Shown: piece by piece, positions 1 through 42,543 of the stretch
Layout of the letters: every line of letters starts with the position of its first letter
Position numbering within the stretch: position 1 is the stretch's first letter
Assembly (NCBI GenBank): GCA_028278665.1
Contig: JAQAJI010000013.1
Location: 23,566-66,108 of the forward strand
Source of the DNA: Candidatus Rariloculus versatilis
GTDB taxonomy: Bacteria; Pseudomonadota; Gammaproteobacteria; Steroidobacterales; Rariloculaceae
Reading direction: 5' to 3'
DNA length: 42,543 nucleotides
The notes under the pieces: generated by a model
What the model was told of the DNA's origin: nothing
The model's input: only the letters and a program-made list of their open reading frames with translations
Databases searched by the model: none
Program-made: the position numbers and the translations under genes

Positions 1-1
1 G

Positions 2-883
2 GCGGCGCAGGCTCCTAGGAGCCTGCTGCGAACGTTTCGCGAACCGGCGTCTCGATCGACCGGGGATCCTTTCGGCGGTCTGGAGGTTCATCTCGAACGA
101 CGCCTCGCCACCGGCCGCATGACCGAAGTCTGGTTCGGTTGCTCTGGCGACGGGCATCCACGCGCGATCAAGACGCTCAAGCCCGACTGGCTTGCGAAGC
201 CCGGCGCCCGGGCAAGACTGCAGCGCGAGTACGAACTGCTTGGGAGTCTGCGCCATCCGCACATCGTCAGCGCAGAAGCGTTTATTGACGAGGCGGATTG
301 CGCGGCGATCGTTTGCGAGTATCTGGGCGGTGGCGACCTCGTGAGCCTCGCGGGAACTCCGCCGCGCCACTGGATCGCCGCCGTGCGCGATGTGCTCGGT
401 GCGATCGAGTGCCTGCATGACCGCGGTTTGGCGCACCGCGACGTCAAGGCGCGCAACGTGATGTTCGACGGTGAAGGCCGGGCGCGCCTGATCGATTTGG
501 GCTCCGCGGCCCGCATCGGCACTGCATGGACACATCACGGCACAACCGCGGCACACCGGCCCGATCAACCGCGGTCAGGCCGCGTGGGCGCGGAACAGGA
601 CCTCTACGCATTCGCCGTGCTGCTCTGTGAACTCCTGTCGGGGCGGCTGCCATTCGAGCAGGAGCCCGGCGCCGACACCGGGGCGGATACACCGTGGCTG
701 ACGTTCGAAACCAAAGGCCGCCTCGAACTCGCGGCCCAATGCAAGGACAGCCCGGAACTCGCCGCGCTCGGGCAACTTGTGCTTGCGGCGCTTGCATCCG
801 GCGGCGGGCCTGGAACCGGCAGCGTATTGCAGTTCTCCAATGTCATAGAATCAGTGCTCGCCAGCGAGTCCGAACAGCCGTGA
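2..883 (+). CDS. Hanks-type Ser/Thr protein kinase (true start upstream of ATG 119, uncertain or outside window)
   Basis: Frame is open from nt 2. LERRLATGRMTEVW is a subdomain I-like loop lying partly upstream of ATG 119. Also RAIK (II), QREYE (III), HRDVKARN catalytic loop, IDLG (DFG variant) and DLYAFAVLLCELLSGRLPF (IX). The stop overlaps the next start (GTGA 880-883). Confidence 0.85.
   Translation, partial: AAQAPRSLLRTFREPASRSTGDPFGGLEVHLERRLATGRMTEVWFGCSGDGHPRAIKTLKPDWLAKPGARARLQREYELLGSLRHPHIVSAEAFIDEADCAAIVCEYLGGGDLVSLAGTPPRHWIAAVRDVLGAIECLHDRGLAHRDVKARNVMFDGEGRARLIDLGSAARIGTAWTHHGTTAAHRPDQPRSGRVGAEQDLYAFAVLLCELLSGRLPFEQEPGADTGADTPWLTFETKGRLELAAQCKDSPELAALGQLVLAALASGGGPGTGSVLQFSNVIESVLASESEQP
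7..26. repeat. Perfect 20-bp palindrome GCAGGCTCCTAGGAGCCTGC centred on CTAG; matches the end of the ~70-bp palindromic repeat family
   Basis: 7-16 is the exact reverse complement of 17-26. GCGGCGCAGGCTCCT (2-16) resembles the right-arm ends at 33399-33410 and 37513-37527. Confidence 0.6.
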
Positions 884-2385
884 CCGAACGAGACCCGAGC
901 CCGCAACACGAACAGACCATCGTCGCGGTCAAGCCGGGGTTCGGCACCGCAAAGCGAGGGTCCGCCAGGCCGAGTCAGGCGAAACGACGGCTGCCGTGGC
1001 TCGCTCTTTCAGCCGCGGTCCTGGTTTTGCTCGCTCTGGCGGTGTTCTTCGTGCTGCCGAGCTGGGTCGAGGAACAGGCGGCAAACGTGCCCGTAGAGGC
1101 GCCGGCCGCCATCGCGGCGCCGGAGCCCGCGGGTCCGGTCCTGTCCGAAGAAGAACTCGCTGCACTCGAAGCTCGGGCAGAGTCGCTGCTGGCCGAACTG
1201 TTGCCGCAGCAGGCGCGGCTTGAGGAGTTGTCGGCGTCCGTTTGGGGCGGTACGCAATGGGAGCGCTACGAGGAAACGGCGCGCAGCGCCGATGACTCGC
1301 TGGTGGCCGATGCCTTCGCCGAAGCCGCGACGGCGTACGAGGCAGCGCTTGCCGTCGGCGAAGGCTTGCTCGAGCGTTCCGACGAGATCATCCGTGCGGC
1401 ACTGGACAGCGGCCTGCAGGCACTGGAGGCCGGCAACGCGGAACTCGCGATCGAACAGTTCGACCTGGTGCTCAGCATCGAACCCGGCAACGCAGCGGCT
1501 CAAGCCGGCCGTGCGCGTGCCGCGCGCCTGCCCGAAGTCATCGAGCTGGTTCGTGAGGGCGACGAGCTGCGCCAGGGGCGGCAATTTGCGGCCGCGGCCG
1601 ACGCCTACCGCGCGGCGCTCGCGATCGACGGGCGCTGGGACCCGGCGCGCACAGCCCTGACTGCCGTATTGGCCGACATCGAGCGCTCGAGCTTCGATGC
1701 GCTGCTCTCGGAGGGCTTTGCGGCGTTGGCGGACGAGGATTTCGACGAAGCGCAGTCACGCTTCACCGCGGCGCTGGCCATGCGGGCGGATTCCAGGGAT
1801 GCGCGTGACGGATTGACGCTGGCCGAGCAGGGCCTGGAACTTCAGCAGATCGAGATGGCCGAAGCCAGGGCGCTTGCCTTCGAACGACGCGAACTGTGGG
1901 ACCGTGCAATCGCGCAGTACGAGTCGGCGCTTGCGGCCGACGCGACACTGGAGTTCGCGCTCGCGGGTCTTGCGCGCTCGCGCGAGCGCAGCGACCTCGA
2001 CGCGAAGCTTGTGAACCTGATCGAGAACCCCGAATTGTTGTTGACCGATACTGTCCTTGCGGAGGCCGAAGCGCTTGCAGGACAGGCGCGTACGATCGCC
2101 GACCCCGGCGCGAGGCTCGACGGGCAACTCGTCCGCCTCGATGAGCTCATCCTGGCCGCGACGACGCCGTTGCCTGTGCAGCTTGAGTCCGACGAGCTCA
2201 CCGAGGTCACCGTCTATCGCGTCGGCCAGCTCGGCACGTTCCTGGCGACGCAGATCGAAGTCCGGCCGGGCAGCTACACGGTGGTTGGCAGCCGCAGGGG
2301 CTACAGGGACGTTCGCAAGACTTTCACTGTTCTGCCGGGCCGCGAGATGACGCCGATCAGCGTCATGTGCGTAGAGCCGATCTGA
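880..2385 (+). CDS. Membrane-anchored TPR-repeat protein with C-terminal PEGA-like beta domain
   Basis: GTG 880 is coupled to the kinase stop. TM segment WLALSAAVLVLLALAVFFVLPSW; TPR-like helices (AIEQFDLVLSIEPGNAAAQAG, AADAYRAALAIDG); C-terminal VRPGSYTVVGSRRGYRDV is PEGA-like. Confidence 0.75.
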   Translation: MTERDPSPQHEQTIVAVKPGFGTAKRGSARPSQAKRRLPWLALSAAVLVLLALAVFFVLPSWVEEQAANVPVEAPAAIAAPEPAGPVLSEEELAALEARAESLLAELLPQQARLEELSASVWGGTQWERYEETARSADDSLVADAFAEAATAYEAALAVGEGLLERSDEIIRAALDSGLQALEAGNAELAIEQFDLVLSIEPGNAAAQAGRARAARLPEVIELVREGDELRQGRQFAAAADAYRAALAIDGRWDPARTALTAVLADIERSSFDALLSEGFAALADEDFDEAQSRFTAALAMRADSRDARDGLTLAEQGLELQQIEMAEARALAFERRELWDRAIAQYESALAADATLEFALAGLARSRERSDLDAKLVNLIENPELLLTDTVLAEAEALAGQARTIADPGARLDGQLVRLDELILAATTPLPVQLESDELTEVTVYRVGQLGTFLATQIEVRPGSYTVVGSRRGYRDVRKTFTVLPGREMTPISVMCVEPI

Positions 2386-2405
2386 GCTCAGGAGGCCGGG
2401 AGCGG

Positions 2406-4844
2406 ATGAGCAATTCGAACGAGTGGATCCTGGCGACGAGCGAGTCGGGGTACACGCGGTATTTCGAGGCGGAGTCGCTGCCGGTCTCGATCGGCGGGAG
2501 CAGCGGCGACGATATCAGGCTCGGCAGTATTTCAGGGTCGGTGCAGGTCGGCGTGCTCGACGGCGTCTTTTTCGTACAGGCGGGCCGGACCACGACCAAC
2601 GTGCGGATCGGCGGCGAGCTGCTCAGAAGTTCGCGCCGGCTCGCCGACGGCGACGTCATCGCACTGGACAGCGCTCGCCTGAACTGTGCCATCGCCGCCG
2701 GAAAGCTGACGGTGTCGATCGAGGCCCGGGTCACCGCGGGCGACACCGCACCGCCCGATCTCGAGGAGCTCGCGCGTGCCGGCGACGAAGGCGGCGACGA
2801 GATCGCGATCGCGCCCGTCGCGTTTCGCTCCGGGGCGGGTGCGGTTCAACAGTCGCGTAGCAGGCGTCCGAGGGTGGCGACGATGGTCGTCGCGGCCGCA
2901 TTCGCCGTGCTCGCCGTGCTCGCTTGGTTCGCGTTCACCGCGAAGTCCGTGCAGCTCGTCTTCGAGCCGGCCGCCGACGAGTTCAGCCTGCCGTCAACCT
3001 TGTTCAAGTTTCAGCTCGGCGACCGGATGTTGCTGCGTTCGGGAACGCACGAGTTGTCCGCGCAACTTGAGGGCTACTATCCCCTCGATACCACCGTCGA
3101 GGTCGGCCCGTTGCCCGATCAGTCCTTCGAACTCCCGTTCACGAAGTTGCCGGGCCTGATCACGCTTCGAACCGAGCCCGAGGCGGGCGCCGAAGCAAGC
3201 ATTGAGGGCGAGTTGCTCGGCCAGACGCCGCTCGTCGATTTCGAGCTGGAACCCGGGGTGCACCGCATCGAGTTTGCGGCAGACCGATATCTGCCGGAGG
3301 TTCGCGAGCTCACGGTCGAGGGCGGCCGCGAGCGCCAGTCGCTGACGGCGGAGCTTACGCCGGACTGGGCGCCGGTGACGATCAGCAGCGTCCCGCCGGG
3401 CGCCGACATCGTCGTCGACGGTGAAACCGTGGGCGTCACGCCGACCGATGTCGAGATCACCGCCGGCGAGCGGCGCATCGAGGTCCGGCTCGGCGGCTAC
3501 AACGCCTGGGGCATGCTGCTCAATGTCGTCGCCGACAGCGCACAAAGTCTGCCGCTCATCACCCTGGATCCGGCCGACGGGCGCATCGAACTCGTCAGCG
3601 TCCCGAGCGAGGCGGCCGTGAGCGTCAACGGCGAGTATCGCGGCCGGACGCCGCTCGAACTTCGCCTTAGCCCGTCACGTACGCACGAGATCGTGCTGAG
3701 CCGGCCGGGCTATGTTTCACGAACACTCCAGTTGTCGGTCGCCGCCGACAGCGGACGCGTTGTGGAGCTCGAACTCGAGGCTCAATTGGGCGAGATCGTC
3801 GTGCAAAGCACGCCGCCCGGTGCGGAGATCTGGGTCGACGGCAACCGCGAGGCCTCGACGCCCGCGACGCTCAATCTGCTTGCGATCAGTCACGACATCG
3901 AGATTCGTCAGATCGGCTACGTACCGCAGGGCGCCGAAGTGACTCCGAGGCCCGGGTTTACCCAGACGCTCAATTTCGACCTCGAGGTGCTCGACGATGC
4001 CTCCGGCAGCGGCTATCCGCGCATCGTGCAAACGGCGATCGGGCAGGAACTCAGGCTCGTACCCGCGGGTACGTTTTCGATGGGCTCGTCGCGGCGCGAG
4101 CAGGGACGCCGTTCCAACGAGACACTGCGCGACGTGCAGATCAGCCGCGCCTTCTATCTCGGTGTGCGCGAAGTCAGCAACGCCGAGTTCCGGATGTTCC
4201 GTCAGGAGCACTATTCGGGCGAGTTCGCCAACACCTCGCTCGACGGCGACGAGCAGCCCGTGGTTCGGGTGACCTGGGAAGACGCCGTGATGTTTCTCAA
4301 CTGGCTCAGCGCGCGCGACGGCCTGCAACCGGTCTACGCGCCGACGACGACCTCGTGGGCGCCGATCCGGCCGCTCAGGAACGGCTACCGTTTGCCGACC
4401 GAGGCGGAGTGGGCCTGGGCGGCGCGCGCCGCGGAACGCGACGAGCCGCTGGTCTATCCCTGGGGTCCGCTACCGCCGCCGCCGGATCGCTCGGGCAACT
4501 ACGCCGACCTGTCGGCAGCCGCGATCCTGCCGACGACCCTCGTGACCTACAACGACGGGTTCGCGGTGACCGCGCCCACGGGCAGCTTCGAGCCGAACGT
4601 GCTCCGCATTTTCGATCTGGGCGGCAATGTGTCGGAGTGGCTGCAGGACTTCTACGAGGTCAGGGTCATCGCGCCGGAGACCCTCGAGATCGATCCCCTG
4701 GGGCCGGAAACCGGCAGGTTCAACATGATTCGGGGCGCGAGCTGGCGCAGCGCCACCGTGACGGACCTCAGGCTCGCCTACCGCAACTACGGATCCCAGC
4801 CTCGCGAAGATCTCGGTTTCCGTATCGCGCGGAATCTGGAATGA
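2406..4844 (+). CDS. FHA-like / TM / multiple PEGA / FGE-sulfatase (SUMF1-family) domain protein
   Basis: AGGAGG at 2390-2395 precedes ATG 2406. Degenerate FHA-like N-terminus, TM VVAAAFAVLAVLAWFAF, PEGA repeats (SVPPGADIVVDGETVGVTP, STPPGAEIWVDG) and FGE motifs VPAGTFSMGS, YRLPTEAEW, DLGGNVSEW, RGASW, LGFRIAR. Confidence 0.88.
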   Translation: MSNSNEWILATSESGYTRYFEAESLPVSIGGSSGDDIRLGSISGSVQVGVLDGVFFVQAGRTTTNVRIGGELLRSSRRLADGDVIALDSARLNCAIAAGKLTVSIEARVTAGDTAPPDLEELARAGDEGGDEIAIAPVAFRSGAGAVQQSRSRRPRVATMVVAAAFAVLAVLAWFAFTAKSVQLVFEPAADEFSLPSTLFKFQLGDRMLLRSGTHELSAQLEGYYPLDTTVEVGPLPDQSFELPFTKLPGLITLRTEPEAGAEASIEGELLGQTPLVDFELEPGVHRIEFAADRYLPEVRELTVEGGRERQSLTAELTPDWAPVTISSVPPGADIVVDGETVGVTPTDVEITAGERRIEVRLGGYNAWGMLLNVVADSAQSLPLITLDPADGRIELVSVPSEAAVSVNGEYRGRTPLELRLSPSRTHEIVLSRPGYVSRTLQLSVAADSGRVVELELEAQLGEIVVQSTPPGAEIWVDGNREASTPATLNLLAISHDIEIRQIGYVPQGAEVTPRPGFTQTLNFDLEVLDDASGSGYPRIVQTAIGQELRLVPAGTFSMGSSRREQGRRSNETLRDVQISRAFYLGVREVSNAEFRMFRQEHYSGEFANTSLDGDEQPVVRVTWEDAVMFLNWLSARDGLQPVYAPTTTSWAPIRPLRNGYRLPTEAEWAWAARAAERDEPLVYPWGPLPPPPDRSGNYADLSAAAILPTTLVTYNDGFAVTAPTGSFEPNVLRIFDLGGNVSEWLQDFYEVRVIAPETLEIDPLGPETGRFNMIRGASWRSATVTDLRLAYRNYGSQPREDLGFRIARNLE

Positions 4845-4898
4845 TCTGCCATTGGCGCGGTCTAATGTGAGTGTTCGCACCCGGTGCGAGGAAGAGCG

Positions 4899-5135
4899 AT
4901 GAATACGATCCGGATACTTCTCGCGGTACTCGGCCTGAGCCTGGTCGCGCTCGTGACGATCGGCCAGGAAGCCGAGGGCGAGCCCGAGAGCCCGCCTTCG
5001 GCCGCCGAGGAGTCTGAGGCAGAGCCCACCGTGGAGCCTGCCGGGGACGCTCCGCGGGGCGCTTCCGATGAAGTGTTCATTCCGACCGTCGAGGTCCAGG
5101 CGGACGAGGAAGTCGTGTTTCCGGTGGACATCTAG
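4899..5135 (+). CDS. Small exported acidic protein ending ...VFPVDI (78 aa)
   Basis: Signal/anchor MNTIRILLAVLGLSLVALVTIG, E/P-rich linker and C-terminal EVFIPTVEVQADEEVVFPVDI. Purine-rich GAGGAAG upstream. Confidence 0.7.
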   Translation: MNTIRILLAVLGLSLVALVTIGQEAEGEPESPPSAAEESEAEPTVEPAGDAPRGASDEVFIPTVEVQADEEVVFPVDI

Positions 5136-5153
5136 CGCGCAAATCTCACCAAG
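5132..5153 (+). repeat. Solo copy of the MITE terminal inverted repeat (CTAGCGCGCAAATCTCACCAAG)
   Basis: 21/22 identical to the TIR at 29408-29429. Its TAG is the stop codon of the upstream gene. Confidence 0.8.
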
Positions 5154-5240
5154 CCCGCGCTTCTCACTTGCCCGGCGGTGCCGCTTGGCGCTCGGCCGGG
5201 AAATTGACGGCGGACACCAAACCTTGAGGACTCTTGCAAG

Positions 5241-6021
5241 ATGAGACGCACTTTTTTCGGCGAATTTCTCTTTCAGGCATTTGCGCTGATCGTCATGGTC
5301 ATTCTCGTGCATGCGTTCTACGTGACGAGTGTGCGGCCCAATGCGACGTCGATTCTCGAGGAGCAGGCGCTCAGGATTCAGCAGGAGGAGAACTACACGC
5401 CGGAACGCTCGTTCTGGGTGCTCATCAGGGACTTCGAACAGGAAGCCTGTTTCATCCTCATGTTCTGGGCGTTCGCGATCATGGGTTACAAGGCCGTCTT
5501 CATGTACAACGAGCGCACCTTGTTGCAGCGGGAGTTCCTGCCGGTGCCCGACGGCGTTCGAATACTTCCCGAAGACACGCGCGAGTACGGTCGCGCGATC
5601 GAGTCGCTGCCCGAACGGGTCAGGGCCATGCTGCTGCCCCGCGTGCTCTTGTCGTCGCTCGAGCGTTTCGGGTCGACGCGCAACGTTCAGGATGTGTCGT
5701 CGGTGGCGAATTCACTGTGCGAGGCCGAGGGCGAGCGGCTGGAATCGGAGTTGTCGATGATCCGCTACATCGCCTGGGCCATACCTTCTGTGGGGTTCAT
5801 ATGCACCGTACGGGTTATCGGTCAGGAGCTCGCCGAACCGCAGCGCGCCGTCGAAGGGGACAACCCGGGCGTAACCGACGTTCATAGCACTTCTGATCTC
5901 GATCGTCGTCATGTTCCTGGTCCACCAGTTGCAGTTGTTTCAGGAGCGTCTCGTGTTCGATACGCAGACCTACGTCGACCACAACCTCATACGCCACATG
6001 CGAAGCCGCGGCGCCACCTAG
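5241..6021 (+). CDS. MotA/TolQ/ExbB-family proton channel protein; frameshifted at ~5877 in this sequence
   Basis: N-terminal TMs and ELSMIRYIAWAIPSVGFIcTVR (ExbB/TolQ TM2 P-x-x-G-x-x-G-T motif). The C-terminal TM3/tail TFIALLISIVVMFLVHQLQLFQERLVFDTQTYVDHNLIRHM continues in the +1 frame from 5878 to TAG 6019-6021. Confidence 0.8.
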
Positions 6022-6035
6022 CCGAGCGAGGGGAG

Positions 6036-7436
6036 ATGCCTGCACGCGCGATCGAAATCAACGATGCCGGCCTTGTTGTTGCCGATGCGTCGGGCATCCT
6101 GGCCGTCGAGCCGGGCTACGCGCTGGTCGAGAAGGGCGCGATCACGACGGGATTGCAGGCATACGGGCAGGCGCGTCTGAAGCCGCGCCAGGTCAGCAAC
6201 AGCTTCTGGACAAATCTCAGTCTGGAGAAGGGCAGTGCGGGCGTTGAGGGCGTGCCCAACTCCGCGGAACTTGCCTACAAACAGCTTGGCGCCCTGTGGA
6301 GCAGGTTCGCCGCCTCGACCGACGACGTTGTGCTCATCGTGCCGGGCCATTACGGTCAGGCCCAGCTCGGACTGCTGCTCGGTCTCGCCGAGGAGTGCGC
6401 GGTACCGGTACGCGCCATGGTTGATGCTGCGGTCGCGGCAAGCCACCGGCCGTATCCGGGCCGCGAACTTGTCTACGTCGATGCGGGACTGCATCGGGTG
6501 TCCGTCACGGCGCTCGCGCAGGGAGACGACGTGAGCGTGCGGTCCGAACAGCGCCTGGACACCACCGGACTCGCCGGTCTCAATGACCTGCTTGCCCGGC
6601 GGGTCGCCGAGATGTTCGTGTTCGCGAGCCGCTTCGATCCGTTTCACGATGCCGCCAGCGAGCAGCTGCTCTATGACCGCTTGCCCGAATGGCTTGCGTC
6701 GCTGCACGAGCAGGGCTCGGCGGTGCTTGCGCTGCCGCACGGCGCCGATGAAGTCGAGGTTCAGATCGAGCGAGGACAACTGCTGAAGGTGGCGCTCGGC
6801 TTTTACAAGGCGCTGTTGCAGCTCATCGCACAAACGCGCGAGACCCGATCCGGACTGGTCGTGCAATTGTCCGACCGGTTGGCTCGCTTGCCTGGCGTCA
6901 TGGGCGAGTTGGCGCGCCTGGACGATTCGGAGGTGGTCGGTCTGCCGCCGGGCCACGCGGCCTGCGCCGCGCTCGAGGGCTTCGCTGCAATTGACACGCG
7001 CTCGGGCGTGAAGCTGCTCAGACGCATGTCCTGGCGCGCCGAGCCCGTGTCGGCCGTGGGATCCATGGCGGAAATCGCTGACACAGCGATCGTCGTGTCT
7101 GACACGCCCGTTCCGACCCACGTCGTCTATCGCGGCGTGGCTCATCCGATCGACGGGGCGGGTCTCGTGATCGGCCGGTCCGATGCCGAGGATCGGCAGG
7201 TCATCGTCGTGGACGATCAGCCCGGCGGCGTGTCCCGGTCGCACTGTGAACTCAGGCTCAGCAACGGCGAACTCAGGCTGCGCGACCTGTCCAGCTATGG
7301 TACTTTCGTGAACGAAAAGCGCGTCTCCGGAGAGGCAACGCTGCAGCCGGCGGACATCATCCGGATCGGCACTCCGGGCGCGGAGCTTCAGGTCGTAACG
7401 GTCAGGGCCCCGGAGCGGTCACATGGCACGCCGTAG
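6036..7436 (+). CDS. Degenerate Hsp70/actin-fold domain fused to C-terminal FHA domain (466 aa)
   Basis: Own RBS (GAGGGGAG) and ATG 6036. AIEINDAG / VVLIVPGHY / VRAMVDAAVAA / LVYVDAGLHRVSV parallel the Hsp70 NBD motifs. FHA: LVIGRS...GVSRSHCEL...LRDLSSYGTFVN. Confidence 0.75.
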   Translation: MPARAIEINDAGLVVADASGILAVEPGYALVEKGAITTGLQAYGQARLKPRQVSNSFWTNLSLEKGSAGVEGVPNSAELAYKQLGALWSRFAASTDDVVLIVPGHYGQAQLGLLLGLAEECAVPVRAMVDAAVAASHRPYPGRELVYVDAGLHRVSVTALAQGDDVSVRSEQRLDTTGLAGLNDLLARRVAEMFVFASRFDPFHDAASEQLLYDRLPEWLASLHEQGSAVLALPHGADEVEVQIERGQLLKVALGFYKALLQLIAQTRETRSGLVVQLSDRLARLPGVMGELARLDDSEVVGLPPGHAACAALEGFAAIDTRSGVKLLRRMSWRAEPVSAVGSMAEIADTAIVVSDTPVPTHVVYRGVAHPIDGAGLVIGRSDAEDRQVIVVDDQPGGVSRSHCELRLSNGELRLRDLSSYGTFVNEKRVSGEATLQPADIIRIGTPGAELQVVTVRAPERSHGTP

Positions 7437-8520
7437 GGAATTCAACGTCATTTCGATGTCGTTTCTCGACGCGATGACCTGCGGTTTCGGCGCCGTGATC
7501 CTGTTTTTCATGATCATCACGGCCAACATCGATCTGAGGCGCGATACCGTGCTCGACGATGTGGCCGCCGAGGTCGACCGCATGGAAATCAGGGTCGTGG
7601 CCGGCCGCAGGAACCTCGTGCAGATCAGGGAGGATCTCGCGCGCCTCCTCGAGGATCGGTTCACGACACGCGGCGTCAAGCAACAGATCATGGCGGAGAT
7701 CGAGACGACGCGAGAGGATCTGGTCACGCAGGCCGAAGCCGCCGACACGCGCGACGATCTCATCGAGCAACTGCGGGCGGATCTGGCGGCCCTGGAAGAG
7801 GAGACCGAGCAACTCGCGCTGACCGACGACACGGCCGAAGAGGCCGGCGCCTCGATCCGCAGCGTACAGGGTGAGGGTTACCGCCAGTACCTGACAGGGC
7901 TGCGCATGGGCGGCCAGCGGATCGTCATTCTCGTCGACGTCTCCGCGAGCATGCTCGACCGTACGCTCGTCAACATCATCCGGCGCCGCAACCTGCCTGA
8001 CGTGCAAAAGCGCCAGGCGCCGAAGTGGCAGCAACTCGTCAACACCGTGGACTGGCTCACGGCGCAGATTCCGCCGGGCACGCAGTTCCAGGTGATCGCG
8101 TTCAATGATGAAGCCTGGTCGCTCGTCGAAGGGACCGACGGGCAGTGGCTTACGGCCAGCGACGCAAGTCAGCTCGACGAAGCCGTGCGCCGGCTGCGCG
8201 AGGAGACGGTCGCCGAAGGCCCGACGAGCCTGCACTCGGCATTCCAGGCAGCCCGGCGCCTGGAACCCCGACCCGACAACATCTACCTGCTCGTCGACGG
8301 CCTGCCGACCATGGGCGGCGTCCAGCCGACCCGTAACGGCGTCACGAGCAGGGAGCGGCTCGGGCATTTCGAGCGGGCGTCGCGCGAGCGGCCGATCGGT
8401 ACTCCCGTCAACGTAATACTGCTGGCGATGGAAGGCGACCCGCTCGCAGCGCCCGCCTACTGGCAGCTCGCGCTCGAGAGCGGCGGCTCGATGATGGCAC
8501 CGGCGGAGGACTGGCCGTGA
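7423..8520 (+). CDS. ExbD/MotB-like TM + coiled coil + vWA domain protein (A)
   Basis: MARRREFNVISMSFLDAMTCGFGAVILFFMII (basic N-terminus, Asp in TM), heptad-rich stalk, MIDAS DVSAS ... GPT ... LLVDG. Confidence 0.85.
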   Translation: MARRREFNVISMSFLDAMTCGFGAVILFFMIITANIDLRRDTVLDDVAAEVDRMEIRVVAGRRNLVQIREDLARLLEDRFTTRGVKQQIMAEIETTREDLVTQAEAADTRDDLIEQLRADLAALEEETEQLALTDDTAEEAGASIRSVQGEGYRQYLTGLRMGGQRIVILVDVSASMLDRTLVNIIRRRNLPDVQKRQAPKWQQLVNTVDWLTAQIPPGTQFQVIAFNDEAWSLVEGTDGQWLTASDASQLDEAVRRLREETVAEGPTSLHSAFQAARRLEPRPDNIYLLVDGLPTMGGVQPTRNGVTSRERLGHFERASRERPIGTPVNVILLAMEGDPLAAPAYWQLALESGGSMMAPAEDWP

Positions 8521-9527
8521 GCAGGAAGAAACGCCGCGGCATAGAGACGCTGAGCCTGTCGTTCCTCGACAGCATTTCCTGTGGTTTCGGGGCGATCATC
8601 CTGCTGCTCGTGATCACGAAGCTCTTCGAGCCGATCCGGCTCGAGGAGAGCAATCAGGAACTGGAGGGACTGCTCGCACGTTACGAGCAGGAACTCACGG
8701 AGATACTCGGCGAGACCGAGACGGTGCAACGCGAACGCGTCACGACCGCCGAGACCGTCGAGGAAGATCAGGTCCAGGTCCTCGAGCTGCAGCAGGAACT
8801 CACGCGCATCCGTTCGATTCTGCTTGACCGCCAGGACGACGAGACGGTCGCTGACGAACTCGCCGGCCGGCTCGCGGCCGCCAAGCAGTCGCTGACCGAG
8901 GAGATGGAGCGCCTGCTCGCCAATCAGGTGCCCAATGTCGAGGACTACGCGATCGGCGGCGTCCCCGTCGACAGCGAGTACATCATCTTCATCATCGACA
9001 CCTCCGGCAGCATGCGCAGTTACGCCTGGGACCGGGTCCAGCGGCAGATCAGTGAAACGCTCGACGTGTATCCCACCGTCAAGGGCATGCAGATCATCAA
9101 CGACGAGGGGACGTATCTCTTCAGAAGCTATCGGGGCCAGTGGATACCGGATACGCCGGCCCGCCGACGGGCAATCATCGATTCCCTGCCGAACTGGAAC
9201 GCGTTTTCCGATTCGAGTCCGCGGGAGGGCATTCTCGAGGCGATCGACAGGTTCTACGATCCCGACAAGAAGATCTCGCTGTATGTGTACAGTGATGACT
9301 TCGCGCCAACATCGACGATTCGCCAGGTCGTGCGCGAAGTCGACCGGCGCAACAGGCTCGACGAGGATGGCAATCGCCGCGTCAGGATTCACGCGGTCGC
9401 CTTCCCGGTCTACTGGGACGTCATGGGCGACCTCGTCTCGTCCGCGCGCTACGCCACGCTCATGCGGGTGCTCTGCCAGCGCAACGGCGGAACCTTCGTG
9501 GCGCTGCCCTCGCGCCGCGACATCTGA
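8517..9527 (+). CDS. ExbD/MotB-like TM + coiled coil + vWA domain protein (B)
   Basis: GTGA overlap with the previous gene. LSLSFLDSISCGFGAIILLLVI, coiled-coil stalk, MIDAS DTSGS ... YSDDF. Confidence 0.85.
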   Translation: MSRKKRRGIETLSLSFLDSISCGFGAIILLLVITKLFEPIRLEESNQELEGLLARYEQELTEILGETETVQRERVTTAETVEEDQVQVLELQQELTRIRSILLDRQDDETVADELAGRLAAAKQSLTEEMERLLANQVPNVEDYAIGGVPVDSEYIIFIIDTSGSMRSYAWDRVQRQISETLDVYPTVKGMQIINDEGTYLFRSYRGQWIPDTPARRRAIIDSLPNWNAFSDSSPREGILEAIDRFYDPDKKISLYVYSDDFAPTSTIRQVVREVDRRNRLDEDGNRRVRIHAVAFPVYWDVMGDLVSSARYATLMRVLCQRNGGTFVALPSRRDI

Positions 9528-9790
9528 ACGCTCGCAGGCTCCGCCAGCCTGCAACCTGGGGCATCCGCCCGGCCGCCGGCAAGAACAGCCTGGATCGTTG
9601 CTGGAAGACGCCCGCGCCGGCGACAGCCGATCAACGCGCCTTGAACCGCGACTGAGCCGCGTTGCGCGTTTCCTGCCAGAATTGATCATCATTCGGGCAT
9701 CGTATGGTCCGGATTCGGCCCGGAATTGCCTTGCCGCGGCGCTCCAATGGCAGGTGTCAGAAGACAGCTGGACACACCAAGGAGCGAACC

Positions 9791-10531
9791 ATGACGAAAA
9801 ATATCCTGATACTGGCGTTGGCAGCCGGGCTTGCGAGCCCCGCCTGGACCGCCGAGAACAACGCAGCACCGAAGGAGGAGAGCATCGGCGTCGGCAGCGG
9901 CGTGGTAGTCGGCGCGCTCGCAGGCGGGCCGGTCGGCGCCATCGTTGGCGCTGCAATGGGCGGTTGGCTCGGCGACAGATTCCACCGCGAGCGCTCGGCA
10001 AAGCTTCAGTTCGAGCGCCAGTCCGAACAGGCCCGCCTCGAATGGGAGCGGGCGCAGCTCGAGGCCGATGAACTGCTGGCCAGGCTCGAGGAGAGCAACG
10101 CCGATCTCGGCCAGCTCAGGTCCGAGTGGCGTGCCGCGCAGGCTAACTACCGCAACGCGCTGCAGCAGGCGCTCGACACGCAGATCTACTTTCGCACCGG
10201 CGAGAGCGAACTCGAAGACGGAACCGGTGAACGCCTGGGCCGAATTGCCGGACTGATCGGCGAACTCGCCGATCTGACCGTCGTCGTCGAAGGCCATGCC
10301 GATGCGCGCGGCGCGGCGGACTACAACGAGCAGTTGTCGACTGCACGGGCACAGGCCGTTCGCGATGCCCTCGTGACGGCCGGTGTCTCGCCGGGCCGGA
10401 TCTTCTGGGTCGCCGAGGGCGAGCGTCATTCGACGGCCGACGAGAAGGACCTCGATGCCATGGCGCTCGACCGGCGCGTGAATCTGAGCATCGTGGAACG
10501 GAGCGCGGCGGACCGCATCGCGCAGCAGTAG
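9791..10531 (+). CDS. OmpA-family peptidoglycan-binding protein with glycine zipper (PdsO-like architecture)
   Basis: AAGGAG RBS, signal peptide, glycine zipper GVGSGVVVGALAGGPVGAIVGAAMGG, coiled coil and OmpA_C motifs EGHADARG..YNEQLSTARAQAV..DRRV. Confidence 0.85.
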   Translation: MTKNILILALAAGLASPAWTAENNAAPKEESIGVGSGVVVGALAGGPVGAIVGAAMGGWLGDRFHRERSAKLQFERQSEQARLEWERAQLEADELLARLEESNADLGQLRSEWRAAQANYRNALQQALDTQIYFRTGESELEDGTGERLGRIAGLIGELADLTVVVEGHADARGAADYNEQLSTARAQAVRDALVTAGVSPGRIFWVAEGERHSTADEKDLDAMALDRRVNLSIVERSAADRIAQQ

Positions 10532-10590
10532 GCGCCCAGGGTTCGACTGGCTCCGGAGGACGGGCCGGTCGCCGAGGCGGAATCAGGGCC

Positions 10591-10620
10591 GGGCCGCGTC
10601 AGGGATGGCGCGGCCCTTTC
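10591..10620. terminator. GC-rich hairpin between convergent ompA-like and bioD genes (possible terminator)
   Basis: GGGCCGCGTCA-GGGA-TGGCGCGGCCC followed by TTTC. The U-tract is short. Confidence 0.5.
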
Positions 10621-11382
10621 TCATTCGCGGGTCGCGTCAAGGTACGGCGCGACAAGCGGCAAGAGTTCCGGATACGCAGCACCATCGCCGCGCCGACGGG
10701 GCAGGGCGATGATCGGCGTTGGAGCGAGGAAACGCTCGAGAACCTCGCGAGTCTCAGCGAGCGGAACCGGCTGCTCGAGCGACTCGCTGACGATGACGCC
10801 AGCGAGTTCGACGCTCTGCGCCCGAAGGGCCCCGGCCGCTGTCAGCGTGTGGCTCAAGGTGCCGAGGTAGCTGCCCGTGACGAGCAGCGCAGGTGCGCCG
10901 AGCGCCGCGATCCAGTCGACGACCGTATGCCGCCCGTCGAGTGGCACCATGACGCCGCCGATACCTTCGATGAGCGTAAAGTCGTAGCCGTCGGATGCAC
11001 GGCAGAAGCTCAGTAACCTGTCAAACGGGATGTGTTTGCCTTCTCGCGCGGCCGCCATGTCGGGCGAGAGCGGCGCGGCGAACCTCCATGGCGACACCGC
11101 ATCGAGCTCAGCGGTCGCGGGTTCGAAACCCTGTGCGGCGAGCAGACGGCCGGTGTCGCTTGCCTTGCGCTCGGCGGCGTCGAAGCCCGTTGCGACCGGT
11201 TTGAGGGCGCGCACGCGAAGCGATGTACGGCTGAGTTCCTCGAGCAGCGCGCACATGACGAAGGTCTTGCCAACCTCCGTGCCCGATGCCGTCACAAAGA
11301 CCGTACTCTTCGTTCGGCCGGTTTCGGCGGACCGCGCATCCCGACCGGCGTCTCTGCGCTGGCTCATCGGCACCGTTGTCAT
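10621..11382 (-). CDS. bioD: Dethiobiotin synthase
   Basis: FVTASGTEVGKT P-loop, LKPVATG, APLSP, LIEGIGG, YLGTLSHT. Overlaps the bioF stop. Confidence 0.93.
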   Translation of the reverse strand: MTTVPMSQRRDAGRDARSAETGRTKSTVFVTASGTEVGKTFVMCALLEELSRTSLRVRALKPVATGFDAAERKASDTGRLLAAQGFEPATAELDAVSPWRFAAPLSPDMAAAREGKHIPFDRLLSFCRASDGYDFTLIEGIGGVMVPLDGRHTVVDWIAALGAPALLVTGSYLGTLSHTLTAAGALRAQSVELAGVIVSESLEQPVPLAETREVLERFLAPTPIIALPRRRGDGAAYPELLPLVAPYLDATRE

Positions 11383-12539
11383 TTTCCGTCAAGGATCGGC
11401 CGGACGGCCCGGGCCAGCTCGCGCACATCGCGCTCGGCGTGCTCGGCCGAAAACGCAAACCGCAGCCGCGAGGTGCCGGCAGGTACCGTCGGTGGCCTGA
11501 TCGCGGCTACGAGGAAACCGGCTTCCCGCAGCGCGCTTCCCGCTTCGACAGCGCGGGCCGCGGGGCCGAGAACGAGCGGCACGATCGCCGACTGCGCGGG
11601 TTGGAGTCCGAGCGCAGCCGTGAACGAACGTGCCCGCGCGACCGGTCGGCCGACAAGATCGTTCTCCGTCGAGATGATCGCAAGCGCGGTTGCGGCGGCT
11701 GCGACGGTTCCAGGCGGCAGTCCCGTCGAGAAACCGAAGCTGCGCGCGCGATTGCGGATCAGTTCGCAGACAGCATGGCTCGCGCAGATATAGCCGCCAT
11801 AGCCGCCGGCGGCTTTCGACAGTGTGCCCATCTGCAGGGGCACGGCGACGGGCTCGTCGAACGCGAACGATGAGCCGCGGCCGGCGCCGACGACGCCGAG
11901 CCCGTGCGCATCGTCCGTCATGAGCCACGCGTCGAAACGCCCGGCGAGTTCGCCAAGCTCCGGCAGCGGCGCGAGGTCGCCCTCCATGCTGAAGACACCT
12001 TCGGTGAGCAGCAGGCAATGGCGGTGGCGGGAGCGCTCCGCGGTAAGTACGGCCGCCGCAGCGGCGGGGTCGTTGTGGTTGAAATGCACGACCTTCGCGC
12101 CGCTCAGCGTCGCGCCGCCGAGCAGGCAGGAGTGGCAGAATTCGTCCATGACGATGAGGTCCGCTTCGCCCGCGAGCAGCGGGATGACGCCGACGTTCGT
12201 GAGGTAGCCGCTGCCGAAGACGACCGCGTCGTCGGTGTCCTTGAGCGTGGCGAGCCGCGCTTCAAGCGCGCCATAAAGCGGGTGATTGCCGGTAATGAGC
12301 CGCGAGGCGCCGGCGCCCGTGCCGTAGCGGCGTGTCGCTGCCAGACTCGCCTCCACGACCTCCAGACGATGCGACAGGCCGAGATAGTCGTTGCTTGCGA
12401 AGGACAGGAGGTCGCGCCCCTGGCTTCGAACACGACGGCCGTCGACCTTCTCGGTGCTTGCGAGCGACCGCCTGAGTTCGCGGCGCTCGAGCGCCTGCAA
12501 CTTTCGCGTTGCGAATTCGTCGAGCGATCGGTCAGGCAA
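11379..12539 (-). CDS. bioF: 8-amino-7-oxononanoate synthase
   Basis: FASNDYLGL, GAGASRLITG, EGVFSMEGD, DDAHG, GTLSKA (PLP Lys), IRPPTVP. Confidence 0.95.
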   Translation of the reverse strand: MPDRSLDEFATRKLQALERRELRRSLASTEKVDGRRVRSQGRDLLSFASNDYLGLSHRLEVVEASLAATRRYGTGAGASRLITGNHPLYGALEARLATLKDTDDAVVFGSGYLTNVGVIPLLAGEADLIVMDEFCHSCLLGGATLSGAKVVHFNHNDPAAAAAVLTAERSRHRHCLLLTEGVFSMEGDLAPLPELGELAGRFDAWLMTDDAHGLGVVGAGRGSSFAFDEPVAVPLQMGTLSKAAGGYGGYICASHAVCELIRNRARSFGFSTGLPPGTVAAAATALAIISTENDLVGRPVARARSFTAALGLQPAQSAIVPLVLGPAARAVEAGSALREAGFLVAAIRPPTVPAGTSRLRFAFSAEHAERDVRELARAVRPILDGK

Positions 12540-12562
12540 ACGTGTTCTCCAATACGCCCACC

Positions 12563-13921
12563 TCAGCCGGGTTCGCCGCCGATGATCTCAAGCAGATCTT
12601 CGGTCATGGAACGCATGAGATCCGGGTCAGCGCGGCTTTCGACGTTGAGGCGCAGCAAGGGCTCGGTATTGGATGCCCTGACGTTGAAGCGCCAGTCCGG
12701 GAACTCGACGCCGAGTCCGTCCACACGCTCGACGCGCTCGGCCCCCGATGCGTACCTGTCTTCGAGATTGGCGATGGTTTGTGCCGCGTCGTCGACGCGC
12801 CTGTTGACCTCGCCGCTCGTCGGAAACCTCGCGACGCGGTCGGCGACGAGCTCCGACAGCGGCGCGGCGCGGCGGCTCATGATCTCGGCGACCAGGAGCC
12901 AGGGGATCATGCCGCTGTCGGCATAGGAGAAATCGCGAAAGTAGTGGTGTGCGCTCATTTCGCCGCCGTAGACGGCATCGACTTCGCGCATCGTCTGCTT
13001 GATGAAGGCGTGCCCGGATTTGCTCTGCACGACTTCGCCGCCGGCCTGCGCCACTGCGTCGATCGTGCTCCAGGTCAAACGCGGATCGTGGACGATGCGT
13101 TCACCGGGCGCCTTCTCGAGAAACGCGAGCGCGAGCAGGCCGACGAGGTAGTAGCCTTCAATGAACTCACCGCGCTCGTCAAAGAAGAAGCAGCGGTCGA
13201 AGTCGCCGTCCCAGGCGATGCCGAGGTCAGCGCCGGATTCGAGAACGGCCGCCGCAGTCGTGCCGCGATTCTTCCGGAGCATCGGGTTCGGCACGCCGTT
13301 CGGGAAATGGCCGTCCGGCTCATGCTGCAACTTGACGAGCTCGAACGGCAGCTGCGGCTCGAGCAGATCGACGAAGGGACCCGCGCAGCCGTTGCCGGCG
13401 TTGACGACGATTCGGAGCGGCTTGAGCGCACTCGTGTCGACGTAGCCGAGCAGGTGATCGATGTAGTCGCCGCTGAGGTCACGGCGGCCCACACTGCCCT
13501 GCCGCGGGGCCTGCGGAAACTCGCCGGACTCGGCAATCCGGCGGATGTCCTGAAGGCCCGTGTCGGCGCTGATGGGACGCGCGCCGGAACTGACCATCTT
13601 CATGCCATTGTGATTGCGCGGGTTGTGGCTCGCCGTGACCATGATCCCGCCGTCGAGCCCGTCGTGGAACGTCGCGAAGTAGACGAGTTCGGTACCGCAG
13701 ATCCCGATGTCGATGACGTCGACGCCGGAATCGGTCAGTCCACGCGTCAAGGCGGCGGAAAGCTTCGGGCTCGACAGCCGCACATCGCGCCCCACGGCGA
13801 CGGTCGCGGGCGAGACGTGGGCCGCGTAGGCGCGGCCGATGCGCCAGGCGATTTCCTCGTCGAGATCCTCGGGAACGCGGCCTCTGACATCGTAGGCCTT
13901 GAAACAGTCGATTCCCTTCAC
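12563..13921 (-). CDS. manB: Phosphomannomutase/phosphoglucomutase (CpsG/ManB type)
   Basis: FKAYDVRG near a GTG start at 13921, TASHNP phosphoserine loop, DGDFDR metal loop, GEMSAH, RASNTEP. Confidence 0.92.
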   Translation of the reverse strand: MKGIDCFKAYDVRGRVPEDLDEEIAWRIGRAYAAHVSPATVAVGRDVRLSSPKLSAALTRGLTDSGVDVIDIGICGTELVYFATFHDGLDGGIMVTASHNPRNHNGMKMVSSGARPISADTGLQDIRRIAESGEFPQAPRQGSVGRRDLSGDYIDHLLGYVDTSALKPLRIVVNAGNGCAGPFVDLLEPQLPFELVKLQHEPDGHFPNGVPNPMLRKNRGTTAAAVLESGADLGIAWDGDFDRCFFFDERGEFIEGYYLVGLLALAFLEKAPGERIVHDPRLTWSTIDAVAQAGGEVVQSKSGHAFIKQTMREVDAVYGGEMSAHHYFRDFSYADSGMIPWLLVAEIMSRRAAPLSELVADRVARFPTSGEVNRRVDDAAQTIANLEDRYASGAERVERVDGLGVEFPDWRFNVRASNTEPLLRLNVESRADPDLMRSMTEDLLEIIGGEPG

Positions 13922-14197
13922 TTCAGACGTCCCGTTACGCGTCAGAGCACAAGCGTGGATCGCGCGCCTCCCGGCATCGCTGTCGGCAACGGCAGACCTT
14001 TTCCCATCCGAATACACAGGCAGCGGATGCCGCAGTCGAAGGCACGCCAGTATAGCGGCAAGCTCCATATTCTTCCTGCGCGCGCCTTGCCGGACCGGCG
14101 CCTCGCCCGACTCGGTGCTTCACGCGACTTCTGCCACGCGCTGCCAGGCACGAGATTGTCGTAGTATCGGCGCACGCCGGCCGTTACCGGGACGCCA

Positions 14198-15436
14198 TTG
14201 TCCACGCTCTGGTTGCCGTACAGACAGATGCAGACCGCGCCGCCGCCGTTTCAGGCGCAGCGGACCGACGGCGTGTGGATCACGCTCGCCGACGGGCGCC
14301 GGCTCATCGACGGCACGGCGTCGTGGTGGACGGCCTGCCACGGCTACAACCATCCGCACATCCGCGCCGCGGTCGAGGCCCAGCTCGGTGCCATGCCGCA
14401 CGTCATGCTCGGCGGCCTCGTGAACGCGCCGGCGCTGACGCTTGCGCGGCGGCTCGCCGTTATGCTGCCGGGCGATCTCGAGCACGTCTTCTTCTCCGAA
14501 TCGGGGTCCGTGTCGGTCGAGGTCGCGATGAAGATGGCGCTGCAGTACTGGATCAACCGGGACGAGCCCGGGCGCCGCCGCTTCCTCAGCTTCAGCAACG
14601 CCTATTTTGGCGACACCTTCGCCGCGATGTCGGTCTGCGATCCCGAAGAGGGCATGCACGCGATGTTCCGCGGTGCGTTGCCCGAGCAACTGCTCCTCGA
14701 CCTCCCCGCCGATCCGCGCGACACGGCCGCGTTCGAACACGCGCTCACGCAGCATGCGACGCAACTTGCGGCGCTCATTGTCGAACCGCTCGTGCAGGCC
14801 GCCGGCGGCATGAAGTTCCATTCTCCCGACGTACTCGCGCGCGTGGTCGAGCTCGCTCGTTCGCACGGTCTGCTCGTCATCTTCGACGAGATCGCCACGG
14901 GCTTCGGCCGCACCGGCACGATGTTCGCCTGCGAACAGGCCGGTCTCGTGCCGGACATCATGACGCTTTCGAAGGCGCTCACGGGCGGCACGCTGCCATT
15001 GGCGGCGACCGTGGCGCGCGCGCATGTCTACGAGGCGTTTCTTGCGGATGACCCCGAGCGGGCATTGATGCACGGGCCGACCTACGCCGGCAATCCTCTC
15101 GGCTGCGCAGCGGCCAACGCCTCGCTCGACCTCTTCGAGCGCGAGCCCCGTCTGGAACAGGTCGCGGCCATCGAAGCGTGCCTGACGGCCGGTCTCGAGC
15201 AGCTTCGCGACTGCCGCGGCGTCGCCGACGTCCGTGTCAAGGGCGCGATCGGAGTCGTCGAACTCGAGAAGCAACCGGATCTCGAGCGACTCCGGGTGCG
15301 CTTCGTCGAGGAAGGCGTCTGGGTGCGGCCGTTCGGCAAGGTCGTCTACCTGATGCCGGCGTTCACGATCGGCACGGCAGAACTCGACGAGCTGATCTGC
15401 GCCGTCAGTACGATCGTTGCCGAGACCGGCCGATAA
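14198..15436 (+). CDS. bioA: Adenosylmethionine-8-amino-7-oxononanoate aminotransferase
   Basis: LWLPYRQM, SWW..HGYNHP, SGSVSVEVAMKMA, DEIATGFGRTG, LSKALTGG, MHGPTY.GNP. Confidence 0.95.
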   Translation: MSTLWLPYRQMQTAPPPFQAQRTDGVWITLADGRRLIDGTASWWTACHGYNHPHIRAAVEAQLGAMPHVMLGGLVNAPALTLARRLAVMLPGDLEHVFFSESGSVSVEVAMKMALQYWINRDEPGRRRFLSFSNAYFGDTFAAMSVCDPEEGMHAMFRGALPEQLLLDLPADPRDTAAFEHALTQHATQLAALIVEPLVQAAGGMKFHSPDVLARVVELARSHGLLVIFDEIATGFGRTGTMFACEQAGLVPDIMTLSKALTGGTLPLAATVARAHVYEAFLADDPERALMHGPTYAGNPLGCAAANASLDLFEREPRLEQVAAIEACLTAGLEQLRDCRGVADVRVKGAIGVVELEKQPDLERLRVRFVEEGVWVRPFGKVVYLMPAFTIGTAELDELICAVSTIVAETGR

Positions 15437-15452
15437 CTCGGGACAGAGGTTC

Positions 15453-17303
15453 CTAGAACAGCTCCGAGGCGTCGGGCTCCGACCGGCCCTCCTGATCGTA
15501 GCGGTTCGGAATGAAATCGCCGGTGACCATGTCGCGGTAGCTCAGGCCCGGGCCGACCATCGGGTAGACTCCCGCTTCGGGGTCGATGATGGCCTCGAGG
15601 AAGGCGGGACCGTCGTGGTTCAGGAACTCCTCGAGCACCTGCGGCACGTCTTTCTTGTCGTCAAGCCGTTTCGCGTACGAGAAGCCGTCGGCCTGGGCGG
15701 TCTTTACGAAGTCCTTCTTGCGCAGCGATTTGTCGCTGGCCGAGAGCCGGCCCTTGAAGAAGAGCCGCTGCCACTGCATGACCATGCCGTCGCCGAAGTT
15801 ATTGAGCACAATGATCTTGATCGGCAGATCGTAGGTCGTGACGGTCTCCAGTTCGCCGAGATTCATGCGGATGCTCGCGTCGCCGTCAACGTCGATCACG
15901 AGCTTGTCCGGACGCGCGAACTGGGCCCCGATGGCCGCCGGCAGCCCGTAGCCCATCGTGCCCATGCTGCCTGACGTGAGCCAGAGCCTCGGTTCGCGAA
16001 AGTCGAAGTATTGCGCCGCCCACATCTGGTGCTGACCGACGCCGGTCGAGATGACCGCTTCCCCGCGTGTGATCTCGTTCATCGTCTCGATGAGGTAGTT
16101 CGGCTGGATCAGCGGGCTCTCGCGGTCGTAGTTGAGTCCGTACTTCGACTTGAGTTCGGCGGTCTGCGCATGCCAGTCCGAGACGTCGGCCGAGAAACCC
16201 GAACGGCGCGCGCAGGCGACGATTGCCTCGAGCACCTCCGGTAGCAATCCGACGTGGTGCCAGTCGGCGGACCTGACCTTGTGAATTTCCGAAGCGTCGA
16301 TGTCCAGGTGCAGGATTCGGCGTGCGCGCCTGGCGAACTGATCCGGTATGCCGGCCACGCGATCGTCGAAGCGGGCCCCTACGGCGATCAGCAGGTCGCA
16401 GTCGTCGACCGCGTAGTTCGCGCTCGCAAGGCCGTGCATGCCGAGCATGTGCATCGCGAGCGGATGCTTTGTGTCGAAGCTGCCGAGGCCCATGAGCGTC
16501 GTCACGACGGGAATCTCGAACTGCAGCGCGAACGCCTTGAGCGCTGCGGCGGCATTGCCGTTGATGACACCGCCGCCGACATAGAGCAGCGGGCGCTTGC
16601 TCTCGGCGAGCATCGACAGGAACTCTTCGCAGCCGGCTTCGCTGATCGCGTTGTGCTCGACTTCCGCAAGGCGGCGCCGGTAGCCCGGGATCGGCAGGTT
16701 GCCGTAGCCGCCGAAAGCGCCTTCCCAGTTCTGTACGTCCTTGGGCACGTCGACGACGACGGGTCCGGGCCGCCCGGTTCGCGCGATCTCGAACGCTGTG
16801 CGTACGGTCGCTTCGAGCTTGGTCGCGTCGGTAACGAGAAACACGTGTTTGGCGACGGATCCCATGACCGCGGTGACCGGCGCTTCCTGAAAGGCATCCG
16901 TACCGACCGAGCCCGTCGGCACCTGACCGCAGATGACCACGATCGGCGTCGAGTCGGCCATGGAATCGCGCACGGGCGTGACGCAGTTCGTGGCGCCAGG
17001 TCCGGAGGTCACCATGACGACGCCGACCCGGCCGCTCGCGCGCGCGAAGCCCGCCGCCATGAACCCCGCACCCTGTTCGTTCGCCGGCACGATCAACGGC
17101 ATCGGCTCCTCGCTGGAGCTGCCGTGCTTCGTGTTGTAGCGAAACACCGCGTCGTAGGTCGGCAGAATCGCGCCGCCGCTGTAACCGAAGATCGTGTCGA
17201 CGCCTTCGTCTGCCAGCACCTGCACGATCGTATCGGCTCCGGTCATTCGCTGACCGGCAAGCGGATGTGCGGTCGGGATGCGCGTTCGGGTCTGCGTATT
17301 CAC
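15453..17303 (-). CDS. ilvB: Acetolactate synthase large (catalytic) subunit
   Basis: FGYSGGAILP, NEQGAGFMA, TSGPGATN, FQEA, GVGQHQMW, GSMGTMGYG, TPP motif GDAS...NN. Start GTG 17303 is inferred. Confidence 0.93.
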   Translation of the reverse strand: MNTQTRTRIPTAHPLAGQRMTGADTIVQVLADEGVDTIFGYSGGAILPTYDAVFRYNTKHGSSSEEPMPLIVPANEQGAGFMAAGFARASGRVGVVMVTSGPGATNCVTPVRDSMADSTPIVVICGQVPTGSVGTDAFQEAPVTAVMGSVAKHVFLVTDATKLEATVRTAFEIARTGRPGPVVVDVPKDVQNWEGAFGGYGNLPIPGYRRRLAEVEHNAISEAGCEEFLSMLAESKRPLLYVGGGVINGNAAAALKAFALQFEIPVVTTLMGLGSFDTKHPLAMHMLGMHGLASANYAVDDCDLLIAVGARFDDRVAGIPDQFARRARRILHLDIDASEIHKVRSADWHHVGLLPEVLEAIVACARRSGFSADVSDWHAQTAELKSKYGLNYDRESPLIQPNYLIETMNEITRGEAVISTGVGQHQMWAAQYFDFREPRLWLTSGSMGTMGYGLPAAIGAQFARPDKLVIDVDGDASIRMNLGELETVTTYDLPIKIIVLNNFGDGMVMQWQRLFFKGRLSASDKSLRKKDFVKTAQADGFSYAKRLDDKKDVPQVLEEFLNHDGPAFLEAIIDPEAGVYPMVGPGLSYRDMVTGDFIPNRYDQEGRSEPDASELF

Positions 17304-17439
17304 GGTCGTATATTCCGTCGAGCCCGGCCCATCAGCCCGGTACATGCGAGTCGAGTGTTGACGAAAAGTTACAGCATTGCAATAGCTGTTGTTCTGAGCC
17401 AGCATTGTCCGGCTTGGCGTACGGGCAGGCGGCAATGCC

Positions 17440-17937
17440 ATGAGACATATCATTTCGATTCTACTTCAGAACGAAGCGGGCGCACTGTCGCGCGTGTCCA
17501 ATCTATTTTCGTCGCGCGGATACAACATCGAGAGCCTCAACGTTGCGCCGACCGCCGATGCAACAGTCTCGCGACTCACGCTCGTGACGACGGGTTCCGA
17601 CGAGGTGATCGACCAGATCGGCAAGCAGCTCGCGAAGCTCGTTGACGTCGTCGATATCACGGACATGACCAGCGCCGACCATGTCGAGCGGGAGCTCGCG
17701 CTCTTCAAGCTGCATCTCGTCGACGGCAAGACACGGCAACTCAGAAAGCTGCTCGAGACCTCCAACGCCCGCGTGCTCGACGACCACGAGGGCCACTACA
17801 CGATCGAGCTCATCGGCGGCAGCCATGAGATCGACCGGTTTCTTGACCGGATCAGGAGTGTGTCGGACCTTTCCACGGTCGTGCGCAGCGGTGCGATGGC
17901 CGTTGCCCGCGGGGCGCCGGTGTTCGCCAGGGGCTGA
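17440..17937 (+). CDS. ilvN: Acetolactate synthase small (regulatory) subunit
   Basis: MRHIISILLQNEAGALSRVSNLFSSRGYNIESL ACT domain; HVERELALFK. Confidence 0.95.
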   Translation: MRHIISILLQNEAGALSRVSNLFSSRGYNIESLNVAPTADATVSRLTLVTTGSDEVIDQIGKQLAKLVDVVDITDMTSADHVERELALFKLHLVDGKTRQLRKLLETSNARVLDDHEGHYTIELIGGSHEIDRFLDRIRSVSDLSTVVRSGAMAVARGAPVFARG

Positions 17938-17964
17938 GGGCGCGCGGCCGCACGATTTTTCCCG

Positions 17965-19113
17965 ATGGCCAGACCAATGAGCGATGGATCGACAAACGCC
18001 GACCGACTCCTCGGTGCGCGCCGCCTGGTCGTCAAGATCGGCTCCGCCCTGTTCATCGATCAGGATACGGGCGCGCTCGACGAAGACTGGCTCACGGCGC
18101 TCTGCGAGGACGTCGTGTGGCTTTACGAATCGGGCGGTCAGGTCGTGCTTGTATCTTCGGGCGCCGTCGCGCTTGGTGCGCGCGAACTCGGGATCGACCC
18201 ACGCCGCGCGCGCCTTGAAGACAACCAGGCCGCCGCCGCGGCCGGCCAGATCCTGCTCGCCCACGCCTACCATGACGCGTTGCGCGGGGTCGAACTGAAA
18301 ACAGCACAGGTTCTGTTGACGCTCGACGACAGCGAGAGCAGGCGCCGCTACCTCAACGCATGCAGGACGCTGCTGACGCTTCTTGCGCGCGGCGCGGTCC
18401 CGGTGGTGAACGAGAACGACACGGTCGCGACCCAGGAGCTTCGCTACGGGGACAACGATCGTCTCGCAGCGCGGGTCGCACAGATGGTCAGCGCCGACTG
18501 CATGGTGCTGCTGTCAGATGTGGACGGTCTTTACACCTGCGATCCGCAGCGCAACGACGATGCCGAACACGTGCCGGAGGTCACCGGCATCGACGAGCGG
18601 ATCCGCGCGATGGCCGGCGGCCCGGGTTCGGCGCACGGTTCAGGCGGCATGCACACCAAGCTCGACGCGGCGCGGATCGCCACGGGGGCCGGCTGCCAGG
18701 TAGCGATCACGAGCGGCCGCGTGCGGCGGCCGCTGAAGGCCCTGAGCGAGGGCGGCCGGGCGACGTGGTTCCTGTCGACGGCGACACCCGCGGCGGCCCG
18801 CAAGCAATGGATCGCGGGTACGCTGAAACCCAAGGGTAGCGTCAGCGTCGACGCCGGCGCCGAGCGCGCGCTGGTGTCGGGCCGTAGCCTGCTTCCGGCA
18901 GGCGTGACCGAAGTCGCGGGGGATTTCGAGCGCGGCGACGCGGTGCGCGTGCTGAGCGGACTGGGCGTCGAGTTGGGCCGCGGGCTGATCGGCTATTCGT
19001 CCGACGAGGCTCGCGCGATTGCCGGCAAGCAATCGGAGTTCATAGCGAGCGTATTGGGTTATCGCGGCCGGGATGAGATGATCCACCGCGACGATCTGGT
19101 GTTGATGCATTGA
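17965..19113 (+). CDS. proB: Glutamate 5-kinase with PUA domain
   Basis: VVKIGS, VSSGAV, NENDTV, GDNDRL, GSGGMHTK, C-terminal PUA ending IHRDDLV. Alternative start at 17977. Confidence 0.95.
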   Translation: MARPMSDGSTNADRLLGARRLVVKIGSALFIDQDTGALDEDWLTALCEDVVWLYESGGQVVLVSSGAVALGARELGIDPRRARLEDNQAAAAAGQILLAHAYHDALRGVELKTAQVLLTLDDSESRRRYLNACRTLLTLLARGAVPVVNENDTVATQELRYGDNDRLAARVAQMVSADCMVLLSDVDGLYTCDPQRNDDAEHVPEVTGIDERIRAMAGGPGSAHGSGGMHTKLDAARIATGAGCQVAITSGRVRRPLKALSEGGRATWFLSTATPAAARKQWIAGTLKPKGSVSVDAGAERALVSGRSLLPAGVTEVAGDFERGDAVRVLSGLGVELGRGLIGYSSDEARAIAGKQSEFIASVLGYRGRDEMIHRDDLVLMH

Positions 19114-19125
19114 GAGACGATCACG

Positions 19126-20412
19126 ATGAATATCGCCAACCGTGAACTTGAACCGGGCCTTCACGAACAGATGATGGGTCTCGGCCGCGCCGCGCGCGAC
19201 GCGGCAGCCGTGCTCGCGAGAGCCCCGGGCGACACGAGGAATGCCGTGCTTCAGAGCGCGGGAAGCGAAATTCGCGAGTCTGCGGCGGCGATTCTCGAGG
19301 CGAACGAGCGCGACTGTGCGGATGGACATCGGCTTGGGCTGTCAGCTGCAATGATCGACCGGCTCGCACTGGACGACTCCCGGATCGAGGCCATGGCCGT
19401 GGGCGTCGAGTCGATCGCCGATCTCGACGACCCGGTTGGGCAGGTCATCGCCGAATGGAATCGGCCGAACGGTCTCAGGATCGAGCGCGTACGCGTGCCG
19501 CTCGGCGTCATCGGCATCATCTACGAGAGCCGGCCAAACGTTACCGCGGATGCAGGCGCCTTGTGCCTGAAGAGCGGCAATGCGGTCATCCTGCGCGGCG
19601 GTTCGGAAAGCGCGCGCTCGAGCGCCGCCATTCACGCCTGCCTCGCGCGAGCGCTCGCGTCTCACGGTCTGCCCGAGTCCGCGATTCAGATAGTGCCGAC
19701 GCAGGACCGCGAGGCCGTCGGCATCCTGTTGCGCGACATGGGGCAATTCGTCGACGTCATAGTCCCGCGCGGCGGCAAGGGCCTGATCTCGCGTGTCCAG
19801 CAGGACGCGCGCGTGCCCGTGATGGGACACCTGGAGGGCATCTGCCATACCTACGTGCATGCGGCGGCCGACCTCGACATGGCGCGGCGCCTCGTGGTCA
19901 ATGCGAAGATGCGGCGAACCGGCATCTGCGGGGCCACCGAGGCCGTGCTCGTCGACCGCGCCTGCGCCGCTACCCACCTCGCGCCGATCGTCGCCGACCT
20001 GCTCGAGGCCGGCTGCGAGGTTCGCGGCGATCCGGCGACAGTGGACGTCGATTCAAGCGTCAGGGCCGCGGCGCGCTCCGACTGGGGCAAGGAATACCTC
20101 GACGCGATCGTCGCCGTCAGGGTCATAGACGGCATCGACGCCGCGCTCGAGCATGTCCGGACGCACGGGTCCGGCCACACCGATGCCATCGTCACGGAAG
20201 ATGCCGCGGCGGCCGAACGGTTCGCGCGGGAACTGGACAGCGCGATCGTCATGCACAACGCCTCGACCCAGTTCGCCGACGGCGGCGAGTTCGGCATGGG
20301 CGCGGAGATCGGCATCGCGACGGGACGCATCCACGCGCGCGGACCCGTCGGCGCGGCGGAACTGACGAGCTACAAGTACGTGGTGCACGGAACGGGCCAG
20401 ACGCGGCCCTGA
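19126..20412 (+). CDS. proA: Gamma-glutamyl phosphate reductase
   Basis: [63 protein letters not shown]. Confidence 0.96.
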
Positions 20413-20558
20413 GCGACTGTACCGACGCAACGCCACCGTCGATTCCTGCCGCAGTAGCGCCTGCGAGGCAGGGCTCCGCCGACCCCTGAACGTGCCGCGG
20501 GCCGGGCCCCGGGACCGGGGGGGGGGGCCGGGGCGGAGCCGGATTCCTCGGTAGCCGT

Positions 20559-21071
20559 TCAGAACCGCAGGATGCGCGCCTCATCGGAGTCGACATCGAG
20601 ATCCGGCAACGTCGGCAGGAAATCCTGCCCGGCGGTCTCGATCAGGCCGGCATCGAGTTCCCAGGCGACGCTCACGGCAGCGTTGTCAGCAAGCGCGAAT
20701 TCGACGGGCCCTGCAAACTCCTGGTTCGGCGGGCTCGCCTGGTAGACCCGGATCGCCGAGAGTAGGCGCTCTGGTCGAGGCCGTTCCGACACCGCGACAT
20801 CTTCCGTCTGCAGACCTTCGGGATACTTTGCGGTTACCGTCACGATCTCGATGGGCGGGAGCTCGCGCAGCCTGGCCATGAGGAAGTCCATGGTCGGGAA
20901 GTCGTCAGCATTGGCCGTGACGATCACTTCTTCCATGACGGCAACGCCCGGATACGCCGGTGCTTCGCTCAGACCGTCCAATTGCGCCGTGGCGGCGGCG
21001 CCCGCGGCGTGGGCCATGCCCGATCCGGCCAGAAGGACGATTGCCGAGTAAATATTGCGTTGTGCGTTCAT
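20559..21071 (-). CDS. Exported hypothetical protein (170 aa) with two TonB-box-like motifs
   Basis: GGGAG RBS before ATG 21071, signal peptide ending AHA, and motifs EEVIVTA and EIVTVTA. Confidence 0.65.
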   Translation of the reverse strand: MNAQRNIYSAIVLLAGSGMAHAAGAAATAQLDGLSEAPAYPGVAVMEEVIVTANADDFPTMDFLMARLRELPPIEIVTVTAKYPEGLQTEDVAVSERPRPERLLSAIRVYQASPPNQEFAGPVEFALADNAAVSVAWELDAGLIETAGQDFLPTLPDLDVDSDEARILRF

Positions 21072-21228
21072 TGCCTTGCTCCCTGTGTGAGTCCGTTTAT
21101 CCAGAATGCAGGGCAATAGTGCGCGGCGCGGCGCAAGCCGTCTCTGTAGATACCTCAAGAATGGGCAAGTTAACTTGGCACTGAAATCCGGTCCGTGGAT
21201 TGGCGCCGGAAGGATTGCCGGAACGAGG

Positions 21229-21474
21229 TCAGGCGGCGTCGACAGCTTCGAAGCGCAGCGTCGGCCGGTCGCCGCGCCTGGAGTAGCGGTGCTCGCCGGC
21301 CATGTCCTCAAGTGCCGCATCGCGCTCCTCGGCCGAGGCATACCAGTGATAGCGCTCCCAGTCCGCACCCAGCAGGCGTGCGAAGGATTCGCCGCGCGGC
21401 AGGCTCACGCGGATGCCGTAGGGCTTTGCTGCGGAAGGTTCGCGGCTGAGATTGTGTGAGTGGCAGATTTCCAT
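21229..21474 (-). CDS. Small hypothetical protein (81 aa)
   Basis: MEICHSHNL...PYGIRVSLPRGESFARLLGADWERYHWY...HRYSRRGDRPT. Protein-like composition, unlike the overlapping shadow ORFs. Confidence 0.6.
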   Translation of the reverse strand: MEICHSHNLSREPSAAKPYGIRVSLPRGESFARLLGADWERYHWYASAEERDAALEDMAGEHRYSRRGDRPTLRFEAVDAA

Positions 21475-21652
21475 CGTGGGCTTCGGGAGCGCGCTTCGGC
21501 AATCATAGCCGAATGCGTTTGCGCAGACATGCGAGTTGATCGAGGCGTCGCGCCAGGTGGAGCGTCCGCAGGCCGAACGGGCGCCAGCGCCCGCCGGGCC
21601 GTCTCGCTCGCCCGCTTCCAGCCATGCCTGGGCGGCAAGCGCGGCGCCGTAT

Positions 21653-22303
21653 TCAGCCCAGTTGCCGTTCCTCGGCGCCTTCGCGCTCCGGCCAGCCAAG
21701 GATACGCCGCGTCACGAAGCGATACGGTGGTTTGAACAACCCCCGCCAAAGCTGTGCCGGGAGCGAGGGTCGTGCGAGCAGCGCGCGCTCCCTTGCCGTG
21801 AGCGTTTCGGGGCGATAGTGCCGCTTGTGCTTGAGCAGGTGGCGCAGGTCCTCGCGCGCGAGCAGCCGAAACCACCTTCCTCGACGCTTCGAGACGACCG
21901 CGAGTTGAAAGTCCACGATGCCGGGACGCTCGCCCGGCATGCAGATCCAGTTGGCCTCCTTGGCGAGGTCGTTGTGCGCGATGCCGCGGCGGTGCATTCG
22001 GAACAGGAGCTTTTGGGCGCGGCGGAAGTACTGCCTTGATGGCGGCTGGCCGAGGTGCATCGGCAGCCCCGGCAGCCAGGTCCGCCTGAGCGTTTGGCCA
22101 TCAAAACCGATCAGCTTCGGCGTTCCCGCGAGCCCGTCCAGTACCGAAAGCGCGTCGGCTTCGCGGCGCGCCAGGCGTGCGGCGAGGAATCGTACCCGGC
22201 GGCCGGCCGGCCGCGTGTCCCGGATGACCACGCTCGCACGGTTCCCGGTGGCTACTTCCACGGTGCCGAGGCCGCCTCGCTTCAGGGTTCGCCGAAGCCT
22301 CAT
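21653..22303 (-). CDS. RIO1/Kdo-kinase-like atypical protein kinase
   Basis: LARREADAL (alphaC Glu), IAHNDLAKEANW catalytic loop, IVDFQLA metal-binding motif. GAAGGAG RBS before ATG 22303. Confidence 0.8.
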   Translation of the reverse strand: MRLRRTLKRGGLGTVEVATGNRASVVIRDTRPAGRRVRFLAARLARREADALSVLDGLAGTPKLIGFDGQTLRRTWLPGLPMHLGQPPSRQYFRRAQKLLFRMHRRGIAHNDLAKEANWICMPGERPGIVDFQLAVVSKRRGRWFRLLAREDLRHLLKHKRHYRPETLTARERALLARPSLPAQLWRGLFKPPYRFVTRRILGWPEREGAEERQLG

Positions 22304-22463
22304 TGTTGCAGCGCTCCTTCTTGAGATCGTCACCGATTAACGCGCGTCGTGCTTCAGGGCTCCCCGACGGCATCTCGCTACCGTCGTGGCAGAAACGAAA
22401 TCGCGTGCTTCGCGCCGGTCGCGCTTCAGGATTAGTCCAACGCTCATTGCTACACTACGAACC

Positions 22464-25400
22464 GTGTCAAGAGTAACGCATGCAGGTGATTTCTTTGTCG
22501 TCGGCGGTGCCGTCCAGCCCGGACGCGCCTGCTACATCGAGCGCGGCGCCGACGAAGCTCTGCTCGAGAGCATTGCCGACCAACAGTTCTCCTATGTCCT
22601 GAGCCCGAGGGCGTCGGGGAAATCGAGCCTCATGGCGCGCACGATTACCGTGCTGCGCGAGCGGCGCCAGCTCGCCGCCGTGGTCGATCTGACCCAGATC
22701 GGCGCTCGCAGCGACAGCGACGATGCCGGGCGCTGGTATTACAGCATCGCGTACCGCGTGCTGCGCGAACTCAGGCTCAAGGTCGACCTGCAAGCGTGGT
22801 GGCAGGGCACGGGCGCGCTGCTCAACGAGCAGCGGCTCGTCGAGTTCTTTTCCGAAGTGGTGCTCGCGCATACCTTCGAGCCCGTGACGATCTTCTTCGA
22901 TGAGGTCGAGCGCGCCGAGGAGCTGCCGTTCGCGAAGGAACTCTTCTCGGCGATGCGCACGTGTTACGCGCGGCGCGTCTCCGAACCCGACTTCAATCGG
23001 CTCAACTTCGTCGTCCTCGGCGTCACGACGCCAGCCAGGCTTTGCCCGGACGAAAGCTGGTCGCCGTTCATCGACGGTCGCGAGACCGAACTGCCCGACT
23101 TCAGCGCTGTCCAATGCCACCGCTTCGCGGCAGGTTTCGGGTTCGACGAGGAGTCCGGTCGCGCGCTCATGGACAGGATTTACGGCTGGACGCGGGGACA
23201 ACCGTACCTCACGCAGAAGCTCGCGCGCGCCGTAGCGCGACGGGGCGGGAAGCTCGCGGACGTCGATCGCTGTGTCCAGGAGCTGTTTCTCGCGCCGCGT
23301 GCGGGTCGCGAGGAGCCGTTGCTGAGCCAGATGAGGAACCTGCTCACGCGCAAGTCGCAGGCCAGGCGGCAAGCGTTGTCGGTGCTCGAGAAAATGGGAA
23401 GAGACGGCGAGATTGTCCCCGCCGCCCCACGCTACGCGCTTGAGTTCCTGAACCTTTCCGGCGTCGTGAGCCATGACGACACGGGTCGGCTGCATTACAG
23501 GAACAGGATTTACGAGCGTGTCTTCGATGGTGAGTGGGCGGCGTCGGCGCGTCCGATCGACTGGCGACGGCCGCTTGCGGTCGCTGCGGTCGCAGCCGTG
23601 GCGCTGCTCTTGCCGTACTGGTATCTGCAAGTCCTGCCTCGGCCCTATATCGACATCCTGTCCGTGGTGACGGAGGACTACGCCGTCGCAGAGGACGCAT
23701 ACCAGGCGCTGCACCGAATACCTGGTTTCGCCGGTCGTGCCGACCGACTGCTTGGGGAGGCGATGACGCGCCGCAGCCGCTCCGCGCGCACTCTCGACGA
23801 GGTGCTGGCCGCCGATGCCGTCCTCAGAAGCCTGCCGGATCGCGCCGGACTTGCCGACGAACTCGTGGGCGCCTATTGGTTGCGGCGCTCGCGCGAAGCG
23901 ATGCGCCGCGAGCAGCGTGACGAAGCCCTGTTGCTTGCGGTTCAGGCCTTGCCGGGCCAACGCGAAGCCGTACAGGCAACGGCGGCCGAACTGATCGGTT
24001 CGGACTATCGACAGCTCGAGCGAAGCTTTCGCCTCACCGAACCGCCGCTCGACTGGCGAGTCGATTGGCAGCGCGGCGAGCTCGTCGTAATCGACCGGGC
24101 TCATCGCGTGCAGCATCTTGCGTTGCGCGAGACGCCGCAGGCACTGGCCGCGCCTGACGTCGGCCGGGTCGAGCGCATCCAGGGCAGGTTGACGGCGCTG
24201 CAGCATGTGCCGGTCGAGCGCGAACTCGTCGTGGACGAGCGCCGGGTGGCCGGCGGATTCGATTTGCTTCTGACGTTGCGGCATGCCCGGGCGAGCGACC
24301 TGCTCGTGACCCTGACTGCGCCTGGCGGCGGTCAGGCGACGCTGGCCGTGCCGCAGCCGCGTGCGGATCAGCAGGCGCTGCGCTTCAGCGCCCGGCCGGG
24401 CTCGCCGCTGTTCGCGCTGGCGGACGAGGACAGTCGCGGTTCGTGGCGTCTGACCGCCGTCGACCGCCGCTCGGGTGAGATTGGCGTGCTCATGAGCTGG
24501 GGCTTGCAGTTTGCCGGTGACGCTACGGTGTACACGGACACGCCCGAGCAGGGCGTTGCGCTTCCGGATCCCGTGAGGACCGACGAAGTCGAGATCGATC
24601 TCGACGCGAGCGGCCGCTTCGCGCTGGCTCGACCGTCGCGCTCCGGCGGGGCGCTGGCCATCTGGGATCTGCTGAGTGGCGAGCTTGCAGGCGACCTGCC
24701 GATGGAGTCGCCCATCGAACATGTGCTTTACAGTTCGGAGTATTCGCGCGCGATCGTCACGACGGCAGACGAGCTCGAGCTGACGGCCTGGGATGCCGGT
24801 CAGGCGCTTGCGCCGCCGAGCATCTCCAGCATCTCGACGTCAAGCGACTTCCCGCTGCCGCCGGCGCTCAGTACCGACGGCGGCTTTTTTGCAGTCGCCT
24901 TTCGAGGGGACTCCGACTCGTTGGAGTTCATTGTCAAACGAGTCGACGACGGAACGACAGTCGGTGCCGGTTACGACCTCGCAGACGCGGCGGACTGGGT
25001 GCTCGGCCACGCTGCGCGTTACCTGGCTTTGATCGACCTCGCCGGGCGCGTGCGCGTCGTGGATCCGCGCAACGGGCGGCTGCTCGCCGATCTGCGCCAC
25101 GCCCTGGCTATCGAGCGGCTCATCGCTGTGCCGGGTACGGACACGCTCCTTGCGGTCGACAGCGCGGGAGATCTGCTGGCGTGGACAATTGAGGCTGTGA
25201 TCGTGCCCGGCGACGGTCTCCCCGAGACCGGCAGCAGGGCGGCTGTATTGCCATTGATGTCCAGAGTGGATCCCGGTGCAACGGACTTCAGCGTGCCGGA
25301 GCCGATACTGCTCGGCAGAACGATCGATCCGGCGAGCGTCAGTGTCGCGGCGGATGCCGCATTGCTCGCTTTCGAGGCGGCGCCCGGTCTCATTCAGCTT

Positions 25401-26549
25401 CGCAACCTCGACGGTCAGGCGAGTGCGGGCAGCTTTCGACTCGACCCGGGCGTCGCGACCCGGGTCTCGACCGACGGCCGTGAGATGCTGACGGTCACCG
25501 GCAGCACGGTGTTTCGGCTCTGGCGGCTCGAGCCGCGCGAGTTCGCACCCGGGTCCGACCCGGAGCTCTCGGCGCTCGCGCTCGACTCCACGGATCAGTT
25601 GGTGGCGGTCGGGTATCGCGGCGGCCACGTGCGGGTTCGACGCGTCGAGGAACTGCAGGATGCCGGCGCCGCGGCCGACAGCGTCGATTTCATCGGCCAT
25701 CGGGGCGCGGTCACGAGCCTCGCCCTGAACGCGGCAAACCGCCTCGTTGCGAGCGGCGGCGCCGACGGCGTCGTGCGCGTATGGGACGCAGGCAGCGTCG
25801 CGCCGGATCCGGCATTCATGCGCCACCCGGCAGGCCCGATACATGCGGTCGAGATCAGCGCCGATGGGCGCCGGATCGTCAGCGCGGCGGAGTACTCGGC
25901 CAGGATCTGGTCCGCGCGGGACGGCGAACTGGTCGGAGAGATTCCCGTCAATGGCTCGGCGCTCGCGGTCGCGTTTTCGCCCCGGGGCGAACTCGTCGCG
26001 GTCGGCGACAGCGCCGGCAACATCTTCTTTGGTGCCCCCATGGGATCGGAGCCGTTGCTCTCGACCCGCGCGCAGTCCGCCGTCCGATCGATCGCGTTCT
26101 CGCCTGACGGGAACCTCTTTGCGACCGGCGACAGCGCCGGCAATCTGCAGCTCTGGGACACCGCTGCGGCGGCGCCATTCGGCGATCCGCGTGGCTTTCC
26201 GCACGCTGTCGAGTGGCTCGATTTCAGTCCGGACGGTCGCTTTGTGCTTGCGCGCAGCGCGCACTGGATGCATCGGCTGGAGTTGATCGGCGAGGATCTG
26301 TCGGTCGTCGACACCCGCTTGCTGCCCGGCGATCTCAAGGCCGATGCCGTGCTCGGCGGCACGCAGGCGGAAACCGTGCGGTTGGTGGGCGGCCCGGAAA
26401 CCGGACGCGCCGCGTTTGTAAACCTCGGCCTGACCCGGCCCGCCGAGACGCCGCTGCCGGCGGATTCGCCGGAACTCACACGCAACTGGCAGGCGATCCT
26501 CGGTCTGACGCTCGACACCCGCACCGGGCTGGTGCGCGGCGCCTTCTAG
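22464..26549 (+). CDS. STAND/AAA_35 NTPase - TM - helical - P-domain - WD40 repeat protein
   Basis: FFVVGGAV..YIERGAD, Walker A SPRASGKS, Walker B IFFDEVE, GQPYLTQKL, TM PLAVAAVAAVALLLPYWYL, P-domain (LRHARASDLLVTLTAPGG...GSWRLTAVD...GVLMSWGL) and WD40 (GHRGAVTSLA..VASGGADGVVRVWD). Start GTG 22464 is inferred; 22386 is possible. Confidence 0.85.
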   Translation: MSRVTHAGDFFVVGGAVQPGRACYIERGADEALLESIADQQFSYVLSPRASGKSSLMARTITVLRERRQLAAVVDLTQIGARSDSDDAGRWYYSIAYRVLRELRLKVDLQAWWQGTGALLNEQRLVEFFSEVVLAHTFEPVTIFFDEVERAEELPFAKELFSAMRTCYARRVSEPDFNRLNFVVLGVTTPARLCPDESWSPFIDGRETELPDFSAVQCHRFAAGFGFDEESGRALMDRIYGWTRGQPYLTQKLARAVARRGGKLADVDRCVQELFLAPRAGREEPLLSQMRNLLTRKSQARRQALSVLEKMGRDGEIVPAAPRYALEFLNLSGVVSHDDTGRLHYRNRIYERVFDGEWAASARPIDWRRPLAVAAVAAVALLLPYWYLQVLPRPYIDILSVVTEDYAVAEDAYQALHRIPGFAGRADRLLGEAMTRRSRSARTLDEVLAADAVLRSLPDRAGLADELVGAYWLRRSREAMRREQRDEALLLAVQALPGQREAVQATAAELIGSDYRQLERSFRLTEPPLDWRVDWQRGELVVIDRAHRVQHLALRETPQALAAPDVGRVERIQGRLTALQHVPVERELVVDERRVAGGFDLLLTLRHARASDLLVTLTAPGGGQATLAVPQPRADQQALRFSARPGSPLFALADEDSRGSWRLTAVDRRSGEIGVLMSWGLQFAGDATVYTDTPEQGVALPDPVRTDEVEIDLDASGRFALARPSRSGGALAIWDLLSGELAGDLPMESPIEHVLYSSEYSRAIVTTADELELTAWDAGQALAPPSISSISTSSDFPLPPALSTDGGFFAVAFRGDSDSLEFIVKRVDDGTTVGAGYDLADAADWVLGHAARYLALIDLAGRVRVVDPRNGRLLADLRHALAIERLIAVPGTDTLLAVDSAGDLLAWTIEAVIVPGDGLPETGSRAAVLPLMSRVDPGATDFSVPEPILLGRTIDPASVSVAADAALLAFEAAPGLIQLRNLDGQASAGSFRLDPGVATRVSTDGREMLTVTGSTVFRLWRLEPREFAPGSDPELSALALDSTDQLVAVGYRGGHVRVRRVEELQDAGAAADSVDFIGHRGAVTSLALNAANRLVASGGADGVVRVWDAGSVAPDPAFMRHPAGPIHAVEISADGRRIVSAAEYSARIWSARDGELVGEIPVNGSALAVAFSPRGELVAVGDSAGNIFFGAPMGSEPLLSTRAQSAVRSIAFSPDGNLFATGDSAGNLQLWDTAAAAPFGDPRGFPHAVEWLDFSPDGRFVLARSAHWMHRLELIGEDLSVVDTRLLPGDLKADAVLGGTQAETVRLVGGPETGRAAFVNLGLTRPAETPLPADSPELTRNWQAILGLTLDTRTGLVRGAF

Positions 26550-26615
26550 ACATCATGGATTGACCTGCCCTGGCCTCAAGCATCGTGGGTTATGTTTGGG
26601 GTCGGACCTTTGACA

Positions 26616-26685
26616 CAGGAACCCGTGCCGCAGGAAGTCGCGAAAGCGGTTTTTCAGCCGTGAATTCCTGCGACGCTGGCTCCTG
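26616..26685. repeat. ~70-bp imperfect palindromic repeat (REP/REPIN-like), complete copy 1
   Basis: 27-bp arms at 26616-26642 and 26659-26685 are inverted, 21/27 matching. Similar to 33343-33411. Lies between convergent genes. Confidence 0.7.
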
Positions 26686-26699
26686 GCCACCGCCGGCCC

Positions 26700-28373
26700 T
26701 TACAGGTCCAGCCGCGTGTAGCGGCTGGGCTTTGGCCGGGATGCGTCCTTGCCCTTGCGCCGCTCGAGGTCGGCCGCGTACTCCGCGTAGTTGCCGCGGA
26801 ACCAGACGACCTCCCCGTCGCCCTCGAACGCGAGCATGTGCGTTGCGATCCGGTCCAGGAACCAGCGATCGTGCGATATGACGACAGCACAGCCCGGAAA
26901 GCTCAATAGGGCATCCTCGAGCGCCCTGAGCGTCTCGACATCCAGATCGTTGGTGGGTTCGTCGAGCAGCAGCACGTTGCCTCCCGAGCGCAGGAGCTTC
27001 GCCAGGTGCACGCGGTTGCGCTCGCCGCCTGACAGCAGGCCCACCTTTTTCTGCTGCTCGGCACCGCGAAAATTGAACCGGCCGACGTAGGCACGCGACT
27101 GCGTTTCGTAGTTGCCGACGAGGAGATTCTCCTGGCCGTCGCTGATTTCCTCCCAAACGGTTCTGGCATCGTCGAGCACGTCGCGTGACTGGTCCACGTA
27201 GGCGAGTTCGACGGAATCGCCGATGCGGATGGCGCCCGTGTCCGGCGACTCGGCGCCCACGAGCATCCTGAACAATGTCGTTTTGCCGGCGCCGTTCGGA
27301 CCGATGACACCGACGATCCCGCCGGGCGGCAGTTCGAACGACAGCTTCTCGAAGAGCTTGTGGCTGCCGAAGGCCTTGCCTACGGAGTCAGCTTCGATCA
27401 CGAGGTCGCCGAGCCTGGGGCCGGGCGGGATGTAGATCTCGTTGGTTTCGTTGCGGGTCTGAAAGTCTCTGGAGGTGAGTTCCTCGAAGCGTTCCAGGCG
27501 CGCCCTGGCCTTGGCCTGGCGCGCGCGCGGATTGGAACGGACCCACTCGAGCTCGGACCTGATCGCGCGCTGCCGGGCCGCTTCGCGCTGCTGCTCGACG
27601 GCGAGCCGCTGCGCCTTCTGGTCGAGCCACGAGCTGTAGTTGCCCTTCCAGGGAATGCCGTGGCCGCGATCGAGTTCGAGAATCCAGCCCGCCACGTTGT
27701 CGAGAAAGTAGCGGTCGTGGGTCACGGCCATTACCGTGCCCGGATACTCGTCGAGAAATCTCTCGAGCCAGGCGACGGATTCGGCATCGAGATGGTTCGT
27801 CGGTTCGTCGAGCAGCAGCATGTCCGGGTTGGACAGAAGCACGCGGCAAAGCGCGACACGGCGCCGTTCGCCACCGGACAGCGTTCCGATCGGCGCATCC
27901 CAGGGCGGCAGCCGCAGTGCCTGGGCCGCGATCTCGAGCTTGCGTTCGACTTCCCAACCGTCGGCCGCTTCGATCGCATCCTGCAGCTCGCCCTGCTCGG
28001 TGAGCAGTTGCGCCATCTCCTCGTCCGCGAGCGGTTCGGCGAATCGTTCGCTGATCTCGTTGAATCGCGCGACGAGGGCGAGAATCCCGGCGATGCCTTC
28101 CTCGATCACGCCGCGTACGGTTTTGCGGGCATCGAGCTCCGGTTCCTGCGCGAGGTAGCCGATCCTGATGCCCGATTGCGGCCGCGCTTCGCCATTGAAG
28201 TCCCGATCGACGCCGGCCATGATCCTGAGCAGCGTCGACTTGCCCGAACCGTTCAGGCCCAGCACGCCGATCTTCGCGCCGGGGAAGAAGCTCAGGCTGA
28301 TGTCGCGCAGGATATGGCGCTTCGGCGGCACGACTTTTTCGAGTCTGTTCGTGGTATAGATGTACTGGGCCAT
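26700..28373 (-). CDS. ettA: Energy-dependent translational throttle protein EttA (ABC-F)
   Basis: [25 protein letters not shown], two ABC cassettes ([16 protein letters not shown]), GNYSSWL. Confidence 0.97.
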
Positions 28374-28469
28374 GGTCCAATTCTCGGAGCGGGTCGGCGA
28401 AGGGCGATCGGATTATCCGCGAACGGTCCGGCCGAGCAATAATCCGGCAAACTCTTCAGAGCAACATTG

Positions 28470-29411
28470 ATGTCAGCGACAGCCGTTCTGGTTTGCGGTC
28501 AGGAGATCGCTTCGTACGGTTTTCCCGATGGCCATCCCTTCGGCACCTCGCGTCACGATGCGTTCATGGACGAGATCGAGAAGTCCGACTCCCGGGACCG
28601 GCTTCAACGCATCTCGGCGCGGCAGGCCACGCGCGAGGAACTGGAGTACTTTCATACGCCGCGCCACGTCGATCGCGTGATCGAAATGTCGCGCATCGGC
28701 AGCGGCTTTCTCGACGGCGGCGACACGCCGGCCTACCCGGGCGTCTTCGAGAATGCGGCGTTCGTGGTCGGCGGCACGCTCAATGCCCTGGAAGCGATCG
28801 TGACGGGCCCGATCCCGCGCGCGTTCATCCCGATCGGCGGGCTTCACCACGCGGCGCGCGACTCGGCGGCCGGCTTTTGCGTCTTCAACGACTGCAGTGT
28901 CGCCATCGAGGCGGCACGGCGCCGCCATGGCCTCGGGCACGTTGCCTACGTCGACATCGATGCGCACCACGGCGACGGCGTATTCTACGGTTTCGAGGAC
29001 GATCCGCACGTGATCTTTGCCGACCTGCACGAGGACGGCCGCTTTCTCTATCCGGGCACAGGTTCGCGCGACGAGACCGGCAAGGGCGCCGCGGCAGGAA
29101 CGAAGCTCAACGTGCCGATGATGCCGGGGGCCGGGGATCAACACTTCCTTACGGCATGGGAAGAGGTCGAAGGTTTCCTGCAGGACCATTCGTTCGACCT
29201 GATTCTCCTGCAGTGCGGCGCGGATTCGCTCGGCGGCGATCCGATAACGCACCTGGCCTACACCGAGGAAGCCCATGCGCACGCGGCGCGCAGGCTCCGG
29301 ACGCTCGCCGATCGCCACTGCGAGGGACGGATCCTCGCCATGGGCGGCGGCGGTTACGACCTGTTCAACCTTGCGCGCGCCTGGACGCGCGTCGTCGAAG
29401 AACTGACCTAG
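28470..29411 (+). CDS. Zn-dependent histone deacetylase / AcuC-family protein
   Basis: GHPF, GGLHHA, GFCVFND, DIDAHHGDG, YPGTG, GAD, GGGGY. Confidence 0.92.
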   Translation: MSATAVLVCGQEIASYGFPDGHPFGTSRHDAFMDEIEKSDSRDRLQRISARQATREELEYFHTPRHVDRVIEMSRIGSGFLDGGDTPAYPGVFENAAFVVGGTLNALEAIVTGPIPRAFIPIGGLHHAARDSAAGFCVFNDCSVAIEAARRRHGLGHVAYVDIDAHHGDGVFYGFEDDPHVIFADLHEDGRFLYPGTGSRDETGKGAAAGTKLNVPMMPGAGDQHFLTAWEEVEGFLQDHSFDLILLQCGADSLGGDPITHLAYTEEAHAHAARRLRTLADRHCEGRILAMGGGGYDLFNLARAWTRVVEELT

Positions 29412-29656
29412 CCCGCAAATCTCACCAAGCCGCGCCTTGCCATGGAGCATTACGGATGAATTTCAGGAACTTGCGAGATAATCGGGGACATCGCGCGGGT
29501 GACAGCTTGCGCTGGCCACGCCCTCGCTTGTCTTTTGCGCGACTGCGCGCACATGCTCCCTCCACCATAGACTCGCTATGGTTGCGGTCGCGAGCACGCG
29601 CAGTCACAAAAAATCCTGCGCGATCATCGTGGCCCTTGGTGAGATTTGCGGGCTAG
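29408..29656. mobile_element. 249-bp MITE-like element with perfect 22-bp terminal inverted repeats ending in CTAG
   Basis: CTAGCCCGCAAATCTCACCAAG (29408-29429) is the exact reverse complement of CTTGGTGAGATTTGCGGGCTAG (29635-29656). No transposase. Internal nested hairpins. Confidence 0.85.
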
Positions 29657-29676
29657 CAACCTCCCTCCCCGCGACC

Positions 29677-30939
29677 ATGTTCAGCGCCGACGATTGCATT
29701 GCCGGGTTCGACGCGCCGCTTGCTGCGGCGCTCGCGGGCGAGCGGCAGCGCCAGGAAGAGTTCATGGAACTGATCGCGTCGGAAAACTACGTCAGTCCCA
29801 GGGTGCTTGAGGCGCAGGGCTCGCCGCTGACCAACAAGTACGCCGACGGCTACCCCGGTGCACGCCGCTACAGCGGCTGCCGCTTCGTCGACGACGCCGA
29901 GCGGCTCGCGATCGAGCGCGCCAAGCGCTTGTTCGGGGCAGCGTATGCAAACGTGCAGCCCTATTCGGGCTCCCAGGCCAATGCGGCCGCCTACTTTGCG
30001 CTGATGGAACCCGGCGAAACGCTGCTCGGACTCGCCGCGAGCCACGGCGGACACATCACGCACGGCGATTCGAGCAGTTTCGCCGGCAGCTTGTTCAATG
30101 CGGTGACCTACGGTTTGCGCGACGACGGCGAGATCGACCATGACGAAGTCGCCGAGCTGGCCCTGCGCCACCGTCCGAAGGTCATCGTCGCAGGGTTTTC
30201 CGCGTACTCGCGGATCGTGGACTGGCAGCGCTTCAGGGAGATCGCCGACGCCGCGGGGGCGTTTCTGCTCGCCGACATGGCGCACGTCGCAGGACTCGTG
30301 GCGGCCGGGCTCTACCCGAACCCGGTCCCGATCGCCGACGTCACGACGACCACGACTCACAAGACGCTGCGCGGGCCTCGCGGCGGCATGATCCTCGCAC
30401 GCGCGAATGGCAAACTCGGGCGCAGGCTCGACGATGCGGTCTATCCATGCACGCAGGGCGGTCCGCTCATGCACGTGATCGCGGCGAAGGCCGTTGCGCT
30501 CGAGGAAGCTTCACAGCAGCAGTTCCGCGACTACCAGCGGCAGGTCGTCGCCAATGCCCGCCGCGCCGCGCACGCACTCGAACAGCGCGGGCTCGCGATC
30601 GTCACGGGCGGCACGGACAACCACATGCTGCTGGCTGACCTCTCGGCGCGCCAGATCGATGCCGCGCGCGCCGAACATGTGCTCGAAGCGGCTCACATCG
30701 CCGTCAATGCGGTGCACTTGCCCAGTCCAGCGCCTGGCGAAGCGCCGCGGGGTCTCAGGATCGGCACGCCCGCGGTCACGACGCGCGGCGTCGGCGCCGA
30801 GGAGATCGACATTCTCGCCGGCTGGGTCGCCGATGTGCTCGAGGACCTCGACAACGATCGCACGATCGCCAGCATTCGTGCGTCGGTGCTCGAAATGTGC
30901 GAGGCGTTTCCCGTTTATGGCCGCAGCAAGGCCGGGTAG
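29677..30939 (+). CDS. glyA: Serine hydroxymethyltransferase (divergent folate-site residues)
   Basis: [56 protein letters not shown] 29677 follows the MITE. Confidence 0.9.
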
Positions 30940-30945
30940 CCGAGC

Positions 30946-31470
30946 ATGTATTGTCCGTTCTGCAGCCATGTCGATACGAAGGTGATCGATTCCAGGCTCA
31001 CCGCGGAAGGCCGTCAGGTCCGCCGTCGCCGCGAATGCGTCGCATGCTCGGAGCGGTTCACGACCTTCGAGTCGGCAGAACTCGTGATGCCACACGTCAG
31101 AAAGCGCGATGACCGGCGCGAGCCATTCGACCTGGCCAAAATGCGCGGCGGTATCGAAGCGGCGCTGCGCAAGCGTCCCGTCGGCAGCGAAGCGCTGGAA
31201 CGGGCGGTCGAGCAGATCGCGCATCGCATACGGGTCACCGGCGAGCGCGACGTACACAGCAGTTTCATCGGCTCTCTGGTCATGGACCAGCTTCGGCGGC
31301 TCGACGAAGTCGCCTACGTCAGGTTCGCATCGGTCTACCGGAGCTTTCAGGACGTGACCCAGTTCGAAGAGGAGATCCGGCGGCTGAAAGCGCGCACGGA
31401 TGCAGCCGAGGAGCGTCGCCAGTTGCCGCTGCTCCCGGATGACGACGACGCCGCGCGGTCGAAACGGTGA
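30946..31470 (+). CDS. nrdR: Transcriptional repressor NrdR
   Basis: MYCPFC...[15 protein letters not shown] zinc ribbon, ATP cone, [13 protein letters not shown]. Confidence 0.97.
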
Positions 31471-32576
31471 GTCCCGGGGCCGACCGGCAGTTCATGGCGC
31501 GGGCGCTCGGGCTGGCCCGCAAGGGGCTCACCTCCACCGACCCGAACCCGACCGTGGGCTGTGTGCTCGTCAGGGACGGCGAAATCGTCGGCGAAGGCTG
31601 GACCGCTCCGGTCGGCGGCCCGCACGCAGAGCGCGCCGCGCTGGCCGCAGCCGGCGCCAGCGCCCGCGGCTCGACCGCTTACGTGACGCTCGAGCCCTGT
31701 TGTCACCAGGGGCGCACCGGACCGTGCACGGTCGCGCTTCTCGACGCCGGAGTCGCGCGCGTGGTTTGCGCGACCGGCGACCCGAATCCACTCGTCAACG
31801 GCGCGGGACTGCGTGCGCTCGGCGAAGCGGGCGTCGCCGTGGAGCAGGGTCTCATGGAGCAAAGCGCACACGAGATCAACAAAGGATACATCTCGCGCAT
31901 GACCCGCGGCCGGCCCTGGGTCAGGAGCAAGATCGCCGCGAGTCTCGACGGGAGGACCGCGCTTCAGAGCGGCGAAAGCAAGTGGATCACTGCAGATGCC
32001 GCCAGACGCGACGTGCACCGATGGCGAGCGCGCTCGAGCGCCGTGCTGTGCGGAGTCGGGACCGTGCTCGCTGACGATCCCTCGCTGAACGCGCGACCTG
32101 ACGACGAAGCCGACGGGCTCGTTCAGCCGCTGCGCGCGATCGTGGATTCCGCGCTGCGGACCCCGCCGTCCGCGCACACACTGTCGCTGCCGGGCGAAGT
32201 CGTCATTTTCACGGCAGCCAATGCCGCCGTCCGGCGCGCGCCGCTGGAGGCCGCCGGCGCGCGAATCGAGCCGGTCGAAGGCAGACCGCGCTGCGATCTC
32301 GGTCAGGTGCTCGAGCGCCTCGGAGAACTCGAGGTCAACGATGTCTGGGTCGAGGCTGGAGCAACGCTCAACGGGGCGCTGCTCGAACGCGGCCTCATCG
32401 ACGAATTGGTGCTCTATCTCGCGCCACGACTGCTCGGCGACGATGCGCGCGGCATGTTTTCGCTGGCTCCGCTTGCAAGCCTTGCCGAAAGCCTTGAACT
32501 TTCGATCGACGACGTGCGCAGGGTCGGTCCCGACTTGCGCATACGCGCGCGTCCCGGTACGGTGCTGGCCCCCTGA
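31467..32576 (+). CDS. ribD: Bifunctional riboflavin deaminase/reductase RibD
   Basis: [46 protein letters not shown]. Confidence 0.96.
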
Positions 32577-32757
32577 GGACTTAGGTCATCCAGGCCCAAA
32601 TTGCCAAAACCGGTCATTCCCGGATCGGCGAACGCCGGAGAATGGAATTGTTCGGAGCATTCCTGACAGGCCGTGACGGAACGCCGCGCCGCAGCTCGAC
32701 GCGGCGAGGCTTTCGCCGCAGGTTGCCTGGCGGCGGGCGAGCAAAAGGCGAGTCGAG

Positions 32758-33360
32758 GTGTTTTCCGGGATAGTCAAAAGCGTCGGCCGGGTTCTCGAGC
32801 GGACCGACATGGGAGCCGACGCGAAGCTCGCGATCGGTTACGAAACCGGCGAACTCGGCGCGCTCGCGCCGGGATCGAGCATCGCGGTCAATGGGGCCTG
32901 CCTGACCGCAACGGCCTGCGGTCCCGGCCGCTTCGAAGCCGACGCATCCGCCGAGACGCTCGCGGTGACGACGCTTGCATCAGTCGGGGTCGGCAGCAAG
33001 CTCAATCTCGAACCGTCGCTTAAAGTCGGCGATCCGGTCGACGGGCACTTCGTGACCGGCCACGTCGACGGTGTCGGCCGGGTCGTGGACATCGCTCCGG
33101 CCGGCCGTTCGACCTTGCTCGCGATCGAATTGCCCGCAGAATTGAGTCGTTACGTCGCGCGCAAGGGTTCGGTTGCCGTGGACGGCGTGAGCCTGACCGT
33201 GAACGTCGTGGAGGGCTGCCGCTTCGAAGTCAACATCGTGCCGCACACGCGCGGGGCGACGGTCATTTCCGGGTACGAGCCTGGCTCGGCTGTTAACATT
33301 GAAGTCGACGTCGTCGCTCGCTACCTGGAGCGGCTTTGCGGCCAGGAAGCTGCGCCGTAG
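32758..33360 (+). CDS. ribC: Riboflavin synthase (alpha chain; RibC, also called RibE)
   Basis: MFSGIV, SIAVNGACLT, GHFVTGHVDG, KGSVAVDGVSLT, VNIEVD. Confidence 0.95.
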   Translation: MFSGIVKSVGRVLERTDMGADAKLAIGYETGELGALAPGSSIAVNGACLTATACGPGRFEADASAETLAVTTLASVGVGSKLNLEPSLKVGDPVDGHFVTGHVDGVGRVVDIAPAGRSTLLAIELPAELSRYVARKGSVAVDGVSLTVNVVEGCRFEVNIVPHTRGATVISGYEPGSAVNIEVDVVARYLERLCGQEAAP

Positions 33361-33411
33361 GAGCTTGCGAACGCGAATTGCAGCCGTGAACTCCTGCCGC
33401 GCAGGCTCCCG
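33343..33411. repeat. ~70-bp imperfect palindromic repeat, complete copy 2 (overlaps ribC 3' end)
   Basis: CAGGAAGCTGCGCCGTAGGAGCTTGCG-AACGCGAATTGCAGC-CGTGAACTCCTGCCGCGCAGGCTCCCG aligns arm-spacer-arm with 26616-26685. Confidence 0.7.
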
Positions 33412-33476
33412 GGACCTCGTGGACCGGTCCGGGGCGAAGCTCCGCGGCGCAGTGAGCATGGAGCTTAAGAGAAGCC

Positions 33477-34643
33477 ATGATTACTCAAGTGACAACCGGC
33501 AAGGCATGGTCGGGGCTCGACCCGATCGAGGACATCATCGCCGCGCTGCGCAAGGGCGAAATGGCCGTGATCCTCGATGACGAGGATCGCGAGAACGAAG
33601 GCGATCTGATCATGGCTGCGAGCAAGGTTCGCAGCGAGCACATCAACTTCATGGCGCGCTACGGCCGCGGCCTGATCTGCCTGACCCTGACGCGCTCTCG
33701 CTGCGAGCAGTTGCGCCTGCCGCTCATGGTCAGCGGCACGGACCGGCGCAAGACCACCAATTTCACGGTGTCGATCGAAGCAACCGAGGGCGTGACCACT
33801 GGCATCTCCGCGCACGACCGAGCCCGTACGGTTCGTGCCGCGGTCGCGCCCGATGCGCAGCCCGACGACCTGCACCAGCCCGGCCACGTCTTTCCGCTCA
33901 TGGCTCAGCCCGGCGGCGTGCTGACGCGAGCCGGGCATACCGAAGCGGGCTGCGACCTCGCGCGGCTGGCGGGCCACGAGCCCGCCTCGGTGATCGTCGA
34001 AATTCTCAACGACGACGGCACGATGGCGCGCCGCGACGACCTCATCGCCTTCGCCCGGAACCACAAGCTCAAGATCGGCACGATCGCGGACCTGATCGAA
34101 TACCGCCTCGCACACGAGGAAACGGTCGAAGCGATCGCCGAGCTCGATATCGAGACCCCGTTCGGCCCGTTCAGGCTCATTTGCTTCGACGATCACATCA
34201 ATCGCAACGTGCACCTCGCGCTCGTGCGTGGAACGATCGATACCAGTCGCCCCGTGCTCGTGCGCGTGCACCGCCAGGACACACTCGGCGATGTGGTCAA
34301 CATCCGGAACCCGCGCCTCGGCTGGCCCCTGGAGGGCGCGATGCGGCAAATCGCCCGCGAGGGCAGCGGCGTGATCGTGATTCTCAGGCACAACGAGTCG
34401 GTCCGGGACCTCATGTCGGCGCTGCGTTCGCTGAGCGAAACGGACGACTCGCTGGCGGCGCGGCGCGAACGCAGCATGGACCTGCGTACCTTCGGCACGG
34501 GCGCACAAGTGCTGCGCGCGCTCGGGATCACCAAGATGCGGGTGCTCAGCGCGCCGAAACACATGCATGCGCTGTCGGGCTTCGGTCTGGAAGTCATTGA
34601 ATACGTGGCACCGGAAGACTGCGGTGACGATTGGCATGGCTGA
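33477..34643 (+). CDS. ribB: DHBP synthase fused to a degenerate GTP cyclohydrolase II domain (RibBX-type)
   Basis: [38 protein letters not shown]. The C-terminal domain [12 protein letters not shown] lacks the RibA Zn-binding cysteines. Confidence 0.93.
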
Positions 34644-35115
34644 CAATATCCGGACGATCGAAGGCGGCCTCAACGCGCGTGGATTGCGTTTGGGAATCGT
34701 CGCTTCGCGGTTCAACGACTTCATCGTCGACCGATTGCTCGATGCGGCTGTTGCCACGCTGCTCGATCATGGAGCGGACGCGGCCGACATCACGGTCGTG
34801 CGCGTGCCGGGCGCGTTCGAAACTCCTTTGGCGATCCGCAAGATGGCCGCAAGCGGCGGCTATGATGCGCTCGTTGCGCTCGGCTGTGTGATCCGCGGTG
34901 CCACCCCGCATTTCGACTACGTCGCCGGCGAAGCCAGCAGCGGGGTTGCGAGCGCGAGCCTCGAGCACGGCATCGCGATCGGCTTCGGCATCCTCACCGT
35001 CGACACCGTCGAACAGGCGATCGAACGCGCGGGTACGAAGGCCGGCAACAAGGGCGTGGACGCGGCACTCGCAGCGATCCGCACGGCCACCGTGTTGCGC
35101 GAACTGGAGCGCTAG
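34636..35115 (+). CDS. ribH: 6,7-dimethyl-8-ribityllumazine synthase
   Basis: [41 protein letters not shown]. Confidence 0.96.
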
Positions 35116-35118
35116 CGT

Positions 35119-35553
35119 TTGGCCGGTAGCGGTTCTCGGCGCGGTGCCCGCGATTATCTCGTGCAGGCCCTCTACCAGTGGCAGCTCGCCGATCACGACC
35201 TGAGCGAACTCGTCGGCCAGTTCGAGCGCGAAGCCGATTTCGCCGCGGTCGACCAGGCGTACTTTCGATCCTTGCTCGAGATCGTGCTCGACGATGTCGA
35301 GACGCTCGACGCGACCATCGCCCGGTTTGCCGTGCGGCCTACGGCACAGCTCGACGCCGTCGGCCGCGCGATCCTGCTGCTTGCGCTCGCGGAACTCCGG
35401 AATCGCCCCGACGTTCCGACAAATGCGATCATCAACGAGGCCGTCGAACTTGCGAAGCGGTACGGTGCCACCGACAGCTACCGCTTCGTCAACGCGCTGC
35501 TCGACAAGGCCGCTGCGGAACTCGGAGAGCGTGATGGCAGGCTCAAGCGATGA
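35119..35553 (+). CDS. nusB: Transcription antitermination factor NusB
   Basis: RRGAR..VQALYQW, IINEAVELAKRYG, FVNALLD. Confidence 0.95.
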   Translation: MAGSGSRRGARDYLVQALYQWQLADHDLSELVGQFEREADFAAVDQAYFRSLLEIVLDDVETLDATIARFAVRPTAQLDAVGRAILLLALAELRNRPDVPTNAIINEAVELAKRYGATDSYRFVNALLDKAAAELGERDGRLKR

Positions 35554-36625
35554 GGCCGAAAAATTGGGCGAGTTCGAGCTCATCGAACGGTATTTCGTCC
35601 GGGGATCGGCGCGCGTGCCGCGTGCCGGGGGAACAGATGCAGGCGGCGCGGCGCCGCGTCCCGCAGGCGCAACGGGTACCGACCGCGTACTGATCGGTAT
35701 CGGCGACGATGCGGCGGTCATCGACGCCAGCGGGCCGTTGGCCATTGCGACCGATACGCTGGTCGCCGGCACGCACTTTCCAGACAGGTTTCCGGGCGAC
35801 TGGGTCGGTTATCGGGTGCTCGCGGTCAACCTCAGCGATCTCGCGGCGATGGGCGCACGGCCCCGCTGGGTGACGCTGGCCCTGACCTTGCCGGACGTCG
35901 ATCACGTCTGGCTCGAGGGTTTTTCGCGGGGCTTCTTCGAACTTGCGAACCGGCATGAAGTTGAGCTTGTCGGCGGCGACCTGACTCGCGGCCCGCTCGC
36001 GGCGACGGTGCAGATCGTAGGCAGCGTCGACCGCGCCGCCATGCTGACCCGCAGCGGCGGCCGTTGCGGCGATGCCGTTTATGTGACCGGCACGCTCGGC
36101 GACGCGGCGGCGGGACTCGACTCCTTTCGTCGCCGCTCGTCACTATCGGCCAGCGGTCCCGACGTCGGGCTCAAGGATCGTTTCGCCTATTGCGACGATG
36201 CCGCGCGTGCATGGCTTGAGAACCGGTTCGCGCGTCCCGACGCGCGTGTCGCCGAGGGCATCGCGCTCGCGCCGCTCGCCAATGCCGCGGTCGACGTCTC
36301 CGACGGGCTCATCAACGACCTCGGGCACATCTGCGCGCGCAGCAACTGCGGGGCGATCGTCGATGTCGACAAGGTGCCGCTCTCGGCGGAACTTCGCGCT
36401 GCATGCACGCCCGAGCAGGCTCTGGCGCATGCGCTTGGCGGCGGCGACGACCATGAGCTGTGTTTCACGGCGCCTGAGGACCGGTCGGAGGCGATACAGG
36501 CTGAGCTGCACTCGACCGGCACAAAGCTCACGCGAATCGGCAGACTGGTTGCCGGCAGTGGCGTGGCCTGCCGCCGGGACGGCGAATCGTACGAGCCCCC
36601 GGCGAGCGGCTTCGCCCACTTCTGA
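35534..36625 (+). CDS. thiL: Thiamine-monophosphate kinase
   Basis: EFELIERYF, GIGDDAA, VNLSDLAAMGA, GGD, DVSDGL, GGDDHEL, GFAHF. Confidence 0.94.
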   Translation: MAGSSDEAEKLGEFELIERYFVRGSARVPRAGGTDAGGAAPRPAGATGTDRVLIGIGDDAAVIDASGPLAIATDTLVAGTHFPDRFPGDWVGYRVLAVNLSDLAAMGARPRWVTLALTLPDVDHVWLEGFSRGFFELANRHEVELVGGDLTRGPLAATVQIVGSVDRAAMLTRSGGRCGDAVYVTGTLGDAAAGLDSFRRRSSLSASGPDVGLKDRFAYCDDAARAWLENRFARPDARVAEGIALAPLANAAVDVSDGLINDLGHICARSNCGAIVDVDKVPLSAELRAACTPEQALAHALGGGDDHELCFTAPEDRSEAIQAELHSTGTKLTRIGRLVAGSGVACRRDGESYEPPASGFAHF

Positions 36626-36708
36626 CATGGCGTCGGCAAAGCACAAGCTGTCCCCGATGCCCATGACTGCCGGCATTGCTCTTTTGAATCCCTGCGGCCG
36701 AGTGAGCC

Positions 36709-37179
36709 ATGCGCCTTAGTCCGGGACTGCTCCGCGACCCCGTACACCTGCTCGCGACAGGCTTCGGCGTCGGCCTTGTGCCGTGGGCGCCCGGCACCGC
36801 GGGCAGCATACTCGCGCTCGCGCCGGCCTGGCTTATGTTCGATCTGCCGCTGCCCTGGCGGGTTGCGCTGGCGCTGGCCGTCGTCGCGTTGGGCGTGTGG
36901 CTGTGCGGAGAAAGCGCGCGCCGTCTCGGCGTGCACGATCATCCGGCGATCGTGCTCGACGAAATCGCGGCGATGCTGCTGCTGTCGCTGCTGCTCGAGG
37001 CAAGCATTGCGTGGCTGTTGGCGGCCCTGGCGCTGTTCCGGCTGTTCGACATCGCCAAGCCCTGGCCGATCCGCGCCGTCGACCGGACCGTGTCGGGCGG
37101 TGTGGGCATCATGCTCGACGATGTGCTCGCGGCGCTCTTCGCCGCGATCTGCCTCGCCGGGGTCCAGCTCCTGGTGTGA
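36709..37179 (+). CDS. pgpA: Phosphatidylglycerophosphatase A
   Basis: GFGVGL..APGTAGS, HDHPAIVLDE, FRLFDIAKPWPI, GIMLDD. Confidence 0.95.
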   Translation: MRLSPGLLRDPVHLLATGFGVGLVPWAPGTAGSILALAPAWLMFDLPLPWRVALALAVVALGVWLCGESARRLGVHDHPAIVLDEIAAMLLLSLLLEASIAWLLAALALFRLFDIAKPWPIRAVDRTVSGGVGIMLDDVLAALFAAICLAGVQLLV

Positions 37180-37185
37180 GCGCGC

Positions 37186-37434
37186 TCAGTCCTCGCCGGC
37201 CGCCGCCTCGAAGGGTTCCGGTTCCGCGTCCGCACTGGACTTGAGCAGGATCTCGACCTTCTGTTCGGCTTCCTTGAGCGTCGTCTGGCATCGCCGCGTC
37301 AGCTTCACACCGCGCTCAAACTCCTTGAGCGCCTGTTCGAGCGAGAGTTCGCCGCTTTCGAGGTTCGCGACCACGGCCTCGAGTTGTTCGAGCGACTTCT
37401 CAAGTTGCGAAAGATTGTCGGTCTGTTCGGGCAT
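37186..37434 (-). CDS. xseB: Exodeoxyribonuclease VII small subunit
   Basis: [46 protein letters not shown]. Confidence 0.93.
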
Positions 37435-37501
37435 GTGAATTGCGCAACATGGCAGTAGCGCCACTATACGGGAACGACCGGCGCTTCCGGACCCCGGGAG
37501 C

Positions 37502-37528
37502 CGCGAATTCCTGCGGCGCAGGTTCCTG
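37502..37528 (+). repeat. Half copy (right arm) of the ~70-bp palindromic repeat
   Basis: CGCGAATTCCTGCGGCGCAGGTTCCTG, with internal hairpin CCTGC-GGC-GCAGG. Confidence 0.65.
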
Positions 37529-37574
37529 GGCCGCGCATGTTGTGTCGACGCGCTCTGAAACTGTTCCCTACGGA

Positions 37575-39815
<2,241 letters not shown>

Positions 39816-39912
39816 TCAAGCGTAGGCATACATTCCCGCTCTTCGCGCGTTCGCGTCAGCCCGCGCGGATGTCTCTCTCGCGAAGACACCCCAGGGACGC
39901 TGTGGGGGGACG

Positions 39913-39941
39913 GTTATATGATGCTGCATTGAGTTGGTCAA
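39913..39941 (-). promoter_or_regulatory. Putative sigma70 promoter for katG
   Basis: Minus strand TTGACC (39941-39936), 17-nt spacer, TATAAC (39918-39913). The last T of the -10 box is missing. Confidence 0.45.
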
Positions 39942-40111
39942 TAGCGCCCGATTGTATCGGCGGGCCCCCGCAAACAAAGAGCCGCTCCGCGCCGATTTCG
40001 ATCGAGGCCTTCTTTCGGGTTTCGCCCGGCCGAACTCCCGGCCAAAACAGTTACAATCGTCGTACTCCGACGGGATCCGGCTTGCGGCCGCCGGAACGCG
40101 GAGTGTCATCG

Positions 40112-41998
40112 ATGAGCAAGAGTTACCGCGCTGCAGACATCGAAGTCCTTAGCGGGCTGGAGCCCGTGCGCCGGCGACCCGGCATGTACACCGACACGTC
40201 GCGGCCGAATCATCTTGTCCACGAAGTCGTCGACAACAGCGTCGACGAAGCCATCGAAGGCTACGCGAAAAAGATCTGCGTGCGCCTTTTCAGCGACGGC
40301 TCGCTCGAGGTCGAGGACGACGGGCGCGGCATGCCCGTCGACATGCACCCGAAAGAAAACATGCCCGGGGTCGAGTTGATCCTCACGAAGCTGCACTCCG
40401 GCGGCAAGTTCTCGAACAAGAACTACCGCTTCTCGGGCGGGTTGCACGGTGTGGGCGTGTCGGTCGTCAACGCGCTGTCGAGGAACCTCGAAGTCTGGAT
40501 CAAGCGCGACGGCGCCGAATACAACATGAGCTTCGTCAACGGCCGCCGCCAGGGCGCGCTCGAGACAGTGGGAAAGGTCGGCAAGGCCAACACGGGAACC
40601 ACGATCCGTTTCTGGCCCGATCCGCAGTACTTCGATTCGTCGGCATTTTCGCTTTCCCGGCTCAGGCACATGCTCAAGGCCAAGGCCGTGCTCTGTCCGG
40701 GTCTCGAGGTCTCGCTCGAGAACGAGAAAACCGGATCCATCGAGACCTGGCTCTACGACGGGGGCCTGGAGCAGTACCTGAAGGAGAGCCTCGCGGCGGG
40801 CCAATGGCTGCCTGAGGACGCGTTCTCCGGGAATCTGCAGGGCAAGCGCGAGGCGCTCGACTGGGCACTCGTCTGGCGGCTTGACGATGAGCCCGGCGTC
40901 ACGGAGAGTTACGTCAACCTGATTCCCACACCCCAGGGCGGCACCCATGTCAATGGCTTGCGCTCGGGGCTCACCGAAGCGCTGCGCGAGTTCTGCGACT
41001 TTCGCGGCCTGCTGCCGCGCGGCCTGAAGCTCGCGCCCGAAGATGTCTGGGACGGCGTGAGCTTCATCCTGTCGGTAAAGATGGAGGATCCGCAGTTCGC
41101 GGGTCAGACCAAGGAGCGGCTCGGCTCGCGCCAATGTGCGACTTTCGTCGCGGGCGTCATCAAGGACAACTTCGCGATCTGGCTGAACCAGCACCCGGAA
41201 TCCGGGGACGAGATCGCTGCAGGGGCGATCGCAAGGGCGCAGCAGCGCGTCAAGGCGGCAAAAAAGGTCGTGCGCAAGCGCGTCGTGTCGGGTCCGGCGC
41301 TGCCCGGCAAGCTTGCCGACTGCACGCTGCAGGAGCCCGCCCTGACGGAACTGTTTCTCGTTGAGGGCGATTCCGCGGGCGGGTCGGCAAAACAGGCCCG
41401 CGATCGCGAACGCCAGGCCGTGATGCCCCTGCGCGGCAAGATCCTCAACACCTGGGAAGTCGATACGGCGGAGCTGCTCGCCTCCCAAGAGGTCCACAAC
41501 ATCAGCGTCGCACTCGGCGTGGACCCGGCAACGGGCCGGCTCGACGGCTTGCGCTACCACAAGATCTGCATCCTGGCCGATGCCGATTCCGACGGCCTGC
41601 ACATCGCGACGTTGCTGTGTGCGTTGTTCCTGCGGCATTTCCGCTCGCTCGTCGAGGCGGGCCACGTGTTCGTGGCCATGCCGCCGCTGTATCGGATCGA
41701 TGCCGGCAAGGACGTCCGCTACGCCCTCGACGACGCCGAGCGCGACGTGATCGTCAGCAGGATGGAGGCTGAGAGGAAGCGCGCCGCCGTGACGGTCACA
41801 CGTTTCAAGGGGCTCGGAGAGATGGATCCGACCCAGCTCCGCGAGACCACGATGGCCGCCGAGACCCGGCGGCTCGTGCAGCTTACCCTCGAGGGCGAAG
41901 ACGATCCGGTGCAGCTCATGGACATGCTGCTCGCGAAGAAGCGCGCCCCGGACCGGCGCCAGTGGCTGCAGGAGAAGGGCAATCTCGCGGAAATCTGA
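40112..41998 (+). CDS. parE: DNA topoisomerase IV subunit B
   Basis: LEPVRRRPGMY, EVVDNSVDE, GGLHGVGVSVVNALS, VEGDSAGGS, PLRGKILN, DADSDG, RFKGLGEM. GGAG RBS before ATG 40112. Confidence 0.96.
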   Translation: MSKSYRAADIEVLSGLEPVRRRPGMYTDTSRPNHLVHEVVDNSVDEAIEGYAKKICVRLFSDGSLEVEDDGRGMPVDMHPKENMPGVELILTKLHSGGKFSNKNYRFSGGLHGVGVSVVNALSRNLEVWIKRDGAEYNMSFVNGRRQGALETVGKVGKANTGTTIRFWPDPQYFDSSAFSLSRLRHMLKAKAVLCPGLEVSLENEKTGSIETWLYDGGLEQYLKESLAAGQWLPEDAFSGNLQGKREALDWALVWRLDDEPGVTESYVNLIPTPQGGTHVNGLRSGLTEALREFCDFRGLLPRGLKLAPEDVWDGVSFILSVKMEDPQFAGQTKERLGSRQCATFVAGVIKDNFAIWLNQHPESGDEIAAGAIARAQQRVKAAKKVVRKRVVSGPALPGKLADCTLQEPALTELFLVEGDSAGGSAKQARDRERQAVMPLRGKILNTWEVDTAELLASQEVHNISVALGVDPATGRLDGLRYHKICILADADSDGLHIATLLCALFLRHFRSLVEAGHVFVAMPPLYRIDAGKDVRYALDDAERDVIVSRMEAERKRAAVTVTRFKGLGEMDPTQLRETTMAAETRRLVQLTLEGEDDPVQLMDMLLAKKRAPDRRQWLQEKGNLAEI

Positions 41999-42154
41999 TG
42001 CGGCAGGGCGTTCGCGCGGCGCCGACGGCGTCGGGCCATCCGCCGCGCTGGCAATCGCCGCAGCCGATCCGGCGTCCGCGGCGAGGCGGTCGCCCGTCCC
42101 ATGCGGGCAAGCCCGTGGCACGGGCCGCGGCACAACACAACTGAGGCAGCGATC

Positions 42155-42543
42155 ATGAAGGTGCAGGAGCTCAACTTCGACGGCATCGAGCGCGTACCGA
42201 TGGCGAGGTTTACCGAGAAGGCCTACCTCGACTATTCGATGTACGTCATTCTCGACCGCGCGCTGCCGCACATCGGCGACGGTCTGAAGCCCGTGCAGCG
42301 GCGCATCGTCTACGCGATGAGCGACCTCGGGCTGTCGTCGGGCTCAAAGCCCAAGAAGGCGGCGCGCACGGTCGGCGACGTGCTCGGCAAGTTTCATCCG
42401 CACGGCGATTCGGCGTGCTACGAGGCCATGGTGCACATGGCGCAGCCGTTCAGCTACCGCTACCCGATCGTCGACGGGCATGGCAACTGGGGTTCGCAGG
42501 ACGATCCGAAGTCGTTCGCCGCGATGCGCTATACCGAGGCGCG
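42155..42543 (+). CDS. parC: DNA topoisomerase IV subunit A (5' part; truncated by window)
   Basis: Manual translation: [32 protein letters not shown]...[14 protein letters not shown]...AAMRYTEA. Absent from the ORF track because there is no stop in the window. Confidence 0.95.

What the first reader, a model, noticed from the sequence alone, without database searches (positions are those of the whole stretch)
2..10531. Candidate undescribed envelope machine: ion-channel motor + twin vWA stators + kinase/FHA switch + PEGA/FGE scaffold
Seen: nine co-oriented genes, several translationally coupled (GTGA at 880-883 and 8517-8520; overlap 7423-7436). They encode a kinase, TM-TPR-PEGA, FHA-like-TM-PEGA-FGE, a small exported peptide, MotA/ExbB, Hsp70-like-FHA, two ExbD-like-vWA proteins and OmpA. 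Established: MotA/ExbB/TolQ plus an Asp-bearing single-TM partner form ion-driven motors (MotAB, ExbBD, TolQR, AglRQS, ZorAB). Non-catalytic FGE-fold proteins act in Bacteroidetes gliding/T9SS (GldK/GldJ) and in T6SS activation (TagR with kinase PpkA and Fha1). Inference: this is a proton-powered periplasmic machine gated by Thr phosphorylation, for adhesion/motility, secretion, uptake or contact sensing. No TonB, TolA/B, flagellar, T6SS core or Zorya effector genes are in the window, so it fits none of the named systems. More components may lie left of nt 1.
Basis: partly seen in the sequence, partly recalled or inferred. Interest (0 to 1): 0.88.

Follow-up and report, generated by a model that had tools for sequence, protein, structure and literature searches.

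The report
Conserved proton-motor operon with vWA rotor
This is a real, widely conserved but functionally unknown cell-envelope gene cluster built around a MotA/TolQ-type ion channel and two von Willebrand-A proteins that probably replace the usual stator partner; the motor core was proposed in print in 2025, the rest of the machine was not.

Summary
The nine co-oriented genes are there, with the stated overlaps. Comparative genomics shows a conserved operon, not chance neighbours. In 36 loci from two proteobacterial classes the order is: lipoprotein A, lipoprotein B, TM-helical protein, TM-PEGA-FGE, small secreted peptide ending FPxDI, MotA-like, vWA1, vWA2. The cluster therefore extends two genes left of nt 1. 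Kinase (9/36), Hsp70-like protein (22/36; FHA region 13/36) and OmpA (6/36) are accessory.

Both vWA proteins have an invariant Asp in their single TM helix and an intact MIDAS motif. [quoted passage not shown] The MotA-like family keeps two invariant Thr that align with TolQ. No ExbD/TolR gene is in the cluster.

A TolQ-like gene next to a heterologous pair of Asp-TM vWA genes was already described, function unknown, in Mol Biol Evol 2025 (PMC12204202). "Undescribed" is therefore only partly right. The other partners were not found in print.

The window's MotA-like gene carries a 26-nt deletion that is absent from four other runs' assemblies, so it is probably an assembly error.

Verdict: a new variant of the 5:2 ion-driven motors; interest 0.72.

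The parts
2..883 (+). Ser/Thr protein kinase. An accessory module. Its 5' end is hidden in the N run left of the window.
   Evidence: Pkinase 6.5e-27. The translation shows HRD and DLG motifs. N run. Found in 9 of 36 loci. In 4 of those 9 (L007, L010, L043, L052) it shares one open frame with the next gene.
880..2385 (+).
   Evidence: TM segment at residues 41-59. TPR_2 is below its cut-off and there is no PEGA hit. Found in 33 of 36 loci.
2367..4844 (+). FHA-like cytoplasmic domain, one TM helix, four PEGA domains and a non-catalytic FGE-fold domain.
   Evidence: PEGA 4.7e-45, FGE-sulfatase 1.5e-37. The N-terminal profile hits FHA domains at 1.8e-4. The two Cys of human FGE align to Ser and Val. 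None of the 30 homologue C-termini printed shows Cys in that motif. Found in 33 of 36 loci.
4884..5135 (+). Small secreted protein: signal peptide, acidic low-complexity linker, and a conserved C-terminal motif that ends FPVDI at the stop codon.
   Evidence: Small ORFs with the same C-terminus lie in the FGE-MotA gap of the other loci. An ORF ending [FWM]PxDI-stop on the cluster strand occurs in 31 of 36 loci.
5241..6021 (+). MotA/TolQ/ExbB-type channel gene. As assembled here it is broken by a 26-nt deletion after 5875, with a cluster of substitutions at 5801-5865.
   Evidence: Frames. Alignment to L003, L004, L005 and L011. Contigs of 4 of 4 runs carry the 26 nt and the conserved letters. 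The intact orthologue hits PF01618 at 3.2e-14. T189 and T222 are invariant.
6036..7436 (+). Cytoplasmic Hsp70-NBD-like domain followed by a canonical FHA domain. Accessory.
   Evidence: AF2 mean pLDDT 85.5. Foldseek finds DnaK/Ssb/BiP NBDs at E 1e-16 to 1e-18, TM-score 0.73-0.76 against DnaK NBD chains. The profile hits Hsp70 NBDs at 2e-4. FHA 2.7e-14. Found in 22 of 36 loci.
7423..8520 (+). vWA1: an N-terminal TM helix with invariant Asp16, a coiled coil of about 90 residues, and a vWA head with MIDAS D172-x-S174-x-S176.
   Evidence: Found in 36 of 36 loci.
8517..9527 (+). vWA2, a paralogue of vWA1: TM helix with invariant Asp18, coiled coil, and a vWA head with MIDAS D161-x-S163-x-S165.
   Evidence: Found in 36 of 36 loci.
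9704..10531 (+). Glycine-zipper / OmpA-type peptidoglycan-binding protein. Accessory, found mainly in close relatives.
   Evidence: OmpA 3.2e-18. PdsO TIGR03789 scores 134.8 bits, below its cut-off of 152.2. Found in 6 of 36 loci.
10591..10616 (+). Terminator-like hairpin after the last gene.
   Evidence: 1 site found, 0.6 expected from shuffles, so this is weak. The next gene (10621-11382) is on the minus strand.

Best explanation
The locus encodes an ion-driven (most likely proton-driven) inner-membrane motor of the MotA/TolQ/ExbB 5:2 kind. The usual Asp-bearing partner (MotB, TolR or ExbD) is replaced by a heterodimer of two paralogous vWA proteins.

Each vWA protein has one TM helix with an invariant Asp, inferred to sit in the channel. 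Each continues as a parallel coiled coil of about 90 residues into the periplasm, and ends in a vWA head with an intact metal-ion (MIDAS) site.

The motor belongs to a conserved operon of eight core genes:
- two lipoproteins, encoded left of the window;
- a single-pass helical protein;
- a single-pass protein with four PEGA domains and a non-catalytic FGE-fold head;
- a small secreted acidic peptide with an invariant FPxDI C-terminus;
- the MotA-like channel;
- vWA1 and vWA2.

Inferred working: ion flow turns or pulls the vWA dimer. Its heads then apply force to, or exchange, a periplasmic or outer-membrane partner held by the PEGA-FGE scaffold and the lipoproteins. The acidic FPxDI peptide is the most obvious candidate ligand for the MIDAS sites.

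In this lineage an added cytoplasmic layer probably controls assembly or activity through Thr phosphorylation. It consists of the Ser/Thr kinase, the FHA-like N-terminus of the FGE protein, and the Hsp70-NBD-like protein with a canonical FHA domain.

Shown here: the gene content, its conservation, the motifs, the Hsp70 fold, and the predicted vWA1-vWA2 dimer. Inferred: the 5:2 assembly, the ion coupling, the partners of the heads, and the cellular output.
For: Conservation:
- tblastn with the window's proteins finds the same order in 10 named loci.
- It finds the same order in 20 unnamed gammaproteobacterial loci.
- It finds the same order in 6 further loci, 4 of them from another proteobacterial class.
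- Over these 36 loci the counts are: vWA1 36, vWA2 36, gene 2 33, FGE 33, lipoprotein B 32, MotA-like 32, peptide motif 31, lipoprotein A 25.
- Two of the loci with missing genes are cut by contig ends (L012, L044).
- In the three loci without a MotA-like gene, exactly one orthologue lies elsewhere in the same genome, E 1e-80 to 1e-122.
- Lipoprotein B is found elsewhere in the two genomes tested.

Motor features:
- The intact orthologue hits PF01618 above its cut-off.
- T189 and T222 are invariant in 22 sequences and align with the two Thr of TolQ in the 'GTVWG' and 'IATA' stretches.
- The TM motif [SA][FY][LIV]DxxxC[GAS][FLI]G is present in 29 of 30 vWA1 and 29 of 30 vWA2 sequences.
- No ExbD-family gene is in the cluster. 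The genome's 4 other MotA_ExbB genes each have ExbD genes beside them on other contigs.

The vWA dimer:
- Complex prediction gives a median score of 0.78, with the best of 3 controls at 0.00. That mark was reached by 58 of 80 solved complexes and by 2 of 110 mismatched pairs.
- The three runs agree in at least 75% of their contacts, and the partner's pLDDT is at least 74.
- The interface follows a heptad pattern at residues 40-131 of vWA1 and 42-133 of vWA2, plus contacts between the heads.
- Metagenomic proteins fuse a vWA1-type head and a vWA2-type head in one chain.

The phospho-module:
- The kinase is fused to gene 2 in 4 loci.
- In alignment A2, canonical FHA residues (GR, SxxH) occur in 7 of the 8 rows from kinase-bearing loci and in 0 of the 9 rows from kinase-less loci.

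Print: PMC12204202, section 8 and the Fig. 4 legend (read), proposes the same motor core and reports AF3 models with the Asp pair inside a Thr ring.
Against: - No MotA-vWA complex was modelled here.
- The TM helix of the vWA proteins shows no detectable homology to this genome's TolR/ExbD (hhalign E 0.59 over 2 columns). The likeness is only at motif level.
- The MotA-like profile matches solved TolQ only at E 0.19.
- The window's own MotA-like gene is broken as assembled. Contigs can hide rare variants, so a real deletion in part of the population is not excluded.
- Kinase, Hsp70-like/FHA and OmpA are absent from most loci, so they cannot be core.
- The partners of the vWA heads, the peptide's role and the output are guesses.
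- The fold of lipoprotein B gives only weak matches: PelC, LptE, the TolB N-domain, FlgT and DUF330, at E 8e-4 to 2e-2 with TM-scores of 0.56 or less.
- No phenotype or expression data were found.
- Identity with the paper's family rests on its description, not on a sequence comparison.
Confidence: 0.62

Rival explanations
1. A secretion or surface-motility apparatus analogous to the GldLM-GldKN part of type 9 secretion and gliding. The motor's periplasmic arm would drive an FGE-fold ring or scaffold under the outer membrane to move or export a surface protein. The FPxDI peptide or another protein would be the cargo.
For: The FGE domain's best NCBIfam hit is GldK/PorK at 2.1e-28. It also matches solved PorK/GldK chains at about 5e-13. 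The FGE fold is non-catalytic, as in those proteins. A 5:2-type channel with a long periplasmic dimer is present.
Against: The GldK score of 99.8 bits is far below the cut-off of 350. Here the FGE domain is anchored in the inner membrane through a TM helix and PEGA domains; it is not a lipoprotein. No GldL, GldM, GldN or Sov/PorV-type hits were seen among the cluster's proteins. No cargo signal is known.
Confidence: 0.15
2. A sensory or signalling device rather than a force transducer. The vWA heads would bind a periplasmic ligand or envelope-damage cue. The channel and the cytoplasmic Hsp70-like/FHA/kinase layer would then report it inward, comparable in logic to TagQRST-PpkA-Fha1.
For: Metagenomic proteins carry a BlaR1-type Peptidase_M56 membrane domain followed by a vWA1-type head (52% identity) and a vWA2-type head. 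That places the same head pair on a known type of signal transducer. FGE fold plus kinase plus FHA recalls TagR-PpkA-Fha1; PMC13713981 (passages read) identifies TagR residues 127-359 as FGE-sulfatase-like and models a TagR/TagQ complex with the periplasmic domain of PpkA.
Against: The kinase is in only 9 of 36 loci, and canonical FHA residues appear only in kinase-bearing loci. There is no transcription factor or other output domain in the core. An ion channel with a conserved Asp/Thr set is costly for a mere sensor. TagH TIGR03354 scores 32 bits against a cut-off of 120.
Confidence: 0.15
3. An anti-phage defence system of the Zorya type, that is, a MotAB-like sensor with effectors.
For: It has a MotA-like channel with an unusual partner. 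The OmpA protein gives weak ZorB hits at 6.9e-8, and the kinase matches PD-T4-6/Mad6 models, which are generic kinase models.
Against: No ZorA, ZorC, ZorD or other PADLOC hit for the seven other proteins, and no PHROG hit. Sequence conservation is high (62-84% identity among the top 120 of more than 5000 homologues). It is present in every sampled member of some families (f16 3/3, f30 3/3). Order is stable across two classes. No nuclease or other effector domain is present. The flanks are housekeeping genes.
Confidence: 0.04
4. The genes are unrelated neighbours, and the pattern is an artefact of reading raw sequence.
For: None found.
Against: The same order recurs in 36 loci from two classes. 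Components that are displaced still occur in the same genome.
Confidence: 0.01

Closest known systems
TolQ-like + paired 'transpore-helix' vWA genes (Mol Biol Evol 2025, PMC12204202, section 8 and the Fig. 4c-d legend; these parts were read)
   Same: A single TM helix with a conserved Asp, a C-terminal vWA domain, heterologous pairs, tight linkage to a tolQ-like gene, no tolR/exbD/motB nearby, mainly Proteobacteria, function unknown. All of these were seen here.
   Different: The main text holds none of the words PEGA, FGE-sulfatase or kinase, and the Fig. [quoted passage not shown] It does not report the two lipoproteins, the FPxDI peptide, the Hsp70-like/FHA protein or OmpA in the parts I read. 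The figure and supplements could not be seen. Identity with its Idiomarina seed was not tested by sequence.
TolQR-TolA / ExbBD-TonB
   Same: PF01618 channel with two invariant Thr that align to TolQ. An Asp-bearing TM partner. Presumably uses proton motive force to act across the periplasm.
   Different: No ExbD/TolR-family domain and no detectable homology of the partner. No TolA/TonB-type third protein. The partner is a heterodimer with a coiled coil and vWA heads. The hydropathy profile suggests an extra N-terminal pair of TM segments, as in MotA (an inference).
MotAB / PomAB flagellar stator
   Same: A channel of probable four-TM layout with a large cytoplasmic loop. An Asp near the cytoplasmic end of the partner's TM helix. 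An OmpA-type peptidoglycan-binding protein is encoded in this lineage.
   Different: The peptidoglycan-binding domain is on a separate, non-core protein (6 of 36 loci). No flagellar genes were found among the 20 further large ORFs of the window that were scanned.
GldLM-GldK/PorK of type 9 secretion and gliding
   Same: A 5:2-type motor with a long periplasmic dimer, together with a non-catalytic FGE-fold protein.
   Different: All scores are below the family cut-offs. The FGE domain is anchored in the inner membrane through PEGA repeats. No GldL, GldM or GldN.
TagR-PpkA-Fha1 threonine-phosphorylation pathway of the Pseudomonas H1-T6SS (PMC13713981; passages read)
   Same: A periplasmic FGE-fold protein, a Ser/Thr kinase and an FHA reader occur in one locus.
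   Different: No T6SS genes were seen in the window. The module is present only in a minority of loci. Here the FHA domain is attached to an Hsp70-NBD-like domain.
Zorya (ZorAB + effectors)
   Same: A MotA-like channel used outside motility.
   Different: No ZorA, ZorC or ZorD hits. The distribution and conservation look like those of a housekeeping system.

Membership tests
MotA/TolQ/ExbB proton channel (PF01618) | Pfam domain above the gathering score | tested here: met
   The intact orthologue L005:7793-8599 scores 53.2 bits against a cut-off of 22.9. The window's own copy, broken as assembled, gives no hit.
MotA/TolQ/ExbB proton channel (PF01618) | Conserved Thr in the two last TM helices lining the pore (the role of these Thr is taken from PMC12204202 and from recall) | tested here: met
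   T189 and T222 are invariant in 22 sequences. Both align to Thr of solved TolQ, although that match has only E 0.19.
MotA/TolQ/ExbB proton channel (PF01618) | Pentamer around a dimer of the partner's TM helices | not testable with these tools
   Seven chains and about 2000 residues exceed the limits of complex prediction.
TolQ-like + paired TPH-vWA family of PMC12204202 | Single TM helix with a conserved Asp, and a C-terminal vWA domain | tested here: met
   Motif in 29 of 30 vWA1 and 29 of 30 vWA2 sequences. D16 and D18 are invariant, and so is the MIDAS DxSxS.
TolQ-like + paired TPH-vWA family of PMC12204202 | A heterologous pair next to a tolQ-like gene, with no tolR/exbD/motB nearby | tested here: met
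   The pair is in 36 of 36 loci, and the MotA-like gene in 32 of 36 loci or elsewhere in the same genome. No ExbD hit in the cluster. The genome's ExbD genes lie on other contigs.
TolQ-like + paired TPH-vWA family of PMC12204202 | Sequence homology to the paper's seed (Idiomarina) | not tested
ExbD/TolR/MotB | Family domain, or profile homology of the partner | tested here: not met
   No PF02472 hit. hhalign of A3 against this genome's TolR/ExbD gives E 0.59 over 2 columns.
Formylglycine-generating enzyme (catalytic) | The two active-site Cys | tested here: not met
   They align to Ser and Val. The motif RG[SA]SW... carries no Cys in any of the 30 homologue C-termini printed.
GldK/PorK (TIGR03525) | Score above the equivalog cut-off; a lipoprotein | tested here: not met
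   99.8 bits against 350. The protein has an internal TM helix and no lipobox at its start.
Hsp70 | Nucleotide-binding-domain fold | tested here: met
   Foldseek E 1e-16 to 1e-18, TM-score 0.73-0.76 against DnaK NBD chains. The model's mean pLDDT is 85.5.
Hsp70 | Substrate-binding domain and intact ATP-binding loops | tested here: inconclusive
   There is no substrate-binding domain; an FHA domain follows the NBD instead. Of the phosphate-loop positions, only D10 is nearly invariant in alignment A2. ATP binding was not assessed.
Zorya | ZorA and ZorB with ZorC/D or ZorE/F/G | tested here: not met
   Only weak ZorB hits, on the OmpA protein. No ZorA or effector hits.
Proteobacterial dedicated sortase system (PdsO, TIGR03789) | Score above the cut-off | tested here: not met
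   134.8 bits against 152.2. No search for a sortase was made.
T6SS TagH/Fha (TIGR03354) | Score above the cut-off | tested here: not met
   32.1 bits against 120.25.

The most novel reading that the evidence does not exclude
This is a further class of trans-envelope force-transducing machine, beside Ton, Tol-Pal, the flagellar stator and GldLM. A MotA5-vWA1-vWA2 motor turns or pulls a coiled-coil arm of about 13 nm (length estimated from the ~90-residue coil). Its twin MIDAS heads grip the invariant FPxDI carboxy-terminus of a dedicated secreted peptide, or another acidic ligand. They work against an inner-membrane PEGA-FGE scaffold and two lipoproteins to act on the outer membrane. In some lineages a kinase / FHA / Hsp70-NBD-like layer serves as a clutch on the cytoplasmic side.
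Probability: 0.35. Interest if true: 0.85.

Novelty: new variant of a known kind. Interest (0 to 1): 0.72.

Why it matters
Ion-driven 5:2 motors power flagella, TonB-dependent uptake, Tol-Pal envelope maintenance, gliding and type 9 secretion, and Zorya defence. Here the same kind of channel is joined to a different kind of partner, a vWA heterodimer, and to a fixed set of seven other proteins that have no assigned function.

The family is not rare.
- vWA1 was found in 36 of 400 sampled gammaproteobacterial genomes, in 30 of 321 genera. One of the 36 is the window's own genome and one is the unpublished G039.
- In a sample of the phylum, the vWA2 profile was found in 16 genomes of one family of another class.
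- The vWA2 profile finds 436 clusters at E <= 1e-30 among 1.84 billion representative proteins.
- vWA1 has more than 5000 hits in a 5.8-billion-protein collection.

The parts list given here turns "a predicted motor of unknown function" into a set of direct experiments:
- the eight core genes;
- the Asp, Thr and MIDAS residues;
- the FPxDI peptide;
- the predicted heterodimer.

The window's organism is held mainly by sponge-associated samples. A role in envelope stability or surface interaction in symbionts is possible, but nothing here shows it.

Tried and rejected
- **PADLOC** and **PHROGs** gave nothing specific. I dropped the defence and phage readings.
- **NCBIfam** hits to GldK, PvdO, TagH and PdsO are all below their cut-offs. 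I did not file the locus under any of these.
- **Kaur et al. 2020** (PMC7159879; passages read) describes vWA/FGS/Hsp70 conflict systems. The word MotA occurs nowhere in it, and its systems centre on MoxR or GTPases. It is not this system.
- **A diversity-generating retroelement** as the cause of the clustered substitutions at 5801-5865: rejected. The changes are not specific to A, and other assemblies carry the conserved letters.
- **Programmed frameshift in the MotA-like gene**: rejected. Orthologues are in a single frame.
- **PDB sequence searches**: the vWA1 profile gave only coiled-coil hits. The MotA-like profile gave only TolQ, at E 0.19.
- **ESM Atlas** for lipoprotein B returned only unnamed lipoprotein clusters.
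- **Foldseek** for lipoprotein B gave weak small-lipoprotein folds only. I treat that as a lead.
- **Looking for named cultured carriers** through a distant homologue gave almost no names: one Candidatus Kentrum and one Methylophaga MAG.
- **~700-aa 'longer' forms**: one, P0241, was checked and is a complete vWA1 followed by a complete vWA2 in one ORF. P0242 and P0244 are of similar length and were not checked. These may be gene-calling read-through and are not used as evidence of fusion.
- **Literature searches**. Only PMC12204202 treats a tolQ-like gene with paired vWA genes. Its figures and supplements (S1.7) could not be seen and may show the neighbouring genes.

Full report
**What is in the window.** Nine genes lie on the + strand between nt 2 and 10531.

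- **Kinase, 2-883.** Pkinase 6.5e-27. Its start is hidden by a run of N directly left of the window.
- **880-2385.** A single-pass membrane protein with a TM segment at residues 41-59. The TPR and PEGA labels could not be confirmed: TPR_2 scores 18.7 bits against a cut-off of 27, and there is no PEGA hit.
- **2367-4844.** Four PEGA stretches (4.7e-45) and an FGE-sulfatase domain (1.5e-37), with a TM segment at residues 170-188. A profile of its N-terminal domain hits FHA domains: Rv0020c FHA at 1.8e-4, and Ki-67.
- **4884-5135.** An 83-residue protein with a signal-like start.
- **5241-6021.** The MotA-like gene.
- **6036-7436.** A domain that folds as an Hsp70 nucleotide-binding domain, followed by a canonical FHA domain (2.7e-14). 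The AF2 model has pLDDT 85.5. Foldseek gives E 1e-16 to 1e-18 and TM-score 0.73-0.76 against DnaK NBD chains. The profile hits Hsp70 NBDs at 2e-4.
- **7423-8520 and 8517-9527.** Two vWA proteins.
- **9704-10531.** A glycine-zipper/OmpA protein (3.2e-18).

A terminator-like hairpin lies at 10591-10616, and the next gene is on the other strand. The 20 further large ORFs of the window that I scanned are housekeeping or unrelated: biotin, proline and riboflavin synthesis, KatG, a gyrB/parE-type gene, and others.

**A flaw in the assembly.** The MotA-like gene is not intact in the window.

- Frame 0 runs to about 5875, and the last TM helix is in frame +1.
- Against four relatives (L003, L004, L005, L011) the window lacks 26 nt. 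It also has a cluster of substitutions in the roughly 95 nt before the gap (11 differences from L005), which change invariant residues.
- I laid the contigs of four public runs from four studies on 5241-6500. All four carry the 26 nt behind 5875 and the conserved letters at 5801-5865. None showed the window's form.
- Contigs can hide rare variants, so a minority allele is not excluded. A local assembly error is the simplest reading.
- The intact orthologue hits PF01618 MotA_ExbB above its cut-off. The window's copy does not.

**The cluster is conserved, and larger than the finding.** The window is G000:C28:23566-66108. Upstream lie two lipoprotein genes, at L002 12164-13525 and 13526-14881.

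tblastn with all the window's proteins found the same order in three sets of loci:

- 10 named MAG loci, including a Candidatus Rariloculus chromosome;
- 20 unnamed gammaproteobacterial loci;
- 6 more loci, four of them from a family of another proteobacterial class.

Counts over the 36 loci:

| Gene | Loci (of 36) |
|---|---|
| vWA1 | 36 |
| vWA2 | 36 |
| Gene 2 | 33 |
| PEGA-FGE | 33 |
| Lipoprotein B | 32 |
| MotA-like | 32 |
| ORF ending [FWM]PxDI-stop | 31 |
| Lipoprotein A (its C-terminal motif) | 25 |
| Hsp70-like | 22 |
| Hsp70-like match reaching the FHA region | 13 |
| Kinase | 9 |
| OmpA | 6 |

L012 and L044 are cut by contig ends. In L048 only the motor genes were found within the 20 kb. 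Where the MotA-like gene was missing from a locus (L006, L053, L055), exactly one orthologue lies elsewhere in that genome. Lipoprotein B was found elsewhere in the genomes of L048 and L044.

The core is therefore eight genes. Kinase, Hsp70-like/FHA and OmpA are add-ons.

**The small peptide.** In nearly every locus the gap between the FGE gene and the MotA-like gene holds a short ORF. It has a signal peptide, an acidic low-complexity stretch, and a C-terminus of the form F-x-P-[ST]-E-x-[IV]-x-x-D-x-x-[VI]-x-F-P-x-D-I, ending at the stop codon. By my own rough estimate, not computed by a tool, a five-residue motif plus a stop would occur by chance about 0.01 times per locus. 31 of 36 is far beyond that.

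**Lipoprotein A** has a similar build: a low-complexity region followed by a conserved C-terminal motif, DDD[IV]VARQLREAA..E.DP.LREKLWEEYR.YK.

**Motor features.**

- vWA1 and vWA2 are full-length paralogues (hhalign probability 99.8, E 2.6e-30).
- Each has one TM segment, at residues 14-32 and 16-34, with an invariant Asp in the motif SFLDxxxCGFGA. The motif is present in 29 of 30 vWA1 and 29 of 30 vWA2 sequences. D16 and D18 are invariant.
- Each keeps the MIDAS DxSxS motif as invariant columns.
- The MotA-like family has invariant T189 and T222. In the only motor match to solved structures (TolQ, E 0.19), both align with Thr of TolQ.
- The genome has four other PF01618 genes, each with ExbD-family genes beside it on other contigs. 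This cluster has none.
- The vWA TM helix shows no profile homology to this genome's TolR/ExbD (E 0.59). 'ExbD-like' is therefore an analogy at motif level.

**The vWA pair as a dimer.** Complex prediction on alignments of the two proteins gave a median score of 0.78, with the best of three controls at 0.00. That mark was reached by 58 of 80 solved complexes and by 2 of 110 mismatched pairs. The runs agree in at least 75% of their contacts, and the partner's pLDDT is at least 74. This supports binding; it does not show it.

The interface is a heptad pattern from residue 40 to 131 of vWA1 and from 42 to 133 of vWA2, plus contacts between the C-terminal parts of the heads.

Independently, metagenomic proteins of about 740-760 residues join three parts in one chain: a BlaR1-type Peptidase_M56 membrane domain, a vWA1-type head (52% identity) and a vWA2-type head. 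This argues that the two heads work as a unit, and that the unit can serve as a periplasmic binding module.

**The FGE domain** matches human FGE (1e-21) and PorK/GldK (about 5e-13). The two active-site Cys align to Ser and Val, and no Cys is seen in that motif in the 30 homologue C-termini printed. It is a binding fold, not an enzyme.

**The phospho-module.**

- The kinase shares one open frame with gene 2 in 4 of the 9 kinase-bearing loci.
- In the alignment of Hsp70-like proteins, the canonical FHA residues occur in 7 of the 8 rows from kinase-bearing loci and in none of the 9 rows from kinase-less loci.
- Kinase and a working FHA reader therefore travel together, as a lineage-specific control layer. 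They cannot be part of the basic mechanism.

**What is known.** Four full-text searches found one relevant paper: Mol Biol Evol 2025, PMC12204202. I read section 8 with the Fig. 4 legend, and passages found by term.

[quoted passage not shown] They come mostly in heterologous pairs, carry a conserved Asp in a 'transpore helix', and occur mainly in Proteobacteria and Verrucomicrobia.
- It shows AF3 models that put the Asp pair inside the Thr ring, and it states no function.
- This locus meets every feature of that description that I could test.
- The words kinase, PEGA and FGE-sulfatase do not occur in its main text.
- Its figures and supplements were not visible to me, so the neighbouring genes may be drawn there.

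**Mechanism I commit to (confidence 0.62).** This is a proton-driven 5:2-type motor whose inner dimer is vWA1/vWA2. Its coiled-coil arm carries twin MIDAS heads to the outer part of the periplasm. There they act on a partner organised by the PEGA-FGE protein, gene 2 and the two lipoproteins. The FPxDI peptide is the leading candidate ligand.

The output is open. Envelope maintenance, surface interaction, export and sensing all remain possible. The rivals are a T9SS-like export or motility role (0.15), a sensory role (0.15), defence (0.04) and chance (0.01).

**Distribution.**

- vWA1 was found in 36 of 400 scored gammaproteobacterial genomes, in 30 of 321 genera, counting G000 and the unpublished G039.
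- The vWA2 profile was found in 20 of 401 genomes sampled from the phylum. 16 of these are in one family of another class.
- 436 representative clusters reach E <= 1e-30.
- The window's sequence is held mainly by sponge-associated samples.

Noticed in passing
window 5783-5886: A 26-nt deletion after 5875, with clustered substitutions at 5801-5865, breaks the MotA-like gene. Contigs of four other runs carry the intact form, so this is probably a local assembly error of this MAG.
   Followed up: yes
L002 14956-15000 (just left of window nt 1): A run of about 45 N hides the start of the kinase gene. It is either a scaffold gap or a withheld stretch.
   Followed up: partly
L002 12164-13525 and 13526-14881 (upstream of the window): Two lipoprotein genes belong to the operon. 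One is low-complexity with a conserved C-terminal motif (..VARQLREAA..DP.LREKLWEEY..). The other is about 400-450 aa, with an invariant lipobox Cys and a long helical hairpin.
   Followed up: yes
proteins P0243, P0245, P0246, P0247 (metagenomic): The hit table shows all four at about 740-760 aa with Peptidase_M56 (BlaR1-type) plus vWA domains. P0243, the one checked, has the M56 membrane domain, then a vWA1-type head, then a vWA2-type head in one chain. That is a different use of the same head pair.
   Followed up: partly
L007, L010, L043, L052: The kinase and the following TM-helical protein are in one open reading frame, that is, fused. They are separate but overlapping genes in the window.
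   Followed up: partly
L010 and protein P0241: Homologous clusters or proteins occur in MAGs labelled Spirochaetales and Acidobacteriota. This is either a range wider than Proteobacteria or mis-binning.
   Followed up: no
window 22386-26549 (+): A 1387-aa protein with an AAA_35 (STAND-like) ATPase domain, a proprotein-convertase P-domain and WD40 repeats. Unusual for a 2.9-Mb genome.
   Followed up: no
L051: The MotA-like gene sits after vWA2 instead of before the Hsp70-like gene. In G275 (L048) the lipoprotein part of the operon lies about 25 kb from the motor genes on the same contig.
   Followed up: partly
L002 7753-9783 (-): A 676-aa ORF upstream that, by eye, looks like a squalene-hopene cyclase (hopanoid synthesis). 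No family search was run on it.
   Followed up: no

Follow-up and report, generated by a model that had tools for sequence, protein, structure and literature searches.

Paired vWA-bearing membrane proteins as the probable two-chain axle of a MotA/TolQ-like motor in Candidatus Rariloculus versatilis

Two overlapping genes of Candidatus Rariloculus versatilis encode membrane proteins that probably form a heterodimer, replacing MotB, ExbD or TolR as the two-chain axle inside a MotA/TolQ-like pentamer and carrying binding heads on a periplasmic stalk. The genes lie on the + strand of the 42,543-nucleotide stretch analysed here (hereafter the window) and encode vWA-1 (P0001, 7423-8520, 365 aa) and vWA-2 (P0002, 8517-9527, 336 aa), each with a trans-pore-type helix, a stalk and a vWA head. 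The evidence computed here comprises the domain order, conservation, gene linkage, the absence of ExbD/TolR and a predicted heterodimer. Ion-driven 5:2 motors power flagella, TonB-dependent uptake, the Tol-Pal system, gliding and type IX secretion, and, to our knowledge, the inner subunit of all of them ends in a peptidoglycan-binding or partner-binding domain. The class discussed here is predicted, on the basis of structural models, to place two integrin-type metal-dependent binding heads on the motor axle. The design itself has already been published as a computational prediction, that of a TPH-vWA class with an orphan TolQ-like motor (Mol Biol Evol 2025, PMC12204202).

The stop codon of vWA-1 overlaps the GTG start of vWA-2 (GTGA). 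In translation, P0001 begins with M-A-R-R-R, followed by S13-F-L-D16-A-M-T-C20-G-F-G-A24, and stays hydrophobic until about residue 33; P0002 has a K/R-rich N-terminus, followed by S15-F-L-D18-S-I-S-C22-G-F-G-A26. Both Asp codons are GAC (Asp16 of P0001 at 7468-7470, Asp18 of P0002 at 8568-8570), and neither translated helix contains His or S-H-L-S. By BLASTP the proteins share 23% identity over 246 columns (E 1e-9), strongest in the N-terminal helix, and on this comparison they are distant paralogues. The original prediction, made from the DNA letters, had described two paralogous subunits with a common layout (basic N-terminus, S-F-L-D-x-x-x-C-G-F-G-A helix with Asp16/Asp18, stalk, and vWA domain with D-x-S-x-S); the BLASTP match bears out the paralogy, and the translations together with AlphaFold2 and Foldseek bear out the layout. 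In line with it, the helices do not look like cleaved signal peptides: they run on into the stalk without a cleavage site and, unlike signal peptides, are strongly conserved.

AlphaFold2 modelled P0001 as a helix (residues 14-134) and an alpha/beta domain (166-365; pLDDT 77.9), and P0002 as two helices (16-104 and 109-135) and an alpha/beta domain (155-329; pLDDT 78.8). In Foldseek searches, the P0001 domain matched 337 chains at E <= 0.001, the best being the VWA domain of CLCA1 (6pyo, 5e-8), and the P0002 domain matched 229 chains at the same threshold, the best being ITIH1 (6fpy, 4.2e-7), followed by BatB (3ibs) and integrin I-domains. Pfam VWA_2, with its cut-off of 27 bits, is passed by P0001 (E 4.8e-8, 34 bits), and P0002 scores 17.6 bits, under the cut-off. 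Both C-terminal domains have the vWA fold in these models. The D-x-S-x-S motif reads D172-V-S-A-S176 in P0001 and D161-T-S-G-S165 in P0002. The MIDAS set of vWA-1 is complete (D172, S174, S176, T268 and D292, each invariant or at least 90% conserved), and the MIDAS-like set of vWA-2 has invariant D161, S163, S165 and D260, with S233 in the usual Thr position; judged from these residues, the heads are most likely metal-binding. At the C-terminus of vWA-1, W364-P365 is invariant.

The original prediction turned on the membrane Asp being conserved in homologues, and it is kept, in vWA-1 and vWA-2 alike, in 27 of the 27 related loci having the N-terminus. Among 104 representatives of 50%-identity clusters (those aligning from the N-terminus among the best 150 listed), F16 is found in 101, D18 in 103, C22 in all 104 and G25 in 103; one representative, P0265, has Ser in place of the Asp. 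Conservation of this order goes beyond chance. With 1,168 such clusters matching vWA-2 at E <= 0.001, the TPH-vWA-like class is large as well as strongly conserved. The Cys had been thought able to cross-link the pair, an idea that fails as a general feature because both paralogues have Ser instead in eight loci belonging to a single clade.

The sequence models of ExbD, MotB_plug and TolR, including Pfam ExbD (PF02472) and MotB_plug, match neither P0001 nor P0002. When profiles are compared, the S-F-L-D motif falls on S-Y-A-D in a set of 26 MotB plug helices with the Asp residues aligned, at a weak P of 0.0027 (the known relatives MotB and ExbD give P 0.022 in the benchmark), and hhalign against the genome's own four ExbD proteins gives P 0.023. 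Since no family model matches, the evidence for kinship to MotB, ExbD and TolR is a weak profile score together with a shared motif some 20 residues long. We rejected MotB proper, because MotB_plug is unmatched, the C-terminal domain is vWA and not OmpA-like, and the OmpA-family protein of the cluster is a separate gene (9704-10531). ExbD or TolR proper was likewise rejected, PF02472 being unmatched over the helix and the periplasmic domain.

The candidate channel is encoded upstream of the pair by a MotA/TolQ/ExbB-like gene (5241-6021, + strand), which reads as two frames in the window (5241-5879 and 5875-6021), with a 26-base gap after 5875 adjoining eight substitutions at 5801-5865. The 26 missing bases are present in contigs of public runs X1, X8 and X9, and at the eight substituted positions the other letters stand in 4 of 4 runs; the break is apparent and is absent from the contigs of public runs. 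The window's broken copy reaches only 14.5 bits with Pfam MotA_ExbB (PF01618), and the intact form in locus L003 (P0246, 268 aa) matches the same model at 3.2e-14 (53.2 bits, cut-off 22.9). The channel protein apparently has four hydrophobic segments, as in MotA, by a count read off the alignment, and its two pore threonines, Thr189 and Thr222, do not vary across the 18 aligned rows, three of which are canonical TolQ/ExbB proteins of the same genome. A MotA-like gene accompanies the pair, as anticipated in the original prediction, and has no ExbD/TolR of its own. The order MotA-like, vWA-1, vWA-2 is kept in 24 of the 25 loci with upstream DNA. A profile of only four sequences (positive control 9e-62), searched against the 2,990 ORFs of the window and 26 loci (407,345 bases), gave no ExbD-like hit at E <= 1. 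On other contigs, the genome has four ExbD genes, each of which adjoins one of the four canonical MotA_ExbB genes.

This linkage bears on an improbable alternative in which the N-terminal helices are plain membrane anchors and the two proteins are tethered periplasmic vWA binders like BatA/BatB, merely co-transcribed with a MotA-like channel that works alone or with other partners. The unmatched ExbD and MotB models would suit such anchors, as would the structural neighbours of the two heads, which in each case include BatB (3ibs) and an aerotolerance protein from Bacteroides (4jdu). So would locus L004, where the pair and all other partners are present and the MotA-like gene is missing; the sole MotA-like relative in that assembly sits elsewhere, with no vWA gene beside it. 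An anchor, however, needs neither an invariant Asp within the membrane nor the F-L-D...G-F-G motif, no other candidate for the inner subunit of the MotA-like channel turned up in the 26 loci and the window, and the gene order is constant down to 31-36% identity.

That the two chains form a heterodimeric core, as the original prediction proposed, agrees with co-folding of P0001 and P0002, which scored 0.79, 0.77 and 0.79 in three runs versus 0.01 for the best of three controls; in the calibration sets, 116 of 157 solved complexes and 2 of 215 mismatched pairs scored as high. The runs share at least 63% of their contacts, with a partner pLDDT of at least 73. Residues 43-114 of chain 1 meet residues 42-116 of chain 2 in a heptad pattern shifted by two residues, the same offset as between Asp16 and Asp18. 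The heads also touch (333-364 with 290-332) through a contact that includes invariant, paralogue-specific C-terminal columns, and the interface listed from the co-fold contains no MIDAS residue. The paralogues are thus predicted by modelling to form a parallel, in-register heterodimer. Two alternative homodimer motors, in which the MotA-like protein would take up two copies of either vWA-1 or vWA-2, could claim the precedent of MotB, ExbD and TolR, which act as homodimers. We consider this quite improbable, because the two genes overlap and occur together in 27 of 28 loci (the remaining locus ends at a contig edge), because the heterodimer so far outscored its controls, and because the head-to-head contact falls on residues that are invariant within each paralogue. 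The Cys/Ser state of the membrane helix, which agrees between partners at each of the 26 loci where both N-termini are present (Cys/Cys in 18, Ser/Ser in 8, mixed in 0), also speaks against homodimers, although weakly, since the tree requires only one or two changes.

For the heterodimeric axle, we infer the docking in the pore, the proton drive and the ligand of the heads. The short basic N-termini would remain cytoplasmic, and the Asp-bearing helices would lie side by side in the pore, following the AlphaFold3 5:2 model given in section 8 of PMC12204202, where an Asp pair faces a threonine ring. Proton binding and release at the Asp would drive rotation or a power stroke. The stalks, running in parallel, would wind into a coiled coil some 100 residues (about 15 nm) long that spans the periplasm, at the end of which the vWA heads would pack together via their conserved C-terminal regions, with the MIDAS face of each open to a ligand. 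The machine could then pull on, or sense, an outer-envelope complex, and the Ser/Thr kinase and FHA protein added in this lineage could serve as cytoplasmic control or output.

The rest of the gene cluster, whose members within the window are all on the + strand, offers candidates for this ligand. A conserved lipoprotein gene lies just upstream of the window (G000:C28:22115-23293). P0005 (694-2385, start uncertain) is a membrane-anchored TPR-like protein with a hydrophobic segment and a weak TPR_2 match (E 2.6e-4), and in 23 of 25 loci a homologue is encoded upstream of the PEGA/FGE gene. The latter gene encodes the membrane protein P0004 (2367-4844), with four PEGA repeats (4.7e-45) and a C-terminal FGE-sulfatase domain (1.5e-37) in Pfam; its first 145 residues match no Pfam model, not even FHA. 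FGE catalysis requires two Cys, and residues 560-825 of P0004 contain no cysteine; with both active-site cysteines absent, the domain is therefore not a catalytic formylglycine-generating enzyme, and we rejected that assignment. Going by sequence, the lipoprotein, the TPR-like protein and the cysteine-free PEGA/FGE-sulfatase protein are conserved companions of the motor, and our best guess is that the non-catalytic FGE-sulfatase/PEGA protein, together with the lipoprotein and the TPR-like protein, is the ligand of the heads.

Other members of the cluster are more restricted. The Ser/Thr protein kinase (2-883, 5' end cut by the window start; Pfam Pkinase E 6.5e-27), which lies between the lipoprotein gene and the TPR-like gene, is found in the close relatives L001-L005 only. 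A strongly acidic secreted small protein (4899-5135, 78 aa, C-terminus F-P-V-D-I in translation) has no Pfam match and has homologues in L001-L006 only, with an identical C-terminus in L004. The FHA protein (6036-7436) consists of a region of about 360 aa and a C-terminal FHA domain (Pfam 2.7e-14, residues 378-445); its matches among PDB sequences are to FHA alone, and those in the Atlas are to 'hypothetical' clusters only. It is present in only part of the gammaproteobacterial loci, and the homologues from L046 and L047 lack an FHA match. The OmpA-family peptidoglycan-binding protein encoded at 9704-10531 (Pfam OmpA 3.2e-18, DUF456, Gly-zipper), which has a glycine-zipper membrane segment, is lineage-specific, with homologues in L001-L005 only; L009 has a PG_binding_1+SH3 protein in its place.

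Zorya contains a MotAB-like 5:2 unit, and by this precedent the cluster could be a Zorya-type anti-phage or conflict system, in which a MotAB-like sensor of envelope damage triggers an effector. The conflict systems covered in the accessible part of PMC7159879 repeatedly contain vWA, FHA, kinase and FGE-type domains, but we consider this reading very improbable, as PADLOC matches none of six proteins, the core has no conserved nuclease or other effector gene next to it, and the cluster is single-copy, fixed in order and 60-70% identical across many uncultured Gammaproteobacteria and persists in another class, in genomes of 2-3 Mb. With such a distribution, a housekeeping role in the envelope is more plausible than a mobile defence island.

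Compared with known systems, the motor resembles the MotB/ExbD type in its MotA_ExbB channel with two conserved pore threonines and in inner subunits that have a short basic cytoplasmic N-terminus, a single helix and a buried Asp. It differs in having two different chains in place of a homodimer and, in the periplasm, a vWA domain carried on a coiled coil of about 100 residues instead of an OmpA-like or ExbD-type domain. The gliding motor Agl-Glt of Myxococcus reportedly combines the TolQ-like AglR with two different TolR-like chains, AglQ and AglS, and the vWA adhesin CglB is said to take part in its force coupling. A TolQ-like channel, two unlike inner chains and a vWA domain in the machine are thus common to both, but in Agl-Glt, where AglQ and AglS are of the ordinary TolR-like kind, the vWA domain belongs to a separate lipoprotein of the outer membrane, whereas here it is fused to the axle. 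GldL-GldM/PorL-PorM of type IX secretion is a MotA-like 5:2 motor with a two-chain inner subunit, whose long periplasmic shaft points to an outer ring containing the FGE-sulfatase-fold protein GldK/PorK. P0004 has GldK/PorK as its best NCBIfam match (2.1e-28), although at 99.8 bits against a cut-off of 350; GldM, GldN and T9SS genes did not appear in the cluster, and the shaft here, unlike that of GldM/PorM, is a coiled coil with vWA heads.

A further comparison comes from the H1-T6SS sensor of P. aeruginosa, described in the available text of PMC13713981 and PMC3224232 as an outer-membrane lipoprotein (TagQ), a non-enzymatic FGE-sulfatase-type protein (TagR) and the periplasmic vWA domain of PpkA, with a Ser/Thr kinase passing the output on to an FHA protein. 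All five kinds of parts are also present in the window's cluster. In the module so described, however, kinase and vWA domain belong to one protein and there is no MotA-like motor, whereas here the vWA domains sit on the motor axle and the kinase is a separate, lineage-specific addition. The likeness, which lies in the kinds of parts and not in lipoprotein homology, may serve as a lead to the ligand of the vWA heads. By this analogy, it is possible, if doubtful, that the motor serves as the powered arm of a sensor of envelope integrity: the paired heads, about 15 nm out on a coiled coil that rotates or pulls, would grip the cysteine-free FGE-sulfatase domain of P0004 and the lipoprotein, as proposed for PpkA vWA meeting TagR-TagQ; proton-driven tension would report or repair the link between the inner membrane and the outer envelope; and the signal would pass to the Ser/Thr kinase and FHA protein in the sponge-associated lineage. 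If so, it would be a mechanically probed envelope checkpoint and not a transporter, a flagellum or a variant of Tol-Pal.

The closest counterpart is the TPH-vWA class, whose described features the window's pair matches. According to the accessible parts of PMC12204202, that class occurs mainly in Proteobacteria, with Idiomarina as the seed, and the shared features are a vWA domain tethered by one membrane helix with a conserved Asp and no SHLS/His motif, unlike gene pairs tightly beside a tolQ-like gene with no tolR/exbD nearby, and a threonine ring in the tolQ-like protein. The pair is therefore a further example of an already predicted design, and nothing found here contradicts those parts of the paper. 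The same text makes no mention of the lipoprotein, TPR-like and PEGA/FGE-sulfatase partners, the kinase and FHA additions or the head-to-head contact. What this window contributes is a list of partners as candidate ligands (the lipoprotein, the TPR-like protein and the non-catalytic PEGA/FGE protein), a modelled and predictedly obligate heterodimer with a defined head-to-head interface and, by analogy, TagQ-TagR-PpkA as a precedent for the meeting of a vWA domain, an FGE-type domain and a lipoprotein.

Two forward-strand genes whose open reading frames (ORFs) overlap by four bases (GTGA) encode, on translation, the proteins vWA-1 (P0001; 365 aa, 7423–8520) and vWA-2 (P0002; 336 aa, 8517–9527). 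Both proteins start with a basic stretch, and each carries within a hydrophobic run the same kind of motif, S13-F-L-D16-A-M-T-C20-G-F-G-A in vWA-1 and S15-F-L-D18-S-I-S-C22-G-F-G-A in vWA-2, in which Asp16 (7468–7470) and Asp18 (8568–8570) are both encoded by GAC. BLASTP aligns the two across 246 columns with 23% of residues identical (E 1e-9), best in the helix. Pfam VWA_2 was matched above its cut-off by vWA-1 (E 4.8e-8) and below it by vWA-2 (17.6 bits vs a cut-off of 27), and both proteins were therefore folded, using alignments of 27 and 26 homologues, respectively. The vWA-1 model comprises a helix (residues 14–134), an ill-defined linker and an alpha/beta domain (166–365), with a mean pLDDT of 77.9; the vWA-2 model comprises helices at 16–104 and 109–135 and a domain at 155–329 (pLDDT 78.8). 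In Foldseek searches of the PDB, both heads matched vWA domains: 337 chains at E <= 0.001 for vWA-1, led by the CLCA1 VWA domain, BatB and 4fx5, and 229 chains for vWA-2, led by ITIH1, BatB and integrin I-domains. The domain order is thereby established computationally, and the feature at 7423–9527 is real: translations, BLASTP, models and Foldseek bear out every detail of the original prediction, which had described two paralogues with a basic start, an S-F-L-D-x-x-x-C-G-F-G-A helix, a stalk and a vWA head. As a side observation, the helix and stalk of vWA-2 (residues 3–137) weakly resemble HpsJ-like cyanobacterial proteins in NCBIfam (E 5.9e-4, far under the cut-off).

The family to which the pair belongs is very large. 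Among 8,000 scored candidates for each protein, 5,367 matched vWA-1 and all 8,000 matched vWA-2 at E <= 0.001, their names being solely 'VWA domain-containing protein' or 'hypothetical'; counted as representatives of 50%-identity clusters, 1,168 match vWA-2 at E <= 0.001, of which 683 also pass 1e-10 and 277 pass 1e-30. Related loci (n = 28) were collected from named assemblies (10) and by sampling 400 other genomes of the phylum, 18 of which gave a match (15 from one family of another class and three from the window's own class). Fusions of the two genes were sought among longer proteins sharing residues 1–60; of 14 candidates scored, the two found (P0248 and P0249; 699 and 703 aa) have out-of-frame stretches between their halves and were rejected as read-through artefacts. 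The Acidobacteriota label of one of these two suggests that the family may be more widely distributed. Four further proteins of 736–762 aa (P0323, P0324, P0344 and P0373) have a vWA-2-like head (~50% identity) at the C-terminus only, and may be other head architectures or further artefacts.

The membrane Asp, whose conservation the original prediction had made a point to check, is kept in 27/27 loci for each paralogue wherever the N-terminus lies on the contig. Among the best 150 of the 1,168 vWA-2 representatives, 104 align from the N-terminus; Asp18 is kept in 103 of them, the single exception being a Ser (in P0265), and the helix Cys in all 104. Across the loci, this Cys is present in both paralogues in 18 cases and replaced by Ser in both in eight, all of one clade, with no mixed pairs. 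On a tree of 19 paired rows the switch needs just one or two changes, and the matching is thus a weak sign of coupling. With Ser in both helices of one clade, the cross-link that the original prediction had suggested for the shared Cys cannot be a general feature. In the heads, the MIDAS residues of vWA-1 comprise the invariant D172, S174, S176 and D292 together with T268 (at least 90% conserved), and D161, S163, S165, S233 and D260 of vWA-2 are all invariant, with Ser at the usual Thr position. The C-terminal W-P of vWA-1 (8509–8517, residues 363–365) is invariant in 27/27 rows.

Structure prediction of the full-length pair with alignments supported the proposed paralogue heterodimer, giving co-fold scores of 0.79, 0.77 and 0.79 vs 0.01 for the best of three controls; the heterodimer score mark is reached by 116/157 solved complexes vs 2/215 mismatched pairs, a calibration that is approximate because custom alignments went into the co-fold. 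The runs share at least 63% of their contacts, with a partner pLDDT of at least 73. Confident contacts between vWA-1 residues 43–114 and vWA-2 residues 42–116 follow a heptad rhythm, and the stalks are accordingly modelled as a parallel coiled coil with a two-residue offset that matches the offset of Asp16 and Asp18. The heads are also predicted to touch, through vWA-1 residues 333–364 and vWA-2 residues 290–332. Both segments contain paralogue-specific invariant columns (E337-G-D339, A342, W347, G355, P360 and W364-P365 in vWA-1; M316, N323, G325 and L330 in vWA-2), and the W-P tail lies within this head-to-head contact. None of the MIDAS residues is among the listed interface residues of the predicted dimer.

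Neither protein matched the ExbD, MotB_plug or TolR models of Pfam and NCBIfam, and likeness to the helices of known stator-type subunits was assessed with a profile of 53 N-termini. Compared with 26 MotB plug helices from genomes of the same class, this profile places S-F-L-D onto S-Y-A-D, Asp on Asp (P 0.0027); compared with the genome's own four ExbD proteins, it gives P 0.023. MotB and ExbD are known relatives, and the same test gives P 0.022 between them. The likeness of the vWA helix to stator plugs is thus on par with that between accepted relatives, over a segment too short to prove homology.

Gene context argues more strongly for a stator-type role than helix likeness does. The order MotA-like gene, vWA-1, vWA-2 is found in 24/25 loci having upstream DNA. 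A search of 26 loci and the window with a profile built from only four sequences yielded no ExbD-like ORF at E <= 1 (control 9e-62). The genome's four ExbD genes are each paired with a neighbouring canonical MotA_ExbB gene, of which there are also four (contigs C68, C73 and C95), and MotB_plug has no match in this genome.

The MotA/TolQ/ExbB-like gene (5241–6021, forward strand) is split into two frames in translation. Its relative in locus L003, 97% identical, is an intact gene of 268 aa (P0246; Pfam MotA_ExbB, 3.2e-14), and comparison with it reveals a 26-base gap after 5875 of the window and eight substitutions between 5801 and 5865, all of them transversions altering conserved residues. 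The 122-contig MAG from which the window comes has the gene in this broken form too. Contigs of four public runs (X1, X2, X8 and X9) were compared over 5241–6500: the 26 bases are present in X1, X8 and X9 and appear as a loose end in X2, and the eight alternative letters occur in all four runs. X1, otherwise identical to the window across 5241–5758, may be its source sample; public runs with this stretch are mostly labelled sponge metagenome. Since these contigs carry the intact form, the break is most likely an artefact of assembly or consensus calling, in a stretch common to several co-occurring organisms; a real pseudogene was dropped as the leading reading on the same evidence, and private inactivation keeps a lesser share of the probability. 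In 15 MotA-like proteins and three canonical TolQ/ExbB proteins of the same genome, P182, G185, G188, T189, V190, G192, A218 and T222 are invariant; T189 and T222 coincide with the two TolQ/ExbB pore threonines.

In the most likely reading, which we hold to be probable, vWA-1 and vWA-2 would stand in for MotB/ExbD/TolR in an ion-driven 5:2 unit, that is, five channel subunits around two inner-subunit chains. The helices would dock in the pore of the MotA-like channel and protons would drive the unit. Apart from the Cys cross-link, the motor with a heterodimeric, vWA-headed inner subunit that was originally proposed is supported overall.

The wider cluster, all on the forward strand, begins with a Ser/Thr kinase (2–883), a membrane-anchored TPR-like protein and P0004 (2367–4844), in which Pfam finds four PEGA repeats and an FGE-sulfatase-type domain. 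Fourth is a small acidic secreted protein (4899–5135; 78 aa, ending F-P-V-D-I), fifth the MotA-like gene and sixth a protein with a C-terminal FHA domain in Pfam (6036–7436); vWA-1 and vWA-2 are seventh and eighth, followed by an OmpA-family protein with a glycine zipper (9704–10531). The mechanism of the formylglycine-generating enzyme requires cysteine; the FGE-sulfatase-type domain of P0004 has none, and P0004 is therefore not a catalytic enzyme of this kind. An FHA domain suspected by eye at the N-terminus of P0004 had no Pfam match even at E <= 10. An 'Hsp70-like' label for the 6036–7436 protein was likewise discarded, as Pfam shows the C-terminal FHA domain only, PDB sequence matches cover FHA only and its Atlas clusters are 'hypothetical'. 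A defence system was rejected on zero PADLOC matches among six proteins.

Upstream of the motor genes, 23/25 loci have the TPR-like and PEGA/FGE genes, the contigs of the remaining two stopping within 1.7 kb. Immediately upstream of the TPR-like gene, 11/13 loci examined have a lipoprotein of ~410–450 aa with no Pfam match; that of the window's genome (G000:C28:22115–23293; lipobox L-S-A-C) lies shortly before the window begins and is separated from the TPR-like gene by the inserted kinase. A hydrophobic, glycine-rich stretch lies close to the C-terminal third of the conserved lipoprotein (also L062:1492–2829), whose Atlas clusters are named only 'Lipoprotein family protein'. The kinase, FHA, small acidic and OmpA proteins do not extend beyond the lineage of the window or a subset of Gammaproteobacteria, the small acidic one being kept in L001–L006. 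Locus L004, 62% identical, has every cluster partner except the MotA-like gene: there the FHA gene comes after that of the small secreted protein with no channel gene in the interval (L004:6300–6620). That assembly has a single MotA-like relative (L066, 46% identity), at a different place and with no vWA gene closer than 1.5 kb. Genes downstream of vWA-2 differ between loci, an M48 peptidase occurring in L046, L047, L007 and L009. In L009 (10142–11119), a PG_binding_1 and SH3 protein follows vWA-2; a peptidoglycan-binding protein thus comes after vWA-2 in two lineages, built on OmpA plus a glycine zipper in the one and on PG_binding_1 plus SH3 in the other.

As ligands of the vWA heads, the conserved periplasmic cluster partners are favoured by analogy; speculatively, the small acidic protein with its F-P-V-D-I end could be a MIDAS ligand. 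The analogy is with TagQ-TagR-PpkA, the H1-T6SS sensor of Pseudomonas aeruginosa. By description, the window's cluster has the same five kinds of parts: a lipoprotein, a non-enzymatic FGE-type domain, a vWA domain, a Ser/Thr kinase and an FHA protein. The periplasmic domain of PpkA is a vWA domain (PMC3224232).

A further comparison is offered by the TPH-vWA class, a computational prediction for which a full-text literature search returned no paper besides PMC12204202. That source describes membrane-tethered vWA proteins that tightly co-occur with tolQ homologues, lack syntenic tolR/exbD genes and the SHLS motif, have a trans-pore helix like that of TolR/ExbD with a conserved Asp, and mostly form unlike pairs; its AlphaFold3 models place the Asp pair within a threonine ring, and it names Idiomarina as seed. 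The window pair shows every one of these features that was compared, by description rather than by seed sequences, and on its sequence features is best regarded as a further member of this predicted class. The interest of the pair accordingly lies in its function and partner list, rather than in the design itself, which that source had already predicted.
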